Position numbers and translations under genes: made by a program
Assembly (NCBI GenBank): GCA_013151965.1
Contig: JAADHF010000131.1
Location: 46,409-110,408 of the forward strand
DNA from: Spirochaetota bacterium
GTDB lineage: Bacteria > Spirochaetota > Spirochaetia > SZUA-6
DNA: 64,000 bases
Direction: 5' to 3'
Shown here: positions 1 to 64,000 of the stretch, in pieces
Numbering within the stretch: the stretch's first letter is position 1
Layout of the letters: every line of letters starts with the position of its first letter
The notes under the pieces: generated by a model
Seen by the model: only the letters and a program-made list of their open reading frames with translations
Told to the model about the DNA's origin: nothing
Database searches by the model: none

Positions 1-146
1 AAAAATTGTGCAAGATGTTTGGAAGAAACATGCTCGTCACCCTGTCTTTCCATTTCCGCGAGTATTTGATGATACAGAGGTATCCTCCGCAATGTCTGCT
101 CGGGAATGGATTTTTCCGGTTGTTTATTACTATTATTACCTTCCAC
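1..146 (-). CDS. rex: Redox-sensing transcriptional repressor Rex, N-terminal part (runs off the window edge; absent from the ORF track)
   Basis: Manual translation from GTG at 146 gives VEGNNSNKQPEKSIPEQTLRRIPLYHQILAEMERQGDEHVSSKHLAQF, matching the Rex winged-helix start (IPxxTxxRLPxY...VSSxxLA). Confidence 0.85.
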   Translation of the reverse strand, partial: MEGNNSNKQPEKSIPEQTLRRIPLYHQILAEMERQGDEHVSSKHLAQF

Positions 147-154
147 GTTAATTA

Positions 155-183
155 AGGATAAGTTTTCGTGAAAGAAATGTCAA
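155..183 (-). promoter_or_regulatory. sigma70-type promoter of rex, overlapped by a degenerate Rex-box-like site
   Basis: Minus strand TTGACA (183-178), 17 nt, TATCCT (160-155), 8 nt before the GTG. TTGACATTTCTTTCACGA (183-166) partly matches TTGTGAA-N4-TTCACAA. Confidence 0.55.
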
Positions 184-186
184 TAT

Positions 187-1419
187 TTATTCTCCGACCC
201 GCTGTTTTTCTTCCATCTGTTTCTGAAGTTCAAGAGCTTTCTTCGCTGTCTCGATATTTTCCCGTGCCGGGAGATATTTCGGGTCAATTTCGAGAACCTG
301 TTCCCAGTATTTTATCGCCTCGGCATTATTGCCGTGTGCATAGGCTTCTATTCCGTTAAGATACAATTTGTCCGTTTTATCCTGCCTTGCAGCTCTTCCC
401 CTGTCCCCTAAGTTAAGCCTGGCTTCCACACTGAATTTGTCAAGCGGATTAAGTCTTCCGCTTAAATCGATATTATAATTGGTAACAAAACTAACGGAAT
501 CTAAATTTAACATGCTTCCGATACTGATACTCGGATTGTCCCCTTTAAAATGGAAGCCTCCCTGGACGGATAAAAAATCGGTAATATTTACATTTATTCC
601 GCCTGCTACGTTCCATTTTTCAGCGGGATAATCTGCAGGATCGAAACTTATGGGGTAGTTTAAATCAAAAGACATGATCAGAGGACGTATGGGAGAGTAT
701 GCTATTCCTGCTGTCGCTATGGTAGGAAGAGGTTCCGTCAGGACAAAGGGCCCCAGATTTTTAATTACAAGGCCTATAGAGAAGTTCTTTGATCTTGCGA
801 AGAAGAATTTGAGAAAATTTAAACGGGTAAGCAGACCTAAATCAGCCATAATACTGAATGCTGATTGTCCTGGATATATTGCAGCAGGGATGTTTCTATA
901 GGCTATTTTCAGGTTGGCACCGGCGGACAGGCCGTAGAAGTAATAGTTCGAAAAGAAATTATACGATACATTTAATGTTCCGACTGTTTCGGATATAGTG
1001 CCTTTGCCGGATCTTTCCGCCCAGTCATTGTATTCGGTAAAGGGCAGATAGAGAAATTTGCCTCCGAAACCAATCCCCAGATCGTTAATACGAACACTGT
1101 ACAGTACACCTTCCAGGTTCGAATCTGCAATCCAGCTGTGGTGAAGAAAGGCAAGTTCTGTATATTTGAGTGTAGAGCTGCCGGAAGGGTTGGATTCCAG
1201 GAATCCTAAATCATCTGCAACAGCGGCAAAGGCGGTACCCATTCCTTCATATTTCCCGCCAAGTGGTATTTCCAGAGTCGGAAAAACCGTAAGGCCTGTA
1301 TTGGAGTCGGCATTATTACTGAATAGATCTTGTAATTTATAGTATAAACTACTATCCTCTCCCATAAGGGGTGGTATTGCTGTTAAGAGAAAAATTATGA
1401 ATAGATAAATATTTTTCAT
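187..1419 (-). CDS. UPF0164 / PorV-FadL-like outer-membrane beta-barrel protein with C-terminal TPR
   Basis: Start moved to ATG 1419 (AGCAGGT upstream, signal peptide MKNIYLFIIFLLTAIPPLMG). Motif FPTLEIPLGGKYEGMGTAFAAVADD...NPSG, amphipathic strands, and TPR (EAIKYWEQVLEIDPKY). Confidence 0.8.
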   Translation of the reverse strand: MKNIYLFIIFLLTAIPPLMGEDSSLYYKLQDLFSNNADSNTGLTVFPTLEIPLGGKYEGMGTAFAAVADDLGFLESNPSGSSTLKYTELAFLHHSWIADSNLEGVLYSVRINDLGIGFGGKFLYLPFTEYNDWAERSGKGTISETVGTLNVSYNFFSNYYFYGLSAGANLKIAYRNIPAAIYPGQSAFSIMADLGLLTRLNFLKFFFARSKNFSIGLVIKNLGPFVLTEPLPTIATAGIAYSPIRPLIMSFDLNYPISFDPADYPAEKWNVAGGINVNITDFLSVQGGFHFKGDNPSISIGSMLNLDSVSFVTNYNIDLSGRLNPLDKFSVEARLNLGDRGRAARQDKTDKLYLNGIEAYAHGNNAEAIKYWEQVLEIDPKYLPARENIETAKKALELQKQMEEKQRVGE

Positions 1420-1596
1420 TACCTGCTTTAAATATACTACTAATGCATCTGCTTTTCTATGTTTCTCCCCAATTATTTTATCGGTTTTAATGATAGGATT
1501 TATCATACTAAATAGTGTAACCTCTGTTTTTTGTCGATAATAGTATAAAATAGTAGTCAGATGCAGTTGTGATAGGGATTATAAGGAGATTAAAAA

Positions 1597-4500
1597 CTGC
1601 TTAGAATAAACAGGATAACGATACTATTAATTATCCTTTCTGCTTCAGTGCTTTATCATGTTTCCGCAGGCGGTCAGAGAGAAAAACCCTTTGATGCCGT
1701 GGATAAACTGATGGCTGAGAAACAGTACAATGATGCCCTCTCGAAGTTAACCGAGATAGCCAGGCTGCATCCCGAGATGATGGATGAAGTGGAAAAGAGA
1801 ATCGGAGAGGTAAGAAGTATTTTAGATAACTATAACAGCAGATACGCTGAACTTATCAAGGTTCTGTTCGAACAGCACAATGTCGGAAAGGCTTTAAAAA
1901 TAATTAAAGAACTGGAGGATCTTAATCCTCATCCTAATATATCAACATTGGGGTCCCTGGTTAAAGCTAAAAGGGGAGCTGAAGTTGTATATAATCTTAA
2001 CCGCTTTGAAGAAATTATGAATAAAGGTCTTAAAGAACTTAAGGACGGGCTATACTTCGATGCTATGAAAACGTATATCCAGGGGTTTGCCCTTCACAGG
2101 GAAGAATTCCAGAAGGCATCTTACGGGAACATCGTAAAAAACTCCGTAGAAAAGGCTTTATCCGGACTTCGGAAAGCTGTTGATGATTTCATGAAATCAG
2201 GTCCCGAAATCGACAGGCAGTATACTTCTGCTGCACTGCTGGTTTCCGGCCGGGAACCTGATAAATTTTCCATGGAAGCCGGCAGACTTATTGCAGAATT
2301 AAGAAAAGTTGCCGTATTGAGAAACATAATATATAACTCCGCCCTGGTTTTTGATAATGAGAATAAATATATCAAAGAACATTCGGGTAAGAATCAGGAT
2401 GATTACTTCCTCTACTATGCATATTCGGTTACAACAGGTAGAAAAACCCGGACGGAAAGGGAAGGCATCCTTGCAGCTATAGAGATATACTGGGAAGAAA
2501 TGCTTGGAACTCTTACAGAAAAGGTTAAAGAAAGCGCCGCTCTGTTTTTGGCCAGAGGAAAGGATTCTTTTGACACAGCCGGATATACAGCCGCCGATAC
2601 CCAGTTTAAAAATGCGTATATATTTTATTATATTTATTCGGAACTTACAGCACTATGGGAAGCAAGAATATCAACAGGAAAGGACCTTTCCGTTGACCGG
2701 GGGAGCCTGAAAATCATCGAAGAAAAGCTGCCGGTCTATCTTTTTGCACAGGAAAAAATAAGAGAAACGGAAACGTACAGAAAGTTAGGTAAACTGCTGC
2801 TCTCCCTGCCTACAACAGGAAGAGTCGATACGGCATCCAAAGATATCATTCTCGCATCGAGAGAGAAATTATCGGAAATAAAGGGTGAACTTGCAAAGGA
2901 TAAGGAGCTCTGGAAAAGCTATGAGGGGTATTATAAAAACGTGGATAATCTTAAGTTCGATATGAATATTCACATCAGTGATGCATCTTCGATGATACAC
3001 CGTCTTGATACCATTCTATCCGAAGTAAAACAGGAGGATGTCCGGTTTGTAAATGCATACAATTTTATTCAATACAATGAACTTAAAGAGAAAGTTAAAA
3101 ATTACAGCTCGCAGTATAAAGACGCGAAGAAACTCAGCGATGGTTACGATATTATTGTGGAAACAATCAAGGATGAAAAGGGAAAAGAGGTTAACATAAC
3201 ACGTCATGTTCAATTTCCTTCATTGGCTTTGCAGCATTTTAATACTCTCGGCAGGAGTATAAATGAACTCCGGGGAGAAGGAGATAAATTCCTTAATTCG
3301 ATCATAGAGAATGAGGAGCTTAGGGTTAACGAAACCGAATATAAAAAATGGGTGGGGAATGGAACGGAAATAATGGATAATGTTGATTCTCTGCTGAAAG
3401 AACTTAACGGAGCTGTTTCGAAAGCAAAAGAACTTATTCTGCAGGCGGAGAGATATAAGAATGAAGGCATGCTTCGTCTTACACAGGCCCGCTCGGAACT
3501 TAAGGCCGAAAAATTCAGTAATGCCAAAGAGCATATCAAACTTTCCGGACGTGCATTCGAAACGTCTCTTACCTACGAAGAGAACGGTAAAATCAGGGAT
3601 ATACTGGATAAAACTCTGCCCGAACTCTCACGGGAAATCGTAAAGCAGGAGAATCTGTTTGTGGTCCGCGAAGTCCGGCGGTTTATTAATAAAGGGCGGA
3701 GATTTTACGGATTGGGAGACTTTGTTAATGCGGAGGCATCTTTTCTAAAGGCAAAGGCGAGATGGGCGGATACGAATCCGACAGAAAATAAAGAGATAAC
3801 GAACTGGCTTACCATTGTCAGGTCTGCTCTTTCTATTAAATCCGGGCGTGAAATATCGGACAATAATCCGCTCTATACGGAAATGACACAGCTTATAAAC
3901 CTGGCGACAGAAGATTTTTTAAGAGGAAAAGAACTTCTGTCAAAGGGCAGGAAGGTGGAAGCTTTAAAAAAACTGAAAAGCGCAACGGATAAACTCGAAC
4001 GTGTACGGCTTTCATTTCCATACAACCGTGAAGCAAGAGTATTGACATTAAAAATACAGGAATTGAGTGATCCTGAAAATTTTTCTACTTCACTGACCAA
4101 ATTTTATAATGATGCTGTTAAGAACTTCCGCACTAAACCACAGGAGGCGTATGCTGATCTTAAGGATATCGAAGAGATAAAGCCGGACTATCCGGGTTTA
4201 AAAAGATCTATATATAATCTCGAAATTACCCTTAAAATAAGAATACCTCCTCCGGATCCGAAAAAGATTGCAGAATCAAACAGGCTCTATGCGGCGGCAT
4301 ATCGGATAGTTATTAAAAACCAGGTGGATCTCTTCCCTTCGGCTCTTGCCCAGCTGAATAAGGCAATAGAATTGAATCCTGATAACCGCAAGGCAGCCGG
4401 CTTAAAGGATAGAATTCAGATTGCAGCAGGGGGCACGGTACAGGCGGTCCTTTCGAGTATTGCACAGGAACAGTATAAAATTGCAGAGGATAAGTATCTG

Positions 4501-4614
4501 GCCGGGAAATACTTCGAAGCGCTTGTTATCGTGGAAAGACTGCTCAAAAACAAGAGGAATCAGGGTTATCCTCCTCTTCTCGAATTAAAAAGGAGAATAA
4601 AAGCGAAGATCTGA
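1597..4614 (+). CDS. Large exported helical/TPR-like protein (probable CTG start at 1597; the ORF track starts at GTG 1648)
   Basis: AAGGAG at 1583-1588, in-frame TAA at 1591. CTG 1597 restores the signal peptide MLRINRITILLIILSASVLYHVSAGGQRE. TPR-like repeats (ALAQLNKAIELNPDN). Its stop overlaps the next start (TGATG). Confidence 0.75.
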   Translation: MLRINRITILLIILSASVLYHVSAGGQREKPFDAVDKLMAEKQYNDALSKLTEIARLHPEMMDEVEKRIGEVRSILDNYNSRYAELIKVLFEQHNVGKALKIIKELEDLNPHPNISTLGSLVKAKRGAEVVYNLNRFEEIMNKGLKELKDGLYFDAMKTYIQGFALHREEFQKASYGNIVKNSVEKALSGLRKAVDDFMKSGPEIDRQYTSAALLVSGREPDKFSMEAGRLIAELRKVAVLRNIIYNSALVFDNENKYIKEHSGKNQDDYFLYYAYSVTTGRKTRTEREGILAAIEIYWEEMLGTLTEKVKESAALFLARGKDSFDTAGYTAADTQFKNAYIFYYIYSELTALWEARISTGKDLSVDRGSLKIIEEKLPVYLFAQEKIRETETYRKLGKLLLSLPTTGRVDTASKDIILASREKLSEIKGELAKDKELWKSYEGYYKNVDNLKFDMNIHISDASSMIHRLDTILSEVKQEDVRFVNAYNFIQYNELKEKVKNYSSQYKDAKKLSDGYDIIVETIKDEKGKEVNITRHVQFPSLALQHFNTLGRSINELRGEGDKFLNSIIENEELRVNETEYKKWVGNGTEIMDNVDSLLKELNGAVSKAKELILQAERYKNEGMLRLTQARSELKAEKFSNAKEHIKLSGRAFETSLTYEENGKIRDILDKTLPELSREIVKQENLFVVREVRRFINKGRRFYGLGDFVNAEASFLKAKARWADTNPTENKEITNWLTIVRSALSIKSGREISDNNPLYTEMTQLINLATEDFLRGKELLSKGRKVEALKKLKSATDKLERVRLSFPYNREARVLTLKIQELSDPENFSTSLTKFYNDAVKNFRTKPQEAYADLKDIEEIKPDYPGLKRSIYNLEITLKIRIPPPDPKKIAESNRLYAAAYRIVIKNQVDLFPSALAQLNKAIELNPDNRKAAGLKDRIQIAAGGTVQAVLSSIAQEQYKIAEDKYLAGKYFEALVIVERLLKNKRNQGYPPLLELKRRIKAKI

Positions 4615-7600
4615 TGCGAAATATAAAAATATTATCTACCGTATCTGTTTTCCTCTTTTTATTAACAGCATTAAATGCACAGGATATCTACTGGGAATTG
4701 CCGAAAGCATTTGTTCCCTCCGAAGCAAGATTTCCGATTTCCGCATCAGGCGGAAAAACCGCCGCTGTTCTCTGGCATGAATTTATACCTTCTAAAAAAG
4801 GCGGAGGTAAAGTTTATCTGTCTATCAGTACCAGAACGGAGAAAAGATCATGGAAAAATCATCTGCGTTTTGCCGGACCTTTTGTTTATGAGAGGAACCA
4901 GGCGCCTATCAGTTCCCTGGCTGTAAACAGCAGGGGGGAGATTTATATTGCAGTTGCTGTTAATGAGAATATAACAAGAATATTTTATTCCGCAGACGGC
5001 GGTGAACATTTTAAAATTCTTGCCGATATACAGGCTGTCTCTGTTACGGTAGCTCCGAGATTATTTGTAAAGCGGGACGGCGGGCTTATCCTGTTTGTAA
5101 CACATGAAACCGCCGATTCTCTATCGATCTACTATTCGGTTTCTGCAAACGGCAGAAGCTGGACGAATTTCCAACCCTTTGTAAGAGAAGAAAAACTGTT
5201 TATAAACTTTTTGCCCTATCATGTATCCTTTAAGAACAATGAATATGTCGTGTTTCAATCCGTTACAACGCAAACAATTCGAAATTACCGGTACCAGCTT
5301 TACCTTAAAATCAGCAGGGACGGCGGGAAAACATGGAGCGGTGCGAAACTTCTCGAATTCAAAGAGCATAAGGACGGTAAATTACAGAAACAGGATCAAT
5401 TCTCCAATCAGAGGCCGAATCTAAAGGTTTTCGGAAACAGAATTCTTATGACATGGGAGCGCCAGTACAGGAACCAGCCTCCTCAGATTTATTTTGCAAA
5501 GCTGGATGAACAGGGAAATCTGGCAGGAGAACCGGAAAAGGTTACAGAGGGTTTAAATTCCTGCCATTTCCCGCAGATTATTATCTATAAAAACGAACCT
5601 TTTATTCTATGGTTCGATAACAGGCGGGGTGAAGATCATATTATAATTGCAGGCAAACGGGGATTTAGATGGGAGGATCGTGATATAAGCAGAATTCCCG
5701 GAGAATCGTCGTTCGGAAGGCCTGTGCTGTTAAATAATACCTTATATATATTCTGGGAGAATAAAAGAGGAAAACAGTACAGGGTTTTTTTCCTGGAACC
5801 GGACAAAACGGTTCTCCCGCCTAAAATTATTGCCGAGAATTTTAAACCGGGAAGTATCAGCAACAGAAGTGATTTACGCATAAGATGGATTCTGCCTAAG
5901 GATTCTTCCGGAATTGCCGGTATCGATTATTCATGGAATCCGGGAGCAGAACATCTGATTAAAGATGTATTAAAAATAACCTCCAATAAGAAACAGTCGA
6001 TTACTCTTTATGCGGATAAAGACGGACTGTGGACCTTTAGTATTTCCGCCATGGATTATGCGGGCAATTGGTCGAAGCCCGTATCTGTTTCCTTCATCAG
6101 AGATACTGTTCCGCCGTCTCCGGTAACCTTTGACAGCCTTAAGGTTGATGAAAATGGATTTTTAACGGCCAATACATTTAAAATCGGATGGAAGCCTCCG
6201 AAAAAAGATACTATCAAAGGTTATACATATGTGCTGCAGTACATTGGTTTAAAAGATGAAAATGTCAATCAGGCAAAAATAAAATTTTTATCTCCGCCTT
6301 CCCGCCTCATTACAAGGGAAACCGGTATTTCGTATCGTAATATCGATAATGGTGTATATGCTCTAATGGTATCGGCAATAGATTCCGCAGGAAATATAGG
6401 CAGACCGAATAAACTGATATTTAAACTGAATAAATATATTCCTGTTACATACATAACATATGTAAAAGCGAAAAAAGACGAATTCGATAATGTAAATATA
6501 TCGATAACAGGCAGAGGATTTGCAGAGGGAGGCCTTGTCAGCGAAGTTATACTGGACCGCGATGGGAAAAAACCATACGACTACACCTTTTTAAGATCCT
6601 CCGGGGCATTTAAGGTCGAGAATGACAGGCTTATCGATAAGCTGACTCTGTCTGATATAGAAGAAGGCCTGTACCGTATAGGAGTTATTCATCCCGAACG
6701 CGGACTCTATTTTACGGGCCGTGAATTAAAACTCGAGCCGCAGGGAACGGTTAAATTCGGTTATTTTAATTATAAATATAAATCTCCATGGACCGGGATA
6801 ACACGTATATTATATTTCATCACTTTAAACGAGGTTATTGTCTGGATAATAGTGTTCTTCCTCGCCGCATTAATTATAATTGCGTTTAGAAAATTAATCC
6901 TGATCTTTAATGAAGGGAAACTTCTCAAAAGAGAAATCGGTTTTATTCTATATGAACAGGCTATGCCTGGGAGAAAGGAAAAGAAGATGGCAGAACTCAA
7001 ACGAAAAGGGATGGGGTTACGGTTTAAATTCGTATCTTTGATTATGATTCTGGTTTTTCTCATAGTCCTCATAGTTGCGGTACCCCTCGGATATTATATG
7101 ATAGAAACTCAACGGAAGGATTTAACAACAGGGCTGACTCAGCGTGTCGAGGTTCTCTTAAACAGTCTGGATTCCGGAAGCGCTCCGTATCTGGTTCTAA
7201 AGGATAAGCTGGAACTTGCGAATCTGCCTGATCTTATAAAAGGAATGCCCGAGGCAAAATATGCAACGATAACGGATATGGATGATAAGGTCTGGGCGAC
7301 TAACGATCCGGATATTTCTTCCAGGGTAGAGGGCGGCGAGTACAGACAGTCGGAATCGGTCATTAAAGATGATATATCTCCTTTAGTGCCTGAGTTAGCT
7401 AAGAAAATTAACCGTGAAGCAAGGGATAAAATAACGGCTATTGTAACTGAGATCGACAAATTATCAACGGAAGCGAGGATTTATGCATTAAAGAATGATA
7501 CGGCTTCCAGGCAGAAACTGCTGCAGCTTCAGGATGCAATCGGAATACTCTCTGCAAAAGTTAACAGGGAGCTTCGAACAATAGGAGCAAGGATCAGCAG

Positions 7601-9128
7601 TACCCCGAAATTTAATCCGCAGCATTTAAAATCTTTTTATATCTTTTATAAACCGATTGTACTTCGTCAGCCCAGAGAGGATTTTTACTACCACGGTCTT
7701 GTAAGGCTGGCTATTTCCACGGAGAAGATAACCAATGAAATAATCAGTTCCAGAAATACCCTTGTTATTCAGACAGGAATAATTGCATTGATTGCCACTC
7801 TTTTAGGTATAATCGGAGCCATAATCCTTTCAAGTATTATAATCATGCCGATTAAGAAACTGGCACTGGGTGTGGCTGAAATAAGAGACACAGAGGATAA
7901 GGAGAAGCTTAAAACACACCATATAGACATAAAATCAGGTGATGAAATCGGTACATTAGCCGATACCGTTAATCAAATGACCCAGGCTCTTGTAAAGGCT
8001 GCAATAGCAAATAAGGATCTTATTATCGGCAAGGAAATCCAGAAAATGTTTATCCCCCTGGATAAGGATGAATCCGGCAGAAAAACCAGTACCGGAGGAG
8101 TAATAAGTGATACGGTAGAGATATTCGGTTATTATGAGGGGGCGAAAGGGGTATCCGGCGATTATTTCGATTTTACAAAGGTAGATGATAATCAATACGC
8201 AATCATAAAGTGTGATGTGGCGGGGAAGGGAGTTTCCGCTTCTCTCATAATGGTAGAGGTAGCAACTATCTTTTCCACATTCTTTAAGAGCTGGGATGGT
8301 AAAAACCCGGGCCAGAGTACCGTGGATCTGGTATATCTTATTAATGATATGCTGGAAGAACGCGGATTTAAAGGCAGGTTTGCAGCACTTACCGTTTGCA
8401 TTCTGAACAGTAAAACGGGAAACAGTTACTTCTGTAATGCAGGAGATAATATACTCCATATCTACGACGGTACGGAACGAAAGATGAAACAGCTTTTACT
8501 GCCGGAGGCTCCGGCAGCCGGTGTTTTCCCGTCCATGCTGGTAGAAGCACAGTCCAGTTTTAAGAAGATTATGAACCGGTTAAACAGCGGCGATATACTG
8601 TTTCTCTTTACAGACGGACTTGAAGAAGCAAAGAGGCATTTCAGAAATCAGCAGTTCTCTGTTTCCGTGTGTGATGAGCCGGGGCTTAAAGAAGGAGAAC
8701 TGCACGGCGGGACACATACAGCAGGAAGCGATAATGAAGAGTTCGGAATACCAAGAATACACGATATTATCAACTCGATGCTTAACCGCGGAAAATACAG
8801 GCTCTATAAATATCACAACCCGATAGCGGATGAAGAGCTGAGTTTTGATTTTACCGGATGTGAGGGTAATATAAGAGAAGCCGTATCGGCGCTTATTGCA
8901 ATAGAGAGAATATTCAGGATCTATCCTGATCCCGGTGCAGGAACAGGCGATAGAATTTCCATAGACAGGGGAATTAATGATTTTCTTATGGAGCATTTTG
9001 ATCAATACTCCTTATATTTTACTCACAGGGTAGAGGGAGACGAAAGGGATCAATACGTAACATTTTCGCACTTAAAGGAAGAAGAACAGTACGATGACCT
9101 GACGCTCCTTGCCGTTAAAAAAAAGTAG
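4614..9128 (+). CDS. Membrane sensor PP2C/SpoIIE-type phosphatase: BNR/Asp-box propeller + FN3/Ig-like domains + 3 TM + HAMP + SpoIIE
   Basis: Signal peptide; Asp-boxes YSADGGEHF, VSANGRSW, ISRDGGKTW; FN3-like segments (SAMDYAGNWS, SAIDSAGN); HAMP (PIKKLA...DEIGTLADTVNQM); PP2C motifs VSGDYFD, CDVAGKG, NAG, FTDG, DDLTLL. Confidence 0.85.
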   Translation: MRNIKILSTVSVFLFLLTALNAQDIYWELPKAFVPSEARFPISASGGKTAAVLWHEFIPSKKGGGKVYLSISTRTEKRSWKNHLRFAGPFVYERNQAPISSLAVNSRGEIYIAVAVNENITRIFYSADGGEHFKILADIQAVSVTVAPRLFVKRDGGLILFVTHETADSLSIYYSVSANGRSWTNFQPFVREEKLFINFLPYHVSFKNNEYVVFQSVTTQTIRNYRYQLYLKISRDGGKTWSGAKLLEFKEHKDGKLQKQDQFSNQRPNLKVFGNRILMTWERQYRNQPPQIYFAKLDEQGNLAGEPEKVTEGLNSCHFPQIIIYKNEPFILWFDNRRGEDHIIIAGKRGFRWEDRDISRIPGESSFGRPVLLNNTLYIFWENKRGKQYRVFFLEPDKTVLPPKIIAENFKPGSISNRSDLRIRWILPKDSSGIAGIDYSWNPGAEHLIKDVLKITSNKKQSITLYADKDGLWTFSISAMDYAGNWSKPVSVSFIRDTVPPSPVTFDSLKVDENGFLTANTFKIGWKPPKKDTIKGYTYVLQYIGLKDENVNQAKIKFLSPPSRLITRETGISYRNIDNGVYALMVSAIDSAGNIGRPNKLIFKLNKYIPVTYITYVKAKKDEFDNVNISITGRGFAEGGLVSEVILDRDGKKPYDYTFLRSSGAFKVENDRLIDKLTLSDIEEGLYRIGVIHPERGLYFTGRELKLEPQGTVKFGYFNYKYKSPWTGITRILYFITLNEVIVWIIVFFLAALIIIAFRKLILIFNEGKLLKREIGFILYEQAMPGRKEKKMAELKRKGMGLRFKFVSLIMILVFLIVLIVAVPLGYYMIETQRKDLTTGLTQRVEVLLNSLDSGSAPYLVLKDKLELANLPDLIKGMPEAKYATITDMDDKVWATNDPDISSRVEGGEYRQSESVIKDDISPLVPELAKKINREARDKITAIVTEIDKLSTEARIYALKNDTASRQKLLQLQDAIGILSAKVNRELRTIGARISSTPKFNPQHLKSFYIFYKPIVLRQPREDFYYHGLVRLAISTEKITNEIISSRNTLVIQTGIIALIATLLGIIGAIILSSIIIMPIKKLALGVAEIRDTEDKEKLKTHHIDIKSGDEIGTLADTVNQMTQALVKAAIANKDLIIGKEIQKMFIPLDKDESGRKTSTGGVISDTVEIFGYYEGAKGVSGDYFDFTKVDDNQYAIIKCDVAGKGVSASLIMVEVATIFSTFFKSWDGKNPGQSTVDLVYLINDMLEERGFKGRFAALTVCILNSKTGNSYFCNAGDNILHIYDGTERKMKQLLLPEAPAAGVFPSMLVEAQSSFKKIMNRLNSGDILFLFTDGLEEAKRHFRNQQFSVSVCDEPGLKEGELHGGTHTAGSDNEEFGIPRIHDIINSMLNRGKYRLYKYHNPIADEELSFDFTGCEGNIREAVSALIAIERIFRIYPDPGAGTGDRISIDRGINDFLMEHFDQYSLYFTHRVEGDERDQYVTFSHLKEEEQYDDLTLLAVKKK

Positions 9129-9179
9129 ACCGATGTTAAAAAATGTAAACCGGGATGGATCTTCAGGGAGTGATTAAAT

Positions 9180-9773
9180 ATGAAGAACGGTTATGACTGC
9201 ATTATATTGGCTGCCGGAGTGTCTGCAAGAATGGGTGCATGGAAACTGACAATGCCGTTTATGGACTCAACTATTGTTGAGCGTTCCGTAGGTAATGCGC
9301 TTAAAGCGTGCAGGCGGGTGATACTTGTCGGCGGCTACAGATTCGGCGAACTTAAAGATTTGTTTTCCGGATACAAAGATGTAGTGGTAGTGGAGAACAA
9401 ACTGTACAGAAGAGGGATGTTCTCATCCGTAAAGGCGGGCGTTCCTTTTGTGGAAACGGAACGGTTCTTTATTTCTCTCGGAGATATGCCGATGATAGCC
9501 CCTGAAGTCTACAGTTATCTTAATAATTTTACCGAAATCGATGTAGTGATACCCCAGTACAGGGGGAAAAAAGGGCACCCCGTATTCCTCTCTTTAAAAG
9601 TGATGAAGAGAATATTACAGTTTTCCGATGAAAGTACTATGCGGGATGTTCTTCAGGAATATTGCAATCTTCTTATACCTGTCGGGAATGAAAATATTTT
9701 ACACGATATCGATACTGCGGAAGAATATAAAACTTTTTTAGAAAAAATAGAGCATTCTACCGATATTGAATAG
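9180..9773 (+). CDS. MobA/MocA-like nucleotidyltransferase (NTP_transf_3)
   Basis: ILAAGVSARMG, GMFSSVKAG, LGDMP, GHPV, DIDT motifs. Confidence 0.8.
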   Translation: MKNGYDCIILAAGVSARMGAWKLTMPFMDSTIVERSVGNALKACRRVILVGGYRFGELKDLFSGYKDVVVVENKLYRRGMFSSVKAGVPFVETERFFISLGDMPMIAPEVYSYLNNFTEIDVVIPQYRGKKGHPVFLSLKVMKRILQFSDESTMRDVLQEYCNLLIPVGNENILHDIDTAEEYKTFLEKIEHSTDIE

Positions 9774-9787
9774 GGGTTTAAAGCAAG

Positions 9788-10789
9788 GTGAAAAAATATA
9801 TAACGATTATTTTTATTTTTTTAAGTCTTTTTCCTTTATCTGCTGAAAACAAAAGTATAACTATTACTAATTCAGAACTCAGTCCGTTTTATTTTGTAGT
9901 TGATCCGGAAGAATTGGCGGATATAAATCCGGCAGGTCCGGTACCGATATACGGATTGATTTCGAAATTTTTCGGCAGCACGGACAGAAGTATTGTATTC
10001 AGCAGGATCGATCCTGGAGAAACACAAACTATCAGGAACCTGTATCCCGGCGACCATTTAATAGTGGGCTTTTTTAAAAAGGAGAATGCATTAAGATATC
10101 CCGCAGGTGTATTCGGGATTACCGTCAGGTACGGAACATCCGGAGTAAATTACATTCTGCATGAAAAACCGGTACTGTTAACCGTGAGCAGTAACAGAGG
10201 AATCCTTAAGAATTATTTTATAAGCAGAGAGAATGAGTTTCCGGTTGCAGCCTCTGCTGAAGCTATGGCTGCCGCTTCTTTTACCGCAGGTTCTAAACCG
10301 TCATATTTTACATTAAATTACAGAGGCACAGATAGAGTCCATGCTATTTCGGATTCCGGATTCTGGGGAAAAGGAGGCACTAATTTACATTTTTTCAGGA
10401 TACTGGCTGTTAAGAGAGGCATTATTCCTCTTCGTCTCGAGTCCTATACGGGTTTTCTGGATAATGTATCCTATTTTTTATACTTCTATACTGTTCGGAA
10501 TACTAAAGAAACGAACAGATATACCATCGAGATTAAACCATTATTCAAGGGTTCTCCGAAGGGATTTATCGTACTATGGAGAAAGGGGATTAAGAATCCC
10601 GATATAATCGGGTTTACCAGAACAAACGGTTTAAATATGTACGGCGAAATCGATATTAAAAAGATTCCTGCAGGGTTATTTGATTTCCCTTCGAAAACCC
10701 TGTCCTTCGACCTGACATCCTGTTACTTCGATGAAGAAGAAGGGACTTACGAGGAGTTTTTTTTAGCTTCCATCCGGCTTACGAATTAG
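9788..10789 (+). CDS. Exported hypothetical protein
   Basis: 333-aa ORF with signal peptide MKKYITIIFIFLSLFPLSA; beta-rich; no family recognised. Confidence 0.7.
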   Translation: MKKYITIIFIFLSLFPLSAENKSITITNSELSPFYFVVDPEELADINPAGPVPIYGLISKFFGSTDRSIVFSRIDPGETQTIRNLYPGDHLIVGFFKKENALRYPAGVFGITVRYGTSGVNYILHEKPVLLTVSSNRGILKNYFISRENEFPVAASAEAMAAASFTAGSKPSYFTLNYRGTDRVHAISDSGFWGKGGTNLHFFRILAVKRGIIPLRLESYTGFLDNVSYFLYFYTVRNTKETNRYTIEIKPLFKGSPKGFIVLWRKGIKNPDIIGFTRTNGLNMYGEIDIKKIPAGLFDFPSKTLSFDLTSCYFDEEEGTYEEFFLASIRLTN

Positions 10790-10822
10790 AAAGATATTAT
10801 CCGGAGCCGGTGATGTCTCCTT

Positions 10823-11875
10823 TTATACATTGAACCTGATTACGACAACATCTCCGTCCTGCACTGTGTATGTTTTGCCTTCGAGCCGTATGGCGCCTTC
10901 TTTTTTTGCCTGCGAAAAACCGCCTGCTTTTAAGAGCTCTTCCCATTGAATTACCTCTGCGCGGATAAAACCCTTTTCCATATCGGAATGAATTTTCCCT
11001 GCCGCTTTCCGAATACTGCTTCCCCTGCTTACACTCCATGCTCTTACCTCGTCCTCGCCTGCTGTAAAAAAGCTTATAAGGTTAAGGGTTTTGTAGAGGT
11101 GGCGGATAAAGCGGTTTACTGCGGGTTCGGACAATCCGAGATCTGTTAAAAATTCCTGCTGATCCCCGGAAGCGAGCTGAGCAATATCCATCTCCAATTG
11201 TCCGCTGATAGTAAACAGAGACAGGCCTATGGATTCCGCTTTTGTTTTTAATCCGCTTATATCAGCTTTATTTTCTCCTGTATTTGCAATAATAATAACG
11301 GGCTTAACGGTTAAAAAACGGAAGCCCGATAGAACATTAAGCTCGTCGGGCGTAAGAAAGTCAGTCCCTAAAAACTCACCTTCGCTCAGTCTGTCATATA
11401 TCTTTTTTAAGATAAGATACTCTCTGTCTGCCTTTTTACCTTCACGTGCTATTCTATCCATTCTTTTCTCTACGATTTCATAGTCGCTGAAGATTAAAGA
11501 ATCGAGGATTTTCTGCAGGTCCCGTGGCGGATCGACTGTATCCAGCGGATGAGGAACCGCCCTGTCTTCGAAGGCACGAATGACAATTGTAACTGCATCG
11601 GCATTTCGAATTTCGCCCAGAGATTCAGGAAGAATGCCTTTTTGAGTATCAAACTGTACAGGGATATCCTTGACAAGTACCGATGCATGAACCTTCTTTT
11701 TCGGATGAAATAAATCGGTAAGTTTTTCTATCCTTTCGTCCGGTACTGCAACCTCCGACAGATTAACCTGTTTTTTACCCCCGGAGTATGAGGTTGTGGC
11801 GGCGGCAAGCCCTGTTAATGAATTAAATATTGTTGTTTTGCCCGATAAAGGCAGGCCGATTATTCCTGTTTCCAT
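10823..11875 (-). CDS. ychF: YchF/Ola1-family ATPase (divergent) with C-terminal TGS/DUF933 domain
   Basis: GIIGLPLSGKTT P-loop, VPDERI, FFTAGEDEVRAW, AAGKIHSDMEKGFIRAEV, RLEGKTYTVQDGD. Start ATG 11875 preferred over 11884 from the promoter position. Confidence 0.85.
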   Translation of the reverse strand: METGIIGLPLSGKTTIFNSLTGLAAATTSYSGGKKQVNLSEVAVPDERIEKLTDLFHPKKKVHASVLVKDIPVQFDTQKGILPESLGEIRNADAVTIVIRAFEDRAVPHPLDTVDPPRDLQKILDSLIFSDYEIVEKRMDRIAREGKKADREYLILKKIYDRLSEGEFLGTDFLTPDELNVLSGFRFLTVKPVIIIANTGENKADISGLKTKAESIGLSLFTISGQLEMDIAQLASGDQQEFLTDLGLSEPAVNRFIRHLYKTLNLISFFTAGEDEVRAWSVSRGSSIRKAAGKIHSDMEKGFIRAEVIQWEELLKAGGFSQAKKEGAIRLEGKTYTVQDGDVVVIRFNV

Positions 11876-11882
11876 GCTCCCC

Positions 11883-11911
11883 ATTTTAACTTTTATTATT
11901 TAGACTTACAA
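11883..11911 (-). promoter_or_regulatory. sigma70-type promoter of ychF (leaderless geometry)
   Basis: TTGTAA, 17 nt, TAAAAT, 7 nt, ATG (11875). Confidence 0.5.
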
Positions 11912-11953
11912 TCCCGTATGGAATATAAGATGCGGGGAAAGAAAAAAAATAGT

Positions 11954-11983
11954 TTTACACGATAAAAAAATTAAGTGTATAAT
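11954..11983 (+). promoter_or_regulatory. sigma70-type promoter of the amino-sugar operon, with a TACAC-N14-GTGTA inverted repeat
   Basis: TTTACA, 18 nt, TATAAT; GGAGG RBS before ATG 12013. Confidence 0.55.
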
Positions 11984-12012
11984 ACGGCGGATAACTATCG
12001 CCTGGAGGTACT

Positions 12013-12879
12013 ATGTTAAAGGGAATAAATTACTGGGCTTTCCCTCCGGATAACCGGGGGAAGCCGATAGATCCTCTGGAAGCCTTAAAAAAGGCAAAGG
12101 ATCTGGAGTATGATTGTTTTGAATTTACTGTAGAGGAGAAGGGTGCTGTTTCCCTCGATATGTCGGAAGGTGATGCCGAAAAAATAAGAGGCGCGGCAGA
12201 GGCAGCCGGAATAAGGTTGCTTACAGTAGCCTCGGGACTTTCCTGGATTTTTTCACCGACCGATCCGGAACAAGCGGTCCGCGAACAAGCGGTAAAAAAC
12301 AGTAAAAGGATACTTGAAATAGCGTCGTGGCTTGGTGCGGAATCGATTCTGTATGTGCCCGGTATGGTTTCTGCGGTTTTTATTCCGGATTTCGAACCTC
12401 AGCTGTACGATAATGTCGATAAGAGGGCCAAAGAATCCTTAAAACAGATTATTCCTCTTGCAGAGAAGTTACAGGTAAAAATAGGGATAGAAAATGTATG
12501 GAACAGGTTTCTTTTAAGTCCCGCGGAAATGAGGGGCTTTATAGATTATTTTGATTCTGAGTATTTAGGGTCATATTTCGATGTCGGCAATGTCCTGTTG
12601 TACGGACATCCTGAGCATTGGATTGAGATGCTGGGGAAGAGGATTTTTGCGGTTCATCTTAAGGATTTTCGTGTAAATACCGGAAACCTGGATGGTTTTG
12701 TGGATCTCCTCGACGGAGATGTGAACTACCGGTCGGTTATGGCTGAGTTTGTAAAACTCGGATATAATGGTCCCTTTACTGCCGAAATAGTTCCCGGCAG
12801 AGAGGGTGCGGCGGAAAAAGCTATCGTTTCGATGAAGATAATAGAGAAGATGAGGGGGGAGGGAAAACGTAATGGTTAA
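12013..12879 (+). CDS. Sugar-phosphate isomerase/epimerase (xylose-isomerase-like TIM barrel)
   Basis: IGIENVWNRFLLSP, YFDVGN, VHLKDF, GDVNY, TAE metal-binding motifs. Confidence 0.85.
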   Translation: MLKGINYWAFPPDNRGKPIDPLEALKKAKDLEYDCFEFTVEEKGAVSLDMSEGDAEKIRGAAEAAGIRLLTVASGLSWIFSPTDPEQAVREQAVKNSKRILEIASWLGAESILYVPGMVSAVFIPDFEPQLYDNVDKRAKESLKQIIPLAEKLQVKIGIENVWNRFLLSPAEMRGFIDYFDSEYLGSYFDVGNVLLYGHPEHWIEMLGKRIFAVHLKDFRVNTGNLDGFVDLLDGDVNYRSVMAEFVKLGYNGPFTAEIVPGREGAAEKAIVSMKIIEKMRGEGKRNG

Positions 12880-13891
12880 AGTTGCACTTGCCGGTCTCGG
12901 ATTTATGGGGAAAATGCATCTTGGTATTTACCTGAACAAATTGGAGGGTGTGGAAGTTGCCGCCCTGTGTGATGTAAATAACGGGGCGCTTAATATAAAA
13001 AGCCTCGATGCCGGGGGAAATATAGAAACGGATGGTGCGGAAATAGACCTTTCCGGCATAAGGAAGTACCCGGATTATAAGGAGATGCTTAAGGACGGCG
13101 GATTCGATTTTGTCGATATCTGTCTTCCAACGTATTTGCACGCGGATGCGGCTGTAGATGCCATGGATGCGGGTTTTCATGTTTTCTGTGAAAAACCTAT
13201 GGCAATTTCTGTTAAGGAAGCGGAGAGGATTGTTGATAAGGTTCATGAAACCGGAAAACTTTTCAGCGTGGGGCAATGCTTAAGATACTGGCCTGCCTAT
13301 ACCGAGATAAAACGGCTCATCGACAGCGGGAAATACGGTAAGGTAAGGTATGCGGAGTTTGCACGCTTTTCCATGACCCCCACGTGGACACGGGATAACT
13401 GGATATTAGACGGCAGACTTTCCGGGAATGCCGCACTGGATCTGCATATACACGATGTGGATATGATCCTGTTTCTCTTCGGAAAACCTGAAGGATTAAA
13501 GTCGAACGGGATAGCGGAAAAAGACGGAAGCATTTCTCATATTACAACACTCTATCAGTACCGGGACAAAGTGGTAACTTCTTCCGGCGGCTGGATATGT
13601 TCCGGCAGTTTCGGATTTAATATGCGTGCCATGTATATACTGGAAAAGGCAACTGTAGAGCTGGATTTTTCCAGAAATCCGGTTGTAATGGTATATCCCG
13701 GCGAGGGAGAAAAATATCCTCTGCCGCTTGCAGAAGGCGACGGCTATTACTATGAACTGCGTAATTTCGCGGAGAATGTGGCAGCAGGCAGTTTTTCGGG
13801 CACTGTAACGCCGGAATCCGCGCTGGAATCCGTTCGTGTCTGTTTTGCAGAGATCGATTCTGCAAAGAGGAATAAAGAAACCAGGATTTAA
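12872..13891 (+). CDS. Gfo/Idh/MocA-family NAD(P) oxidoreductase
   Basis: GLGFMG Rossmann motif, DICLPTYLH, CEKP, DLHIHD. Confidence 0.9.
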   Translation: MVKVALAGLGFMGKMHLGIYLNKLEGVEVAALCDVNNGALNIKSLDAGGNIETDGAEIDLSGIRKYPDYKEMLKDGGFDFVDICLPTYLHADAAVDAMDAGFHVFCEKPMAISVKEAERIVDKVHETGKLFSVGQCLRYWPAYTEIKRLIDSGKYGKVRYAEFARFSMTPTWTRDNWILDGRLSGNAALDLHIHDVDMILFLFGKPEGLKSNGIAEKDGSISHITTLYQYRDKVVTSSGGWICSGSFGFNMRAMYILEKATVELDFSRNPVVMVYPGEGEKYPLPLAEGDGYYYELRNFAENVAAGSFSGTVTPESALESVRVCFAEIDSAKRNKETRI

Positions 13892-13909
13892 AGAAACAAG
13901 GAGAATTCC

Positions 13910-14611
13910 ATGAGAATAATGGCAGTCGGGGCGCATCCGGATGACCTGGAGATCCTCTGCAGCGGAACGCTGGCGAGGTTTGTGCGGGAAGGGCATGAGC
14001 TTGTTATGTGCCATGCATTAAACGGGAATTTAGGTCATACGGAAATACCAAGAGATGAACTAAGAGATATAAGAAGGGAGGAAGCTGAGAATGCAGCTTC
14101 TGTTATAGGGGCGGAATCGATAACGCTGGATATAGATGATCTGGATATATATCCTGTTAAGGATGCCAGATATAAAATGATAGAGGCCGTCAGAAAAGCA
14201 AAGCCGGATATTATTATCCTTCCCGATCCGGCCGACTACATGCCCGATCATACGATTACTTCCGCTGTCGGATTTGATGCAAGTTTTATGGCGACATTAC
14301 CGCAGCTTATTACCAGGTCGCCTGCGCACCGGAAACTGACGCCTATATACTATATGGATACTCTTGCGGGATTTAATTTTAATCCTGAAGAGTTTGTAGA
14401 TATTTCGGAGACGGAAGGAATTAAAAGAGAAATGATTGCATGTCATAAGAGCCAGGCGCAATGGCTCAAAGAACATGATAATATCGATTACGTCGAGTTT
14501 GCCATGGTGCAGTCCGCATTCAGGGGTATGCAGTGCGGTGTAAAATATGCGGAGGCTTTTAGACAGATGAGGGTATGGGGCAGGGTTACAACCAGGCGTT
14601 ATCTGCCCTGA
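13910..14611 (+). CDS. PIG-L/LmbE-family N-acetyl sugar deacetylase
   Basis: AHPDDLE, RREEA, DYMPDH, CHKSQ, YAEAF. Confidence 0.9.
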   Translation: MRIMAVGAHPDDLEILCSGTLARFVREGHELVMCHALNGNLGHTEIPRDELRDIRREEAENAASVIGAESITLDIDDLDIYPVKDARYKMIEAVRKAKPDIIILPDPADYMPDHTITSAVGFDASFMATLPQLITRSPAHRKLTPIYYMDTLAGFNFNPEEFVDISETEGIKREMIACHKSQAQWLKEHDNIDYVEFAMVQSAFRGMQCGVKYAEAFRQMRVWGRVTTRRYLP

Positions 14612-14651
14612 CTGGTGCGGAGAATAAAAATTGTAAGGGGAGTTAAAAAAA

Positions 14652-15608
14652 ATGGAATATAATCTGCTTAATACTATAAACGGTTCATTACTGGAAAATT
14701 TCTTTCCCGGGGGATGGGATTTAAAAAAAATAGATCGCTGTATATCGGATAAACCCGGTGACATCTTTGCGCCTCAGAATTGGTGGAACAGGGATTTTGC
14801 ACCTGTAAGCTGTAATACGCTTGCGGATTTTAATACGTTTATGGGGCATGAAATTGCGATGAATATTCGACGTTCCAAAGAAGCCGGACGGCAGCTTGTA
14901 ATGATTCTGCCTGTAGGGCCGATGGGTATGTACCGCTGGGCTATATTTTTCCTGAAGGAATGGGGTATATCCGCTGAACATGTTTTCGGTTTTAATATGG
15001 ACGAATGGTCAGATGCGGAGGGTAATACGCTGCCTCCGTCCAATCCGGCTTCGTTCAAGTATGCCATGGAAAATGCATTTTACGGACCTCTGGGTCAGTA
15101 CACGATCCCGGAAGCCCATAGAAATTTCGCTACAAGAGATAATCTTCCCCGATATCCGGAAAAAATTCAAAATCTACTCGATAAAGGAGCGGAACTTACC
15201 GTTGTTTTCGGTGTCGGAAGAGTTTTTCATATTGCTTTCTGGGAGCCGCACTTTGCCGCCCTGTTTTCTTCGGAAGAAGAATGGAAAAAACAGACTCACA
15301 GGCTCGGAGCAAAGCTGCATCCGCTGACAATCGAGCAGAATGCATTTACAAGTTTTAAGAGCAGAACGACATTGGTTCCGGCCTATGCAAATACGATAGG
15401 CCCCGGGATTTTTCTAAAGGCCGGCTGGATAATCGGGGGATGTGATGGCGCTTTCGGCCGGGGAATGCAGTGGCAGGGTTTAAGTTTATGGGTAACACTC
15501 CGTTACGGGCCTGATATGTGGGTGCCTTCGAGTTTTATGCCCACTCTTCCCGGCAAGCTCTTTTTCTTAAAGGAACTGGCAGGTCCGCTAGAGGCTGAGT
15601 GTAATTAG
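14652..15608 (+). CDS. Glucosamine-6-phosphate isomerase/deaminase-like protein (divergent NagB family)
   Basis: [29 protein letters not shown] (compare NagB FNMDEY and GIGxNGHIAFNEP). Confidence 0.75.
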
Positions 15609-15616
15609 AAGAGGTT

Positions 15617-15979
15617 TTGAAAACACGTTTTTACTGTGAAAATTGCGGCGGAGAGGTGCCCTTTAATGCTGAAGTCTGCCCTTACTGCGGCAGGCTGTTC
15701 AGCGGTGTTAAATGTCCTATCTGCGGATTCGAAGAGAAACCCGCACTCTTTACCGAAGGGTGTCCCCAATGCGGTTATATGAGTGTTAATCTTAAAGACC
15801 TGGAACAGGGTAAGGGTGTAAAGGAAAAACTTTCCGGAAAACATTCCGGAAAAAACGGAAAGCCTGCGTCGAAATTTAATAAAAAGCACCCGTTTATTTC
15901 TCCGGTTCTTTTTAAGGCAGCTCTGTTGATTCTGGGCTTTCTCCTGATTTTTTTTATTTTTTTGCTCTTTAAGGTTTGA
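15617..15979 (+). CDS. Double zinc-ribbon protein with C-terminal membrane anchor
   Basis: Four CxxC pairs (CENC, CPYC, CPIC, CPQC), basic linker, C-terminal TM; TTG start after GAGG. Confidence 0.75.
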   Translation: MKTRFYCENCGGEVPFNAEVCPYCGRLFSGVKCPICGFEEKPALFTEGCPQCGYMSVNLKDLEQGKGVKEKLSGKHSGKNGKPASKFNKKHPFISPVLFKAALLILGFLLIFFIFLLFKV

Positions 15980-16005
15980 AAGAGGTACATAAAATCTGTT
16001 ATAGT
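15976..16005 (+). promoter_or_regulatory. sigma70 promoter (extended -10) of citrate synthase
   Basis: TTGAAA, 18 nt, TATAGT preceded by TGn; AAGGAGG RBS before 16028. Confidence 0.5.
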
Positions 16006-16027
16006 CAGGGTAAGGAAAGGAGGCGCT

Positions 16028-17167
16028 ATGACCGAAAAAGAAAGAATTATACCCGGTCTTGATGGAGTACCTATTGCGAAGTCGACAATATCTTTTATTG
16101 ACGGAGAGAAGGGAATCCTGGAGTATCGGGGGTTCCCGATTCAGGAGCTTGTGGAAAAAAGTTCTTTTGAGGAGAATTCATTCCTGCTTCTGAAGGGGAG
16201 ACTTCCTACAAAATCGGAACTGAAAGAATTTGATGAACAGCTCAAGGAGAACAGGGAGCTTAAGTTCCGCTTTATCGATATCTTAAAAGCTTTTCCCGAG
16301 GCCGGCCATCCTATGAATGTTCTGCAGGCAAGCGTTGCAATCCTGGGTATGTATTATCCCATTAACGATGTGGAAGATGAAAAAGAGGTAGAACGGGCAA
16401 TTATCATACTGCTTGCAAAAATACCGACAATTATTGCAGCATGGAACAGGATACGTCATGGTTTTGAGCCATTGGCTCCGAGAAATGATCTGTCTCATTC
16501 CGCCAATTTCCTCTATATGATTCTTGGCAAAGAGCCTGATGTTAAAATGACAAATGTTATGGATGCTTCGCTTATATGCCATGCAGATCATACAATGAAT
16601 GCCTCCACCTTTACGGCACGGGTTGTTACCTCGACACAGGCAAAGCCGCATGCTGTTATATCTTCTGCAATCGGTGCTCTATCCGGCCCGCTGCACGGCG
16701 GTGCAAATGAACATGTGGTAAAAATGCTGCGGTCCATAGGTTCGGTGGAAAATGTACGTCCCTATATTCAAAATATGATACGTTCGGGAAGCAAGATAAT
16801 GGGGCTGGGGCACAGGGTTTACAAGGTAAAGGACCCGAGGGCCAAAATTCTGCAGAAACTTGCCGAACTGTACTTTGCCACACACAACTCCACGCCTCTC
16901 TTTGATGTTGCGAAGGAGGTGGAAAAATATGCGGTAAGTATTCTTAAAGATAAAAAGATATACCCTAATGTGGATTTTTACTCCGGAATAGTCTATGAAA
17001 GAATGGGAATACCTACGGACTTCTATACACCCATCTTTGTCATGGCCCGAACCGTCGGCTGGCTTGCTCACTGGAGAGAACAGCTTGCAGGCAACAGGAT
17101 ATTCAGACCGACGCAAATTTATATAGGCGAGCACGGGAAAAAGTACATTCCTGTGGATCAGCGATAA
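16028..17167 (+). CDS. gltA: Citrate synthase (dimeric type)
   Basis: HADHTMNASTF, GPLHGGANE, MGLGHRVYK, DPRA, YPNVDFYSG. Confidence 0.93.
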   Translation: MTEKERIIPGLDGVPIAKSTISFIDGEKGILEYRGFPIQELVEKSSFEENSFLLLKGRLPTKSELKEFDEQLKENRELKFRFIDILKAFPEAGHPMNVLQASVAILGMYYPINDVEDEKEVERAIIILLAKIPTIIAAWNRIRHGFEPLAPRNDLSHSANFLYMILGKEPDVKMTNVMDASLICHADHTMNASTFTARVVTSTQAKPHAVISSAIGALSGPLHGGANEHVVKMLRSIGSVENVRPYIQNMIRSGSKIMGLGHRVYKVKDPRAKILQKLAELYFATHNSTPLFDVAKEVEKYAVSILKDKKIYPNVDFYSGIVYERMGIPTDFYTPIFVMARTVGWLAHWREQLAGNRIFRPTQIYIGEHGKKYIPVDQR

Positions 17168-17188
17168 TTCTAATAAGAGAGCAGAGTT

Positions 17189-17206
17189 CCACGGGCTTGC
17201 CCGTGG
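17189..17206. repeat. GC-rich palindrome CCACGGGC-TT-GCCCGTGG between convergent genes (REP / IS200-IS605-end-like hairpin; may also aid termination)
   Basis: Perfect 8-bp inverted repeat without a U-tract, in context GCAGAGTT...GGTATCC. Confidence 0.55.
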
Positions 17207-17218
17207 GGTATCCGGATC

Positions 17219-18886
17219 TTAATAGACAAAAGAAATACCGCCTCCGGAGAAGAGGTAGAAATTCTGTATCGATTCGAATTCCCCTGCAGCAATAAACGAA
17301 AGGAAGAGCCGTGTGCCGGGAAGCATCCAGTTTATCTCTGCTCCTGCCTGGAGGGGCAAGTCTGCAAATTTAAATGCAGTAAACGGAGCCGACCGCAGAG
17401 AAGCTGATATTCCGGCTGTCAGTGAGCCGAAGTCGAGCAGGATGCCTGCCTGTTGATAGAGCCATGAGAATAGCCCTGCAGTACCTGTGATATTTTTATC
17501 ATCGGGATAAATAACAGGAAAAGGGGCAAGTATTATTCCGGGGGAATAGACCAGGTTAAAAAATCCTGCGGATAACTGAAGCGGTATTCCTGCTGAAATA
17601 CCTGTACTGTTGGCAAATCTGTCCGTTGTAGTGCCCTCTTGATAGGAAGCCTTTATAAATAAGCCGGCATTAAAACTTAACGGTGACCGCAGACGGACTA
17701 TCCGCCTTTTTAAAGATATACTTGCACCCATAGGTATATTATCCGTATTTCCCAGGATAAGGCTGCCCAGAATATTCAGTTCATATTCTCTTCCGATTCC
17801 AAAGCGCATCGAAAGATCTGCGGGAGCTGTAAAAACCGGTACTTCATCGACAGGTTCCAGGTGGCCGGTTAATATGAAGGATATCTGTAAATCACCGAAG
17901 GGAAGAATCGCCGCAGTTGGAGAATAGAGAAGCCCGGAAGTACCGTTCCACAAAGTACGGTATCCTATCATAACTGAACTGTCGATAGTTATACTGATTG
18001 TTTCGGTTTCGGTAACGGATGAATCCTTCGATTTGCCTGTAAGCACGACCCTGTATGTGCCGTCGGGCAGCGGTTTGCCCTTTATGTCTCTCCCTTTCCA
18101 CATTAGATGCTGGTTCCATGAGGAGAAAGATTTGAATTCTTTGTTAAATACAACAGTATCACTGCTATTGTAAATTTTAATATTCCCTGTTCCCCATGAT
18201 GTAACCTTAAATGACAGTTTTACATTCCCCGTTAGCCCCGGGTTTGCGGGGTTAAAAACATCACGGGATGATGCAAGGCCCGATATGTGGAATTTTGCTT
18301 TTTCCAGGGCAGCATTAATATTAAATACTTCATTTTCATTAACCTGAAGTTCCTTTGTATAATCGTTGTAGCCGAAGAGACGAATATCCAATGAGTACCT
18401 GCCTACCGGAAGTTCGTGCATTCCTTCGGACAGAAGCTGACCGTCCAGCTCTATCGATGCTTCGGAGGGTGTCACTTTTATAAAAAGGTAACCGGTTATC
18501 CGCTTTAAATCGGTAGTATAGATTAGAAGACCGCCTTTGTAGTCTATGCTTACAGCCTTACTGTAGTATCCCTCCTTACGGATGATCAGCCTGTAATTTC
18601 CCGTTTCCATATCTTCTATTAAAATGGGTGTTGTTCCCATGTACTTGTTATCGATAAACAGTTCGGCGTTATCCGGATTGGTAACTATTTTTAATCCCCT
18701 TTTCCCGGATTTTTCTGCTTCGGAACTGCTGTTTTCCTTGCCCTTCGTTTCCTTGGTACCGGACTGGCCTTTAGCGGATTTTTCCTGTTTTACTATGTCT
18801 GTATATAGAGATCCTCTGGAAGTAGTGCAGGAAAAAAGAAATAAAAGTAAAATAATGTATATGATATACATAATGTATTTTTTCAT
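17219..18886 (-). CDS. Lipoprotein with PEGA domains, a FlgD-type Ig domain and a C-terminal beta-rich/barrel region
   Basis: Lipobox LFSC; PEGA (TNPDNAELFID..GTTP); FlgD-Ig (FNPANP...WKGRDIKGKPLPDGTY); ends GISFVY. Confidence 0.8.
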   Translation of the reverse strand: MKKYIMYIIYIILLLFLFSCTTSRGSLYTDIVKQEKSAKGQSGTKETKGKENSSSEAEKSGKRGLKIVTNPDNAELFIDNKYMGTTPILIEDMETGNYRLIIRKEGYYSKAVSIDYKGGLLIYTTDLKRITGYLFIKVTPSEASIELDGQLLSEGMHELPVGRYSLDIRLFGYNDYTKELQVNENEVFNINAALEKAKFHISGLASSRDVFNPANPGLTGNVKLSFKVTSWGTGNIKIYNSSDTVVFNKEFKSFSSWNQHLMWKGRDIKGKPLPDGTYRVVLTGKSKDSSVTETETISITIDSSVMIGYRTLWNGTSGLLYSPTAAILPFGDLQISFILTGHLEPVDEVPVFTAPADLSMRFGIGREYELNILGSLILGNTDNIPMGASISLKRRIVRLRSPLSFNAGLFIKASYQEGTTTDRFANSTGISAGIPLQLSAGFFNLVYSPGIILAPFPVIYPDDKNITGTAGLFSWLYQQAGILLDFGSLTAGISASLRSAPFTAFKFADLPLQAGAEINWMLPGTRLFLSFIAAGEFESIQNFYLFSGGGISFVY

Positions 18887-18950
18887 GACACTACCGATTA
18901 TAATCCGAAGGCACGGGAGTAATCAATTAAAAATGATAATTAATTTACTA

Positions 18951-18980
18951 TTGCATAATAATGTTTTTAACCGATACAAT
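18951..18980 (+). promoter_or_regulatory. sigma70 promoter of the K+ channel operon
   Basis: TTGCAT, 18 nt, TACAAT. It overlaps ATG 18961, so the real start is probably ATG 19009. Confidence 0.5.
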
Positions 18981-19008
18981 AAGTGATAAGCAAGTTATAA
19001 GGGCCGGT

Positions 19009-20211
19009 ATGCAGTCGAAAAGAAAAATAAAAAAAGAAAGACGAATCAATTTCTTTTACAAGGTTAAAGAATTATATCTCGATCTTAAAAAGGAAAAACT
19101 TCCGAATCTTCTGATTGTTGTATTTATTATGGTACTGATAGGAGGTGCGCTGGTTTTTCTTGCCGAGGTCAAAAAAAATCATTCGATGTTTTCTGATTTT
19201 TTTGATGCCTTCTGGTGGGCAGTTGTAACGATTACAACGGTGGGATATGGTGATAAATATCCAATAACAGCAACCGGCAGAATACTGGCTCTTTTTCTTA
19301 TGCTTATGGGTGTTGTAACTACTTCGATACTTTCAGGAACAATAGCGAGTATTTTCGTGGACAGAAAAATCAGGGAGGGTAAAGGTTTGCAAGATGTATC
19401 CATGCGAAATCATCTGGTATTATGCGGCTGGAATAAGAATGCGGAGCAGATACTCGATGGAATCGGAAAAATATCCGGCAGAAGCAAGCAGGAAATTGTA
19501 CTGATAAATGAAATGGATCCTGAAGAATTTCAGTCTCTGACTTCGAAATTTCAGGATATCGATTTAAGGTTTGTTCGCGGTGATTATACACACGAAGTTA
19601 TTCTGAAAAAGAGTTCGATTGTAAATGCAAAAGCTGCTATTCTCCTCTCCGATGAATCCGGCGAAAACAGCCTGGATAATGCAGACGAAAGGACGATTCT
19701 GGCATCGCTTGCCATCAAGTCTATGAATCCCGATATTATTTTAAGTGCGGAAATAGTAAATCCGGAAAATGAACAGCACCTTAAAAGGGCAAATGTCGAT
19801 GACATTATTATCTACGGTGAATTTAACGGTTTTCTTCTTGCAAGTTCGACAATGTCGAATGGTATTCCTCTGCTTGTAAAAGAACTCCTCTCCTTTGAAA
19901 GCAGGAATGTACTTAAGAATATTCCGATCCCCGCTCAGTTTATCGGCAGAAGTTTTATCGAGCTTGCGGACCATTTCCTGAAAAACGGCGAGGGTATTCT
20001 GATCGGTGTATTGTCGGAGGAAAAGAAGATGACTCTGGATGATATCCTGTCCGATGATTCTTCCGCCATAGATGCTTTTATTAAACGAAAGTTTGCCGAA
20101 GCGGAAATAGATCTGTATGAAAGTGCAGAAAAGGAAGAACTGCAGATAAAACTGAATCCGGGTAAGGATTATACTATCAGAGACAACGACTCGGCTTTTA
20201 TATTGGGTTGA
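19009..20211 (+). CDS. Two-TM potassium channel with RCK/TrkA-N domain (MthK-like)
   Basis: WWAVVTITTVGYGD selectivity filter, two TM helices, RCK (HLVLCGWN, FVRGD, ADERT, SAEI). Confidence 0.9.
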   Translation: MQSKRKIKKERRINFFYKVKELYLDLKKEKLPNLLIVVFIMVLIGGALVFLAEVKKNHSMFSDFFDAFWWAVVTITTVGYGDKYPITATGRILALFLMLMGVVTTSILSGTIASIFVDRKIREGKGLQDVSMRNHLVLCGWNKNAEQILDGIGKISGRSKQEIVLINEMDPEEFQSLTSKFQDIDLRFVRGDYTHEVILKKSSIVNAKAAILLSDESGENSLDNADERTILASLAIKSMNPDIILSAEIVNPENEQHLKRANVDDIIIYGEFNGFLLASSTMSNGIPLLVKELLSFESRNVLKNIPIPAQFIGRSFIELADHFLKNGEGILIGVLSEEKKMTLDDILSDDSSAIDAFIKRKFAEAEIDLYESAEKEELQIKLNPGKDYTIRDNDSAFILG

Positions 20212-20224
20212 TCAGGAGCAGATT

Positions 20225-20737
20225 ATGGGAAAGAAGAAGCAAAGCGATCTGTTAAAAAAGGTTGGTATTCTCTCCGATTTAACAGAAGCGGAAAGAAATC
20301 TTATTTTCAAAATCGCAAGAAAGGTCGAGGTATCATCCGGTGATATAATAATGAGAGAAGGAGAGATAGGAGATTCCATGTTTCTGTTTCTCGAGGGAGA
20401 GGTCGAAGTAAGCAAGAATTTAACATTAAAGGTAGGTAAAAGAGGTTTCAGTAAAGCTGAAAAATCTATGGTTAAACTTAACGCTGATTACGTATCATTT
20501 TTCGGGGATATGGCAATGTTCGAAAACGATACGAGAAGTGCCACGATAACGGCATCCGCAGACTGTCTTCTCTACGAGATAAAGAGGGATGATTTCGAAA
20601 AATTATGCAGTGAACATCCGGAAATAGGGTATAAGGTAATTCGGAAGATTGCCACCGTACTATGCAAGAGGGTACGTAAAGGCAATCAGGATGTCCTTAA
20701 ATTAACAACGGCATTAAGTATTGCTCTGTCGAAATAA
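20225..20737 (+). CDS. Stand-alone cyclic-nucleotide-binding domain protein
   Basis: IMREGEIGDSMF..EGEVEV, FFGDMAM....RSAT; no HTH. Confidence 0.88.
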   Translation: MGKKKQSDLLKKVGILSDLTEAERNLIFKIARKVEVSSGDIIMREGEIGDSMFLFLEGEVEVSKNLTLKVGKRGFSKAEKSMVKLNADYVSFFGDMAMFENDTRSATITASADCLLYEIKRDDFEKLCSEHPEIGYKVIRKIATVLCKRVRKGNQDVLKLTTALSIALSK

Positions 20738-20744
20738 CCGTATT

Positions 20745-21290
20745 ATGAAACGAAGTATCATTAAAATCCTTTTATTTATATCACTTCTGGTTTCTCTGGA
20801 TGCACAATCGGCATTAGCGGATGCTAAGAAACTGCCCATGGGTTTCCGGTCGATACTTCTCGGCATGACGGTTAATGAGGTTAAGGAAAAGCTTTCCGCT
20901 GATCTGTACTTTAACTACAGGGGTGATCCGGATGTAAGCCTTTTACCTGAACCGGAACAGATACTTATTAACAGTACAGGAAATTCATATATAAACATGG
21001 GATATTTTCAGTTTTACAGGGGAAAACTGTTCAGTATTATTCTGGAAATAAACAGGGATAAAATGGATTATTATTCCATCTATACCACACTTACCGGAAA
21101 ATACGGAGAACCCGGTTCTCTCTCTCCCGGTGAGGCTGTCTGGCAGTCCTTAAGTGTTCGTTTATCTCTGGAAAAACCTTTGACTGTTAAATACATGGAT
21201 GAAAAGGTTTTTAAAAAATTAAAGGAAAGGGGAAGAACGCGGGAAAATCTGAATAATATCTCACGCAAAGATTTTCTCGATCAGTTCTGA
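20745..21290 (+). CDS. Exported hypothetical protein
   Basis: ATG 20745 gives the signal peptide MKRSIIKILLFISLLVSLDA; lies within the operon. Confidence 0.7.
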   Translation: MKRSIIKILLFISLLVSLDAQSALADAKKLPMGFRSILLGMTVNEVKEKLSADLYFNYRGDPDVSLLPEPEQILINSTGNSYINMGYFQFYRGKLFSIILEINRDKMDYYSIYTTLTGKYGEPGSLSPGEAVWQSLSVRLSLEKPLTVKYMDEKVFKKLKERGRTRENLNNISRKDFLDQF

Positions 21291-21296
21291 TTTATT

Positions 21297-22460
21297 ATGA
21301 TTATTTTAAGAAAAGAGAAAATACGTTCGGTAATGCAGTATAAACATCCCTGGATTTTTAAAAACACTATTAAAAGAATTACAGGCGGACATGCAAACGG
21401 AGATCTCGTAGAAATCAGATCGGAAGACAATATTGAAATAGGATATGGTTTCTATTCTCCGAACAGTCTTATAGCGGTAAGAATGGTGTGTTTCGGCAGC
21501 TGCAGACCGGAAGGCATGTGGGTGGATGAAAAAATAAAGTCTGCAGTTAAGCTGCGGCGGCAGATGCATATAAACTCCAATGCATTCCGCCTTATTAATT
21601 CCGAAGGTGATTTTTTCCCCGGCCTTATAGTCGATGTCTATAACAGTACGGCTGTTATAAAGATACAGATAAGGGGAATCGAGAAAATTATCGGGAACAT
21701 TGTGTCGGCGGTTAAAGAGTATCTTCCTGTAAAGTGCATATATCTGAAAAGGGATGAAAAGGCTGCAAGAGTGGAAAAACTGGAATTGGAAGGGGGGTAT
21801 CTCTCCGGAACCGGAGACGGGAGAGAGATTATAGAAGAAAACGGCTTAAGTTTTATCGTCGATATTTCCCGGGGACAGAAAACAGGTTTTTATCTCGATC
21901 AGCGGGAGAACAGAGTTATAGCCGAGGCTATCTCAGAAGAAAAGAATGTTCTTAACCTTTTTTCTTACACAGGCGGATTTGCACTTTTCGCTTCGAAAGG
22001 AGGTGCATCCGGAGTCTGTTCGGTGGAAAATTCCTCTTATGCAGTTGAACTCTCCGAAGAAAATGAAAAATTGAACAAAGGAAAGCTAAAGGGAACTCTC
22101 GAATGGAAACGCGGTGATGTTTTTGAATTTCTTAAAAGCTGCGGAACCTTTGATGTTATTGTTCTGGACCCTCCTCCGTTTGCCAGGAAAAAACAGGAAG
22201 TTCCCGGTGCATTACGGGGCTACGGCACACTTCATGAGCTGGCATTTACCGGATTAAAAAAAGAGGGTTTTCTTTTAACATTCTCCTGTTCGGGAAGTAT
22301 TACCGGGAAGATGTTTAAAGATATGCTTTTAAGGTCTGCCCTTGTGTCGGGGAGGGATGTCCGGCTTGTATCGGAGCTCCATGCGGCAAAGGATCATCCG
22401 GTTTCTCTCTTTCATCCGGAGGGCGAATATCTTAAGGGATGGCTTGTCTATGTTAAGTAG
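21297..22460 (+). CDS. rlmI: RlmI-like class I SAM-dependent rRNA methyltransferase
   Basis: HPWIF PUA domain, SEGDFFPGLIVD, GQKTGFYLDQRENR, LNLFSYTGGF, LDPPPF, FSCSG, PEGEYLKG. Confidence 0.85.
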   Translation: MIILRKEKIRSVMQYKHPWIFKNTIKRITGGHANGDLVEIRSEDNIEIGYGFYSPNSLIAVRMVCFGSCRPEGMWVDEKIKSAVKLRRQMHINSNAFRLINSEGDFFPGLIVDVYNSTAVIKIQIRGIEKIIGNIVSAVKEYLPVKCIYLKRDEKAARVEKLELEGGYLSGTGDGREIIEENGLSFIVDISRGQKTGFYLDQRENRVIAEAISEEKNVLNLFSYTGGFALFASKGGASGVCSVENSSYAVELSEENEKLNKGKLKGTLEWKRGDVFEFLKSCGTFDVIVLDPPPFARKKQEVPGALRGYGTLHELAFTGLKKEGFLLTFSCSGSITGKMFKDMLLRSALVSGRDVRLVSELHAAKDHPVSLFHPEGEYLKGWLVYVK

Positions 22461-22893
22461 ATATTTTCTGCCTGCTGCACTCGTATATTTTATTTTAATG
22501 GCTTCATGCGGCAGCGGTCTTAAAAAGGTTATAGTAAAAATAAAGGGGACGCCCTTGACAGTGGAGATAGCCGGAACCGATTCGGAGCGTGAACACGGTT
22601 TGATGGACAGAAAAAAGTTAGGGAAATATACCGGAATGCTCTTTGTCTTTAAAGAGGATCAGCATCTTTCTTTCTGGATGAAAGATACGTTTATTCCCCT
22701 GTCGATTGCCTTTCTCTCCAGGGAAGGAAAAATTCTGGAGATAGAAGACATGAAGCCGATGTCGGAAAGGATAATACGTTCGAAATATTCCAGCCGTTTT
22801 GCCCTTGAGGTTAATAAAGGGCTCTTTAATGAAATCGGTGCCTCTGTTGGTGATTATGTGGAATTCCCTGCGGATTTTAAAAAAGCTTACTGA
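22450..22893 (+). CDS. DUF192-family lipoprotein
   Basis: VEIA...REHGLM, GMLFVF, FWMKDTFIPLSIAF, ALEVNKG; lipobox MASC from ATG 22450. Confidence 0.85.
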   Translation: MLSRYFLPAALVYFILMASCGSGLKKVIVKIKGTPLTVEIAGTDSEREHGLMDRKKLGKYTGMLFVFKEDQHLSFWMKDTFIPLSIAFLSREGKILEIEDMKPMSERIIRSKYSSRFALEVNKGLFNEIGASVGDYVEFPADFKKAY

Positions 22894-23132
22894 TCACGTT
22901 CGTTATCCAATTCCGGGAAAAGTTCGAGTCTGGGTTCCTCCCCGGTTTTTTCCGGTTCATTGGTAAGAATTTGTATTTTTCTTTCTACCTTCGCGAGCTC
23001 TTTTTCCAGTTGTCCGGCTATTTTTGTTCCCTCTTCGAAGAGCGCAATTGCCTGTTCCAGGGGTAACTGACCGTCTCTTAATTTATCCGCAAGCTCTTCC
23101 AGCCTTGCTAATTTTTCTTCAAAAGTTTTCAT
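22887..23132 (-). CDS. xseB: Exodeoxyribonuclease VII small subunit
   Basis: TFEEKLARLEE...LPLEQAIALFEEG; overlaps the end of xseA. Confidence 0.92.
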   Translation of the reverse strand: MKTFEEKLARLEELADKLRDGQLPLEQAIALFEEGTKIAGQLEKELAKVERKIQILTNEPEKTGEEPRLELFPELDNERDQ

Positions 23133-24336
23133 TTTCAGAAATCTCCTTCACTGTTGCACCGAGATATCCTTTGTAAAGTCTTACGCCGATTTCATCATTA
23201 ACCGACACCTCGTCTGTATCTCTTATAATTTTTCCTGTTTTTTTCAAGGTAACTGCCGCATAGCCTTTTTTAAGAATTTCCAGGGGAGAATAAGAGGTGA
23301 TTTTACTCACAACCAGTTCTATTCGATGCCGGATAGCGGAAGTCAGATCGGTAATCGATCTGTCCAGCCGGTCCTTTGCGTCATCCAGCCGTAAAATATA
23401 ATTTTTTAATATAAGTTCAAAATTTCTTTTTATATTCTCCCTGCTGACACGCTCTAAGAGCATGGTTATGTGTTTTAAACGCTGATTAACGGAATCTGTT
23501 ATTCGTTTTTTAGATTGAGTTATCCGCCGCATAATCTCCTCTCTGGATGCCGATACCATTTCTGCAGCGGCGGACGGAGTGGGAGCGCGCAGATCGGCTG
23601 CGAGGTCTGTTAATGTGAGATCGATTTCATGGCCTACTGCTGATATGACAGGTATATTCGATTCCGCAATTGCCGTAACAACTTCCTCGCTGTAAAATGG
23701 CAGAAGGTCTTCTAAAGAACCGCCGCCTCTTGTAACAATTATCACATCACCGAGATTATACCTGTTGGTTGTGCGTATCTGCCTGCTGATAATTTCGGCA
23801 GCTCCGTCGCCCTGTACCGGCGCAGGCAGGATTATAAGGTTAAGCGAAGTATTCCGTCTTTTAAGAACTCTTAGTATATCCTTAATAGCAGCTCCGGTAG
23901 GTGATGTAACTACAGCCACTTTCGACGGCATAAGCGGTATCTTTTTTTTCTTTTCCGCATCGAAAAATCCTTCTGCAGCGAGTTTTCTCTTTCGCTGCTC
24001 TATGAGTGCAAGTAATGCACCTTCCCCGGATTTTGTTAATGATTCGCATATAAGCTGGTAACTGCCTCTCTTCGGATAGACGGAAATACTCCCCCTTGCA
24101 AGCGCGAGCATACCGTCTTCAGGTTTAAATTTAAGGGAAGAGAGTCTGTTTTTAAACATAACTACGGATATAAGTGCATCTTTATCTTTTAACGTAAAGT
24201 AGTAGTGGCCGGTGCTCGAAGGACGGAAGTTGGAAATTTCACCTTCTATACTTACATTCGGAAAATTATCTTCCAGCATATTGCGGATAAGGAATGTGAT
24301 TTCCGAAACAGAATAATGTTTTTCCGTATTAAGCAT
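23119..24336 (-). CDS. xseA: Exodeoxyribonuclease VII large subunit
   Basis: GEISNF, GHYYFTLKD, TSPTGAAIKD, RGGGSLEDL, SAVGHEID, RAPTPSAAAE. Confidence 0.95.
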   Translation of the reverse strand: MLNTEKHYSVSEITFLIRNMLEDNFPNVSIEGEISNFRPSSTGHYYFTLKDKDALISVVMFKNRLSSLKFKPEDGMLALARGSISVYPKRGSYQLICESLTKSGEGALLALIEQRKRKLAAEGFFDAEKKKKIPLMPSKVAVVTSPTGAAIKDILRVLKRRNTSLNLIILPAPVQGDGAAEIISRQIRTTNRYNLGDVIIVTRGGGSLEDLLPFYSEEVVTAIAESNIPVISAVGHEIDLTLTDLAADLRAPTPSAAAEMVSASREEIMRRITQSKKRITDSVNQRLKHITMLLERVSRENIKRNFELILKNYILRLDDAKDRLDRSITDLTSAIRHRIELVVSKITSYSPLEILKKGYAAVTLKKTGKIIRDTDEVSVNDEIGVRLYKGYLGATVKEISENENF

Positions 24337-24342
24337 AATGTG

Positions 24343-24371
24343 AAGTTACAGTTTTTAATGAACCTTTGCAA
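24343..24371 (-). promoter_or_regulatory. sigma70-type promoter of xseAB (leaderless geometry)
   Basis: TTGCAA, 17 nt, TAACTT, 6 nt, ATG; no SD sequence. Confidence 0.5.
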
Positions 24372-24405
24372 GAATAATCGGGAATAATCGTACCGCCGTA
24401 AAGAG

Positions 24406-25671
24406 CTATTTGTCAAATATTTCGAGCGGCGGAGGCGGAGCACCGCCTTCCCATACATTATCGTATTCCGACATAAATGGTTTTCCGTAGAGAAATTCGA
24501 ATATGAATCTGAAATCTTCCGGAGTTACCCTTAAAAATTGGACTCCGAAGAAGTATATATCATTGTCTTTGAATTTTCTCATAATCCTGGACCCTATGAG
24601 GAGTTTTCTGTTGTTGATTATTACTGAAAGTTCTAAATCCGTATGGAGAAGCAGGTCTTTGGCAAGTTCCGGTGAGCTGTGAGAAAAGAGGATACCGGAA
24701 GCACTCATATCGATAACCGGAGCTTCGAATCTCTTTTCTCCCATAGTTTCCGCTTTAAAATAACCGTTTATTTTTAAAGAATAGGCGAGCACTTTGGCGA
24801 ATTGATAAACATAATCGACCAGGTTTTCGGTGATTCGTTTCTTGTTTTCCCTTGAATTGTAAAGATGAATATAACCGACAATGTATTCATTATAGATGAT
24901 CGGGACAAAGAGTTCGGAGAATATATCTCTTTTCGTTTTTTCGTAGAGAATGTTTCCGAGTTTGCTTGTTATGATATAGGGCGGTGTGCCTCTGTTTTCC
25001 TCATATTTTATTAAATCCCTCTTTGTAACAATACGCTCGTCGGGAAAGGGATCGGTTATCGGAAATTCATCCTCCGTGGAAGGGATCCAAAGAATTTTAC
25101 CGGTTTCGGTTATTACCTTTTCATCAAAATTTTTCGGCAGTTTATCCCTGAACATCATAATTTTATTTTCCGAAACTATCACGGCCATTTTTTTTCTGAA
25201 TGACATAATAAGGGTGCTGATTTTAGAAGTGTCGAAGTGTTCGGAAACCTCAGGTCTTTCCGCATTCTGAAAAACCGGTGTTTTCGGAAAGTTAAGTTCT
25301 ATTTTCTTGCCCTTTAATGTGAAATAAACTTCTATCCCCTCCGGCATTTTAATGCGTTCATATTTTCTCTGCAGGTTTTTATATACACCCTCCGGATGTT
25401 TCAGGATGAGAGTATTGCTCTCTGCTTTTATAACGGCGGAATTAAATGTGTGATAGTTGTTTTTAAAGTAAAAGAATACCCGGACCTGTTCTTTTTCTCT
25501 TAAGATGTCCATGGATTCGGATTCACCCTGGATGGTTATTTTCTCGTCGTCGGCTTCGACTATGGTGCCCTTAAACTCTTTCTGGTGGCCATGAAGCTCC
25601 AGAGGTATCCTGTTGTCGATCAGGGATTTAAAAACAAATTCTTTTTCTATTCTTCCGACCTGTGTTCCCAT
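24406..25671 (-). CDS. PilZ-domain c-di-GMP-binding protein with GAF-like insertion (DUF1577-like)
   Basis: QRKYER (RxxxR) and DMSASG (DxSxxG) lie about 200 aa apart; GAF-like VPII..EYIVGYIHL between them. Confidence 0.75.
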   Translation of the reverse strand: MGTQVGRIEKEFVFKSLIDNRIPLELHGHQKEFKGTIVEADDEKITIQGESESMDILREKEQVRVFFYFKNNYHTFNSAVIKAESNTLILKHPEGVYKNLQRKYERIKMPEGIEVYFTLKGKKIELNFPKTPVFQNAERPEVSEHFDTSKISTLIMSFRKKMAVIVSENKIMMFRDKLPKNFDEKVITETGKILWIPSTEDEFPITDPFPDERIVTKRDLIKYEENRGTPPYIITSKLGNILYEKTKRDIFSELFVPIIYNEYIVGYIHLYNSRENKKRITENLVDYVYQFAKVLAYSLKINGYFKAETMGEKRFEAPVIDMSASGILFSHSSPELAKDLLLHTDLELSVIINNRKLLIGSRIMRKFKDNDIYFFGVQFLRVTPEDFRFIFEFLYGKPFMSEYDNVWEGGAPPPPLEIFDK

Positions 25672-25674
25672 TAT

Positions 25675-27123
25675 TTACTCGCCGTTTATAGAGAGATAGC
25701 TGCCGGCTGCGGAACTGCTCATTATTCTTACAAGGTAATCGCCGGAAGAAAGATTGTAAATTACCTGCAGCGGCTTTTCTTTTTTACGTATACCCTCCTG
25801 TAATAAAAGCTGAGGAAGGGCGAATATCTCGAGGTGTAAACCCGCGTTCCTGTAGTTAATCCGGTAGGTGCCGGTATTGATAATTCTTAAGAGAAAGAAA
25901 GCCGGTGCATTCCCGCTGTCTGCATGATAAGTTTTACCGTCCGGATAGATTCTATCGACCTTAAGTCTGTTAAGAGTGACGGAATACTCTGCCGGCTGAA
26001 TACCGGAATTGAGCATTTCCACTTTTATCTTAACCGGCATAATGCCTAAAAAAAGACCCGCTGTAACAGGTACCCCGGGCTTACTGCCTGTTTCTTTAAA
26101 GAGATATTTATTTCCCGCATCATTATAAACGGACAATGAAAGAACGGCTTCGGCACTGCGCAGAACAATAGAGTAAAAACCCGGTTTTGCCGGGGCAATT
26201 AGAATCCAGTCCGTATCATCAGGTGCGATTGTATGTTTTTGAGTTTCGCCTGACTTTAATGCTTCTGCCTGTTTTTCTTTATTGCCGGATTTCGACCCGT
26301 CATTACTGTTATGTGTAAAATCTACTATGAGTTTATACGGTCCTGTCGTATAGGGAGTAAGGCCTGTTATTTCGATAATGTAGATTCCCTTATCCGGATT
26401 GACTGTGAGTTTTGATGAACTCTCCGGGGAAGAATTGTCATTGGATGCATAAGGAAATTCTTCTCCTTCTCTAAAGAGCAGTATCCGTATGTCGATGTCC
26501 GCTATTGCCGAGATTGTTACCGATTCTTTTTGCTTCAGTTGAAATATAAACCGGTCCGTATCATTGTCTGTAAGGCTTCTATCAAAAGTACTGATGCCTT
26601 CCGGTCTTATCTCCACTTCGAATCCCGGGTTATCGTCGGGTTCAAAAGGGTCGATGGGGGGAGGCTGTTCTTCGGCATCCTGATTGGAAGAGGAATGTAT
26701 AAGTGCATTTATGCCGGGACTTCTATCAAGATCAACGTTCATCCCCCCGATTAACGATCCGTCTGCCTTTATGATTCTCACAACTATCCTTACTTTCTCC
26801 CGGTATATCTGAATTTCTCCCGATATGGTAAACATTACCCCGGCATCTGGAACGTGAGTTATGGTAACATTTCTGTAGAGCTCTGCAAGGCGAATTTCGA
26901 GCAGACCGGATATTCTCCGGCCGAGCAGGTCCGATTCTCCGTCTTCAGGATTATCCGGCAGAAAGGTTTCTACGGAAATGCTGTAACTCTGCCTGTCCAT
27001 TATATTCGTAGTGATATAAGCACTGATCCTGTCGACAACCTGATCTATTCCTTCTAACGTATCAGGTACCGCCTGGATGAGAGGAAACGAAAGTATAATA
27101 AAAAGGAATACACCTTTTTTCAT
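25675..27123 (-). CDS. Exported protein with FlgO/CsgG-like N-terminus and PPC-like beta-sandwich repeats
   Basis: Signal peptide; DPFEPDD, DTDRFIF, DTDWILI, ASNDN, GPYKL segments. Confidence 0.6.
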   Translation of the reverse strand: MKKGVFLFIILSFPLIQAVPDTLEGIDQVVDRISAYITTNIMDRQSYSISVETFLPDNPEDGESDLLGRRISGLLEIRLAELYRNVTITHVPDAGVMFTISGEIQIYREKVRIVVRIIKADGSLIGGMNVDLDRSPGINALIHSSSNQDAEEQPPPIDPFEPDDNPGFEVEIRPEGISTFDRSLTDNDTDRFIFQLKQKESVTISAIADIDIRILLFREGEEFPYASNDNSSPESSSKLTVNPDKGIYIIEITGLTPYTTGPYKLIVDFTHNSNDGSKSGNKEKQAEALKSGETQKHTIAPDDTDWILIAPAKPGFYSIVLRSAEAVLSLSVYNDAGNKYLFKETGSKPGVPVTAGLFLGIMPVKIKVEMLNSGIQPAEYSVTLNRLKVDRIYPDGKTYHADSGNAPAFFLLRIINTGTYRINYRNAGLHLEIFALPQLLLQEGIRKKEKPLQVIYNLSSGDYLVRIMSSSAAGSYLSINGE

Positions 27124-27139
27124 TCTTGCAATCAGCTGA

Positions 27140-27706
27140 TTAAAGACCTAACCGATCCGCGACTTCTCTCATGGAAATAACCGCTATGTTAGAGAATTCA
27201 TCGACATCAAGACCTATCTTTTCGCACAGCATTATGTTATCACGAGAGACTTTCCTCGCGAAATCCTTTTTTTTCATTCGTTTAACTACAGATGATGGTT
27301 TTACCGAGCTTAACTTTTTATCGGGCATTACAAGTGCCGTTGCCACTATCAACCCGGTAATTGTTTCCCCGCATGTTAAAGCATAGTCCAAAACGGTTTT
27401 TCGTTCAACCCCCAGCCCTTCCGCATTATGAGCCTTGATTGCATTTAAATGTTCCTCCGGAACATTAAGGGGTTTTAGAATTTCAACGGTTTTTAATCCG
27501 TGGATTTCGGGGTCCTGTGTAAGGTCGAAATCAAGATCATGGACCATTCCGATGGCCGCCCATTCTCCCTCATCCTGTCCGAGCCGTCTGGCGAGCCCCC
27601 GCATAACGGCACCTGCGGCAATACTGTGTTTTTTAAGCCAATCCGAAATTACATACCGGGAAAGAAGTTCCTCTGCTTTCGCCTCTGTCAGAATGGTCTG
27701 CTTCAT
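27140..27706 (-). CDS. HD/HDIG-domain phosphohydrolase
   Basis: LKKHS...GMVHDLD...HG...AIKAHN, ETITGLI, SVVKRMKKKDFA. Confidence 0.85.
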   Translation of the reverse strand: MKQTILTEAKAEELLSRYVISDWLKKHSIAAGAVMRGLARRLGQDEGEWAAIGMVHDLDFDLTQDPEIHGLKTVEILKPLNVPEEHLNAIKAHNAEGLGVERKTVLDYALTCGETITGLIVATALVMPDKKLSSVKPSSVVKRMKKKDFARKVSRDNIMLCEKIGLDVDEFSNIAVISMREVADRLGL

Positions 27707-27709
27707 TTT

Positions 27710-28381
27710 TTATTCCTCCATAATCCAGCTGTATGAATTGGGAACAAATTTTTCCTTTTTCTGCTTTACAGACAGCTGGTTAAGATTTAACTGTACATCC
27801 GTAATAAGCCATTTGCCGTCTTTTCTTTTAAGATACAGCTGACCCTCTGTCGAACCTTTTAAACCGAAGAGTCTGCTGTTTACGGTAGCGGTTTGTTTAT
27901 CCGGCCTGTTGATAGATCCGATTCTGTAACTTTTAACCTGACCGGATTCTTTAAGGTAATATGAATACAGTTTTTTTATACTCTGATAATCATCCGGATT
28001 TACAGCCTCTTTATTAATGATCCTATCGCGAAAATCATCCAGGAATTCCTTTACCGGGGTCAATATATCCCTGTCTTCCTTTGAAATATCTATTTCCGGC
28101 TGTAATCCGCCGATTTTAAAATCCTTGGGAAAAACAGAGGGGCCGTTATTCAGAGGAAGGAGGATGTCCGTGATATTGCCTTTAGCCTCCTTTGCCCCGG
28201 GTTTGGAACCGGTAGTTCTCTTTAGTACAACCTTGTTGGGGTTGGTTTTATTAGTTTTAGGCTGTACCGCCGAGGTGCTGTTCCTGCCCGGTAAATTTTT
28301 CTGTGTCTGCACCGTCCTTTTCCCCTTGCTGCAGGAAAGTAAAACTGCAAGACAGGCAATTATAAAAAAAGCTCTACGCAT
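27710..28381 (-). CDS. Hypothetical lipoprotein
   Basis: Lipobox LLSC, disordered N-terminus, NTF2-like C-terminal end (DGKWLITD). Confidence 0.75.
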   Translation of the reverse strand: MRRAFFIIACLAVLLSCSKGKRTVQTQKNLPGRNSTSAVQPKTNKTNPNKVVLKRTTGSKPGAKEAKGNITDILLPLNNGPSVFPKDFKIGGLQPEIDISKEDRDILTPVKEFLDDFRDRIINKEAVNPDDYQSIKKLYSYYLKESGQVKSYRIGSINRPDKQTATVNSRLFGLKGSTEGQLYLKRKDGKWLITDVQLNLNQLSVKQKKEKFVPNSYSWIMEE

Positions 28382-28485
28382 ATCTAATTCTTATCAGATG
28401 AAATGATATTCGTCAAATACTGGAATATCATCCGGTATTGCTGTATATTATTGAGATTGATTTTAGATGCATTTCGGAGGAATAC

Positions 28486-30429
28486 ATGGGGTTAACCTTA
28501 ACGGAAAAGATAATAAAAGAACATCTTGTAAGCGGAATTTTAAAAGCCGGTGAGGAAATCGGAATCGGAATCGACCAGACTCTTACCCAGGACGCTACCG
28601 GGACAATGGCCTGTCTTCAACTGGAAGCCATAGGTGTCGACAGAGTAAAAACGGAGATTTCCGTTTCGTATGTGGATCACAATATGCTCCAGACGGATTT
28701 TAAAAACATGGATGATCACAGATATCTTCAGAGTGTGGCTGCGCGTTTCGGAATATATTTTTCCAGACCCGGCAATGGAATATGTCACCAGGTTCATCTG
28801 GAACGTTTCGGCATTCCCGGAAAAACACTGATAGGCTCGGATTCTCATACTCCGACTAACGGCGGGATGGGTATGCTCGCAATCGGTTCGGGAGGTGTGG
28901 ATGTGGCTGTAGCGATGGCAGGCGGACCCTTTTATCTTAAAATGCCGGAGGTGGTCGGAGTGGAGCTTTCCGGGAAACTTAATGATTTCTGTTCCGCCAA
29001 GGATGTAATACTGACATTATTAAAGACGGAAACCGTTAAAGGCGGAATAGGGAAGGTGTATGAATATTTCGGCAGCGGAGTTATGACCTTAACCGTACCT
29101 GAAAGGGCGACGATAACCAATATGGGCGCGGAACTGGGAGCTACTACCTCCATATTCCCCTCCGATGAAGCTACCAGGGAATTCTTAAGGGTACAGAATA
29201 GGGAAAAAAGCTGGAAGCCTGTTTCCGCGGACAGCGGTGCAGTGTATTCACGGGTAATAAAAATCAATCTAAACGATATTGTGCCTATGGCTGCCAGGCC
29301 CCATATGCCGGATAATGTTGTTCCTGTTCATGAGATCGAGGGGATAAAGGCGGATCAGATTGCCATAGGATCATGCACCAATTCCTCGATTAACGATCTT
29401 GCTGTAGCGGCTGATATTCTGGAAGGTAATATAATCGCGCCCGGTGTTTCCCTGGGAGTTTCTCCCGGTTCCAGGCAGGCTCTGATGACGGCTACGGATC
29501 TCGGAATAACATCCGTATTGATAGCCTCCGGAGCAAGAATTCTGGAGAGCGCATGCGGTCCGTGCATAGGCATGGGTTTTGCACCTTCATCCGGCGCTGT
29601 AAGTGTCAGGACGTTTAACCGCAATTTTACGGGCAGAAGCGGAACAAAGGATGCGGGGATATATCTTGTATCCCCGGAAACGGCTGCGGCCACTGCCTTA
29701 AAAGGCGTTCTTACGGACCCCAGAAGCTTAGGGTCTTTTCCGCGGAGGGATTTGAGTTCGAAGATCATAGTGAACGATGCAATGATTATTAAGCCGCCGG
29801 AGGATGGAAGCGGCACGGAGATTGTCCGCGGACCCAATATTAAGCCTGTTCCGGAGGGAAAGATACTTGAGAATCACTTTAAGGCGCAGATTATCCTGAA
29901 AGCCGGCGATAATATTACAACCGACGATATCATGCCTGCAGGTGCAGAGATACTGCCCTTCCGATCCAATATTCCCGAAATTTCAAAGTATGTTTTTTCT
30001 GCGATCGATCCTGAGTTTTATAAAAAGGCCATTGCCTTAAGAAAAAGTGTTATTATAGGCGGAGAAAATTACGGGCAGGGTTCTTCACGGGAACATGCAG
30101 CTCTTGCTCCCATGTATCTTGGAGTGCGGGCGGTAATCGCTAAAAGCTTTGCAAGAATACACAGGGCTAATCTTGTGAACTTCGGAATACTGCCTCTGAC
30201 CTTCAGGGACAGGGATGACTATAATGATATTAAGCCGGGTGATGTGATTGAATTCGGTACGCTTAAGGAGAGTTTAAAGGCCGGAAAGCCGGTCTCCGTT
30301 TCTATTGCCGGCGGAAGCGGAGAAAAGAAAAAAATTATTGTACTGGAATGCAATGTTGCTGACCGTTTTATCGATATCCTTCTTTCCGGCGGATTACTTA
30401 ATTATACAAGGAAGCATTCGATAAAATGA
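28486..30429 (+). CDS. Aconitate hydratase (about 650-aa type)
   Basis: GICHQVH, GSDSHT, IGSCTN, ACGPCIG, RNFTGRSG, ITTDDI, NYGQGSSREHAA; GGAGG before ATG 28486. Confidence 0.9.
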   Translation: MGLTLTEKIIKEHLVSGILKAGEEIGIGIDQTLTQDATGTMACLQLEAIGVDRVKTEISVSYVDHNMLQTDFKNMDDHRYLQSVAARFGIYFSRPGNGICHQVHLERFGIPGKTLIGSDSHTPTNGGMGMLAIGSGGVDVAVAMAGGPFYLKMPEVVGVELSGKLNDFCSAKDVILTLLKTETVKGGIGKVYEYFGSGVMTLTVPERATITNMGAELGATTSIFPSDEATREFLRVQNREKSWKPVSADSGAVYSRVIKINLNDIVPMAARPHMPDNVVPVHEIEGIKADQIAIGSCTNSSINDLAVAADILEGNIIAPGVSLGVSPGSRQALMTATDLGITSVLIASGARILESACGPCIGMGFAPSSGAVSVRTFNRNFTGRSGTKDAGIYLVSPETAAATALKGVLTDPRSLGSFPRRDLSSKIIVNDAMIIKPPEDGSGTEIVRGPNIKPVPEGKILENHFKAQIILKAGDNITTDDIMPAGAEILPFRSNIPEISKYVFSAIDPEFYKKAIALRKSVIIGGENYGQGSSREHAALAPMYLGVRAVIAKSFARIHRANLVNFGILPLTFRDRDDYNDIKPGDVIEFGTLKESLKAGKPVSVSIAGGSGEKKKIIVLECNVADRFIDILLSGGLLNYTRKHSIK

Positions 30430-31706
30430 AGCAGACAATCTTAAACCACCTGCATAACGATTACACGGAACCGATAAGAGACCCTGTATGGAAAAATATC
30501 TACCTTTCCGGGAGCTTGCTTGAGGTTACAAAGGACAGGTGTTTTCAGAAATTAAACCGGATAAAGCAGTTGGGACCGGCATACCTCGTATATCCCGGAG
30601 CTACCCACACAAGGCTGAATCACAGCTTAGGTGTATTTGCCCTGGCTCACAGGCTTATTAAACACCTGGTCGCTTTTGAAGAGGTAAGAGAGCTTTCTGT
30701 CGAGGGTGTAAAATCTTTTCTCTGTGCGGCTTTACTGCACGATCTCGGACACTATCCCTTTGCGCATTCTCTTAAGGATATTAATATTAAAAGCCACGAG
30801 GAGCTTACTTCGGAGCTGATAATGGGAAGCGGTATTACGGGTATATTAAAAAAAACCGTCGGGGTGGATCCCCTGGCTGTGGCGGCAATTATCGATGAGA
30901 AAACGGCATACAGCGGCGGCGTCAGGGTGGAGTTTTACAGGCGTCTTCTTTCCGGGGTTCTGGATCCGGATAAACTGGACTATCTTAACAGGGATGCTTA
31001 TTTCTGCGGTGTTCCCTATGGAATTCAGGATGTTGATTTTATTCTCGGAGAAGTACAGCCGGTAGAATGCAGGGGTATCGGTATATCGGAAAAAGGCCTG
31101 TCGGCTGTCGAGGGTATTCTCTTTGCAAAATATCTCATGTATAAATCCGTTTACTGGCATAAGACCGTACGCATTGCAACTGCTATGATAAAGAAGGCGG
31201 TTATTATGGGGTTAAAAGAGGGAATAATTAAAAGGGAAGAGCTCTACGGTCCGGATGATAATGAATTTTTTTCTATTGTCTTAAAGTACGGCTACCCTCC
31301 TTTTGAGCTGTTAAAAAAGGTAGTGGAACGTAATCTTTACAAATTGATATATAGAACTCCCTTCGATGACAACAACCCCATACATAGAGATTTAACGGAT
31401 GTTAAAATAAAGGATGAGTATGAAAGAAAAATTACCGGTGAGCTGGGAAAGACAGCCGGCAGAAAGATCCTCGAGCAGGAAGTTATTATCGATGTTCCGG
31501 AACCGATATCCTTCGAAATCGATCTTTCCGTTTATCCCGAAAAGGGTGCACCGTATGGTTTTGCCGAATCCTCATCAATTTTCAGGGGTGATACGGTTAA
31601 AGACTTTACCGGATCTTTAAGGAGTATTTCTCTTCTTATAAGCAGAGAGCATTCTCTTCCTGATTCATTAAGAAAAGCAGATATGGATAAATGGTTTGGC
31701 GCCTAA
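30426..31706 (+). CDS. HD-superfamily phosphohydrolase (SAMHD1/dNTPase-like)
   Basis: RIKQLG..YPGATHTRLNHSLG, LHDLGHYPFAH, DPDKLDYLNRD, VYWHK. Confidence 0.88.
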   Translation: MKQTILNHLHNDYTEPIRDPVWKNIYLSGSLLEVTKDRCFQKLNRIKQLGPAYLVYPGATHTRLNHSLGVFALAHRLIKHLVAFEEVRELSVEGVKSFLCAALLHDLGHYPFAHSLKDINIKSHEELTSELIMGSGITGILKKTVGVDPLAVAAIIDEKTAYSGGVRVEFYRRLLSGVLDPDKLDYLNRDAYFCGVPYGIQDVDFILGEVQPVECRGIGISEKGLSAVEGILFAKYLMYKSVYWHKTVRIATAMIKKAVIMGLKEGIIKREELYGPDDNEFFSIVLKYGYPPFELLKKVVERNLYKLIYRTPFDDNNPIHRDLTDVKIKDEYERKITGELGKTAGRKILEQEVIIDVPEPISFEIDLSVYPEKGAPYGFAESSSIFRGDTVKDFTGSLRSISLLISREHSLPDSLRKADMDKWFGA

Positions 31707-31760
31707 TATTTACCATCGATACTTGAAGGGGCGGATAAATTGGAATAGATTATAGTATAG

Positions 31761-32495
31761 ATGAAGTATGCTGTTTTAAGTGATATTCACAGTAACTGGG
31801 AAGCCTTGAGTTCCGCGGAAAAAGAGATAGAGAAGTATGATGTCGATTATATAGTCTGTCTTGGCGATGCAGTGGGCTACAATGCGGATCCGAACCGGTG
31901 TCTTAAGGAAATTGCAGGTATTTCGGATTTTATGGTACGTGGTAATCACGATAAAGCTGTTGCCGGATTAATGAGTATTGATTACTTTAACAGCATGGCC
32001 AGGGAAGCCGTACAATGGACCCGGACACATATCAGTCTAATAAACCTGGCCGTATTAAAAAGATTACCGGCAGGGCCCTTAATGGTTAATGGCAGATATC
32101 TTATATGTCACGGTTCACCTATGGATGAGGATAGGTACATCGTAACATACAGGGATATTAATGAAAATATTTTTTATATAAACCGGTATTTCAAGGATAC
32201 GGGAATATGTTTCTTCGGCCATACGCATGTGCCCATGGTTTTTGAGGAAAACAGCGGTCTCTTAGATCTGAAACCGGAAATACAGCTTGATCCTTCGAAA
32301 CGTTACCTTATAAATCCGGGGTCGGTAGGGCAGCCGAGAGACGGCAGTTCAAAAGCAGCTTTAGGTGTTTTTGATGATGAAAAATATGTTTACAGATATG
32401 TAAGATTCGATTATCCTGTGGACATTACACAGAGGAAAATAATCGAAGCAGGGCTTCCGGAAGCACTAGCCCTTCGTTTGTATTCCGGAAATTAA
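31761..32495 (+). CDS. Calcineurin-like metallophosphoesterase
   Basis: SDIHSN, LGDAVGY, RGNHD, HGSP, GHTH, NPGSVGQPRD. Confidence 0.9.
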   Translation: MKYAVLSDIHSNWEALSSAEKEIEKYDVDYIVCLGDAVGYNADPNRCLKEIAGISDFMVRGNHDKAVAGLMSIDYFNSMAREAVQWTRTHISLINLAVLKRLPAGPLMVNGRYLICHGSPMDEDRYIVTYRDINENIFYINRYFKDTGICFFGHTHVPMVFEENSGLLDLKPEIQLDPSKRYLINPGSVGQPRDGSSKAALGVFDDEKYVYRYVRFDYPVDITQRKIIEAGLPEALALRLYSGN

Positions 32496-32536
32496 AGAAA
32501 CCGGTAATACGGAACAGAAAATATACATAGCAATAA

Positions 32537-32998
32537 ATGGAGAGGGGAATGATGAAACATTCGAAATTAATGGAAGAAAGAATACGGCGGACAAGGGTTC
32601 TCTTTAAGGAGCTCGGATATAAAATATTCAATGCAGAAGCAGGTGAAGATGTATATACGGCGGGTTTCGAAAAGGAAGACGGACTGCAGGGCGGATTCTT
32701 TATAGACAGAGAGAGTAAATTCCTTGAAGTGACATATACATTTTCATTTCCGCCGTCGCTGTCCGATTTTTTAAAGGAAAGACTGGAGGATATGCTTAAG
32801 GTATGTTATGAATTCGGCTGTTATACGAATATTCAGAAGGGGGAAAAAGAGTTTAATTTCTCCGTATTTTCGAAGATATATTTTGCAGGTCTTAACTATT
32901 ACTCATTACGGGATTCACTGCGTGATTTCAGCGAGTGTATTGCAATGCTGACCGATCTTCTTGCAATCAGCAAGAATGATGATAAAGAGGAGGGATAG
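32537..32998 (+). CDS. Hypothetical protein, possibly YbjN / T3SS-chaperone-like fold (start may be 32549 or 32552)
   Basis: Small acidic alpha/beta protein within the gene cluster; the fold call is tentative. Confidence 0.6.
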   Translation: MERGMMKHSKLMEERIRRTRVLFKELGYKIFNAEAGEDVYTAGFEKEDGLQGGFFIDRESKFLEVTYTFSFPPSLSDFLKERLEDMLKVCYEFGCYTNIQKGEKEFNFSVFSKIYFAGLNYYSLRDSLRDFSECIAMLTDLLAISKNDDKEEG

Positions 32999-33001
32999 AT
33001 T

Positions 33002-33697
33002 ATGAACATACATAATCAATTGGAAGACGAAGTCCTTCGGAAGGTTAACGAAATATTCGACGATGAGGAAGCAAAGCAGAGTATGCAGTTCTGCACCTGC
33101 CATCAATGCAGGCTCGATGTGGCATGTTATGTGTTAAATAGAATATCTCCCATATATACCGTTTCCGGACGCGGCCTTGCCCACCTTGAGTCCGATTACC
33201 AGGACAAGCTGCAGCGTGAGGCTGACATAGTATCGCTGATCAAAGATGGAATAGAACACGTATCGGGAGCCAAGCGGCCGCACTTTCCCCATAATGACGA
33301 AGGGGAGAAAGAGCTGCCGGAGGGGCCTTTCTTTAACTTTCCGCAGATTGTGGGAAGGATCTTTAACAGCATCAACTTTGAGCCTGTTTTCGGTATTTCC
33401 GTATCGTTGTTTTTAAATGGAAACATAGTAAAAATGGTTAACCCGAACTGGCAGAATCCGTATCAGATAGTGGCAAATGCAACCGGTGTCTATTCGTTCT
33501 GGCCATACCCCGAACCCGCCGATGCAAAGGGATTGGAGAAAGAGTTCGAATTGGAACTTGCCGTGGATGACCCGGCTTATACACCTTTAAGGCATTATAT
33601 TAAGGTAACCGCCGAGTCCGCCGGGGGATTTTTACAGTACAGCAAGGGCACGAGAATATATAACGTAGAAGATCTATACCTTATTCACGAAAAATAA
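33002..33697 (+). CDS. ComFB-family protein with C-terminal beta domain
   Basis: IHNQLED, CTCHQCRLDVACYVLNR..P.YTVS.RG, RPH. Confidence 0.85.
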   Translation: MNIHNQLEDEVLRKVNEIFDDEEAKQSMQFCTCHQCRLDVACYVLNRISPIYTVSGRGLAHLESDYQDKLQREADIVSLIKDGIEHVSGAKRPHFPHNDEGEKELPEGPFFNFPQIVGRIFNSINFEPVFGISVSLFLNGNIVKMVNPNWQNPYQIVANATGVYSFWPYPEPADAKGLEKEFELELAVDDPAYTPLRHYIKVTAESAGGFLQYSKGTRIYNVEDLYLIHEK

Positions 33698-33745
33698 CCG
33701 GTTTTTCCGGTTCTCCGCACTATTGAAATTATTATTTATTTAAGT

Positions 33746-34033
33746 TTAATAAAATTCCGAAAATATTTTTGTCCTGTATAAATAACCGGGAAAGGAATCT
33801 TCTACAAGATTCAGAGCTTTGTGAAGTACCGATTCTCCGTGCTGTTTGGAGTTAGAGACCAATGCCCCGGCCAGTACTGCGGTTCGTATGGAGTCCTGTT
33901 TGTCCACTTCGGCAACGGAAAGTTTAAATTTCCGGATAAGGCGGTCCTTTATTGATTTTATTACTTTGCGTTTGTCTTTCAGTGAGCGGGCTTCCGGAAT
34001 GTCGATGATAAGCTCAATAATGGAAACAACCAT
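33746..34033 (-). CDS. DUF503 (YlxP-like) protein
   Basis: SLKDKRKVIKS...KFKLSVAEVD.QD. Confidence 0.88.
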   Translation of the reverse strand: MVVSIIELIIDIPEARSLKDKRKVIKSIKDRLIRKFKLSVAEVDKQDSIRTAVLAGALVSNSKQHGESVLHKALNLVEDSFPGYLYRTKIFSEFY

Positions 34034-34046
34034 AATAAGAAATAAC

Positions 34047-35171
34047 TTAACCGGGCATGATGTTTTCTATGTCCTGCATATCAATATTTAAAACACTATC
34101 CTCTTCCTGCACGGCTGTTCTGTCCTTTAAGGGGAGGAAATGTTCATTGTACTGTTTTGCAACTCTGAAAACATCGTCCTGAGCGTATTTTTCGGGTATC
34201 TTAACTTCAAGGTTATAGTTCCTGTCTCTGAAACCATGCTCCATCACGTGAAGCGGGTCTGTTACCGTGATTGCAAAATGGGGGCTGTAGAATACAAGGA
34301 ATGCAGTTACCGTTAAAAGAACTATAAGGAAGAATATAAGGTTCTGAATGGAATTCTGAATGGAAATTACCCTTGTATCAAAGAACAGCTCCAGATTTTT
34401 TTCTTTAAAGTAGCTGTAATCGCCGGGGCCGAAATGTTCCCCGTAGTATCCGTTCTTATACCTGCTGTAAAGCGCTTTTCCGCCTTTTTTTACAATAAGA
34501 AGATTGTTGTCCAGCTTATCGAGGTACCGGATGGTACTGTTAAACTTGCTGCTGTTTGTTTCCGTCCCCGCAAGTGTTTCCGCTATGGCAAGCTGCTGCC
34601 TGTAAACAGAGGTATCGAGCCCGGGCAGGTCGGTACTTCCCGTGACAAATGACACACCGAATAGAGAAAAAACTATAACTGTAATACTGATCGTCGTTAT
34701 GGTAGCAATATGGCGCTGTGCCATAATGGATTCCACGTACCGTATTTTCCCGAATATTTTTATTATTCTTAAGAACCTTAAAACCCTTGCTATGCGGATT
34801 GCTTTGATAACCTTTAATACATTAAAAATACCGCCTATGCCCATAACTGTCGAACCGGTAAGGAAGAGTGTCAGCATCATGGGGCCGGAGTTAAATATTA
34901 AAAGCGGTACGGATGCGAAAAAATCTATCCAGCCTCTGCCTCTGGTAAGGTAATAATATGTTTTTTTATTGGCAATGGCATAGAAGAGTCTTGTAAGAAA
35001 CTCGATTGTAAAAAACAGGTCGAAACAGAAACTGGAAATTGCAAGCTTTTTCCTGATATCCATAGTCCAGCCGGCAACTACGGCAAAGTCTTCCAGGAAC
35101 ATCTGCACAAGTACAAGCAGGATAGCCGCGATAACCAGTGACTCGAAAAAAACAGTTATTTTTCTGCTCAT
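34047..35171 (-). CDS. Ion_trans-like voltage-sensor (S1-S4) membrane protein lacking a pore, with an extracytoplasmic loop and HAMP-like tail
   Basis: S2 FTIEFLTR, S3 WIDFFASVP, S4 KVIKAIRIARVLRFLRIIKIFGKIR; no GYG or other selectivity filter recognised. Confidence 0.8.
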   Translation of the reverse strand: MSRKITVFFESLVIAAILLVLVQMFLEDFAVVAGWTMDIRKKLAISSFCFDLFFTIEFLTRLFYAIANKKTYYYLTRGRGWIDFFASVPLLIFNSGPMMLTLFLTGSTVMGIGGIFNVLKVIKAIRIARVLRFLRIIKIFGKIRYVESIMAQRHIATITTISITVIVFSLFGVSFVTGSTDLPGLDTSVYRQQLAIAETLAGTETNSSKFNSTIRYLDKLDNNLLIVKKGGKALYSRYKNGYYGEHFGPGDYSYFKEKNLELFFDTRVISIQNSIQNLIFFLIVLLTVTAFLVFYSPHFAITVTDPLHVMEHGFRDRNYNLEVKIPEKYAQDDVFRVAKQYNEHFLPLKDRTAVQEEDSVLNIDMQDIENIMPG

Positions 35172-35179
35172 AATACCCC

Positions 35180-36109
35180 CTACCAGCTGTTTTCTGCCGC
35201 AATCTTATAGAATTCATCGAGCATATTAATATCGAACCCGTAGAATTTGTAATTCCTCCGGGCAATATTAAACCAGCTCTTATCAGGCGAGTCGGCACCT
35301 CTGTCCACTTTTGTTAAACGCCTGTAATTTATGCCTCTTGCCGCAAAGATAGATGTAATCCTGGACGTTGCCGCTACCTGCTTATTTTCGGGAAATGAAA
35401 GGCTGCTGTCAAGTGCAGTCCTTATTAATCGCCCCGGTATTGTCTTTAGCTGATTGGTCAGTATGGTAAAGGCTTTATCGGCAAACTGCCGGTTAACAAC
35501 ACCCGATTGAAGGGTGGATTCTTCTTCGGATAAGACTGCTGTAAGCAGATGTATCGAGGGCTTTAAGAGGAGCAGTGCAAGGATAAAATTCTTTACTTCC
35601 TCTCTTCCCATCTTTAATTTCTGCACTTTGGTAAGTTCAAAATGTATATATTTCTTTCTTTCAAAGGATTCATCCAGATATGGGTCCGGTAGATTCTTAA
35701 GTATCGCTGTATAGGGTCCTATAAAACTCTGTCTTGTCTGAGGTTTTAATAAAATTCTCTTTAAAAATTCCAGTATGGTTTTTTTAAGAATGGTAATGTC
35801 CTGTTTTTTTTCTTCAAGAAAATGGATGAATGCAAAATCTATTTTACCGTCGATTACGTTTTCAAGTTCGGGAAATAATACAAGATTGCTCTCTGAGATA
35901 AGGGCCTGATGCAGCATATGGTAGATGGAATTCCAGTTCTCTCCGGGAAAGAAGTTAGCGGAGGTCAATGTCGGGTACAGCTGTTTTGCATTAACCTTTA
36001 AAAAATGAATTATCTGTTCTTCCTTTTGGAGTACCGGATAATTCTCTAATGCAGGGTTGGACATTAACCTTTTAATAAACAACTGCGCTTTACTGTTTTC
36101 CATTGTCAT
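35180..36109 (-). CDS. Cytoplasmic hypothetical protein, first gene of the voltage-sensor operon
   Basis: 309-aa helical ORF, 8 bp from the next gene; C-terminus DRGADSPDKSWF.IARRN looks like a conserved motif. Confidence 0.7.
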   Translation of the reverse strand: MTMENSKAQLFIKRLMSNPALENYPVLQKEEQIIHFLKVNAKQLYPTLTSANFFPGENWNSIYHMLHQALISESNLVLFPELENVIDGKIDFAFIHFLEEKKQDITILKKTILEFLKRILLKPQTRQSFIGPYTAILKNLPDPYLDESFERKKYIHFELTKVQKLKMGREEVKNFILALLLLKPSIHLLTAVLSEEESTLQSGVVNRQFADKAFTILTNQLKTIPGRLIRTALDSSLSFPENKQVAATSRITSIFAARGINYRRLTKVDRGADSPDKSWFNIARRNYKFYGFDINMLDEFYKIAAENSW

Positions 36110-36239
36110 TAATTTATTCTCGGTTTACTTAAGCATTTAATTGATGATTTAACATTAATGGCATATGTTTTTTTATGTTCTCATTTTATCTTAATTGTAT
36201 TACATTGAGGCAGCCTTTGTGCGGATATAGAGAAAGAAT

Positions 36240-39200
36240 TTGAAAAAGATTATTTTAATTCTGATCGTATTATTTACTCCGAACCTCCCTGTTTTTACGG
36301 ATGCTGTTGTCCAGCCGGAGAAGGAAGCTCCTAAAGTACTTTTTAAAACCGATATAACCGGAGCCGATGTTGATTTTTACATGAGTGGTTCATGGACCTC
36401 CAGCCTTTTTATGGGTTCGGGCGTTCTGTTTCAATCCGGTTATCTTCCCAGAATGCTTGATTATTTTCCGGGAAGCGATACCGGTTTTATATTCGAAAAT
36501 ATACCCGATTTAACTTTTTCCGTATATCTGATGAAAAAGTATTTTCTCGAACTCAGTGTTTTAAGTGATTTTGAAAAAAACTCTTTTCTTATGGGGTATA
36601 AAGACGAAGATAATAACTTTTTAAATTATCTCTATATCGGAAACAGGGATATACGGAGCGACCCGTATCCTTTTATAGAAATACCGGATGCCGGTAATTC
36701 TTCACTGGGAATAGAGGCCGGACTGCATTCCGGTAATACTGCAGAACATCATCTTATGCTGAGATACGATTCCAATGGAACGGGGATAAAGTATTTTTTA
36801 GGGATGAACGAAGTGCAGGAGGAAACTATCGATGTAAAGGATTATATCCGCGGTAAATATTTTTTTATACCCGATACCGATGTCGAGGATTTTACATTGT
36901 ACCTATCCGATCCCGGAGGCTCATATACCGGTTCGGACGGTTTCCGTTATCGTAAAGCCGGGCCCGATGATTATATTTTAAATAATCATGCAGGAACATT
37001 ATCTTTAAAAAAGGATTTTAAAGGAAAGGCTGCAGTGTACTATACTAAGAACGGATATCCGGTGGGGGACGCCGCTATCGGCAGGGGCGGACTTCCCGGA
37101 GTAAACGGAAATGAACCGGATGCCGGTTATCCGCCTGTCGATTTTAACTGGAACCTTTCCGGTTACCCTGGCGGGAATATGGCATCCCGTAAAGTAACCA
37201 TAAACTCTGAAAATAGTCTTTTGCTCTGGGATAACGGGAATTTTACACCATTTCTGGACTGCAGTAACTATAAAGTGACAGAGGGACTGCCGGAAAATTC
37301 GGAAAATGCAAGGGTGCGGCTTGTTAAGAGGGACAACAGGTATGAGAAGGCGGAGGTCTCCGCATCGATCAGGTTCAGCCTCAATGCGCCGGATAGTACG
37401 ATTACAGCACACAGAACGGATAAAAATACTGCTGCAGGCAGGGATTTTTACGCCTTCTTCCCTTTCCCTGATCCCGGTTATAATATTTATACCCCGAAAT
37501 CGATTCCTGACTCGGATAAACCCGAGTATCAAATTCTTGTTATGGTTCTGCAGCCTGTTACTGAGTATATACTCGAGGATAACATTATTCCGGGTTCAGT
37601 GCATGTCCTTAAAAACGGTATGGAGGAAACACGGTTTAAGGTCGATTATGACAGCGGAAAGATAAATTTTACAACAGAGATATTCCCGGACGATTTTATG
37701 GAGATCAGGTACAGTAAGGCGGGTATTTCCGAGAAGGGAGGCGACCTGATATTTGACTGGGGGAATACCATTAAACTCTCAGAAAGTATATTGCTCCGGT
37801 TCGCTACGGGGTTCCGCTGGAATATTTTGTCCGGCACATACACAGAAAGTGAGTTCGCAAAAACCGGCAGCATGCTTGTATCGGCGGGGCTTTCGGAAAA
37901 GAAAAAAAATTATGATTTTAATCTGTCTTTGGGAGCAGGGTATTCTGTTCCCGATACTACCGGGATATTTCGCATAGAGGGGATGGAGGGTACCGGCACG
38001 GATGTGGAAATCGACGAAAATAATATATACCCTTCTTCCGTTCCTTCGGATATTTCCGGTTTAAGCCGGACAAACCGGGGCAAAATTCTATATAAAGATT
38101 ACAGGAGTTACGGTTCCTTCGGTTCCGTAACTCTGCATTACTATGAAGATCCCATCCCGGCTGATCAGGAATATGCATATACGTCCGGTTCCAAACCGGG
38201 GCCGTATATCGTGGGAGGAAGTTCTGCGGGCAAAAGCGGGAAAAGTATGGCCATCGATTTTGATATGGATACTTTAAAGGAGTGGGTCGGTGCGCAAATA
38301 CCCATGGGAGGAGGTAATCCGCCGGACCTCTCTTCCGCCCGGTCGGTATCTCTCTCCTTCAAGGTGTTTAAGTTAAGCGGGAATGTCCGAATGTACCTCG
38401 AAATAGGGGAGACCGGTGAAGACCTGGACGGCGACGGAATTCTCGACCGTGAACAGATGGAAAGCTCAAAGGGTTTTGAGTTTAACGATATCAGTAATAA
38501 CGCTGTTCTCTATGTAGGCGGAGGGCCCAGGATGGAGGGTAACGGGAAGATTGATTCGGAAGATTTAAACAACAATGGTTTTCTCGATCCGGATAATCCC
38601 GCCCATATCGTGTCCGTTACATCCGGCGGATCCGCGGATATTCTTCTGCTCGATTCTCCTGCGGATCAGTGGATAAAATTCACCCACAATTTTTCGGAAG
38701 CGGAAAGGGAAAAGCTGAAGAACGCAGGATCGGTACGTATTGTTGTCGTAAAACAGTCGGGAGATACGGCGGATGGTGTTATTCTGATAGATAAAATAAC
38801 ATTTAACGGCTCTCCCTTCTGGCAGAAGGCAGACAGCCCGGGAGAAGTAACCGCCCAGGAGATAGATGAGAATTATTCGGCATACCTTCCTTCGGCTGAT
38901 CTGGAAGATTCTTTTACCGAAGTTAAGAGTATCTTTCATCCTCATGGCGAACGGCAGAAGATTCTGCAGATTACATGGAACTCCGTACCTGCCGGCGGAA
39001 GCTGGACTGTGGGAAAATATTTAAACAACGTTATTAATAAAGTTATGTACAGCAGGCTGGTCTTTTATCTAAGGGCTGCTTCCATGGATAATTCTCAGGA
39101 TGCTGTTTTAAGCATCGGGGTTGTCGATACGGGGGGAAGGGGCATAACCATAGGTTTTAAAGGGAATATTCTGGCTCCGGGAATAGATTCTCCATGGAAA

Positions 39201-41096
39201 AAAGTGGAAGTCGATCTCGGGGATGGTACCGTACTTATAAACGGACAAAAGACGGAATCGACTGTAACGGTAGATCGGACTTACAATTCTCTGACGGAGC
39301 TTAAGATAAGCTGCACAAATTCTTCTTCCGGAGCCCTGTACCTGGATGAATTTTCATTCAGGGAATCAAAAGGATCATTCGGGGCTGCCTTGAAAGCAGA
39401 CATGAATTATAGAATTCCCGGAAAAATATTATCCGCAGGCGGTGTGGATATTCTGTCGAATATAATCTTAAAGGAGCGTCTGTACTCGGCAACTCCGGGA
39501 TTTTCGCCTGTTTACGGCATTCCGGAAGATGCTTTTAAGTTATATTCATTTTCGGAAGTTTCTTTTTCCGTTAACGCCCTTTCGGTTTATTTTAGTATTC
39601 TTTTCGATGGAAGCGGCAGTTCCGACTGGCGTGAGCTGAGCTATTCCATTGCCGGAAGTCACAAATTAACACTTCCGGTACAATTTCTATATACAACGGT
39701 AACGGACAGTTTTTCTAAGAAAACGGGAGAGCAGGGAATATCGATCTACAAGGAAGACTCTGTTATAACCTCTCTGCCCGGATTGGCAGCTTTAAAAGCG
39801 GGAATCAACGATAATGTTTATGCAGGTCTGCTCGATCAGAAATGGTACGGCGGCATGAATTTTAATCTTCTAAATCCATTTACACTGTCCGCAGATATTG
39901 AAATAGAAAAATCCTTTGCCGGCTATTCGGCTGAGGATAATGACTATTTCTCCGCATGGACAAAGAGTTTTACCTATATTGTCCCGTATATTTCAGATCA
40001 GGAAACGAACAGAAATGTTTCTCTGAATAATCGAATGGGTCTTGCAACCGAACCTGCCGGAATAAACATAACGGCGGACATAAGCTCAGAATGCAGCAAC
40101 CTGCTGACAATGGACCGGACTCAGGAGAATACGGTACATTTGATGCTGGAAATTCCGCTTAAGATATTCCCGGACAGCAGTACACCCGTATCGATTATTC
40201 CGGGGTACAGCCGTGAACTTAAGCTTACAAGCGGTAAACAGGCGGCAGGTAATTTAAGCGCTGATCTGGAAAAAATAAAGAGTGATATTATGTTAAACAG
40301 TTATGTCATAACGGGAATACCGTTTTTAGAGATTACAGGCCCGGATCTTAAGAATCTGTTTTCTTCGTTAACCGCTTCCTATGAAAAGGCAAGTTATATG
40401 CCCGGTTTTTCAGTAAATTTTTCACGTAATTACAGTTCAAGGATTATCGATCTGATTCTGCCTTCCATGCTGAATGTCTATGGGGGAAGAAAGCTTGTAA
40501 GGAACTTCGACACCATGCAGGATATGTACCTGTTAAGCTTAAATCTTAAGTCCACAGCTATTAATCTTTTCGGGAAATTAGGTGCATATCCCTTTTTTAG
40601 CTTTTACAATTCGGACGAATTCGGCAGTTCGCTTTTCCTGGACATGGATTTAAATGATAATTATAGTATAAAAACCTACAGCTTAGCGATCGGGCATTAC
40701 ATGAGTCTCTATGGAAAGGATAAGAATCTTCTGACACTCAAAAACAGGTTTAAAGTAGAAGATCAGGCGGAAAAACGTTATGCGGATTCCGCTGATATTT
40801 CATTTACCTGGAACGTAAAACCGGAAGAAGGAATAGAGCTGCCCTATGTGCCGAATAAATTCTTAAAGGAGAGTTTTATCAGAAACATCGAGGAACTGAC
40901 ATTCAATACGGATGGATCCCACCCGGTTACCCTCATAGCCTCGCATGAATCTTCATTTGTTATGCCGGATTACGGTCATGTCAAATTTAATACGGGAATA
41001 GGATTCGATTATGAGTATTCGGATAGTAGTGCTATTGCACGCAGGGCTTTCAGGATTTTTATAAAGGGAGGAATAGAAGTAAAGATAAGCTTTTAA
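36240..41096 (+). CDS. Very large outer-membrane protein, SprA/Sov-like
   Basis: Signal peptide; SprA-like motifs in SprA order (DYILNNHAGTLSL, IIPGSVHV...FKVDYDSGKI, IEGMEG, RGKILY, WVGAQ, YLEIGETGEDLDGDG, DSEDLNNNGFLD); C-terminal EVKISF. Confidence 0.65.
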   Translation: MKKIILILIVLFTPNLPVFTDAVVQPEKEAPKVLFKTDITGADVDFYMSGSWTSSLFMGSGVLFQSGYLPRMLDYFPGSDTGFIFENIPDLTFSVYLMKKYFLELSVLSDFEKNSFLMGYKDEDNNFLNYLYIGNRDIRSDPYPFIEIPDAGNSSLGIEAGLHSGNTAEHHLMLRYDSNGTGIKYFLGMNEVQEETIDVKDYIRGKYFFIPDTDVEDFTLYLSDPGGSYTGSDGFRYRKAGPDDYILNNHAGTLSLKKDFKGKAAVYYTKNGYPVGDAAIGRGGLPGVNGNEPDAGYPPVDFNWNLSGYPGGNMASRKVTINSENSLLLWDNGNFTPFLDCSNYKVTEGLPENSENARVRLVKRDNRYEKAEVSASIRFSLNAPDSTITAHRTDKNTAAGRDFYAFFPFPDPGYNIYTPKSIPDSDKPEYQILVMVLQPVTEYILEDNIIPGSVHVLKNGMEETRFKVDYDSGKINFTTEIFPDDFMEIRYSKAGISEKGGDLIFDWGNTIKLSESILLRFATGFRWNILSGTYTESEFAKTGSMLVSAGLSEKKKNYDFNLSLGAGYSVPDTTGIFRIEGMEGTGTDVEIDENNIYPSSVPSDISGLSRTNRGKILYKDYRSYGSFGSVTLHYYEDPIPADQEYAYTSGSKPGPYIVGGSSAGKSGKSMAIDFDMDTLKEWVGAQIPMGGGNPPDLSSARSVSLSFKVFKLSGNVRMYLEIGETGEDLDGDGILDREQMESSKGFEFNDISNNAVLYVGGGPRMEGNGKIDSEDLNNNGFLDPDNPAHIVSVTSGGSADILLLDSPADQWIKFTHNFSEAEREKLKNAGSVRIVVVKQSGDTADGVILIDKITFNGSPFWQKADSPGEVTAQEIDENYSAYLPSADLEDSFTEVKSIFHPHGERQKILQITWNSVPAGGSWTVGKYLNNVINKVMYSRLVFYLRAASMDNSQDAVLSIGVVDTGGRGITIGFKGNILAPGIDSPWKKVEVDLGDGTVLINGQKTESTVTVDRTYNSLTELKISCTNSSSGALYLDEFSFRESKGSFGAALKADMNYRIPGKILSAGGVDILSNIILKERLYSATPGFSPVYGIPEDAFKLYSFSEVSFSVNALSVYFSILFDGSGSSDWRELSYSIAGSHKLTLPVQFLYTTVTDSFSKKTGEQGISIYKEDSVITSLPGLAALKAGINDNVYAGLLDQKWYGGMNFNLLNPFTLSADIEIEKSFAGYSAEDNDYFSAWTKSFTYIVPYISDQETNRNVSLNNRMGLATEPAGINITADISSECSNLLTMDRTQENTVHLMLEIPLKIFPDSSTPVSIIPGYSRELKLTSGKQAAGNLSADLEKIKSDIMLNSYVITGIPFLEITGPDLKNLFSSLTASYEKASYMPGFSVNFSRNYSSRIIDLILPSMLNVYGGRKLVRNFDTMQDMYLLSLNLKSTAINLFGKLGAYPFFSFYNSDEFGSSLFLDMDLNDNYSIKTYSLAIGHYMSLYGKDKNLLTLKNRFKVEDQAEKRYADSADISFTWNVKPEEGIELPYVPNKFLKESFIRNIEELTFNTDGSHPVTLIASHESSFVMPDYGHVKFNTGIGFDYEYSDSSAIARRAFRIFIKGGIEVKISF

Positions 41097-41157
41097 GGAA
41101 TTTGCAGGGATTTTCGATTATACTGATGCCGGCAGGACTAATTTATTCTAAAAATAT

Positions 41158-41186
41158 TGGAAGATTAGCGGGAAAGGTGTTATAAT
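41158..41186 (+). promoter_or_regulatory. Strong sigma70 promoter of the beta-barrel gene pair
   Basis: TTGGAA, 17 nt, TATAAT with TGn extension; AAGGAGG RBS before 41215. Confidence 0.65.
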
Positions 41187-41214
41187 ATACTTAAAGATTT
41201 ACAAGGAGGTTCTT

Positions 41215-42576
41215 ATGACAGGCAAAGTAAAGTTATGGAGCTTATTTGCACTTTTAGCGATTGTTCTGATTTCTCCGGTCTTTTCTGTGGAAACTGAAAA
41301 ACCTTTTAATATGGGTATGTCTATGGTTATCGGTACCCAGTCCTTTGTGGAAAACGGGAATACCGTTACATATCAGAAGTTAAGCTTTAATCCCGATATT
41401 TCATTCGGTAAAATCGGAATAGGCCTGGATGTGACACTGCACTACAATTTTACAGGCGGAGCAGGTAATGAATTCTCCGTTAGAAAGGCGGACTGGGTTC
41501 CCGAGCCTTTAACCTTTTCCAATCTTCTGGGACTATACCTGCCGCTTATACGTTATGTGCGGTACGGAGTAAAGGGAGATCCTCTTTATGCTAAGTTCGG
41601 GTCCATTAACGATGCAACTCTCGGCAATGGATTTATTATGGGAAATTATTCCAACACACTGCTGCTTCCGGAAAAGAGAATATTCGGGCTTACTTTTGAC
41701 TTAGACGGATCATTGTTTAATTTTCCGCTTATAGGATTCGAGAGTGTAATCGGCAATCTTGCCGTACTCGATGTTGTCGGTGCAAGGCTCTTTGTAAGAC
41801 CCTTTGTTTATACGGAGATACCGATTGCAAAGAATCTGCAGATCGGTGTGACCTTTGCCGCGGATACGAATGTATATGCGCAGTCTCCCGGCCTGGATAC
41901 CGATACGGGTATTCAGGAAGGTATTGCCGCATTCGGAACTGATTTCAGGCTGCCCCTGCTGTCCAATCCTGCTGTTTCGCTTGCCACTTACGGCGATCTT
42001 GCCTCTATAGCAGGGAAATCAGTGGGAGGAATGCTCGGCTTCGGCGGTAAACTGATAAGTTTTTTGACCTACGGGGCACAGCTCCGCATACTCGGAGCTG
42101 ATTTTATTCCGGATTACTTTGATTCTTCGTATGATCTGTTCCGGACTGTTAAATACCAGTTAATTACAGAGAACGGCGGAATACCCGCATTTGTCGGGTG
42201 GTTTGCAAGCATCGGAACATCCTTTCTCAAGGATAGTATTGTTTTTAATATAGGTGTGGAAGGTCCCTTCGGTGAAGCTGCCGGAAATGATCCGGACAAT
42301 ATCATGAATTATCCGCATCTAAGTGGTATATTCGAAATTAAGAACAATATTTTGCCCGGTTTTTCCTTTGATGCGAGTTACGACAAGAAGTTGATAAAAA
42401 CATGGAGTGATCTTGTGAGTCCTGAAGATGCAGTGATAAAGGCACAGCTCAACTATCAGACAGGGCCTGCAATGATTTCTTTTGTGTACAGGATAAAGTA
42501 TATTCCGGATGCTGCACCAGGTGAAAATCAATGGGCAATCACCTCGGGACTGGAAAGTTCGATCCAGTTATTCTAA
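41215..42576 (+). CDS. Predicted outer-membrane beta-barrel protein
   Basis: Signal peptide, alternating hydrophobic strands throughout, C-terminal SSIQLF. Confidence 0.75.
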   Translation: MTGKVKLWSLFALLAIVLISPVFSVETEKPFNMGMSMVIGTQSFVENGNTVTYQKLSFNPDISFGKIGIGLDVTLHYNFTGGAGNEFSVRKADWVPEPLTFSNLLGLYLPLIRYVRYGVKGDPLYAKFGSINDATLGNGFIMGNYSNTLLLPEKRIFGLTFDLDGSLFNFPLIGFESVIGNLAVLDVVGARLFVRPFVYTEIPIAKNLQIGVTFAADTNVYAQSPGLDTDTGIQEGIAAFGTDFRLPLLSNPAVSLATYGDLASIAGKSVGGMLGFGGKLISFLTYGAQLRILGADFIPDYFDSSYDLFRTVKYQLITENGGIPAFVGWFASIGTSFLKDSIVFNIGVEGPFGEAAGNDPDNIMNYPHLSGIFEIKNNILPGFSFDASYDKKLIKTWSDLVSPEDAVIKAQLNYQTGPAMISFVYRIKYIPDAAPGENQWAITSGLESSIQLF

Positions 42577-42592
42577 CGATTTGGAGGTTTCT

Positions 42593-44824
42593 ATGAAGAA
42601 GATAGTTACAGGTATTGTTTTTATTTTACTTTTAATGCCGGCGGTCCTGATTTTCGCTCAGGAGAAAAAGACTCAGAGTACACAGGCTTCGGCTGTTCTG
42701 GAATACTTCGAGGATTCGAGCGGAGCACTTCGTCTTGTGGAACCGGACGGAACGGAACTTTACTCGTCGGATCTTTACTTCGGGTTCGAGATCCCGGTAG
42801 GTTCTACCGTTGTCACGGAGGCTGCGGATTATGCCGAACTCCAGCTCGATCCAAATGGTTCCATTATTAAGATTTCCGAAAATACTAACTTTAAGTTAGA
42901 GGGTCTTCAGGCAATGGACGGCTCGGGAGAAAATGTTTTTGCCATAGCCGTCGGCAAATTCCGGGCTGTTGCGGCGAGGGCTACCGGCAGCGAGAAGTAC
43001 ACCTTTAAGGGGCCCTCTACGGTTGCAGGTGTACGCGGAACCGACCTCGGCATGGAAGTACTTCCCGGTTCAGAGGAGATTGCATTTGTAACACAGGGGT
43101 TAATAGACTTTACCGATAAAGCGGGAAAAACCATCGCAATCGGTGCGGGCCAGATGGCCAATGCCCTTGCTCCGACCTTCGAACCTGTTAAGATACCGGC
43201 TGATATGCTTGCAAAGCTTATGAAAGGGCTCGATTTTAAGAAGCTTAATCCTAAGAAGGTACCGGGACACCAGGGTGCAGCAACTCCGCCTAAGGAAGAG
43301 GCTAAAAACGCAGAAACGCCTCCTCCCGCACCTCCTGCGGAAAAGAAAGCGGAGGAGAAGAAAGCTCCTAAAGCGCCTGCAAAAAATGCTTTTATGCAGG
43401 GTTTGTTCGATAAACTAAAAGATATGCTCGGCATGGAGATAGGCTCTGTTACTATCGGTGATACGACCTACGCAAAAGCCGTTATTCAGCCGCAGTTTAC
43501 TATCGGCAAATTAAAGATGGCTCTGTACCTGCCTATTATTTACGAATCTAATATGCTGGATCCGAATGACTGGTATCACCCGGAAGGAAACGATGAGTGG
43601 TCTTTCGGAACGGATCAGAACGGATTTAAGGCTGTGGCGGGAGATTTCATAAATGACCTGTTTTTAAAGATCAAGTATGTGGAATGGGGTAAACAGAGGG
43701 ATAAATTCTTTTTTAAGATAGGAAACTTAAACGATATCACCATCGGACACGGTCTTATAATGAAGGATTATGCAAATGATTCGGACTTCCCGGTGATACG
43801 CAGAGTAGGTTTAAACCTGGGCATGGATTTTGAGAAAATCGGTTTCGAAGCCATGGTAAACGATATCGGCGATCCTCATATATTCGGCTCCAGGCTGTAC
43901 TTCCGGCCCATAGCACCGGCTTTTCCCATGGCGGTCGGGATGACTGTCGTAACGGATATAAGTCCTGCTTCCGATCTTCCGGATCCGTCTACTGTGGGTA
44001 ATCCTATTATTTTAAACGGAGGTCTGGATCTGGACTTTCCTGTTATCGAAACGGACCCCTTCAGCATAATTTCCTATGCCGATGTCGCGGGAATGATGCC
44101 TGTGTTCAGGAACGCAGTTCCCGGTACTTCCATCACTTCAGGTCCCGCCCGGGACGCAATGTTTGCGGAAGATATAAACGGAAACTTCGCATTAAAGAAC
44201 TGGGGTTTTGCAGCCGGATTGTTCGGAAGAGCCTTTATTCTCGACTGGAGGCTGGAATACAGGAACTTTAACGGTGCATTTAAACCTGCATTCTACAACC
44301 AGCTCTACGACAGAACGCGCGGTCAGTATGTAAATGATATTATTACGTACCTGGAGAACCAGAACGATCCTGCATATGATGTACAGACTATGGGGATATA
44401 CGGAGAAGCCGGTTTTACAATAAAGAAGGTATTCAGCTTCGACGGCAGCTACTTCTGGCCCTGGTACACAGACGAAAACGGGGACATAAAGATGGGCGAG
44501 GATGATTTTCTTCACCTCAAGGCTACACTGGAAGCGGGTGTAATACCTGTTGTAAATGTTTCGGGATCGGTATCCTATGACAGGACGAAATTTATGCCGA
44601 CCCTTTTGGGCAGCGGCAATCCTGCGGAAAACTTAAGCCTCTTCGATGCAAATACGGTTGTAACAGCAGAGATCGTTTATCCGGTAGCACCAACACTCGA
44701 TGTTGCCCTGCTCTATACGACTGCTCTTGCCCGTGATGCGGACGGTAATGTACTGTATAATGAGATAACCAATAATCCCGAAATTGCAACTACCGTGAGC
44801 ATAGAGACCAGGATTCACTTTTAA
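42593..44824 (+). CDS. FecR domain + Pro/Ala/Lys/Glu linker + beta-barrel paralogous to the upstream gene
   Basis: GGAGG before ATG 42593; FecR (DPNGSIIKISENT, TVAGVRGT); linker PPPAPPAEKKAEEKKAPKAP; barrel ending ETRIHF. Confidence 0.8.
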   Translation: MKKIVTGIVFILLLMPAVLIFAQEKKTQSTQASAVLEYFEDSSGALRLVEPDGTELYSSDLYFGFEIPVGSTVVTEAADYAELQLDPNGSIIKISENTNFKLEGLQAMDGSGENVFAIAVGKFRAVAARATGSEKYTFKGPSTVAGVRGTDLGMEVLPGSEEIAFVTQGLIDFTDKAGKTIAIGAGQMANALAPTFEPVKIPADMLAKLMKGLDFKKLNPKKVPGHQGAATPPKEEAKNAETPPPAPPAEKKAEEKKAPKAPAKNAFMQGLFDKLKDMLGMEIGSVTIGDTTYAKAVIQPQFTIGKLKMALYLPIIYESNMLDPNDWYHPEGNDEWSFGTDQNGFKAVAGDFINDLFLKIKYVEWGKQRDKFFFKIGNLNDITIGHGLIMKDYANDSDFPVIRRVGLNLGMDFEKIGFEAMVNDIGDPHIFGSRLYFRPIAPAFPMAVGMTVVTDISPASDLPDPSTVGNPIILNGGLDLDFPVIETDPFSIISYADVAGMMPVFRNAVPGTSITSGPARDAMFAEDINGNFALKNWGFAAGLFGRAFILDWRLEYRNFNGAFKPAFYNQLYDRTRGQYVNDIITYLENQNDPAYDVQTMGIYGEAGFTIKKVFSFDGSYFWPWYTDENGDIKMGEDDFLHLKATLEAGVIPVVNVSGSVSYDRTKFMPTLLGSGNPAENLSLFDANTVVTAEIVYPVAPTLDVALLYTTALARDADGNVLYNEITNNPEIATTVSIETRIHF

Positions 44825-44844
44825 AACCTGTGTTCGGAATATAG

Positions 44845-46554
44845 ATGAGCGATAGGAAGGATTCTTCCCGGAGAATAATTGTTCTCCGGGAAGATGTTTC
44901 ACGAAAAATTGCGGCCGGCGAGGTAATCGACCGGCCGTTTTCTGTTGTCAGGGAGCTTCTGGATAATTCTCTGGATGCCGGGAGTAAGACCATAGATCTG
45001 TATCTGTACGGCGGGGGAATCAGGGAAATACGTATCGTAGATGACGGTTCGGGGATGAATAATGAAGATCTTAAAATCTGCTGCCGCCGCCATACCACGT
45101 CGAAGATTGTCGAAGAGGATGATCTTTATAAAACTGATACGCTCGGATTCAGGGGAGAGGCGCTTGCAAGCATTGCCACATGTTCCAGGCTGGAGATTAT
45201 CAGTTTTGCAGAAGATTCAAACCATGCAAACCGCCTTGTTGTACATGGCGGAAAGCTGGTTTCCCTGGAAGAACATGCGGGGAAAAGAGGGACTTCGGTA
45301 CTGGTCTCCGACCTCTTTTTTAATATGCCTGCGCGGAGGCGGTTTTTAAAGAGCACATCGTCGGAAACCTATATGTGCAGGTCGATTTTTGCGGACAGGG
45401 CTCTTCCCTTTACCGGTGTTGCCTTCCGTATGTTCATAGAAGATAAAATGAGGTACTTTTTTCCTGTGCAGGAATTAAAAGAGAGGGTATGTGCCGCGTA
45501 TAAGGATGCCGTTAAACCCTCACTTCTTGCCCTGTTAGATACGGAGACGGAAGATTTTAAATTAAAGATTGTAATGGGGGACCCTGCACTTGCAAGGAAA
45601 GACAGGAAGTTTATTCAGATCTTTGTAAACGGCAGAAGAGTAAGCGATTATTCGCTTATGCAGGCTGTCGAATATGCTTATACGGGCTTTGTGCCCGGAG
45701 GCTATCATCCTGTATGTTTTGTTTTTTTAAATGTAAATCCGGAACTCGTAGATTTTAACATTCATCCGGCAAAAAAAGAAGTAAAACTGAAAAATATTTC
45801 TTCTTTAAGGCAGGGTATTATCGGGCTTATAACAAAACATCTAAATATTCCGCTTTATCAAGGTGTCAGCCCTGCACCCGGTCGTATAACGGATCAGGAT
45901 AATCTGTTTAAGGTGTTTAAGAAAAGCAGCGGAACATGGGAAAGGACAGGTTCGGACAGTCTTTTTACCGGCAGAATGCAGCCGGAGGAATATCCGCCCC
46001 CCTCTGTTGATGAAGATATTAAATACTTCGGGCAGGTATTCGGCCTTTTCTTAATCGTCCGGAAGGGAAATACCGTACTGTTGATAGATCAGCATGCAGC
46101 ACATGAACGTATTATTTTTGATGAATTAATGGAAAAGCAGTACAGCTCCCAGAAGCTTCTGATACCCATCGATTTTTCCGCTGACAGGGTAGAAGCGGCT
46201 GTTATAGAACGGAACCTTCCGGTTTTAATAGAGCTGGGGGTAGAACTGAAGAGAAAAGAAAATGGGAGATATATAATAGAATCGATGCCGGAGGATTTTC
46301 TTATTCTGGAAGCGGAAGAGGTGGTGCGGTTTATAAAGGAGGATCAGGGCGATCAAAACAGGGTAAAACGTGAAATAATGGATGCCCTGGCCTGCAGGCT
46401 TGCTGTTAAAGACGGAGACCGCCTCGACGATATAACGGCAGTCGAATTACTGCGGAAGGCTCTGCAGCTTAAAGACCCGAAATGCCCGCACGGAAGGCCC
46501 ATATGGTTTTCCGTAAGTAAAGATGACCTGCTTAAGTTTGTTAAGAGAAAATGA
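44845..46554 (+). CDS. mutL: DNA mismatch repair endonuclease MutL
   Basis: IAAGEVIDRP, ELLDNSLDAG, TSKI, GFRGEAL, NIHPAK, DQHAAHER, ACR, CPHGRP. Confidence 0.96.
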   Translation: MSDRKDSSRRIIVLREDVSRKIAAGEVIDRPFSVVRELLDNSLDAGSKTIDLYLYGGGIREIRIVDDGSGMNNEDLKICCRRHTTSKIVEEDDLYKTDTLGFRGEALASIATCSRLEIISFAEDSNHANRLVVHGGKLVSLEEHAGKRGTSVLVSDLFFNMPARRRFLKSTSSETYMCRSIFADRALPFTGVAFRMFIEDKMRYFFPVQELKERVCAAYKDAVKPSLLALLDTETEDFKLKIVMGDPALARKDRKFIQIFVNGRRVSDYSLMQAVEYAYTGFVPGGYHPVCFVFLNVNPELVDFNIHPAKKEVKLKNISSLRQGIIGLITKHLNIPLYQGVSPAPGRITDQDNLFKVFKKSSGTWERTGSDSLFTGRMQPEEYPPPSVDEDIKYFGQVFGLFLIVRKGNTVLLIDQHAAHERIIFDELMEKQYSSQKLLIPIDFSADRVEAAVIERNLPVLIELGVELKRKENGRYIIESMPEDFLILEAEEVVRFIKEDQGDQNRVKREIMDALACRLAVKDGDRLDDITAVELLRKALQLKDPKCPHGRPIWFSVSKDDLLKFVKRK

Positions 46555-46560
46555 GTTTAA

Positions 46561-48390
46561 CTATAATCCCTGAAGCAGCTTGTTGACATCGTCCTTTTTG
46601 GCGTATCCGGGATTCTTTTTTAGAAGGGTTGTCAGAAGAGATTTTGCAGTTTTTTTATCACCCTTCTTAATAAGCAGGAGTGCAAGCTGATAGTATGCAT
46701 CCCAGTAAGCGGAGTCTATCTTTATGAGTTCGGAGAAAACCTGCAGAGCCTGGTCTGTCCGGTTTAATTCCAGATAGGATAATCCTAAATTGTATCTCGG
46801 CAGTGTGGCATCGGGTTTTAATGCTATTGCACCGGACAGATGTTTTATGCTCTGCTGATACAGACCTTTATGGAGATAGACATTGCCGAGGTTGTTGTTT
46901 ACTTCGTAGGAACCCGGGGCTATTGCATATGCCTTTGTCAGGAGCGGCAGGGCTTTATCGTATAATCCGTTATCATCGTATATCCTTGCCAGATTGATTC
47001 TCGGTTTAATATAGGTGTCATCCATCCGGATAGCATCGGTATAGTACTTGATTGCCTGGTTCTGCTTCTTAAGTTTTTCATACACAAGGCCGAGGGTATA
47101 GTTGAATTGAGCCGAATTCGGGTTATTCTGTACGGCTTTTTCAGCGTACTGCAATGCTGCCTGCGGTTTATCGACTTCAAGTTCTACATTGGCCAGATTA
47201 TAGTTTGTAACGGCGTTGTCCGGATCGATGCTGAGAGCTTTTTTAAAGTACCGTTCCGATTCTTTAAAATCCTTCCTGTTAAAGAGAGCGGTTGCATAGC
47301 TCCTTAAAAAAAACGGATTCTGCGGTGCATAGGCAACGGCTCCGGCAAAACTTTTAGCTGCAGCGTTTATATCACCCTTAGAGGAATAGATAACTCCGCG
47401 TTCGTAGTAAGCCTCGGAGAAATCCTTCTTATAGCGCAGGGCAAGATCAAAGGCTTTCAGGGCCTTATCCTTATCGCCCAGTTTTACTAGTGTCTTCCCG
47501 ATTCTGAAATGAGCCTGGGGATAATCCGGTTTTAAATGGATACAGCTCTTAAAGGACTGCAGAGCATCGGAGTACTGCCCTGCATAGTACTGCATTTTAC
47601 CGAGTGAGTAGAGAATGGAATAATCTTCCGGATTTAACCTCGATGCCTCTTTATACTCCTGAATTGCATTATCATAATTCTTGGTCTGCTCATATATCTT
47701 TCCCAGGGTTTGATGAGGCAGCCACAGCGAGGGATCTTTCCGTATTGCCTTTGAGGAAGCTTCTATCGCTTTCTGAATATTGGCAGGATCTCCGGATCTG
47801 TCTTTAAGGTATGATACTCCGAGATATGCATAGGCTTTCCCCGACTCCGGATCAAGTTCCAGCACGGAATTAAAAGTATTACGTGCATCGGAATATTTTT
47901 TGCTGTTGACTTCCTTGATTCCCCTGGACATCAGCTGATTTATGCGGTTTATTTTCTCTTTTTCACGTTTGGAAGCGTTTTCGGGTACTTCGCGTGGTTT
48001 TTCCTTTATTGCGGTTTTTACGGGAGTTTTCTCCTGGATGGATTCGCTAAGCCGGGAAAGACTCTCCTTCAGCTGTTTCTGCTGCTGCGTCAGAGCTTTT
48101 TCCTGCTGTTTCAGGGCTTCTTTCCCGGCCGCTTTCTTTTTATCTATGATCTGATCCAGTAGAGTTTTTGCTCCGGGGTTATCCGGGTTTTTAATTAAAA
48201 GACCGTCCAGGAGCTGCATGGCTCTGTCGAATTCTCCCTTATTCATATATTCCTGCGCCAGTTTCAGCGTATTAAGCTCTGCGGTTATCCCGGCCTGTTT
48301 TACCTGTTTGTTATGCAGAAAGAAAAAAAACACTGTCAGTGCCAGTATAATAATAACTGCCGCTATAGTAATTATAATTTTTTTACCCAA
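46561..48390 (-). CDS. Membrane-anchored multi-TPR protein (architecture and position recall Borrelia Lmp1)
   Basis: N-terminal TM, coiled region, more than 10 TPR repeats; convergent with mutL. Confidence 0.85.
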   Translation of the reverse strand: MGKKIIITIAAVIIILALTVFFFFLHNKQVKQAGITAELNTLKLAQEYMNKGEFDRAMQLLDGLLIKNPDNPGAKTLLDQIIDKKKAAGKEALKQQEKALTQQQKQLKESLSRLSESIQEKTPVKTAIKEKPREVPENASKREKEKINRINQLMSRGIKEVNSKKYSDARNTFNSVLELDPESGKAYAYLGVSYLKDRSGDPANIQKAIEASSKAIRKDPSLWLPHQTLGKIYEQTKNYDNAIQEYKEASRLNPEDYSILYSLGKMQYYAGQYSDALQSFKSCIHLKPDYPQAHFRIGKTLVKLGDKDKALKAFDLALRYKKDFSEAYYERGVIYSSKGDINAAAKSFAGAVAYAPQNPFFLRSYATALFNRKDFKESERYFKKALSIDPDNAVTNYNLANVELEVDKPQAALQYAEKAVQNNPNSAQFNYTLGLVYEKLKKQNQAIKYYTDAIRMDDTYIKPRINLARIYDDNGLYDKALPLLTKAYAIAPGSYEVNNNLGNVYLHKGLYQQSIKHLSGAIALKPDATLPRYNLGLSYLELNRTDQALQVFSELIKIDSAYWDAYYQLALLLIKKGDKKTAKSLLTTLLKKNPGYAKKDDVNKLLQGL

Positions 48391-48401
48391 AACGGTACTC
48401 C

Positions 48402-49100
48402 TTAATCCTGAATATCGATGTCTTCATAATTTTCCTTTATCGACTCGGAACCTGCAGAGAGATTCTTGGTATCTTCCGATGCATTTTTTAAAGAGCTTAG
48501 TACATCGTTCATAAGAGCTTTCTGTTTTGCAAGTTCCTCTTTCTGTTTTTTTTCTGCCGCTGCAATTGTGCCGCTAAGGAGCTGTATTATTTTTTCTATC
48601 TGTTCTCTCTGTTTATTGGCCGGTTTTAATTGAATATACAAGGTATAGTCCGCCAGAGCTTCCCTGTACTTTTTAAGCTGAAGCCGTGTATTTGCTCTGT
48701 TTAAGTATGCTGCGGGCATATTATCCTTTGTTTCTATAGCCTGAGTGTACATATCTTCGGCCAAAGCGTATTGGTTCTGTTTAAAAAGGTTGTTTCCAAT
48801 GTTAAAGTAAAGAATATTCTTTATACTTTTTGCGACATTCAAACCCCGCCTTAGGATTTTACTGGATTTATCAAGATTATTAAGCTGTTCGTAAATTATA
48901 CCAAGGTAGAGGTATATTTTTTCATTATTCGGTTCTTCATTAAGTGCAGCCTCCATAAGGGGAAGTGCTTCCTCAGGTTTATTGTCCAGAAAAAGCTTTT
49001 CGCCCTGAGTAAGGTAGGATGAGGCGAAAAGAGGGGCAGCAAAAAGGATACCAAAAAAAACAGTTAATAAAAAGACAGCTCTGCTTTTAAACATTATCAT
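48402..49100 (-). CDS. Exported TPR protein
   Basis: Signal peptide; TPRs (YLYLGIIYEQ, YFNIGNNLF, AYLNRAN). Confidence 0.85.
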   Translation of the reverse strand: MIMFKSRAVFLLTVFFGILFAAPLFASSYLTQGEKLFLDNKPEEALPLMEAALNEEPNNEKIYLYLGIIYEQLNNLDKSSKILRRGLNVAKSIKNILYFNIGNNLFKQNQYALAEDMYTQAIETKDNMPAAYLNRANTRLQLKKYREALADYTLYIQLKPANKQREQIEKIIQLLSGTIAAAEKKQKEELAKQKALMNDVLSSLKNASEDTKNLSAGSESIKENYEDIDIQD

Positions 49101-49107
49101 ACCTATA

Positions 49108-49151
49108 AAAATAACATCTAAATTGACACTTTACAAAATAATTAATAGTCT
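49108..49151. promoter_or_regulatory. Overlapping divergent sigma70-type promoters
   Basis: Plus: TTGACA (49123), 17 nt, TAGTCT. Minus: TTGTAA (49136), 17 nt, TATTTT, 7 nt, ATG (49100). Confidence 0.45.
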
Positions 49152-49180
49152 AACAACATAAATATTCAAATGGTAGGAAA

Positions 49181-50539
49181 ATGTCAAGTTTTGTTATTCT
49201 GATTATTATACTCGGCACGGTTTTCGGCATCTTAACCTTTTTTATAGTGAAGAGTTTTATCTCACCGAGGCGCATAGAAACGCTTAATGAACTTTTAAAG
49301 AAAAAGAGATATACTCAGGTTGTAAGAACGGCCAAACGTCTTCTCGTAAATGATCCGCACAGTATCGATCTGCACTATCTATTAGGTATGGCTTATCTCG
49401 GCGACGGAAAGGCGGAGCTGGCTTTGATGGAATTAAAAAAAATTAATCAGATAGGCCAGTTTACAAATTTCTGCAGAGAGATACCTTTCAGAAAGCAGAT
49501 AGCAGAGCTGTATACCAGATTTAATCAGATAGATGAAGCATTAAAAGAATATTTACTTCTGATAAAAGCCCAGCCGGATGAGGCTGTGTACTATTACACA
49601 GCCGGAGAACTTTTAGAGGCACGGGGAAGCGGAACAAAGGCTGTTTCCTTTTTTATGAAAACAGTGGAACTGGATAAAAATTTTGCAGATGCCCATTATA
49701 AGCTGGGTCTGTTGTTATACCTGAATAAGAAGCCTATGGAGGCGAGAAATGAGCTGGAAAAGGCTGTAAAGCTTAAACCGGATAATTATCCGGCTTACTT
49801 TTACTTAGGGAAACTGCTTAAAGAAAGCCATGATTACGCAGGCGCTCTTAAAGCGCTGGAGAAAGCTCAGAGAAGTCCGGAATTCAAAGGCAGGGCCCTT
49901 ATAGAAAGAGGGATCTGTTATATGAGTATGAACAATTACGATAGAGCTATCCCTGAGTTGGAGAGGGCTTTAAAAAATGTGGCGGATAAAACAGGGAATG
50001 AGTACATGTACGGAGGTTATTTTCTTGCATACTGCTATGAGAAGCTCCGGAAGCTGGACAGGGCTATTGAAATCTGGGAAAGAATATATGCGAAGAAACC
50101 CGGATTTAAAGATGTTGCGGAGAAACTGTCGCAGTATCAGGAGTTAAGTTCCGACGACAGAATGAAGGATTACCTGACAGCGAAGAAGGAAGATTTTATA
50201 GATATCTGCCGGGCGGCTGTAAAGGTTATGAATTTAACCGTGCAGGATCTATGTGAGATACCAAATGGTTGTGAACTGACGGCTATGGAGATAAATACGA
50301 AATGGAGAAATGCCAGAAAAATGCCGAAGCTCATTCAATTTTTAAGAGTTTCCGATGTAATCGATCAAAGTACCGTGCGGAATTTGCACGAAAAAATGAA
50401 AAAGAAAAATCTTACACGCGGAATCATTGTAACAAGTTCAACTTTTTCACGAACCGCTTATGCATATGCAGATATACGGCCCATAGATCTTCTCGACAAA
50501 AACAGGCTTACCGAACTGCTTAAAAAAGCCGACCTGTAG
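49181..50539 (+). CDS. TM-anchored TPR protein with C-terminal Mrr-like restriction-endonuclease-fold domain
   Basis: N-terminal TM, about 8 TPRs, C-terminus VRNLHEKM...GIIVTSSTFS..A..YA..RPIDLLD typical of Mrr_cat. Confidence 0.8.
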   Translation: MSSFVILIIILGTVFGILTFFIVKSFISPRRIETLNELLKKKRYTQVVRTAKRLLVNDPHSIDLHYLLGMAYLGDGKAELALMELKKINQIGQFTNFCREIPFRKQIAELYTRFNQIDEALKEYLLLIKAQPDEAVYYYTAGELLEARGSGTKAVSFFMKTVELDKNFADAHYKLGLLLYLNKKPMEARNELEKAVKLKPDNYPAYFYLGKLLKESHDYAGALKALEKAQRSPEFKGRALIERGICYMSMNNYDRAIPELERALKNVADKTGNEYMYGGYFLAYCYEKLRKLDRAIEIWERIYAKKPGFKDVAEKLSQYQELSSDDRMKDYLTAKKEDFIDICRAAVKVMNLTVQDLCEIPNGCELTAMEINTKWRNARKMPKLIQFLRVSDVIDQSTVRNLHEKMKKKNLTRGIIVTSSTFSRTAYAYADIRPIDLLDKNRLTELLKKADL

Positions 50540-50567
50540 AAATCGGGCTGTCCTGTATTACTTTAAC

Positions 50568-50602
50568 AAAAAGCTTCTCCTGCATGAAACACGAGAAGCT
50601 TT
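50568..50602 (-). terminator. Intrinsic terminator of acpP (between convergent genes)
   Basis: Inverted repeat AAAGCTTCTC...GAGAAGCTTT with a T-run on the minus strand. Confidence 0.55.
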
Positions 50603-50624
50603 CCCCCGGATATTTCTGCAGTTA

Positions 50625-50903
50625 TTAGTTTTCCTGAGATGCCATGCCCTCCTGGCCTGCAGACTGGAGCTGGTCATAAATAAAATCTACCGTATCCGAG
50701 ATCTTCTGTATCTTCTCTGCGGATTCATCGGAGATCGATATACCGAATTCTTCTTCGATTTCATATACCATTTCCGCCACATCCAGTGAATCGAGCCCCA
50801 GATCATACTTTAAATGCTGATCGGGGTTTACATTTGCCGTGTCTATCTGAGTATGTCTGCCGAGAATGTCGACCAGTTTATCCTGAATTTCCTTTTTATC
50901 CAT
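50625..50903 (-). CDS. acpP: Acyl carrier protein
   Basis: DLGLDSLDVAEMVYEIEEEFGISISDE; GGAGG RBS supports ATG 50903. Confidence 0.9.
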   Translation of the reverse strand: MDKKEIQDKLVDILGRHTQIDTANVNPDQHLKYDLGLDSLDVAEMVYEIEEEFGISISDESAEKIQKISDTVDFIYDQLQSAGQEGMASQEN

Positions 50904-50930
50904 AAATATAACCTCCAAAAAAAAAATAGT

Positions 50931-50966
50931 TTGACGTAATATACAGAAATTAAGTAATATTGTCAA
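50931..50966. promoter_or_regulatory. Fully overlapping divergent sigma70 promoters (acpP / phosphoesterase operon)
   Basis: Minus: TTGACA (50966), 17 nt, TATATT. Plus: TTGACG (50931), 18 nt, TAATAT. Confidence 0.55.
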
Positions 50967-50975
50967 AGGGGTAAA

Positions 50976-51653
50976 ATGAAGGTTCTATGTGTTTCCGATC
51001 ATATTGATCCGGTTGTGTACAGTAATAATATCAAAACACGATTTAGAGACGTGGATATTATAATAAGTGCAGGTGATCTGCCGCTTAATTACTATGATTT
51101 CATAGTGAGTAATCTGAATAAACCGCTGTTCTTCGTTTTCGGCAATCATAACCTTAAACATCTTAAGTACTATAAGCCGCAATACCAGAGGGCTTACTAC
51201 GATATGCTCGACCTGGAAAAGCACAGATCCTTTGGTGCCACATTTATAAGCGGCAAGGTAAGGAGGGTAAAGAAGGGTACTCTTATTCTTGCAGGCTTAG
51301 GCGGCAGTATGCTTTACAATGGAGGCGCAAACCAGTATTCCGAATTCGGAATGGCTCTTTATGCCATGAGGCTTATCCCCAGGCTGATATTTAACAGAAT
51401 CTTTTACGGAAGATATCTGGATATACTGGTAACACATGCTCCTCCTGCGGGTATACACGATCTGCCGGACAGATGTCATAGGGGTTTTAAGGTATTCCTG
51501 TGGCTTATTAAATATTTTAAACCCAGGTATCTTATACATGGTCATGTTCATTTATACGACCGTAATGCGAATAAAATTACAAAATATCTTGACACTTATG
51601 TTGTAAATGCATATAACCATTGCCTGATTGATTCGGAGGGCGGTATTGAGTAA
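50976..51653 (+). CDS. Calcineurin-like metallophosphoesterase
   Basis: VSDH, SAGDL, FGNH, LVTHAPP, HGHVH. Confidence 0.88.
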   Translation: MKVLCVSDHIDPVVYSNNIKTRFRDVDIIISAGDLPLNYYDFIVSNLNKPLFFVFGNHNLKHLKYYKPQYQRAYYDMLDLEKHRSFGATFISGKVRRVKKGTLILAGLGGSMLYNGGANQYSEFGMALYAMRLIPRLIFNRIFYGRYLDILVTHAPPAGIHDLPDRCHRGFKVFLWLIKYFKPRYLIHGHVHLYDRNANKITKYLDTYVVNAYNHCLIDSEGGIE

Positions 51654-51654
51654 T

Positions 51655-52566
51655 ATGCAGTTTTTTTCCCAGGCAAGGGAAGATTTTAACAAAGCAAGAA
51701 CACGCGAAATGTTATCCGGTGTTCTTAGGCGTCTTGTAAACAGGAAAAGTGATATGCTGTCATTGCAGGATGCCAGAAATATTTTAAAACCAAAATCAGA
51801 AAATTATAAAGGTATGATGACAGTTCCGATTTCTCTTATAGTCGGGAGTGAAGGCCGTTATAAGGATTTTAATAAGGAATTTCTGCCCAAACACCAGCAT
51901 TTACGGTCCCGCTGGGAGAGAGTAGATATGGCATACTATAAACAGGTAAACCTGCCCCCGATAAAACTGTACAAATTGGGAGGGGTTTACTTTGTAAGAG
52001 ACGGGAATCACAGGGTATCGGTCGGGAAATTGCAGGGTGTCGAGTTCGTGGATGCCGAAGTTGTGGGACTTACCGCGGAAGTGGAGATTAAACCATGGAT
52101 GAACAAGGATGATCTTAAGCGGGAGGTTATAAAATTTGAAAAGAAGAAGTTTTTTAATGCGACCAAACTGGATCAGCTGCGGGAGGATTGTATTCTGGAT
52201 TTCACGGCTCCCGGACGTTATGATGATATTATCGAACACATAAAAGGACACAGGTATTTTCTTCAGGAAAGGCAGGAGAATGAGGTGTCTTTCGAAGAGG
52301 CGATGCTGTCATGGTATGATACTGTTTTTCAGCCGATTATCAGGATTATCAGGGATGAGAAGATCCTTAACCGGTTTCCGGGCAGAACGGAAGCAGACCT
52401 TTATGTGTGGATTGTCCGTCACTGGGATGAGCTTAAAAAGAAATGGGGCAATGATTATCCTCTTGATAAGGCTGCAAAGGACTACACCAGAAAATACGGC
52501 AGAAGTTTTTCTGCGCGGGTCAAGGACTTTCTGCAGGCCTTATTCAGGCTGTTTACCGGGAAGTAG
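51655..52566 (+). CDS. ParB/Sulfiredoxin-like domain protein (DUF4032-associated type)
   Basis: IVGSEGRYKDF, LPPIKLYK...YFVRDGNHRVSV, FPGRTEADLYVW; ATG 51655 directly follows the upstream stop. Confidence 0.78.
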   Translation: MQFFSQAREDFNKARTREMLSGVLRRLVNRKSDMLSLQDARNILKPKSENYKGMMTVPISLIVGSEGRYKDFNKEFLPKHQHLRSRWERVDMAYYKQVNLPPIKLYKLGGVYFVRDGNHRVSVGKLQGVEFVDAEVVGLTAEVEIKPWMNKDDLKREVIKFEKKKFFNATKLDQLREDCILDFTAPGRYDDIIEHIKGHRYFLQERQENEVSFEEAMLSWYDTVFQPIIRIIRDEKILNRFPGRTEADLYVWIVRHWDELKKKWGNDYPLDKAAKDYTRKYGRSFSARVKDFLQALFRLFTGK

Positions 52567-53188
52567 TTTTCTGTTCGGGTTCCAGTATATCCACAGGGAA
52601 AGTGCAGAGTTTTTTAAAAGTTTCAGCGTCTTCCGTTCCCCCGATGATTTTACCGTAGTGCATCGGTATTGCTTTGCCGGGCAGAACCGCATCCGCTGCC
52701 ATAGCAGCTTCTCTGGGATTCATCGTGTATGTTCCTCCGACAGGCACTAAAAATATATCCGGTTTTAAACCCTTCATTTCGGGAATAAAATCCGTATCTC
52801 CCGTATGATAAATACTTTCTTTAAGGTAGATGATATATCCGACCCAGCCGCTGGACTTCGGATGAAACGGCTTTGATATATTGTAAGCGGGAATTGTTTT
52901 AAATTTAATCCCCGTATCATAGGTCCCGGACGGTTCCACGATAATAATCTTTTTTGCAATACCCTTCAGTTTGTCCCTGCAGTCTTTCGTGCAGATGATC
53001 GTTGTCTTTTCATAATCCGAAAGTAAGGCGATGTCCCCGGGAGAACAATGATCATAGTGAGAATGTGTTATAAACAGGTAATCGACCTTCTCCTCTGCCG
53101 GGACATCGAAGGGATCTATTGCCACGGTAACTCCGCTCTCCAATATAAAAGATGCATGGCCTAAAAAACGTATCTTCGAATCATTCAC
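52553..53188 (-). CDS. MBL-fold metallo-hydrolase
   Basis: LGHASF, IDPF, THSHYDH, HTGDT, PVGGTYTM, IPMHYG. Confidence 0.9.
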   Translation of the reverse strand: MNDSKIRFLGHASFILESGVTVAIDPFDVPAEEKVDYLFITHSHYDHCSPGDIALLSDYEKTTIICTKDCRDKLKGIAKKIIIVEPSGTYDTGIKFKTIPAYNISKPFHPKSSGWVGYIIYLKESIYHTGDTDFIPEMKGLKPDIFLVPVGGTYTMNPREAAMAADAVLPGKAIPMHYGKIIGGTEDAETFKKLCTFPVDILEPEQKTTSR

Positions 53189-53194
53189 GGATTT

Positions 53195-54655
53195 CTACCC
53201 CTGATCCTCTTCTTTTGGTAATGAAAATGCTTTAAGCACAAGTTTTCTGTTGGCCCTCACCTCATCCGGCCTTGAAACCGGTGTTGTAAACGGAGCATCG
53301 TGGAGTCCGGAAGGTTCTTCCTCCGCTTCCGATACAATCGTTTCAAGGACATCCGCGAAATAATCGAGGTTTTCTTTTGTTTCCGTTTCTGTCGGTTCGA
53401 TCATTAATGCTTCCTTTACAACAAGAGGAAAATATATTGTAGGAGCGTGTATTCCGAAGTCAAGGATCCGTTTGGATATATCGAGTGTGTTTACTCCGAA
53501 TTCCTTTTTTATATTCTGTGCGGAGAGAACAAATTCATGGAGAGTATCGCTTTTGTAGGGTGTGATGAAATTATGTGAAATTTTTTTCTTAAGATAATTT
53601 GCATTAAGAACTGCAAGTTCGCTTACTTTTTTTAAACCTGCAAATCCGTTTGCCCTGATAAACAGATAGGCCTTAAGCAGCACAAGGAAATTTCCGTAAA
53701 AAGCACGCATCTTACCTATAGAAGTCTCTTTGCCGGAGTAATCGAAAAAATATCTGTTGTTTTCTAAGCCGATTACAGGGTAGGGGAGAAACGGTACGAT
53801 GTCTCTTTTAACGGCAACCGGTCCGGCACCGGGTCCGCCCGTTCCGTGGGGGGTGGAAAAAGTTTTATGGAGGTTAAAATGAACCATGTCGAATCCCATG
53901 TCGCCGGGCCGTGCGTACCCCATTACTGCATTCATATTGGCACCGTCGTAGTATAGAAGACCTCCGCTTCCATGTACTATCTCTGCGATTTCTTCCATTT
54001 TATCCTCGAATATACCAAGTGTATTTGGATTGGTTATCATTAAAGCGGCCACATTATCGTCCATGTTCTTTTTAAGGATATCCGGATCGATTCTGCCCTC
54101 GCTGTTCGAGTGCAGTGTCACAACTTTATATCCGCACATGGCTGCAGTTGCAGGATTTGTGCCGTGAGAAGAATCAGGAACAAGGATCTTCTGTCTCGGA
54201 TTACCTTTGTTCGTATGATATGCCCTGCACATAAGGAGCCCGGTAAGTTCTCCGTGCGCCCCTGCAGCGGGCTGCAGCGTTATTCCGTCCATTCCGCTTA
54301 AGCTTTTTAAATCTTCACCGAGTTCATGGAGTATCCTGAGTGCGCCCTGAATTGTCGTTTCATCCTGGTATGGATGGATGTTTAGAAACTTATCGATCCC
54401 GGCTATTTTTTCGTTGACCTTGGGATTAAATTTCATCGTACATGAGCCGAGCGGATACATGCCATTGTCCAGTCCATGGTTAAGTGATGACAGGCGTACA
54501 TAGTGGCGTACAACTTCGTTTTCAGGAACCGAGGGCAGCCGTGGAGGAATTTTCCTTGAATAGTCTTCCGGAATATACGGCGAACCGGTACATTCGGGTA
54601 CAAAGGAACCGGAACGTCCCGCTTTGCTGATCTCAAAAATCAGTTTTTCACTCAT
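53195..54655 (-). CDS. gcvPB: Glycine dehydrogenase (decarboxylating) subunit 2
   Basis: YPLGSCTMK, QPAAGAHGE, HGTNPA, TNPNTLG, NLHKTFSTPHG, EPTETE. Confidence 0.95.
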   Translation of the reverse strand: MSEKLIFEISKAGRSGSFVPECTGSPYIPEDYSRKIPPRLPSVPENEVVRHYVRLSSLNHGLDNGMYPLGSCTMKFNPKVNEKIAGIDKFLNIHPYQDETTIQGALRILHELGEDLKSLSGMDGITLQPAAGAHGELTGLLMCRAYHTNKGNPRQKILVPDSSHGTNPATAAMCGYKVVTLHSNSEGRIDPDILKKNMDDNVAALMITNPNTLGIFEDKMEEIAEIVHGSGGLLYYDGANMNAVMGYARPGDMGFDMVHFNLHKTFSTPHGTGGPGAGPVAVKRDIVPFLPYPVIGLENNRYFFDYSGKETSIGKMRAFYGNFLVLLKAYLFIRANGFAGLKKVSELAVLNANYLKKKISHNFITPYKSDTLHEFVLSAQNIKKEFGVNTLDISKRILDFGIHAPTIYFPLVVKEALMIEPTETETKENLDYFADVLETIVSEAEEEPSGLHDAPFTTPVSRPDEVRANRKLVLKAFSLPKEEDQG

Positions 54656-55968
54656 TCTGCCGCCTCCTTTACGGCATCTATGAGTAGTTCGATGCCGTGA
54701 TCACTGTTCATTTCCGTTGCTGCGAAGAGATAATGTCCGGAGATATCGAGCGGGCCGAGGATATTCCGCTTTAAAAGTGAACCGGCAAAGGCTTTTTTAT
54801 CGACTTTAAGTTTTGCGGGAAACTCGTTAAAAAAAGCCGCACCGGTATGTAATATTTCCACGTTTTTTAACGGCAGCAGTGCATCGTACAGTTTATGTGC
54901 ATTTTTTACGGACAGATATGCGGCACTCTGCAGTCCTTTGGTGCCCATTAAACTTAAATATACAGCGGCTCTTACCGCACAGAGGGCATGATTGGAGCAT
55001 ATATTGGATGTAGCTCTTTCCCTGCGGATATGCTGCTCCCTGGCTGCCAGTGTCATTACAAAGGCCTGTCTCCCCTGCCTGTCGACAGTTGCCCCTATTA
55101 TTCTCCCGGGCAGAAGATGGAGGAATTCTTTACTGCATGTGATAAATCCAAGGTACGGCCCTCCGAGGGCGAGCGGCTGGCCGAAGGCCTGTGCATCTCC
55201 GCAGCATATTGCAGCTCCGTAATCCGCCGGAGTCTTAAGAACAGCAAGCGAGAGTGCCTCGTTTGTCACATAAATAAGAGCTGCATCTTTAGTCCGCTCT
55301 TTGATAGCTGAAATGTCCTCTATAAATCCTGAGAAGTTCGGATTCTGTATAATAACGGAAGATACGCCGGAAACATCTACTCCGGCAAGGGCATCGATGT
55401 CTGTTATGCCGTTTTTCAGAGGAATAGTCTGCACCGTTATTCCGGTATTCTTAAGGTATGTATTTATGGTTATTAAATAATCGGGATGAATTCCCCCGGA
55501 AACGAGAACCCTATTCCTTTTGTTGTATCTGAAGGCCATAAGTGCCGCTTCCGCTGCTGCCGATGCTCCGTCGTACATGGATGCATTTGAGACAGGCAGG
55601 CCTGTAAGTTCCGCCATCATCGTCTGGTATTCGAACATTGTCTGCAGGCTTCCCTGGCTTACCTCCGGCTGATACGGTGTATATGCGGTATAATATTCCT
55701 GACGGGAAGTAATCTCGTCCACCGAAGCCGGAATAAAGTGGTTGTAAGCACCGGCGCCGCAAAAGATTTCTTTAAAAGTTATGATGCCGGAAGCGATATC
55801 CTCTACTGCGGATATAAGTTCTTTTTCGGAAAAGGGACCCCGGATTGCGAGTTTTTTTTTCAGTTTCAATTTATCGGGGATCGATGAAAACAGATCTTTA
55901 ATCTCAGACTTGCCTAAATAGGATAACATCTCTTTTACATCATCACCGGAATGATTGGTATAGGGCAT
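54652..55968 (-). CDS. gcvPA: Glycine dehydrogenase (decarboxylating) subunit 1
   Basis: TAYTPYQPEVSQG, NASMYDG, REQHIRRERATSNICSN. Confidence 0.95.
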   Translation of the reverse strand: MPYTNHSGDDVKEMLSYLGKSEIKDLFSSIPDKLKLKKKLAIRGPFSEKELISAVEDIASGIITFKEIFCGAGAYNHFIPASVDEITSRQEYYTAYTPYQPEVSQGSLQTMFEYQTMMAELTGLPVSNASMYDGASAAAEAALMAFRYNKRNRVLVSGGIHPDYLITINTYLKNTGITVQTIPLKNGITDIDALAGVDVSGVSSVIIQNPNFSGFIEDISAIKERTKDAALIYVTNEALSLAVLKTPADYGAAICCGDAQAFGQPLALGGPYLGFITCSKEFLHLLPGRIIGATVDRQGRQAFVMTLAAREQHIRRERATSNICSNHALCAVRAAVYLSLMGTKGLQSAAYLSVKNAHKLYDALLPLKNVEILHTGAAFFNEFPAKLKVDKKAFAGSLLKRNILGPLDISGHYLFAATEMNSDHGIELLIDAVKEAAE

Positions 55969-56348
55969 TACTCTTCCTCTGTCATTTTTTTATATTCCTT
56001 CTCATTCATAAGACTTTCGAGTTCGGAAGGGTCTTCCATTTCGATAATAAATATCCATCCTTCCCCGAGAGGGTCCTTATTGATTATTTCACAGTTTTCC
56101 TCATTTTTTAATTTTTCATTTGTTTCCGCGATAGTACCTGATACGGGAGCAAAAATCTCACTCGATGATTTTAAAGAATCTATGGAACAGACAGCATCGT
56201 TCTGTTTTACCTTTGTCCCGGTTTCCGGCAGTTCCACATACGCTATATCACCCAGTTCGCTCTGTGCAAAATCGGAAATTCCTACCCGTACTCTGTTTCC
56301 TTCCTGTAAAACCCATTCATGGTCTTTTGTGTAAAGATATTCCGCCAT
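55968..56348 (-). CDS. gcvH: Glycine cleavage system H protein
   Basis: YTKDHEW, GISDFAQSELGDIAYVELP, lipoyl-Lys in IDSLKSSSE, DPLGEGW. Confidence 0.93.
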   Translation of the reverse strand: MAEYLYTKDHEWVLQEGNRVRVGISDFAQSELGDIAYVELPETGTKVKQNDAVCSIDSLKSSSEIFAPVSGTIAETNEKLKNEENCEIINKDPLGEGWIFIIEMEDPSELESLMNEKEYKKMTEEE

Positions 56349-56381
56349 TTTTAAAATCTCCTTCTGATATTTAATGATTCA

Positions 56382-57473
56382 TCATCTTTTATAAAAAGGG
56401 AGTCTTACAACTTCCGCTCTTATTTTCCTGCTGTTATTGTTAATAATAAAACTGCTGCCCGGCTCTGACAAATCCGGAATAACATACCCCATGCCGATGG
56501 TTTTCTTAATATACGGCCCGTATGTTGCACTTGTTACTTTTCCGGCCTCTTTGCCGTCTTCGGAAACAATGGTGTTGCCGTGTCTTGGAATTCCGGGTTT
56601 AAGTGTTTTAAATCCCACAAGCTTTCTCTTTACACCATTATTTTTCTGCTCTGAAAGTATTTTTTTTCCTAAATAACCGGTATCGCCTTTTTTTTTTACC
56701 GCCCATCCTATGCCGGCTTCTACCGGTGTATGGTCTTCATCGATATCATTTCCATAGAGCATGTATGACGCCTCTATTCTTAAAGTGTCACGCGCCCCTA
56801 ACCCGCAGGGCATTACATTGCTTTTTGCTGTTTCCAGTACGGCTTTCCATATCTCTACGGTTCTGTCCGCCGATGCAATGATCTCGAAACCATCCTCCCC
56901 TGTGTATCCTGTTCCGGAAACAATTACGGGTTCACTGCAGAAATCGATTTCGGAAAAATAAAAATGCGAGGGCAATGTTTTTCCTCCGCCCAATGTTTCG
57001 TTTAGAATCTCATAAGCCAATGGCCCCTGTAATGCAAGCATTCCAAGGCTGTCGGAGAGATTTTTTACTTTTACAGAAGAAAATTTTTCAGCATGTTTCT
57101 TTATCCACGAATAATCTTTCTCTATATTGGATGCATTGACGACAAGAAAATATTTATCATCGTTATACTTCAGTATAATAAGATCGTCTATAATGCCGCC
57201 GTTTTCTTTGCAGAGCAGGGTATAGAAGGCCTGGCCGTTTTTAAAATGCGATGCATCGTTTGTACTTAAAAATTGAATAAAATCAAATGCATCTCTGCCT
57301 TCTATCAGTATCTGTCCCATATGTGATATATCAAAAATACCTGATTTCGTGCGGACATGGTTATGCTCCTCCTTTATCGATCCGTATAGAACGGGGAGGA
57401 CAAAGCCGTGAAAATCCACCATTTTTGCCTTTAAGCTTACATGTTCGTCATAAAGCGGTGTTTTAGTGCTCAT
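56382..57473 (-). CDS. gcvT: Aminomethyltransferase (glycine cleavage T protein)
   Basis: TPLYDEH, FDISHMG, GGIIDD, TGYTGEDGFE, CGLGARDTLRIEA. Confidence 0.95.
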   Translation of the reverse strand: MSTKTPLYDEHVSLKAKMVDFHGFVLPVLYGSIKEEHNHVRTKSGIFDISHMGQILIEGRDAFDFIQFLSTNDASHFKNGQAFYTLLCKENGGIIDDLIILKYNDDKYFLVVNASNIEKDYSWIKKHAEKFSSVKVKNLSDSLGMLALQGPLAYEILNETLGGGKTLPSHFYFSEIDFCSEPVIVSGTGYTGEDGFEIIASADRTVEIWKAVLETAKSNVMPCGLGARDTLRIEASYMLYGNDIDEDHTPVEAGIGWAVKKKGDTGYLGKKILSEQKNNGVKRKLVGFKTLKPGIPRHGNTIVSEDGKEAGKVTSATYGPYIKKTIGMGYVIPDLSEPGSSFIINNNSRKIRAEVVRLPFYKR

Positions 57474-57500
57474 ATTTTTTTATCCCCCTGTAATTACCGG

Positions 57501-59996
57501 TTAATCGAGTAACGGATTGCCCGTTCTGCTGTTTTTGTCCGTTGTTCCTGTAGTATCCGATTTGAGATTGCCAAGACCTTCAATTGAGCCGGGAAGATTA
57601 AAAGTGTTGTTTCCGAGGTCTTCCGGTAAAATTGAGCTCCTGATATTTTCTTTAACTGTTCGTTTTCTCTTAGCTTCATATTCACAGAGTGTGTCGAATT
57701 TTTTCGGTTCCGTTCCGGCAAGAAAGATATGTTTCTCTGTTTTCTTGCAGTATTCAGTCGGCAGAAGTCCGGATTTGCTGCATACCGTTACCTCACGCAG
57801 GCCGGTGTCCGGTTTTATAAAATCTTCTATCGGCAGATTCTTATGAACTTCCTGCATAAATTTAACCCATACAGGGCCTGCGAATGTCGAGCCTGTCGTA
57901 TATACACCGAGTGAGTGGCCTTTTTCATCAAAACCGAACCACAGGGCTGTTGTAATCTGGGGTGTAAATCCTGCCGTCCATACATCGGACCAGTTCTGTG
58001 TCGTTCCGGTTTTGCCTGCGATCGGCCTGTCGAATTTGCCGATTGTTGTAAGTGTAGGCCAGTGAAGTGTTCCGCTCTTTACAGTATTTTCCAGCATATC
58101 AACCATTATGTATGCTGTCTGCGGGCTCATGATCTGCATGGAATCGCCTTTTCGCTTTTGTTTAAGCCTGAGTTCCTTTTCCGGCTCCAGTATTATTTTA
58201 CCGCTTCTGTCTTCGATATACCGTATGGCAATCGGATCTACCTCCCGCCCCTGATTGGGAAAGGTGGCATATGCACGTGCCATACGAAGCGGCGAGACTG
58301 TTATAACACCTAGACCGAGCGGATATTTTCTGGGGAAGACTCTTTCGATCACAGCGGGGTCCGTAAAACCCAGCATTCGGCTTGCCCTTGAAATAGCCGC
58401 GCTGAACCCAATTCCGTCGAGTACCTTTAAGGAAGGTACGTTCATGGAATGGGCAAGAGCGTACCATAGAAGTACCCGTCCCTTCCATTCGCCCTTGTAA
58501 TTGAGCGGAACATACGGAGTGCCGTCATCATTCCAGAACACTACCGGAGCATCTACTATCATGGTGGATTCCGTGAATTTTCTTGATGAAATCGCTGCGG
58601 AATAGTAGAGAGGTTTAAAAGCCGAACCGGGCTGGACTTTGGATTGGGTTGCCCTGTTAAATTGATCCGTTCTCTCGAATTTCTTGCCGCCCACCATCGC
58701 ATAGATGTAGCCCTTTGTCGAATCCATCGCAATAAGAGCACCCTGAACTTCGGTCTTCTGTTCTTTCTTTGCTTCCACTTTGTAGCCGATTTTTGATGCG
58801 TATCTTATATCGGAGAGATTAAACATGCCGGAAAAGATATCCATTACCGGATTCAAATCATTTAAAAAATAATTTCTGGCCTGAATTTTCTGTCTCCGGC
58901 CCGCTACACGCAGATCATCTATGTTAAATGTAAGAGAAAGCAGATCTATAACATTTAAGAAATTCTCATCGGCATACTTTAACCGTCTGTTTCTCTGAGC
59001 CTGATAGGTGGCATTAATTTTTCTTATTCCTTCCCGCATAACCTTATCTGCAATTTTCTGATAATCGAGGTTCAGTGTTGTGTGGACAACAAGGCCCGCC
59101 TTGTACATATCGATCGAGCCGTAGAGCATATCTTCAAGTTTCTGGCGCACATATTCGCTGAAATAAGGTGCCTTATCTTCTCTTTCGAACCAGGCGGATG
59201 TGATATTTGTCCGTGTATAATCATAGTTATCCCAGTAATCCTGGAATGACAGGCTTGCTTTCTCTTTTGTCAGGTATCCCAGATTTACCATCTGGCTTAA
59301 TATTTCTTTTTGTCTCTGCTTCGCTCTGTTGGGATGGTTAATAGGTGAGTAGTATCCCGGTGCAGCTAACTGAATTACAAGCATCGCAGCTTCCGCAGGT
59401 GTTATATCACGAACAGAGTGTTTAAAGTAGAACTGAGAGGCGGTTTCCACTCCGTAGGTATTATGGCCGAAGTACATTTCATTTAAATACATCTCTAGAA
59501 TCTCGTTTTTTGTATAGCGCCTTTCCAACTGTATCGCCCACCATAATTCGATGAGTTTTCTTTTTAATGAAATGTCGGATCTGTCTGTATAAAGGGTTCC
59601 TGCAAGCTGTTGCGTTATTGTACTTCCGCCCTGAAAGAATTGACCTGTAATTATATGCCAGCCCGCTTTTATGATATCCTGAATTCTATAACCGTGATGC
59701 TCATAAAAATGCCTGTCTTCCCGGGTCAGTAATGCTTCTATAAGAATCTTCGGCATCTCATCTATGGAAACGATTTCCCTTTTTTCGCTGGAAAAAAATT
59801 CGGTGATAAGCCTTCCCTTTATATCGAGTATCTGAGTCGGAAGTGCAGGCTTGTGCTCGCCGAAAGCCTCGCTTAAGTCTATGTTTCTGGTAGCGGCCAG
59901 GACAACCCCTATGGAAGCACCTATAATAACAGCCGTAATAATTAATAACCCGAGCAGAATTTCAGTGAGGAATTTCCTATTTTTTCTAGATTTCAT
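57501..59996 (-). CDS. Class A penicillin-binding protein (PBP1A family)
   Basis: Transglycosylase EDRHFYEH, GGSTITQQL, KRKLIE; transpeptidase SAFK, SMN, KTGT. Confidence 0.93.
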   Translation of the reverse strand: MKSRKNRKFLTEILLGLLIITAVIIGASIGVVLAATRNIDLSEAFGEHKPALPTQILDIKGRLITEFFSSEKREIVSIDEMPKILIEALLTREDRHFYEHHGYRIQDIIKAGWHIITGQFFQGGSTITQQLAGTLYTDRSDISLKRKLIELWWAIQLERRYTKNEILEMYLNEMYFGHNTYGVETASQFYFKHSVRDITPAEAAMLVIQLAAPGYYSPINHPNRAKQRQKEILSQMVNLGYLTKEKASLSFQDYWDNYDYTRTNITSAWFEREDKAPYFSEYVRQKLEDMLYGSIDMYKAGLVVHTTLNLDYQKIADKVMREGIRKINATYQAQRNRRLKYADENFLNVIDLLSLTFNIDDLRVAGRRQKIQARNYFLNDLNPVMDIFSGMFNLSDIRYASKIGYKVEAKKEQKTEVQGALIAMDSTKGYIYAMVGGKKFERTDQFNRATQSKVQPGSAFKPLYYSAAISSRKFTESTMIVDAPVVFWNDDGTPYVPLNYKGEWKGRVLLWYALAHSMNVPSLKVLDGIGFSAAISRASRMLGFTDPAVIERVFPRKYPLGLGVITVSPLRMARAYATFPNQGREVDPIAIRYIEDRSGKIILEPEKELRLKQKRKGDSMQIMSPQTAYIMVDMLENTVKSGTLHWPTLTTIGKFDRPIAGKTGTTQNWSDVWTAGFTPQITTALWFGFDEKGHSLGVYTTGSTFAGPVWVKFMQEVHKNLPIEDFIKPDTGLREVTVCSKSGLLPTEYCKKTEKHIFLAGTEPKKFDTLCEYEAKRKRTVKENIRSSILPEDLGNNTFNLPGSIEGLGNLKSDTTGTTDKNSRTGNPLLD

Positions 59997-60047
59997 TAGG
60001 ACAAATTAAGAGACTTTTGTGTAAAATTGTCAAGATCAATGTTGGCT

Positions 60048-60083
60048 AAAAAAAAGAGGCCAGTCCTTTTAAGAGACTGGCCT
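60048..60083 (-). terminator. Strong intrinsic terminator
   Basis: Minus strand AGGCCAGTC-TCTTAAAAG-GACTGGCCT followed by C and 8 T. Confidence 0.85.
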
Positions 60084-60145
60084 ACCCGTTAGGGTGCCGG
60101 TTAATATAGTAAACTGGGAGGGGAACTATATTAGGATACCGACAC
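60048..60145 (-). ncRNA. Candidate small RNA (about 98 nt) with a long stem-loop, C-rich loop and terminator
   Basis: GUGUCGGU/ACCGGCAC and UAAUAUAGU/ACUAUAUUA helices enclose the loop UCCCCUCCCAGUUU; sigma28-like promoter upstream and terminator downstream. Confidence 0.6.
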
Positions 60146-60150
60146 TTTTA

Positions 60151-60177
60151 TTATCGACAACACTTTAAAAATACTTA
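60151..60177 (-). promoter_or_regulatory. sigma28 (FliA)-like promoter
   Basis: TAAG (60177-60174), N15, GTCGATAA (60158-60151), against the consensus TAAA-N15-GCCGATAA. Confidence 0.6.
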
Positions 60178-61155
60178 ATATTCTTTAATAAGCATATCAA
60201 AAACCAGAGAAACTTTGTACGTTTTATTCTTCTTTACCGTTACCTTTCTTGTAAGACTGTAATCATCTATTTTTATTCTTATCAAATGTTCACCTCCCTT
60301 TATTCTTATCCTCTTAAGCTGATAAGGGGCGAGTTTTGTTCCGTCCAGATAGACAACAGCATTTTCCGGCGCTTCGAAAGAAATGGTCGATATGTTTTGT
60401 TTAAGAATTATATTCATACTGTTTGTCTTTCCCGCTTCTATGGTAAATGCCGAGGTGACCTTCTCGAAGGACGCCGATTGTATAAGCAATTCATGAATAC
60501 CTGCATCCAGTTCGACAGGTTTGTTTTTATTGTTAACCTCTTTTCCGTCGATAAAAACGGAATACTGCTCGTTTTTAAAATCTTCAGGTTTTTTTATCGA
60601 AAGCTCGAGGAAGCCTCTGTTTATAACCTCCGGGGCAGCTGAAATATAGAATTCCTTTGTAAATGCCTTGTCGGGAATGCCTTTCATAACGGGCTGTATG
60701 GTTATTAAAAGAGGAAAATCGGATATGGAAACAGGTTTTTTAACAGAAAAGATATTTTCCCGGCTGCCCCTGCCGGCTTTTTTGTCCGTCTGTACGGGTA
60801 TTCTTACGTAGATTCTGTTCTGATAAGGGATAATATGTGAAAATATCCGTATTCCCTTAAAATTTTTTAATCCCTTTGCAGGCAGAGGCTTTAATCTTTT
60901 AAAGAGAATTATCTCGAAACTATCTGCATATCTCTTTAATGTATTTGATTGATGCATCTCTAACGTTAAAGACTTAAGAAATTCTTTATTTCCCTGTATA
61001 TCGAGTACTACGGATTCTTCCAGTTTAAGTTTAGTATTCTTTTCGCTTCCCGACTCTACCGGAAGTGAAATAACGGCGGCAACAGGTGATACAATGGTTT
61101 CTGCGTACAGATAAACCGAAGATGAAAGCAGTATAAGGAAAATGAATCTTTTCAT
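60175..61155 (-). CDS. Exported protein with C-terminal PEGA-like domains
   Basis: Signal peptide; SVFIDGK...LDAGIHEL, APENAVVYLDG...GGEHLIRI. Confidence 0.75.
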   Translation of the reverse strand: MKRFIFLILLSSSVYLYAETIVSPVAAVISLPVESGSEKNTKLKLEESVVLDIQGNKEFLKSLTLEMHQSNTLKRYADSFEIILFKRLKPLPAKGLKNFKGIRIFSHIIPYQNRIYVRIPVQTDKKAGRGSRENIFSVKKPVSISDFPLLITIQPVMKGIPDKAFTKEFYISAAPEVINRGFLELSIKKPEDFKNEQYSVFIDGKEVNNKNKPVELDAGIHELLIQSASFEKVTSAFTIEAGKTNSMNIILKQNISTISFEAPENAVVYLDGTKLAPYQLKRIRIKGGEHLIRIKIDDYSLTRKVTVKKNKTYKVSLVFDMLIKEY

Positions 61156-62075
61156 TTCTTTAATCCGTTAATAAGGGGAACAGGGTTCGTCGGAGCCCCC
61201 TTGCGTCTTATCTCGAAGTGAAGATGCGGACCTGTGGACATTCCTGTACTCCCCACTGCACCGATAATCATACCCGAAGTAACATGTTGATGCAACTCCG
61301 CTTTAATTTCTTTTAAGTGGCCGTACACTGTTTCGTAACCGCCTTTATGCCGGAGTATAATATAATTTCCATACACCTTATTATAGCCCCTTTCTATTAC
61401 AATTCCGTCACGCGCCGCAAAAACATCCGTGCCTGAAGGTGCCGCGATATCTATGCCTGTGTGAAATTCAGGGTGGCCTGTAAAAGGGCTGGTTCTTTCT
61501 CCGTACCCCGAGGAAAGAACGCCTTTGCTTAAGGGAAAGCGGAATAAGAGTTTCAGGAAATAAGCCCGTTCTATCGGATGAAATCTATCGCTTAAATAAA
61601 AGTTGTAGTATGTTTTTACCCCGGCTTCCGTTATGATAAGTTTAATTACAGGTTCGGATTGTCTTACCCTCCATGAAAACATAATATCTTCGAGAGTGGA
61701 TTCCGGTTTAAGCGGGACAAAGATGCCGGGCAAATTTGGTATGAGAATTCTTTTTCTTTTTTTAAGCTCTTCGGGATTACTGATGCGGTTTAGAGTTGAT
61801 ATCGTATCATAAGGCAGATTCAATTGAGCAGCCAGGGCAAACAGGTCGTCACTTTTATGAAGTGTATAGCTGAAAATTATAACCGGAGGAAACTTATTAT
61901 CCTTCTTGTTCTTATTTCTGCTTTTCCAGCGGTAGTATGTTTTTATGTCATCCTGCAGCTGTACAAATAGAGGATCATTCCGGTTAAGATAATGTATCTC
62001 CGGATAATCTGCAAATGTTTTAAAACTGAATATAAACAGTAACAGGAATATACTGAATTTATTTATACTAATAAT
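61152..62075 (-). CDS. LysM + M23 metallopeptidase (probable ATT start near 62075; the ORF track starts at 61823)
   Basis: HTGID, YGHL, STGPHLHFE. The frame stays open upstream of 61823 through a LysM start (YTLHKSDDLFALA) and a signal peptide (NKFSIFLLLFIFSFKTFA) to a TAA at 62081. Confidence 0.85.
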   Translation of the reverse strand: MISINKFSIFLLLFIFSFKTFADYPEIHYLNRNDPLFVQLQDDIKTYYRWKSRNKNKKDNKFPPVIIFSYTLHKSDDLFALAAQLNLPYDTISTLNRISNPEELKKRKRILIPNLPGIFVPLKPESTLEDIMFSWRVRQSEPVIKLIITEAGVKTYYNFYLSDRFHPIERAYFLKLLFRFPLSKGVLSSGYGERTSPFTGHPEFHTGIDIAAPSGTDVFAARDGIVIERGYNKVYGNYIILRHKGGYETVYGHLKEIKAELHQHVTSGMIIGAVGSTGMSTGPHLHFEIRRKGAPTNPVPLINGLKK

Positions 62076-63138
62076 CTTTTAATTCCTCTATGCCGGAGAG
62101 ATATCTTAGGCCTGCTTCCGCCAGTGCGGACATTTCATTTTCTCCCGGATAAACTTTAACCGGTGCAATCCATTTTGTCGCCTCCTCTATCCATTCGGTT
62201 AACGGCGGGTGGGCCATGCCTCCTGTAAGAATAATCATGTCCGCTTTTCCTTTAAGTACAGCCGCCATCGCCCCGATTTCTTTCGATATCTGGTATGCCA
62301 TAGCCTCGAATACTTCTAAGGTACGGGCATCGCCCTTCTTAATTCTTTCGGTTATTTCTATGCCGTCATCGGTCCCGATATAACCCAGCAAACCGGATTT
62401 TTTGGTAAGAATATGGTTAAGTTCCTCTGCACTTCCGTATTTGCCTGAAAAACATAAATTTACAAGTTGTGTTGTGGGCAGAGAACCTGTCCTCTGCGGA
62501 GAAAAAGGTCCGCCGTCATTGGCATTGTTTACATCCACAATTCTGCCCTTTTTAAGCGGTGCCACGGAAATACCGCCTCCCAGATGAACGACTATAAGAT
62601 TTAAATCGAACATAGTTGTTCTTAGACTGTCAGCCGCTCTGCGTGCCGCTGCTCTTATATTAAGAGCATGTGACTGGCACTTTCGTTCCATGCCCGGAAA
62701 ACCCGAATAACGTGCCAGGGGTTCGAATTCATCGACACCTACCGGGTCTGTTATAAAAGCGGGGCAGTTAAAGCGCCTGCCTAATAAATCTGCAATCAGT
62801 GCGCCGAGATTGGAGGCATGGCTGCCGTATTTCGACTCTTTCAGATCTCTGATCATCGATTCCGTGATTTTGTAACTTCCTGCGGGGACCGGTTTTACAA
62901 GTCCTCCCCGTCCCACTACGGCATCGAGAGTTTCGATTTTCTGCTCTTCTAGAAAGTCCTCTACGGCTTTAATCCTGAAGTTGAGCTGATCTATGGGATT
63001 TTTCCGCTTTTCAAGTATATCAGGGTCATGTTTTATATTTCGTGCGGATCCTTCTGCGGGTTTGCTGTTTTCTGCTCCATAATAAACTGCAACCTTTGTA
63101 GATGTAGATCCGGGGTTGATTATACAGATGGAAAACAT
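62068..63138 (-). CDS. buk: Butyrate kinase
   Basis: INPGSTSTK, VGRGG, HASNLG, DPVGVDE, HALN, HLGGGIS, GPFSPQR, YPGENEM. Confidence 0.95.
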   Translation of the reverse strand: MFSICIINPGSTSTKVAVYYGAENSKPAEGSARNIKHDPDILEKRKNPIDQLNFRIKAVEDFLEEQKIETLDAVVGRGGLVKPVPAGSYKITESMIRDLKESKYGSHASNLGALIADLLGRRFNCPAFITDPVGVDEFEPLARYSGFPGMERKCQSHALNIRAAARRAADSLRTTMFDLNLIVVHLGGGISVAPLKKGRIVDVNNANDGGPFSPQRTGSLPTTQLVNLCFSGKYGSAEELNHILTKKSGLLGYIGTDDGIEITERIKKGDARTLEVFEAMAYQISKEIGAMAAVLKGKADMIILTGGMAHPPLTEWIEEATKWIAPVKVYPGENEMSALAEAGLRYLSGIEELKDY

Positions 63139-63191
63139 CGGGAACCTCCTTAAATAAGACCCGGGTAATTTTTACCTGTAGTATCTGTTTT

Positions 63192-64000
63192 TTAAGTATT
63201 TACCGATGAAACACCTAAAAGGATAGAATTGAGTTTTTCCGACTTCGTATCCGAACGGGACAGAAGAATCACGGGTGCTTTTGCTCCTGCAATAATACCG
63301 CCGGAGGGAAACCCGGCCTGGTGAATTAAAGATTTACCGAGAATGTTCCCGCTTGCAATATCGGGAACCACAAGTATATCGGCGTCGCCTTTGATTTTAG
63401 AGTTAACACCTTTTAATTCGCATGCTTCCCTGCTCACTGCAAGATCGAGTGCAAGGGGTCCTTCGATAACGGCATCTTTTATCTGCCCCCGCATACCCAT
63501 CATATCAAGTGCGGCAGCTTCCACGGTGGATTGTATCGCCGGATTAACAACCTCCACAGCGGAGAGCAGAGCAACCTTTGGTATTTTTACACCGAGAGAA
63601 CGGAAAAGGCTTACGGCATTTTTTATTATATCAATTTTTTCCGTAATGCCGGGTGCTATATTAAGACCGCCGTCCGTAACTCCCAGGAAGGAACCGTCTT
63701 CCTTTTCAAATACAGCGATGTGTGATAAAAGCCCGCCCCGGCGAAGCCCGTAACCGGCATTAAGTACCTCTTTCATCAGCAGGGCTGTCGGAACATGCCC
63801 CTTCATCAGGCACTGTGCCCTGCCGCTGCTGACCTCCTGAACGGCTTTTCTCGAAGCCTCCGGTTCATTATGCGCATCGATACTGCTGTACTTCCGCAGG
63901 CCCGCTTTTTTGGCATTCTTCGTAATTATATCCGCGCTGCCTATAAGCAGGGGAGAACAAATCCCAAGATCGGATGCCTCTTTTAATGCATGGAATATCC
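63192..64000 (-). CDS. ptb: Phosphate butyryl/acyltransferase (5' end beyond the window)
   Basis: LMKG, LLSH, TDGGLNIAP, EGPLALDLA, DILVVPDIASGN, LLSRSD. The frame is open to the window edge; lies upstream of buk. Confidence 0.9.
   Translation of the reverse strand, partial: IFHALKEASDLGICSPLLIGSADIITKNAKKAGLRKYSSIDAHNEPEASRKAVQEVSSGRAQCLMKGHVPTALLMKEVLNAGYGLRRGGLLSHIAVFEKEDGSFLGVTDGGLNIAPGITEKIDIIKNAVSLFRSLGVKIPKVALLSAVEVVNPAIQSTVEAAALDMMGMRGQIKDAVIEGPLALDLAVSREACELKGVNSKIKGDADILVVPDIASGNILGKSLIHQAGFPSGGIIAGAKAPVILLSRSDTKSEKLNSILLGVSSVNT

Follow-up and report, generated by a model that had tools for sequence, protein, structure and literature searches.

Gene A, the first of three neighbouring genes in a Spirochaetota bacterium (GCA_013151965.1, SZUA-6), most probably encodes a translocon derived from SprA whose classical T9SS partners have been lost or replaced, and the two genes behind it, B and C, probably form a separate module; we put this reading at a probability of about 0.6. 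The analysis covers the window, a stretch of 64,000 nt of contig JAADHF010000131.1, and all coordinates are window positions. The three open reading frames listed in the first-pass annotation of this DNA are present. Gene A (36240..41096, + strand) starts with TTG and encodes a SprA/Sov-like giant outer-membrane barrel protein of 1618 aa that ends in ...EVKISF. Gene B (41215..42576, +) encodes a porin-like beta barrel of 453 aa, and gene C (42593..44824, +) a protein of 743 aa with a FecR-like domain, a linker, and a B-like barrel. The most likely start of gene C is the ATG at 42593, which has GGAGG in front of it; 42509 is a less favoured alternative. The gap between A and B is 118 nt long and contains a promoter-like site. 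All three proteins have hydrophobic, signal-peptide-like N-termini and a C-terminal Phe, as had been reported; these features were read from the translations rather than by a predictor. Gene A occurs as one copy only in its own genome, which is 94.3% complete and assembled in 143 contigs.

Gene A has no Pfam or NCBIfam match at E<=1, the SprA_N model matches none of its 20 close relatives, and its own genome gave zero matches to TIGR04189 at E<=10 and zero to PF14349. Because no SprA model matches gene A or these relatives directly, its membership of the SprA family rests on a two-step profile link together with a predicted structure. In the first step, hhalign of a profile of 20 gene A relatives (A1) against a profile of 22 long spirochaete forms (A4) gave a probability of 100 and an E-value of 2.7e-85 over 995 columns, covering gene A residues 41-1097; at the C-terminus, the gene A family and the long forms show a weak collinear match (E 0.0068). 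In the second step, the A4 profile was searched against PDB and found SprA chains 6h3j_A and 6h3i_A at E 6e-43 (6.1e-43 for 6h3j_A), with two significant stretches at SprA 165-883 and 990-1531. The eight gene A motifs that the first-pass annotation had likened to SprA were all found in the order given, at residues 244, 449, 466, 579, 613, 682, 719, and 772. The SprA strings that it had given for comparison correspond to real SprA segments: EYTFNPQLGYISL, GSVVV...DYSVDYQLGRV, VDDFEGS, and IYFNLGEISEDV appear in SprA in the same order when the long-form profile is aligned with 6h3j_A by HMMER. The resemblance of gene A to SprA is far beyond chance.

The gene A family, which consists of spirochaete proteins of about 1550-1690 aa, is widespread in the phylum Spirochaetota. 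Of 401 phylum genomes, 137 have TIGR04189 matches, which fall on the ORFs that P0001 also picks out; among them are two long forms (1.6e-21 and 5.2e-18), both likewise P0001 matches. In the near homologue P0022, a 1623-aa cluster, SprA_N is found on 12% of members. Other classes of the Spirochaetota have long SprA-like proteins, which measure about 1850-2340 aa and match P0001 at E-values down to 1e-40. Unlike gene A, these proteins still match the SprA model, at E 1e-4 to 1e-30 and in no case above the 200-bit cut-off. Many of them co-occur with genes for T9SS C-terminal sorting domains (CTDs), which were found in 73 of 151 genomes, some with at least 35 matches, and the CTD-rich genomes contain 11-42 partial PorV-like ORFs each. 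The long forms mostly do not adjoin a B-C pair.

SprA of Flavobacterium johnsoniae (6H3I, 6H3J, 8GL6, 8GL8) is the outer-membrane translocon of the T9SS, and its equivalent in Porphyromonas gingivalis is Sov. Its barrel is closed and has 36 strands, an extracellular cap, and a lateral opening. SprA and gene A share their conserved segments in the same order, and in each a signal peptide is followed by barrel blocks split by folded inserts, with an aromatic residue at the C-terminus. However, SprA is 2403 aa long compared with 1618 aa for gene A, the identity in structural alignments is about 10-12%, and gene A is too divergent to be picked up by TIGR04189 or PF14349. The mechanism of SprA is treated in PMC10994853.

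An AlphaFold model of gene A residues 1-1200 (pLDDT 85.1, pTM 0.78) was compared with known structures, a check that had been proposed in the first-pass annotation, and it gave a fold match specific to SprA over residues 41-1200. In Foldseek, SprA chains took the first four places (TMq 0.46-0.62, E-values from 5.9e-40 to 3.1e-25), and the next match stood at 1.3e-5. VIA placed model residues 41-1200 on SprA 132-1760 of 8gl6_A, aligning 980 residues (Z 23.2, rmsd 5.6 A), compared with Z 16.4 and 305 aligned residues for the best non-SprA match. On the two-step profile link and this predicted structure, gene A is a genuine, though highly diverged, homologue of SprA/Sov, and the earlier view of it as a shorter SprA relative is borne out by the same evidence.

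The model predicts that gene A, like SprA, is built of blocks of long transmembrane strands with folded insert domains between them. By DSSP, the first block of long barrel-type strands spans residues 42-223 (36363..36908, +), and the long-form equivalents of this block match TIGR04189 at positions of about 73-260. Residues 236-480 (36945..37679, +) contain inserted small beta domains, placed by DSSP, motif positions, and profile alignments to conserved SprA segments; they carry DYILNNHAGTLSL and IIPGSVHV...FKVDYDSGKINF, and may belong to the cap. The second block, residues 486-570 (37695..37949, +), has five long barrel-type strands by DSSP. It is followed at residues 585-1045 (37992..39374, +) by jelly-roll (CBM-like) domains, supported by VIA and by the profile alignment to SprA 990-1531, and this region corresponds to a portion of the cap in SprA. 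Within model residues 571-1046, VIA matched CBM11/27/30/4 at Z 11-13, with an rmsd of about 3 A and about 150 residues aligned. The acidic, D/E-rich loops of these domains (YLEIGETGEDLDGDG and DSEDLNNNGFLD) are putative calcium-binding sites. A natural short form of gene A in genus g2, of about 1139 aa, is without the middle region. The third block of barrel strands spans residues 1046-1618 (39375..41093, +), as judged from the model up to residue 1200 and from a crude scan of residues 1201-1618; it has eight to nine long DSSP strands at 1046-1199 and 17 amphipathic segments by the scan. By our own count, the barrel blocks in residues 1-1200 contain about 23-24 long DSSP strands.

Genes B and C are paralogues, as had been proposed: blastp aligned 154 aa of the two proteins at 30.5% identity (E 4.6e-17), and the B-family profile covers gene C residues 277-743. 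The gene B model (pLDDT 93.8, pTM 0.88) has about 20 strands. Foldseek matched it to OccK2 and AlgE at E of about 1e-7 to 1e-8 (best 2.5e-8, TM 0.30-0.40), and VIA to Tom40, OccD2, OpdQ, and VDAC at Z 13.7-14.5. These resemblances to 18-strand barrels (OprD/Occ and AlgE) and 19-strand barrels (Tom40/VDAC) appear to be a generic barrel likeness only, with an rmsd of 5-6 A, 8-12% identity, and many tied rows. No Pfam or PDB sequence match was found for gene B, the OprD and AlgE Pfam models included, and its family comprises 965 representative clusters at E<=1e-3. Gene B is modelled as a porin-like barrel of an unannotated, undescribed Spirochaetota family.

The first-pass annotation had proposed B and C as PorV-type partners of gene A, and this was not supported, since the gene B model matches porin-like barrels better than PorV or FadL. 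PorV-type barrels have 14 strands according to 10.1101/2025.01.03.631275. Against a carrier of the PorV/FadL fold stand the strand number of about 20 in the gene B model, its Z-scores of 9.2 for PorV (6h3i_F) and 9.3 for FadL against a top score of 14.5, and the lack of any PorV/PorQ match for B or C at E<=1.

In gene C, the B-like barrel at residues 277-743 (43421-44821, +; G000:C1:89829-91229) corresponds to B profile positions 34-449. At its N-terminus, about residues 28-180 form a FecR/LipL45/Lsa33-like domain recognised by weak profile matches: Pfam FecR (PF04773) at E 2.4e-4 and 21.9 bits, under the 24-bit cut-off, and NCBIfam Lsa33 (1.8e-8) and LipL45 (7.7e-6), both far under their cut-offs. 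LipL45 and Lsa33 are FecR-domain proteins of Leptospira, and the gene C domain resembles both weakly. Between this domain and the barrel, the translation reads as a Pro/Lys/Ala/Glu-rich linker, and the FecR-like domain is probably tethered and periplasmic. The ImpL63 model also has weak matches in B and C, far under its curated cut-off. In PMC2698987, ImpL63 is used as an inner-membrane-associated marker, whereas gene B models as an outer-membrane-type barrel.

The strongest competitor of the main reading is that A, B, and C form one dedicated machine, in which a SprA-type translocon works with two accessory barrels as gate, carrier, or plug; we consider this possible, at odds of roughly one in four. 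A check of synteny, proposed in the first-pass annotation, showed the three genes side by side at 8 of 20 sampled loci and, by coordinates, in 16 or more genomes that represent at least two classes; one further genome has a C-type gene only. In the organism's own class, synteny extends over the entire neighbourhood (ComFB ... A-B-C-mutL-TPR ...), so that their proximity there may be due simply to conservation of the chromosome. At two loci, A-B-C is kept together despite different other neighbours, and the A forms linked to B-C are the short ones (about 1570-1810 aa), both of which favour a single machine. The tethered N-terminal domain of gene C could also reach the periplasmic mouth of A. 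However, the B-C pair is present in 213 of 401 Spirochaetota genomes. Most of these have two matches each, which are adjacent B-type and C-type ORFs among the matches listed and checked. In one family (f20), distantly related B-C-like pairs occur in 75 of 75 genomes with gene A found in 0 of 75; in another (f2), an A-like gene occurs in 22 of 50 and B-C in 1 of 50. In four genomes, B-C lies more than 100 kb from gene A on single contigs, and in two others, no B-C was found over a stretch of 7 kb or more downstream from gene A. Gene B, being neither PorV- nor FadL-like, also speaks against the single machine, and B-C is not an obligate SprA subunit.

We searched the organism's own genome for other parts of a T9SS. 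The type A CTD model TIGR04183 gave zero matches; the search with this model works, because it matches 73 of 151 phylum genomes. The type B CTD model TIGR04131 gave only matches below its cut-off, inside two ORFs and away from the C-terminus. The two closest relatives have one marginal CTD match each (E 1e-4 to 8e-4). The PorV model NF033710 had zero matches in the own genome and matched five of five CTD-rich genomes. The first-pass annotation had also proposed a genome search for motor genes, and its outcome is mixed: GldM and GldN gave zero matches, as did PorP, with models that have no positive control among the genomes searched, and GldK matches cover model positions 218-405 of 408 only, at 28-88 bits compared with a 350-bit cut-off. 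A GldL match was rejected as a chemoreceptor (MCP). Across the phylum, GldM had 1 weak match in 151 genomes and none in CTD-rich spirochaete genomes. Unlike in a classical T9SS, CTD cargo, PorV, PorP, GldM, and GldN were thus not found alongside gene A, and the 'T9SS-like system' of the first-pass annotation is unsupported here. That annotation had also pointed to a gene at position 187, and this is indeed a PorV/PorQ-family-like barrel gene (187-1506, - strand; UPF0164 E 5.3e-45, NCBIfam PorV_fam E 8.5e-20), the sole such gene in the window. It differs from PorV in lying 35 kb from gene A, in scoring 71.6 bits compared with the 90-bit PorV_fam cut-off, and in having a C-terminal TPR tail.

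That no cargo signal, carrier, or motor was found in the genome would also suit a gene A that is no longer a protein translocon, and that serves, through its CBM-like cap domains, as a surface glycan-binding or adhesive barrel or as a large porin. The match of its inserts to carbohydrate-binding modules and the natural form lacking the middle region point the same way. However, the stretch of SprA to which the jelly rolls align (990-1531) is part of its own cap, so the CBM-like domains cannot tell this explanation from a translocon, and the barrel blocks are conserved phylum-wide; we regard the loss of translocon function as unlikely. We consider it very unlikely that gene A is the translocon of a full classical T9SS with its remaining components too diverged to be recognised or missing from the assembly, since the CTD and PorV models work on other spirochaetes with zero matches here and GldM is unmatched even in CTD-rich spirochaetes, although the incomplete assembly, the GldM, GldN, and PorP models without positive control, the barrel gene at 187-1506, and the marginal CTD matches of the closest relatives would leave some room for it.

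In summary, gene A is most likely a retained SprA-type translocon with another signal, carrier, and energy source, because the classical partners were not found here, apparently class-wide. As a translocon derived from SprA, it would carry folded proteins from the periplasm either onto the cell surface or into the medium, using a signal, a carrier, and an energy source different from those of the classical T9SS. The most plausible carriers would be PorV/PorQ-family-like barrels (UPF0164), such as the product of 187-1506. B-C is a phylum-wide porin-like pair, probably an autonomous channel module of the outer membrane, which may cooperate with gene A in short-A lineages because it is repeatedly encoded directly behind gene A there. 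The locus therefore presents a compact SprA-like gene, in a genome where no other T9SS part was found, together with a porin-like pair of an undescribed family.

The SprA-like gene, A, is an ORF of 1618 aa with a TTG start at 36240-41096 on the forward strand, and is followed on the same strand by B (41215-42576, 453 aa), C (42593-44824, 743 aa; the best start is the ATG at 42593, preceded by GGAGG) and mutL (44845-46554), with intergenic gaps of 118 nt between A and B, 16 nt between B and C, and 20 nt between C and mutL. All three of A, B and C have a signal-peptide-like hydrophobic N-terminus and a terminal Phe, as the first-pass annotation had stated and as judged by eye on the sequence. 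A is present as a single copy in the 3.6-Mb source genome (G000), where B and C have no paralogues other than each other. The 118-nt A-B gap contains a promoter-like site at 41157-41186 (+), TTGGAA and TATAAT with an upstream TG, separated by 18 nt; given this motif, B, C and mutL may have a promoter of their own, and a promoter and terminator scan of the locus returned a number of sites not above that in shuffled sequence. Convergent with mutL, 46561-48390 (-) encodes a 609-aa protein with a hydrophobic helix-like N-terminal segment and many TPR repeats; among loci fetched around A homologues, its position is kept in L031, L032, L033, L046 and L047, and not in L048 and L049. Elsewhere in the window, the 1504-aa product of 4614-9128 (+) weakly resembles an OmpL47-type beta-barrel domain, as well as histidine-kinase models and SpoIIE, and is adjoined by an unannotated 988-aa ORF at 1648-4614.

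A had been proposed to be a shorter relative of SprA, the T9SS outer-membrane translocon of Bacteroidota, from eight motifs. All eight are in A in the order described, within residues 244-772, and the SprA segments given for comparison are real, since EYTFNPQLGYISL, GSVVV..DYSVDYQLGRV, VDDFEGS and IYFNLGEISEDV can be read in the printed alignment of SprA with the profile of A4, an alignment of 22 long spirochaete forms. Direct searches with A or its 20 relatives gave no SprA match in Pfam or NCBIfam, and the SprA model TIGR04189 had no match in the whole G000 genome even at E ≤ 10. The sequence of A found nothing in the PDB, the profile of its 20 relatives (A1) found only Frizzled-3 noise (E ≥ 0.069), five long and short A-like forms showed no SprA_N domain in Pfam, and the long form from locus L036 had no PDB match by itself. 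Word-indexed searches with A returned close spirochaete relatives only, without Pfam domains save for one homologue (P0026) with IMS/DNA polymerase IV domains. The A family consists of proteins from spirochaetes, about 1550-1690 aa long and annotated as 'hypothetical proteins'.

The homology of A to SprA was demonstrated through a chain of profiles, together with the fold match of residues 1-1200. TIGR04189 matches two longer forms that are also found by P0001, the query for the A family (E 1.6e-21 and 5.2e-18), and the A4 profile matches F. johnsoniae SprA in the PDB (6h3j_A and 6h3i_A) at E 6e-43, in two significant stretches covering SprA 165-883 and 990-1531. The link from A to these long forms is given by hhalign, which aligned A1 with A4 at probability 100 and E 2.7e-85; the alignment has 995 columns and covers A 41-1097. 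A weak collinear match between the C-terminal third of A and the long forms (E 0.0068, probability 5.6) was set aside as evidence, and an Atlas look-up with the homologue P0022 gave, as a lead only, a neighbouring 1623-aa cluster with SprA_N on 12% of its members.

Residues 1-1200 of A were folded with a 40-sequence alignment (mean pLDDT 85.1, pTM 0.78), and the first four Foldseek matches of this model in the PDB were all SprA: 8gl8_A (5.9e-40), 8gl6_A (1.7e-39), 6h3i_A (4.6e-35) and 6h3j_A (3.1e-25), with TMq values of 0.46-0.62 and the next-best chain at E 1.3e-5. VIA-align placed residues 41-1200 of the model onto residues 132-1760 of SprA 8gl6_A with Z 23.2 and an rmsd of 5.6 Å over 980 aligned residues, compared with Z 16.4 and 305 aligned residues only for the best non-SprA chain. 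LptD, usher and TonB receptor identities were rejected, their matches being confined to Foldseek E values of 4e-4 or worse, or to alignments of about 300 residues. The DSSP string, from which strands were counted, shows long-strand blocks at 42-223, 486-570 and 1046-1199, between which lie two insert domains (236-480 and 585-1045); the latter is similar to carbohydrate-binding jelly rolls (Z 11-13) and is the counterpart of the SprA region profile-aligned at 990-1531. A crude amphipathicity scan detected 7 segments in 1046-1199, where DSSP gives 8-9 strands, and 17 in 1201-1618, and the C-terminus is a typical barrel terminus. SprA is described as having 36 strands in PMC10994853. Based on the DSSP strands in 1-1200 and the 17 scanned segments, a strand total near that number is plausible for A, where residues 1201-1618 are judged from the crude scan.

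The P0001 search found A homologues, ranging from 1137 aa to about 2100 aa, in 106/401 genomes of the phylum and 59/153 genera. TIGR04189 matched 137 of the 401 genomes, in every case under its 200-bit cut-off, on ORFs of ~1850-2340 aa that are the same as those found by P0001; in A's own class it matched in one genome only. A, B and C are adjacent in eight of the 20 loci fetched around A homologues (L031, L032, L033, L035 and L046-L049), and mutL comes next in five of these eight. Positions of A and B-C were also compared by hand among the matches listed, so the counts are lower bounds: at least 16 genomes have B, mostly together with C, as the next gene after A (G000, G332, G380, G230, G323, G030, G094, G210, G022, G155, G148, G106, G134, G007, G048 and G120), and in G034 A is followed by a C-type gene only. 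The grouping noticed in the first-pass annotation therefore recurs in related genomes. Among the same matches, four genomes (G016, G031, G317 and G080) have A and B-C on the same contig at a distance of over 100 kb, in G160 and G281 the sequence downstream of A has no B-C for at least 7 kb, and the two are on separate contigs in ~20 more genomes, which is uninformative for linkage.

These data bear on whether A, B and C form a single machine, which we consider possible, if unlikely. In L048 and L049, which belong to another class, A-B-C alone of the region remain together. Within A's class, however, synteny extends across the whole region from ComFB to beyond mutL, so the argument from adjacency is weaker there. 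The B-C pair occurs in 213/401 genomes, mostly with two matches each, which are adjacent B-type and C-type ORFs among the listed matches that were checked. All 75 genomes of family f20 have the pair (distant, E 1e-14 to 1e-20), and neither P0001 nor TIGR04189 found A in any of them; in family f2, A-like genes occur in 22/50 genomes and B-C in 1/50.

B had been considered as a PorV-type partner of A, PorV being the FadL-fold carrier of the T9SS, and this assignment was not borne out. By sequence, B has no relative in Pfam, NCBIfam or the PDB apart from a weak ImpL63 match in NCBIfam; its profile gave only noise against the PDB (E ≥ 0.43), and C had no PDB match. The model of B (70 relatives in the alignment; pLDDT 93.8, pTM 0.88) has about 20 strands, and Foldseek matched it to OccK2/OpdF and AlgE at E 2.5e-8 to 1e-7 (TM 0.30-0.40). 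In an unbiased VIA search, Tom40, OccD2, OpdQ and VDAC were tied at Z 13.7-14.5, compared with Z 9.3 for FadL and 9.2 for PorV (6h3i_F); B is therefore predicted from this structural ranking to be a porin-like barrel outside any described family and not a PorV analogue. C starts with a signal peptide, followed by a domain that weakly resembles FecR, Lsa33 and LipL45, a linker rich in Pro, Lys, Ala and Glu, and, at residues 277-743, an entire B-like barrel. An exhaustive HMMER search placed 965 representative clusters in the B family at E ≤ 1e-3, and the Atlas clusters nearest to B are unnamed and from Spirochaetota, so B-C represent a large unannotated outer-membrane family.

Other T9SS parts were searched for in G000. 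The models for the type A C-terminal sorting domain (CTD; TIGR04183), PorV, GldM, PorP/SprF and GldN each gave 0 matches in this genome. The CTD and PorV models give matches in other spirochaete genomes with the same pipeline, whereas the silence of GldM, GldN and PorP is weak evidence because these models had no match in any genome, save for one weak GldM match in 1/151. The single GldL match was a methyl-accepting chemotaxis protein. GldK was likewise rejected: its matches span only model positions 218-405, which we take to be the FGE-sulfatase domain, and the model also matches B. subtilis, Caulobacter and Methanosarcina. Type B CTD matches were sub-threshold and internal to two ORFs, away from their ends (G000:C44:42947-46993, 1349 codons, and G000:C19:6971-9010, 680 codons; two matches each); they probably reflect repeated Ig-like domains and not sorting signals. 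The sole PorV-like barrel near A is the 439-aa product of 187-1506 (-), which has a C-terminal TPR tail and matches UPF0164 (E 5.3e-45; presumably the Treponema 'FadL-like' family), PorV_fam in NCBIfam (E 8.5e-20, 71.6 bits against a cut-off of 90) and PorQ (7.7e-8). A second, weak PorV_fam match is located beyond the window (G000:C1:26529-26618). We regard it as quite improbable that A is a surface barrel with no role in translocation, and as very improbable that a classical T9SS is present in G000 and was undetected.

T9SS-like parts are found elsewhere in the phylum. The TIGR04183 CTD was detected in 73/151 sampled genomes, in 67 of them above the curated cut-off, and CTD-rich genomes with about 20 to at least 35 matches each (G004, G020, G034, G046, G058, G069, G079 and G105), as well as others, have long SprA-like ORFs of 1850-2340 aa. 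Five CTD-rich genomes tested contain 11-42 partial PorV-like ORFs each (~320 aa), some adjoining CTD genes. These CTD genes, long SprA ORFs and PorV-like ORFs together suggest that a T9SS-like outer-membrane export system exists in deep spirochaete lineages, outside the FCB group, and A's class seems to have a reduced derivative of this system. PorU was rejected in the CTD-rich genomes, as its model matched through its own CTD part only. The weak GldM match (E 2.6e-5, positions 27-123) lies at G011:C19:7557-7856 in a 538-aa ORF that may, on sequence likeness, be a divergent PorM/GldM; CTD genes are also present in G011, together with a long SprA-like ORF.

Two further forms of the gene were observed. 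A natural short SprA-like form of 1137-1146 aa occurs at L044 (G015) and in seven other genomes of genus g2 (G042, G065, G085, G166, G205, G215 and G284), where it matches A at ~47-548 and ~1232-1505 and is without the middle (cap/jelly-roll) region. At three f2 loci (L041, L042 and L043, from G250, G054 and G275), the SprA-like open frame starts with a complete DNA polymerase IV (DinB), representing either two genes that share a frame without an intervening stop or a true fusion; one 1868-aa database record of such a frame carries the name 'DNA polymerase IV'.

In the T9SS, the cargo CTD binds PorV loops protruding through the lateral opening of SprA, and GldLM motor energy then pulls the PorV-substrate complex out of SprA, as described in PMC10994853. 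Our preferred reading, to which we assign a probability of about 0.6, is that A is a retained SprA-type channel for protein passage whose signal, carrier and energy source would differ from those of the classical T9SS. UPF0164/PorV-like barrels would be its most plausible carriers, with B-C as a semi-autonomous pair of channels, coupled to A genomically and perhaps functionally in short-form lineages; the function is the inferred part of this reading. A more specific proposal is speculative and rather unlikely: that the Spirochaetia have, from an ancestral Spirochaetota T9SS, a new pathway for outer-membrane export or surface assembly, in which a minimal SprA-type channel without a GldLM-type motor or CTDs would work with B-C (the tethered FecR-like domain of C acting as gate or adaptor) and/or UPF0164 (PorV-like) carriers. 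If true, this pathway would be one candidate explanation for the placement of proteins on the surface of some spirochaetes.

The T9SS was reported by Abby et al. 2016 (PMC4793230) in 60/97 genomes of Bacteroidetes and nowhere outside that clade, and PMC4793230, PMC10994853, PMC7463736 and PMC12398890 describe it as confined to Bacteroidetes or to the FCB group. A PorV/PorQ-family barrel is noted in a Brachyspira preprint (10.1101/2025.01.03.631275), and full-text searches for SprA or the T9SS together with names of spirochaetes found no literature on SprA homologues in these bacteria.

In summary, barrels of the SprA family occur widely across Spirochaetota; abundant CTD cargo is also found in some deep lineages, and A's class keeps a slimmed SprA without a detectable remainder of the T9SS. 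This range offers a natural test of which components the translocon requires to function, and A is a concrete candidate gene for studying how spirochaete surface or secreted proteins get across the outer membrane.

Follow-up and report, generated by a model that had tools for sequence, protein, structure and literature searches.

A previously undescribed small RNA (sRNA) gene lies ahead of pbp1A on the minus strand of the window (i.e., the whole 64,000-nucleotide stretch of spirochaete DNA analysed here), and the comparison of related genomes leads us to conclude that this element is a real and widely conserved spirochaete sRNA gene. We observed the conservation of the element, its structure, the promoter-like boxes that precede it, and the complementarity of its loop to ribosome-binding sites that co-occur with it. 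We propose, with moderate confidence, that it is an independently transcribed trans-acting sRNA of about 100 nt, driven by sigma-28, which would repress the translation of fliF, fliP, and ftsZ. As its invariant loop matches the ribosome-binding sites of these three genes, the sRNA probably links flagellum building to cell division.

The small RNA gene and its distribution

The organization of the predicted gene and of its surroundings is given in Table 1. All the elements of the original prediction (the promoter boxes, the two-helix stem, the loop, and the terminator) are present on the minus strand. Read in this direction, TAAG-N15-GTCGATAA (60177-60151) is followed, after 5 nt, by the hairpin, which begins at 60145, and a short linker separates hairpin 1 from the terminator. 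The outer helix of hairpin 1 contains one G-U pair and the inner 9-bp helix is perfect. The overlap of the -35 element with the upstream stop codon was confirmed, since the TAA of TAAG is the stop of the 326-aa PEGA-domain ORF, as was the terminator with its U8 tract (stem at 60083-57, 10 pairs by scan; T8 at 60055-48). The element had also been described as devoid of ORFs and, indeed, no ORF of at least 20 aa was found on the minus strand across 60040-60160; two plus-strand ORFs (21 aa and 24 aa) overlap the sRNA region.

Table 1. Features of the predicted sRNA gene, its neighbours, and the loop complement in the window (positions are those of the window).
Feature	Position	Strand	Basis or remark
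Sigma-28-type -35-like element TAAG	60174..60177	-	Sequence; TAA doubles as the stop of the upstream PEGA-domain gene
-10-like element GTCGATAA	60151..60158	-	Sequence and promoter pattern search
Predicted sRNA, ~98 nt	60048..60145	-	Inferred 5' end to end of T tract; fold, conservation, covariance model R1
Hairpin 1: 8-bp outer helix, internal loop, 9-bp inner helix	60094..60145	-	Fold and covariation
Invariant core GUUCCCCUCCCA, apical loop	60115..60126	-	Proposed seed for G-rich Shine-Dalgarno sites
Apical loop, 14 nt, UCCCCUCCCAGUUU	60111..60124	-	Fold
Intrinsic terminator stem-loop	60057..60083	-	Terminator scan: 10 pairs, 6 G-C, loop 7
T8 tract of the terminator	60048..60055	-	Sequence and terminator scan
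TTGACA, likely -35 of pbp1A's own promoter	60028..60033	-	37 nt 5' of the pbp1A ATG
pbp1A, class A penicillin-binding protein	57501..59996	-	Pfam Transgly and Transpeptidase; NCBIfam PBP_1a_fam, 618 bits
Upstream PEGA-domain gene, 326 aa	60175..61155	-	ORF and domain search; stop overlaps the -35 element
In-window loop complement GAGGGGAA	32542..32549	+	Start region of the 149/153-aa ORF that precedes a ComFB-domain gene

Using a 171-nt query, exactly one match was obtained in 40 of the 41 genomes of the same order, which represent 8 families and 22 genera; the sole genome missed is 78% complete. The conserved core begins at the -10 box and includes the whole of hairpin 1. An exact 22-nt pattern (loop and inner stem) matched at least 120 species-representative contigs, and 80 out of 80 titles among the matches listed are those of spirochaetes (Spirochaetaceae, Sediminispirochaeta, Alkalispirochaeta alkalica DSM 8900, Marispirochaeta, and MAGs labelled Treponema). 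One cave MAG labelled Borreliella also appears among the matches listed. The covariance model R1, which scores the window sRNA at 88.6 bits, gave matches under strict filters in 30 of the 151 genomes of a phylum-wide sample, other classes included, and all of the 29 matches outside the window's genome show the promoter box, the hairpin, and the terminator. Absences in this strict search are unreliable, since 8 of 20 'negative' genomes turned out to have a member when searched leniently, by patterns, or through pbp1A synteny (G094, G178, G083, G072, G064, G116, G042, and G157). G059 is a doubtful member. No member was found in G164, G048, G053, G135, G091, G132, G066, and others examined; in G164, FliA is below the cut-off. 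We conclude that the predicted sRNA is conserved over a large part of the phylum Spirochaetota.

The hairpin fold has a minimum free energy of -36.4 kcal/mol (z = -4.64), a stability that no shuffle out of 200 equalled. Alignment A1 holds 59 non-redundant sequences out of 130 (90% identity filter), leaving out 6 shortened by the T-run rule, and RNAalifold predicted three helices on it. In A1, 95.4% of the cells are paired and compensatory changes occur at 15 of 22 pairs; none of 500 column shuffles attained any of the five measures, and pairing fell to 31-49% when the partners were slid by 1-3 columns. Helix 1 is paired at 96.9% and helix 2 at 95.2%, and compensatory changes are found at 10 of the 10 pairs of the terminator helix 3. 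Covarying stems and a conserved loop are thus features of the relatives as well. Moreover, U-A to U-G changes were observed at one pair in 22 of the 59 sequences of A1. Such frequent changes are tolerated only with a minus-strand RNA, so the transcript would be that of the minus strand.

No variation is seen in A1 at the loop and at four pairs of the inner stem, most loci of A1 having been found by a pattern that fixes that very region. The core GUUCCCCUCCCA is also invariant in 20 loci found by BLAST, and UUCCCCUCCCA is exact in 27 of the 29 R1 matches from other orders and classes, the other two being close variants. Loop bases are mostly unpaired (P(unpaired) 0.77-1.0), and the 5' strand of the outer helix, GUGUCGG, is kept at a level of at least 90% per column in A1. 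Fold and covariation thus place a single-stranded C-rich motif in the loop of a stable hairpin, which is the arrangement of anti-Shine-Dalgarno sRNAs.

No already described family matches the sRNA: at the gathering threshold, a search of Rfam 15 gave 0 matches for the 64-kb window, and 0 again for 15 loci that contain diverse members. The top match in evalue mode, RprA (RF00034), is at chance level (22.6 bits against a threshold of 70, E = 3.1); only the terminator hairpin and the U-tract align, and RprA is not a relative. No RsaE or RepG match was listed in the evalue-mode scan of the sRNA region. We found no description of this spirochaete sRNA in the literature, where an sRNA named only in the supplement of a transcriptome paper could have escaped. 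The proposal of an unannotated small-RNA gene stands, then, on a single-copy element found order-wide and beyond, on covarying stems, on G-U changes that suit only the minus strand, and on the lack of an Rfam match.

The promoter-like boxes

The consensus of sigma-28 promoters is TAAA-N15-GCCGATAA, and a promoter of this type had been proposed for the RNA. By itself, such a pattern is not significant in the window (1 found versus 0.14 expected, 14 of 100 shuffles containing at least 1), so the case against chance rests on conservation. We counted the promoter boxes in 131 analysable loci out of 140. The -10 box is GACGATAA in 67 loci and GTCGATAA in 36, the remainder being NNCGA[TAC]A[ATCG] variants, and its end always lies 18-23 nt 5' of the inner stem. 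At exactly N15, the -35 is TAAA, TAAT, TAAG, or TAAC in 88 of the 131 loci. The spacer between the boxes is not conserved and their spacing is fixed; the boxes are visible by eye where the upstream sequence differs between loci. A box like TAAA/TAAG-N15-NCCGA[TA]A[AT] was found in 29 of the 29 R1 matches outside the window's genome. The sigma-28-like promoter is upheld by this comparison, -35 TAA[ATG], -10 NNCGATAA, and N15 being kept over the 131 loci whatever the upstream gene. As in sigma-28-dependent sRNAs, the promoter directly upstream of the predicted RNA fits the sigma-28 consensus, in the window and in related loci.

The boxes also match those of the sigma-28 promoter of T. denticola flaB2, mapped by RLM-RACE (-35 TTAA, -10 CCGATAA; PMC9481697, in the passages on this promoter). 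FliA is encoded in the window's genome (289.6 bits versus a cut-off of 189.6) and is present in 149 of the 151 sampled genomes of the phylum. A genome-wide scan for sigma-28 promoters gave 291 matches versus 134 in the reversed control, the pattern being too loose; of the flaB upstream regions, one carries TAAA-N15-TCCGAGTA, no clear box being seen in the others. A search of sequencing runs for the stretch listed no RNA run, but a single run of unknown kind with fewer than 5 matching words. From the conserved boxes, we infer that the RNA is transcribed and that its transcription depends on FliA.

Complementarity of the loop to ribosome-binding sites

In the window's own genome, the 13-nt loop was scored against the -22 to +3 region of the candidate starts of 4653 ORFs of at least 100 aa, the identities of the target genes being taken from Pfam and NCBIfam. 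Only loop-only duplex energies were used, full-length sRNA duplexes being unrealistically long because the calculation ignores intramolecular structure. Twelve ORFs reached -20 kcal/mol or lower. Among the 4653 starts, fliI ranks 4, fliF 5, ftsZ 8, and fliP 10, and the remaining genes of the flagellar operon score -6 to -13. With a reversed-loop control, fliI, fliF, ftsZ, fliP, and the in-window site all lie outside the top 15. This last site (32542-32549) had been pointed out as a complement of the loop at the ribosome-binding site of the gene before comFB. The match is there: GAGGGGAA sits at or within the start of the ORF directly preceding the ComFB-domain gene and, with -20.4 kcal/mol, ranks 12 out of 4653 genome-wide. 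This 149/153-aa ORF has no Pfam or NCBIfam match. In genome-wide counts for 5 genomes, the exact 10-mer GGGAGGGGAA showed no enrichment relative to the reversed control (9 vs 5, 4 vs 6, 50 vs 57, 22 vs 16, and 2 vs 1).

Orthologous start regions were scored with the invariant 12-mer, using a threshold of -17 kcal/mol or lower. Extended Shine-Dalgarno sites complementary to the loop have the consensus UGGGAGGGGAA and stop 1-4 nt short of the start codon; for fliF, [UC]GGGAGGGGA[AC] is typical, with its end 1-4 nt 5' of the AUG. In counts of co-occurrence, which overstate the support because the lineages are not independent, the fliF site was found in 23 of 25 sRNA-bearing genomes (i.e., 15 of 17 R1-positive genomes, 7 of 7 later-found members, and the window's own genome) versus 4 of 12 without a detected sRNA, the ftsZ site in 18 of 23 (16 of 21, G142, and the own genome) versus 3 of 19, and the fliP site in 16 of 29 (15 of 28 and the own genome) versus 3 of 19. 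G142 carries an exact GGGAGGGGAA before the ATG of ftsZ. By group, fliP reaches the threshold in 0 of 9 genomes from other orders of the window's class versus 15 of 19 from other classes. For 15 other flagellar-operon genes, 23 of 181 regions of R1-positive genomes reach the threshold, including 6 of 16 for fliE and 5 of 11 for flgE. Since the loop core never varies, there is no compensatory covariation between the sRNA and its targets to count.

Some genomes depart from this pattern. The fliF site is weak in two R1-positive genomes (-14.1 and -16.8 kcal/mol). In G051, G056, and G107, fliF, fliP, or ftsZ sites are G-rich although no sRNA was detected. The same holds for G144, whose upstream region is missing because the pbp1A homologue begins at the contig end. 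G143, one of the three ftsZ exceptions without a detected sRNA, is congeneric with an sRNA-bearing genome. Genomes devoid of both the sRNA and the motif have ordinary sites (e.g., AAGGAG or GGTGGAG).

Three other candidate targets were rejected. The site of fliI reaches the threshold in only 1 of 20 R1-positive genomes, the internal fliY start in 0 of 12 regions, and the SpiroCoCo coiled-coil protein, which ranks 1 in the own genome, in 1 of 6 other genomes. As they are not conserved, these sites are probably due to chance or lineage-specific. Complementary sites conserved at the ribosome-binding sites of predicted targets, as known for anti-Shine-Dalgarno sRNAs, were thus found for fliF, ftsZ, and fliP, mainly in sRNA-bearing genomes, and they bring computational support to the original prediction of an anti-Shine-Dalgarno loop acting in trans in the flagellar regulon.

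Genomic linkage, alternative explanations, and proposed function

In 111 of the 137 order-level loci, the gene immediately downstream of the element, and on its strand, is pbp1A; elsewhere (other orders and classes), pbp1A follows within 600 nt in 17 of 27 loci and within 1.1 kb in 21 of 27, a Treponema-like genome included. Upstream, a PEGA gene of the same orientation was found in 84 of the 137 order-level loci and in 2 of 27 other loci, and an M23 endopeptidase gene is found in Treponema-like loci.

The trans-acting model does not account for this very tight linkage to pbp1A, which is kept across classes and is unusual for a purely trans-acting sRNA. The element could, instead, act in cis on pbp1A, as a leader, an attenuator, or a transcriptional-interference module tuning PBP1A to the flagellar stage, the short RNA being a by-product; the terminator ends only ~15 nt short of the putative -35 of pbp1A. 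We nevertheless consider such a role quite unlikely. Of 136 loci, 63 have TTGAC 35-39 nt 5' of the pbp1A start and 100 have it somewhere in the spacer; pbp1A starts show no Shine-Dalgarno site, and 0 of 136 complement the loop at -17 kcal/mol or lower. Hence, pbp1A appears to have its own promoter and a leaderless-type mRNA layout, a result which rests on the comparative pattern, since a sigma-70 scan of the window gave no call at the pbp1A TTGACA (60033-60028) because the -10 is weak. A cis leader or attenuator supposes, on the contrary, a pbp1A without its own promoter and translated from read-through, and with the layout found here a read-through transcript would bury the leaderless-type start. 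Furthermore, the terminator is strong and conserved, all its pairs covarying (10/10), and an attenuator would leave unaccounted for both the invariance of the 12-nt loop across classes and its complementarity to fliF and ftsZ sites elsewhere in the genome. The pbp1A context, as read from these loci, argues against a simple leader or attenuator role.

The invariance of the loop could also be taken in another way. A 12-nt loop that is absolutely invariant over the phylum is more typical of a contact with a protein or with the ribosome than of an sRNA seed, and the GUGUCGG strand of the outer helix is kept beyond the needs of pairing. The C-rich loop might be the site of, e.g., a KH-domain or ribosomal protein, the RNA being a sponge or a cofactor. 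We hold this to be unlikely, however, for the fliF, ftsZ, and fliP sites, lost where the sRNA is not found, would then be a coincidence. A CsrA sponge was discarded, the loop having no GGA motifs. As for the possibility that the element merely closes the upstream PEGA/M23 operon as its 3' UTR and terminator, with a promoter matching by chance and no separate function, it would fit with the overlap of the -35 and the upstream stop codon and with a promoter pattern that is not significant in a single window. It is very improbable, since the boxes, the hairpin, and the loop are kept with other upstream sequences (PEGA being upstream in only 84/137 and 2/27 loci), the box spacing is held while the spacer varies freely, and a terminator alone needs no second, longer hairpin with an invariant loop.

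The explanation that we favour is that of the trans-acting sRNA. Transcription would be driven by the sigma-28 (FliA) type promoter, so that the sRNA would be made late in flagellar assembly, once FliA is active. The RNA would fold into the long hairpin showing the single-stranded GUUCCCCUCCCA, and the intrinsic terminator would end the transcript. The loop would pair with the extended G-rich Shine-Dalgarno sites of fliF (MS ring) and ftsZ and, outside Treponema-like lineages, also with that of fliP (export gate). Pairing over the Shine-Dalgarno site and the spacer should block translation initiation. Most spirochaetes are reported to be devoid of Hfq (PMC11607428, in the part bearing on this protein), so the sRNA would act without it. 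We infer the direction of regulation, i.e., repression and not activation, from the pairing position, and the physiology from the complementarity and its co-occurrence with the sRNA: a negative feedback would run from the late flagellar stage to the earliest assembly genes and to cell division. Cells at this late stage would stop seeding new basal bodies and would modulate their division.

Such a mode of action has parallels. In RsaE/RoxS and RNAIII of Firmicutes and in RepG of Helicobacter pylori, the pairing of C-rich loops with G-rich Shine-Dalgarno sites or leaders takes place without Hfq, and RsaE is unusually widely conserved. The spirochaete sRNA resembles them by the unpaired C-rich motif in its hairpin loop; these sRNAs differ from it in that their regulators are not sigma-28, their target sets are other ones, and they belong to other phyla. 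In E. coli, MotR, FliX, UhpU, and FlgO depend on the flagellar sigma factor and exert a base-pairing feedback on flagellar genes (PMC10578931, in its sections on these sRNAs). The feedback predicted here would likewise be layered on the transcriptional hierarchy. According to the same sections, however, the E. coli sRNAs are UTR-derived, Hfq-bound, and conserved only in some Enterobacteriaceae (PMC10578931), whereas the spirochaete sRNA has an intergenic gene of its own and is conserved in different classes of its phylum. It has its own promoter-like boxes and terminator and is thus not of the MotR type, the absence of Hfq being taken from the literature on the phylum. It also differs by its predicted pairing with the Shine-Dalgarno sites of fliF, fliP, and ftsZ, and Rfam reveals no sequence relationship.

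In Campylobacter jejuni, CJnc170 (FlmR) is FliA-dependent and its overexpression shortens flagella and reduces motility; CJnc230 (FlmE) is RpoN-dependent, and the targets named in the abstract are flgM and Cj1387c (Konig et al. 2024, PMC11187230). Like CJnc170, the spirochaete sRNA is proposed to be a late-stage FliA-type sRNA that dampens flagellar biogenesis. CJnc170 differs by its phylum and has no sequence similarity to it, and the abstract describes no link to fliF, ftsZ, or cell-wall genes (PMC11187230). The spirochaete sRNA adds to the few annotated sRNAs of a thinly studied phylum, one review counting only 6 distinct ones for Spirochaetes in its Table 1 (PMC9029176). In summary, sigma-28-dependent sRNAs and anti-Shine-Dalgarno sRNAs with C-rich loops are known; what is new, as judged from sequence comparison, is a stand-alone spirochaete gene unrelated to them in sequence.

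In spirochaetes, the number of periplasmic flagella at each end of the cell is fixed, and the building of new motors keeps pace with division. To our knowledge, the counting of flagella in spirochaetes and its coordination with division are not understood, and we know of no regulatory sRNA characterised in the syphilis-type Treponema lineage. The conservation of an sRNA seed across the classes of a phylum is also, as far as we know, rare. The present analysis provides a specific and testable hypothesis, in which the first assembly proteins (FliF, FliP) and FtsZ are the targets of a conserved sRNA made at the late stage. A broader reading, which we advance only tentatively and regard as possible but doubtful, is that of a phylum-wide checkpoint, the syphilis-type Treponema lineage included, in which a sigma-28-driven sRNA located in a cell-wall cluster (M23 endopeptidase, PEGA protein, sRNA, pbp1A) would couple the completion of the periplasmic hook-basal body to division and flagellar number through the occlusion of the ftsZ, fliF, and fliP ribosome-binding sites.

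Gene neighbourhood of the sRNA and the pbp1A start

The predicted ~98-nt RNA gene with a sigma-28-type promoter (hereafter sRNA) belongs to a cell-wall cluster ordered as M23 endopeptidase, sometimes a PEGA-domain protein, sRNA and pbp1A, and this order is maintained between orders and classes (window and related loci L146-L168). In a 1.14-Mb Treponema-like genome, fliA lies just 2.3 kb from the sRNA. Another genome of the phylum sample, G185 (1.5 Mb, 99% complete), carries the sRNA, FliA and FliP together; FliI gave no match there at E <= 1e-60.

In 63 of 136 loci, the pbp1A start codon is preceded at 35-39 nt by a TTGAC(A) -35; a putative, TAnnnT-like -10 comes next, a few nt 5' of the ATG. 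No Shine-Dalgarno site was found at this start in the window or in the related loci (L002-L170). From this promoter placement and the lack of a Shine-Dalgarno site, the pbp1A mRNA looks to be of the leaderless type.

Features in the window and, at C119, C1 and C3, outside it in its own genome (GCA_013151965.1)
Feature	Position	Strand	Remark
Acetate/butyrate-kinase family gene and phosphate acetyl/butyryl-transferase gene	window 62068-63806	-	same strand as sRNA and pbp1A, upstream
Cell-wall cluster	window 57501-61823
sRNA	window 60048-60145	-
Outer-helix 5' strand	window 60145-60139	-	GUGUCGG
pbp1A start region	window 59996-60047
pbp1A	window 57501-59996	-
Glycine-cleavage T protein gene	window 56382-57473		downstream of pbp1A
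SpiroCoCo RBS site	C119:72289		GGGGAGGGGAAC
fliY-internal site	C1:182247		GGGAGGGGGAATG
Sigma-28-like box	C3:28620		TAAG-N15-GCCGATAA

Conserved helix strand; loop-complementary sites

Among the 59 aligned sRNA sequences, the outer helix has a 5' strand (GUGUCGG, columns 4-10) that is conserved at 90% or more in every column, i.e., the sequence itself is kept, beyond pairing alone. Such conservation hints at an additional functional site, or else at a constraint imposed by the initially transcribed region.

The strongest complement of the C-rich apical loop in the whole own genome (-25.5 kcal/mol) lies 5' of the ATG, at the RBS of a 1069-aa coiled-coil protein of the SpiroCoCo family, and this complement is kept in only one of the six other genomes checked. 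A further site, within fliY, could be the start of a 125-aa FliN-only product, and is not kept in the 12 other regions compared. In 5 of the 11 regions from genomes matched by the sRNA covariance model, a loop-complementary site (GAGGGGA...) is found ~35-45 nt 5' of the flgE start, at the flgD-flgE junction and off the flgE RBS (loci L226, L229, L232, L233 and L238).

Other candidate small transcripts

The own genome contains a perfect sigma-28-like box, divergent from a flaB gene and facing away from it, with no ORF of at least 80 aa close by, which could mark another small transcript. In G056, a complete genome in which the canonical sRNA was not found, a C-rich stretch, CUUCCCCCUCCCUAGG, is located right after a stop codon and immediately 5' of a strong terminator (locus L328), with no sigma-28 box at this stretch. 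This stretch may represent a 3'UTR-derived analogue.
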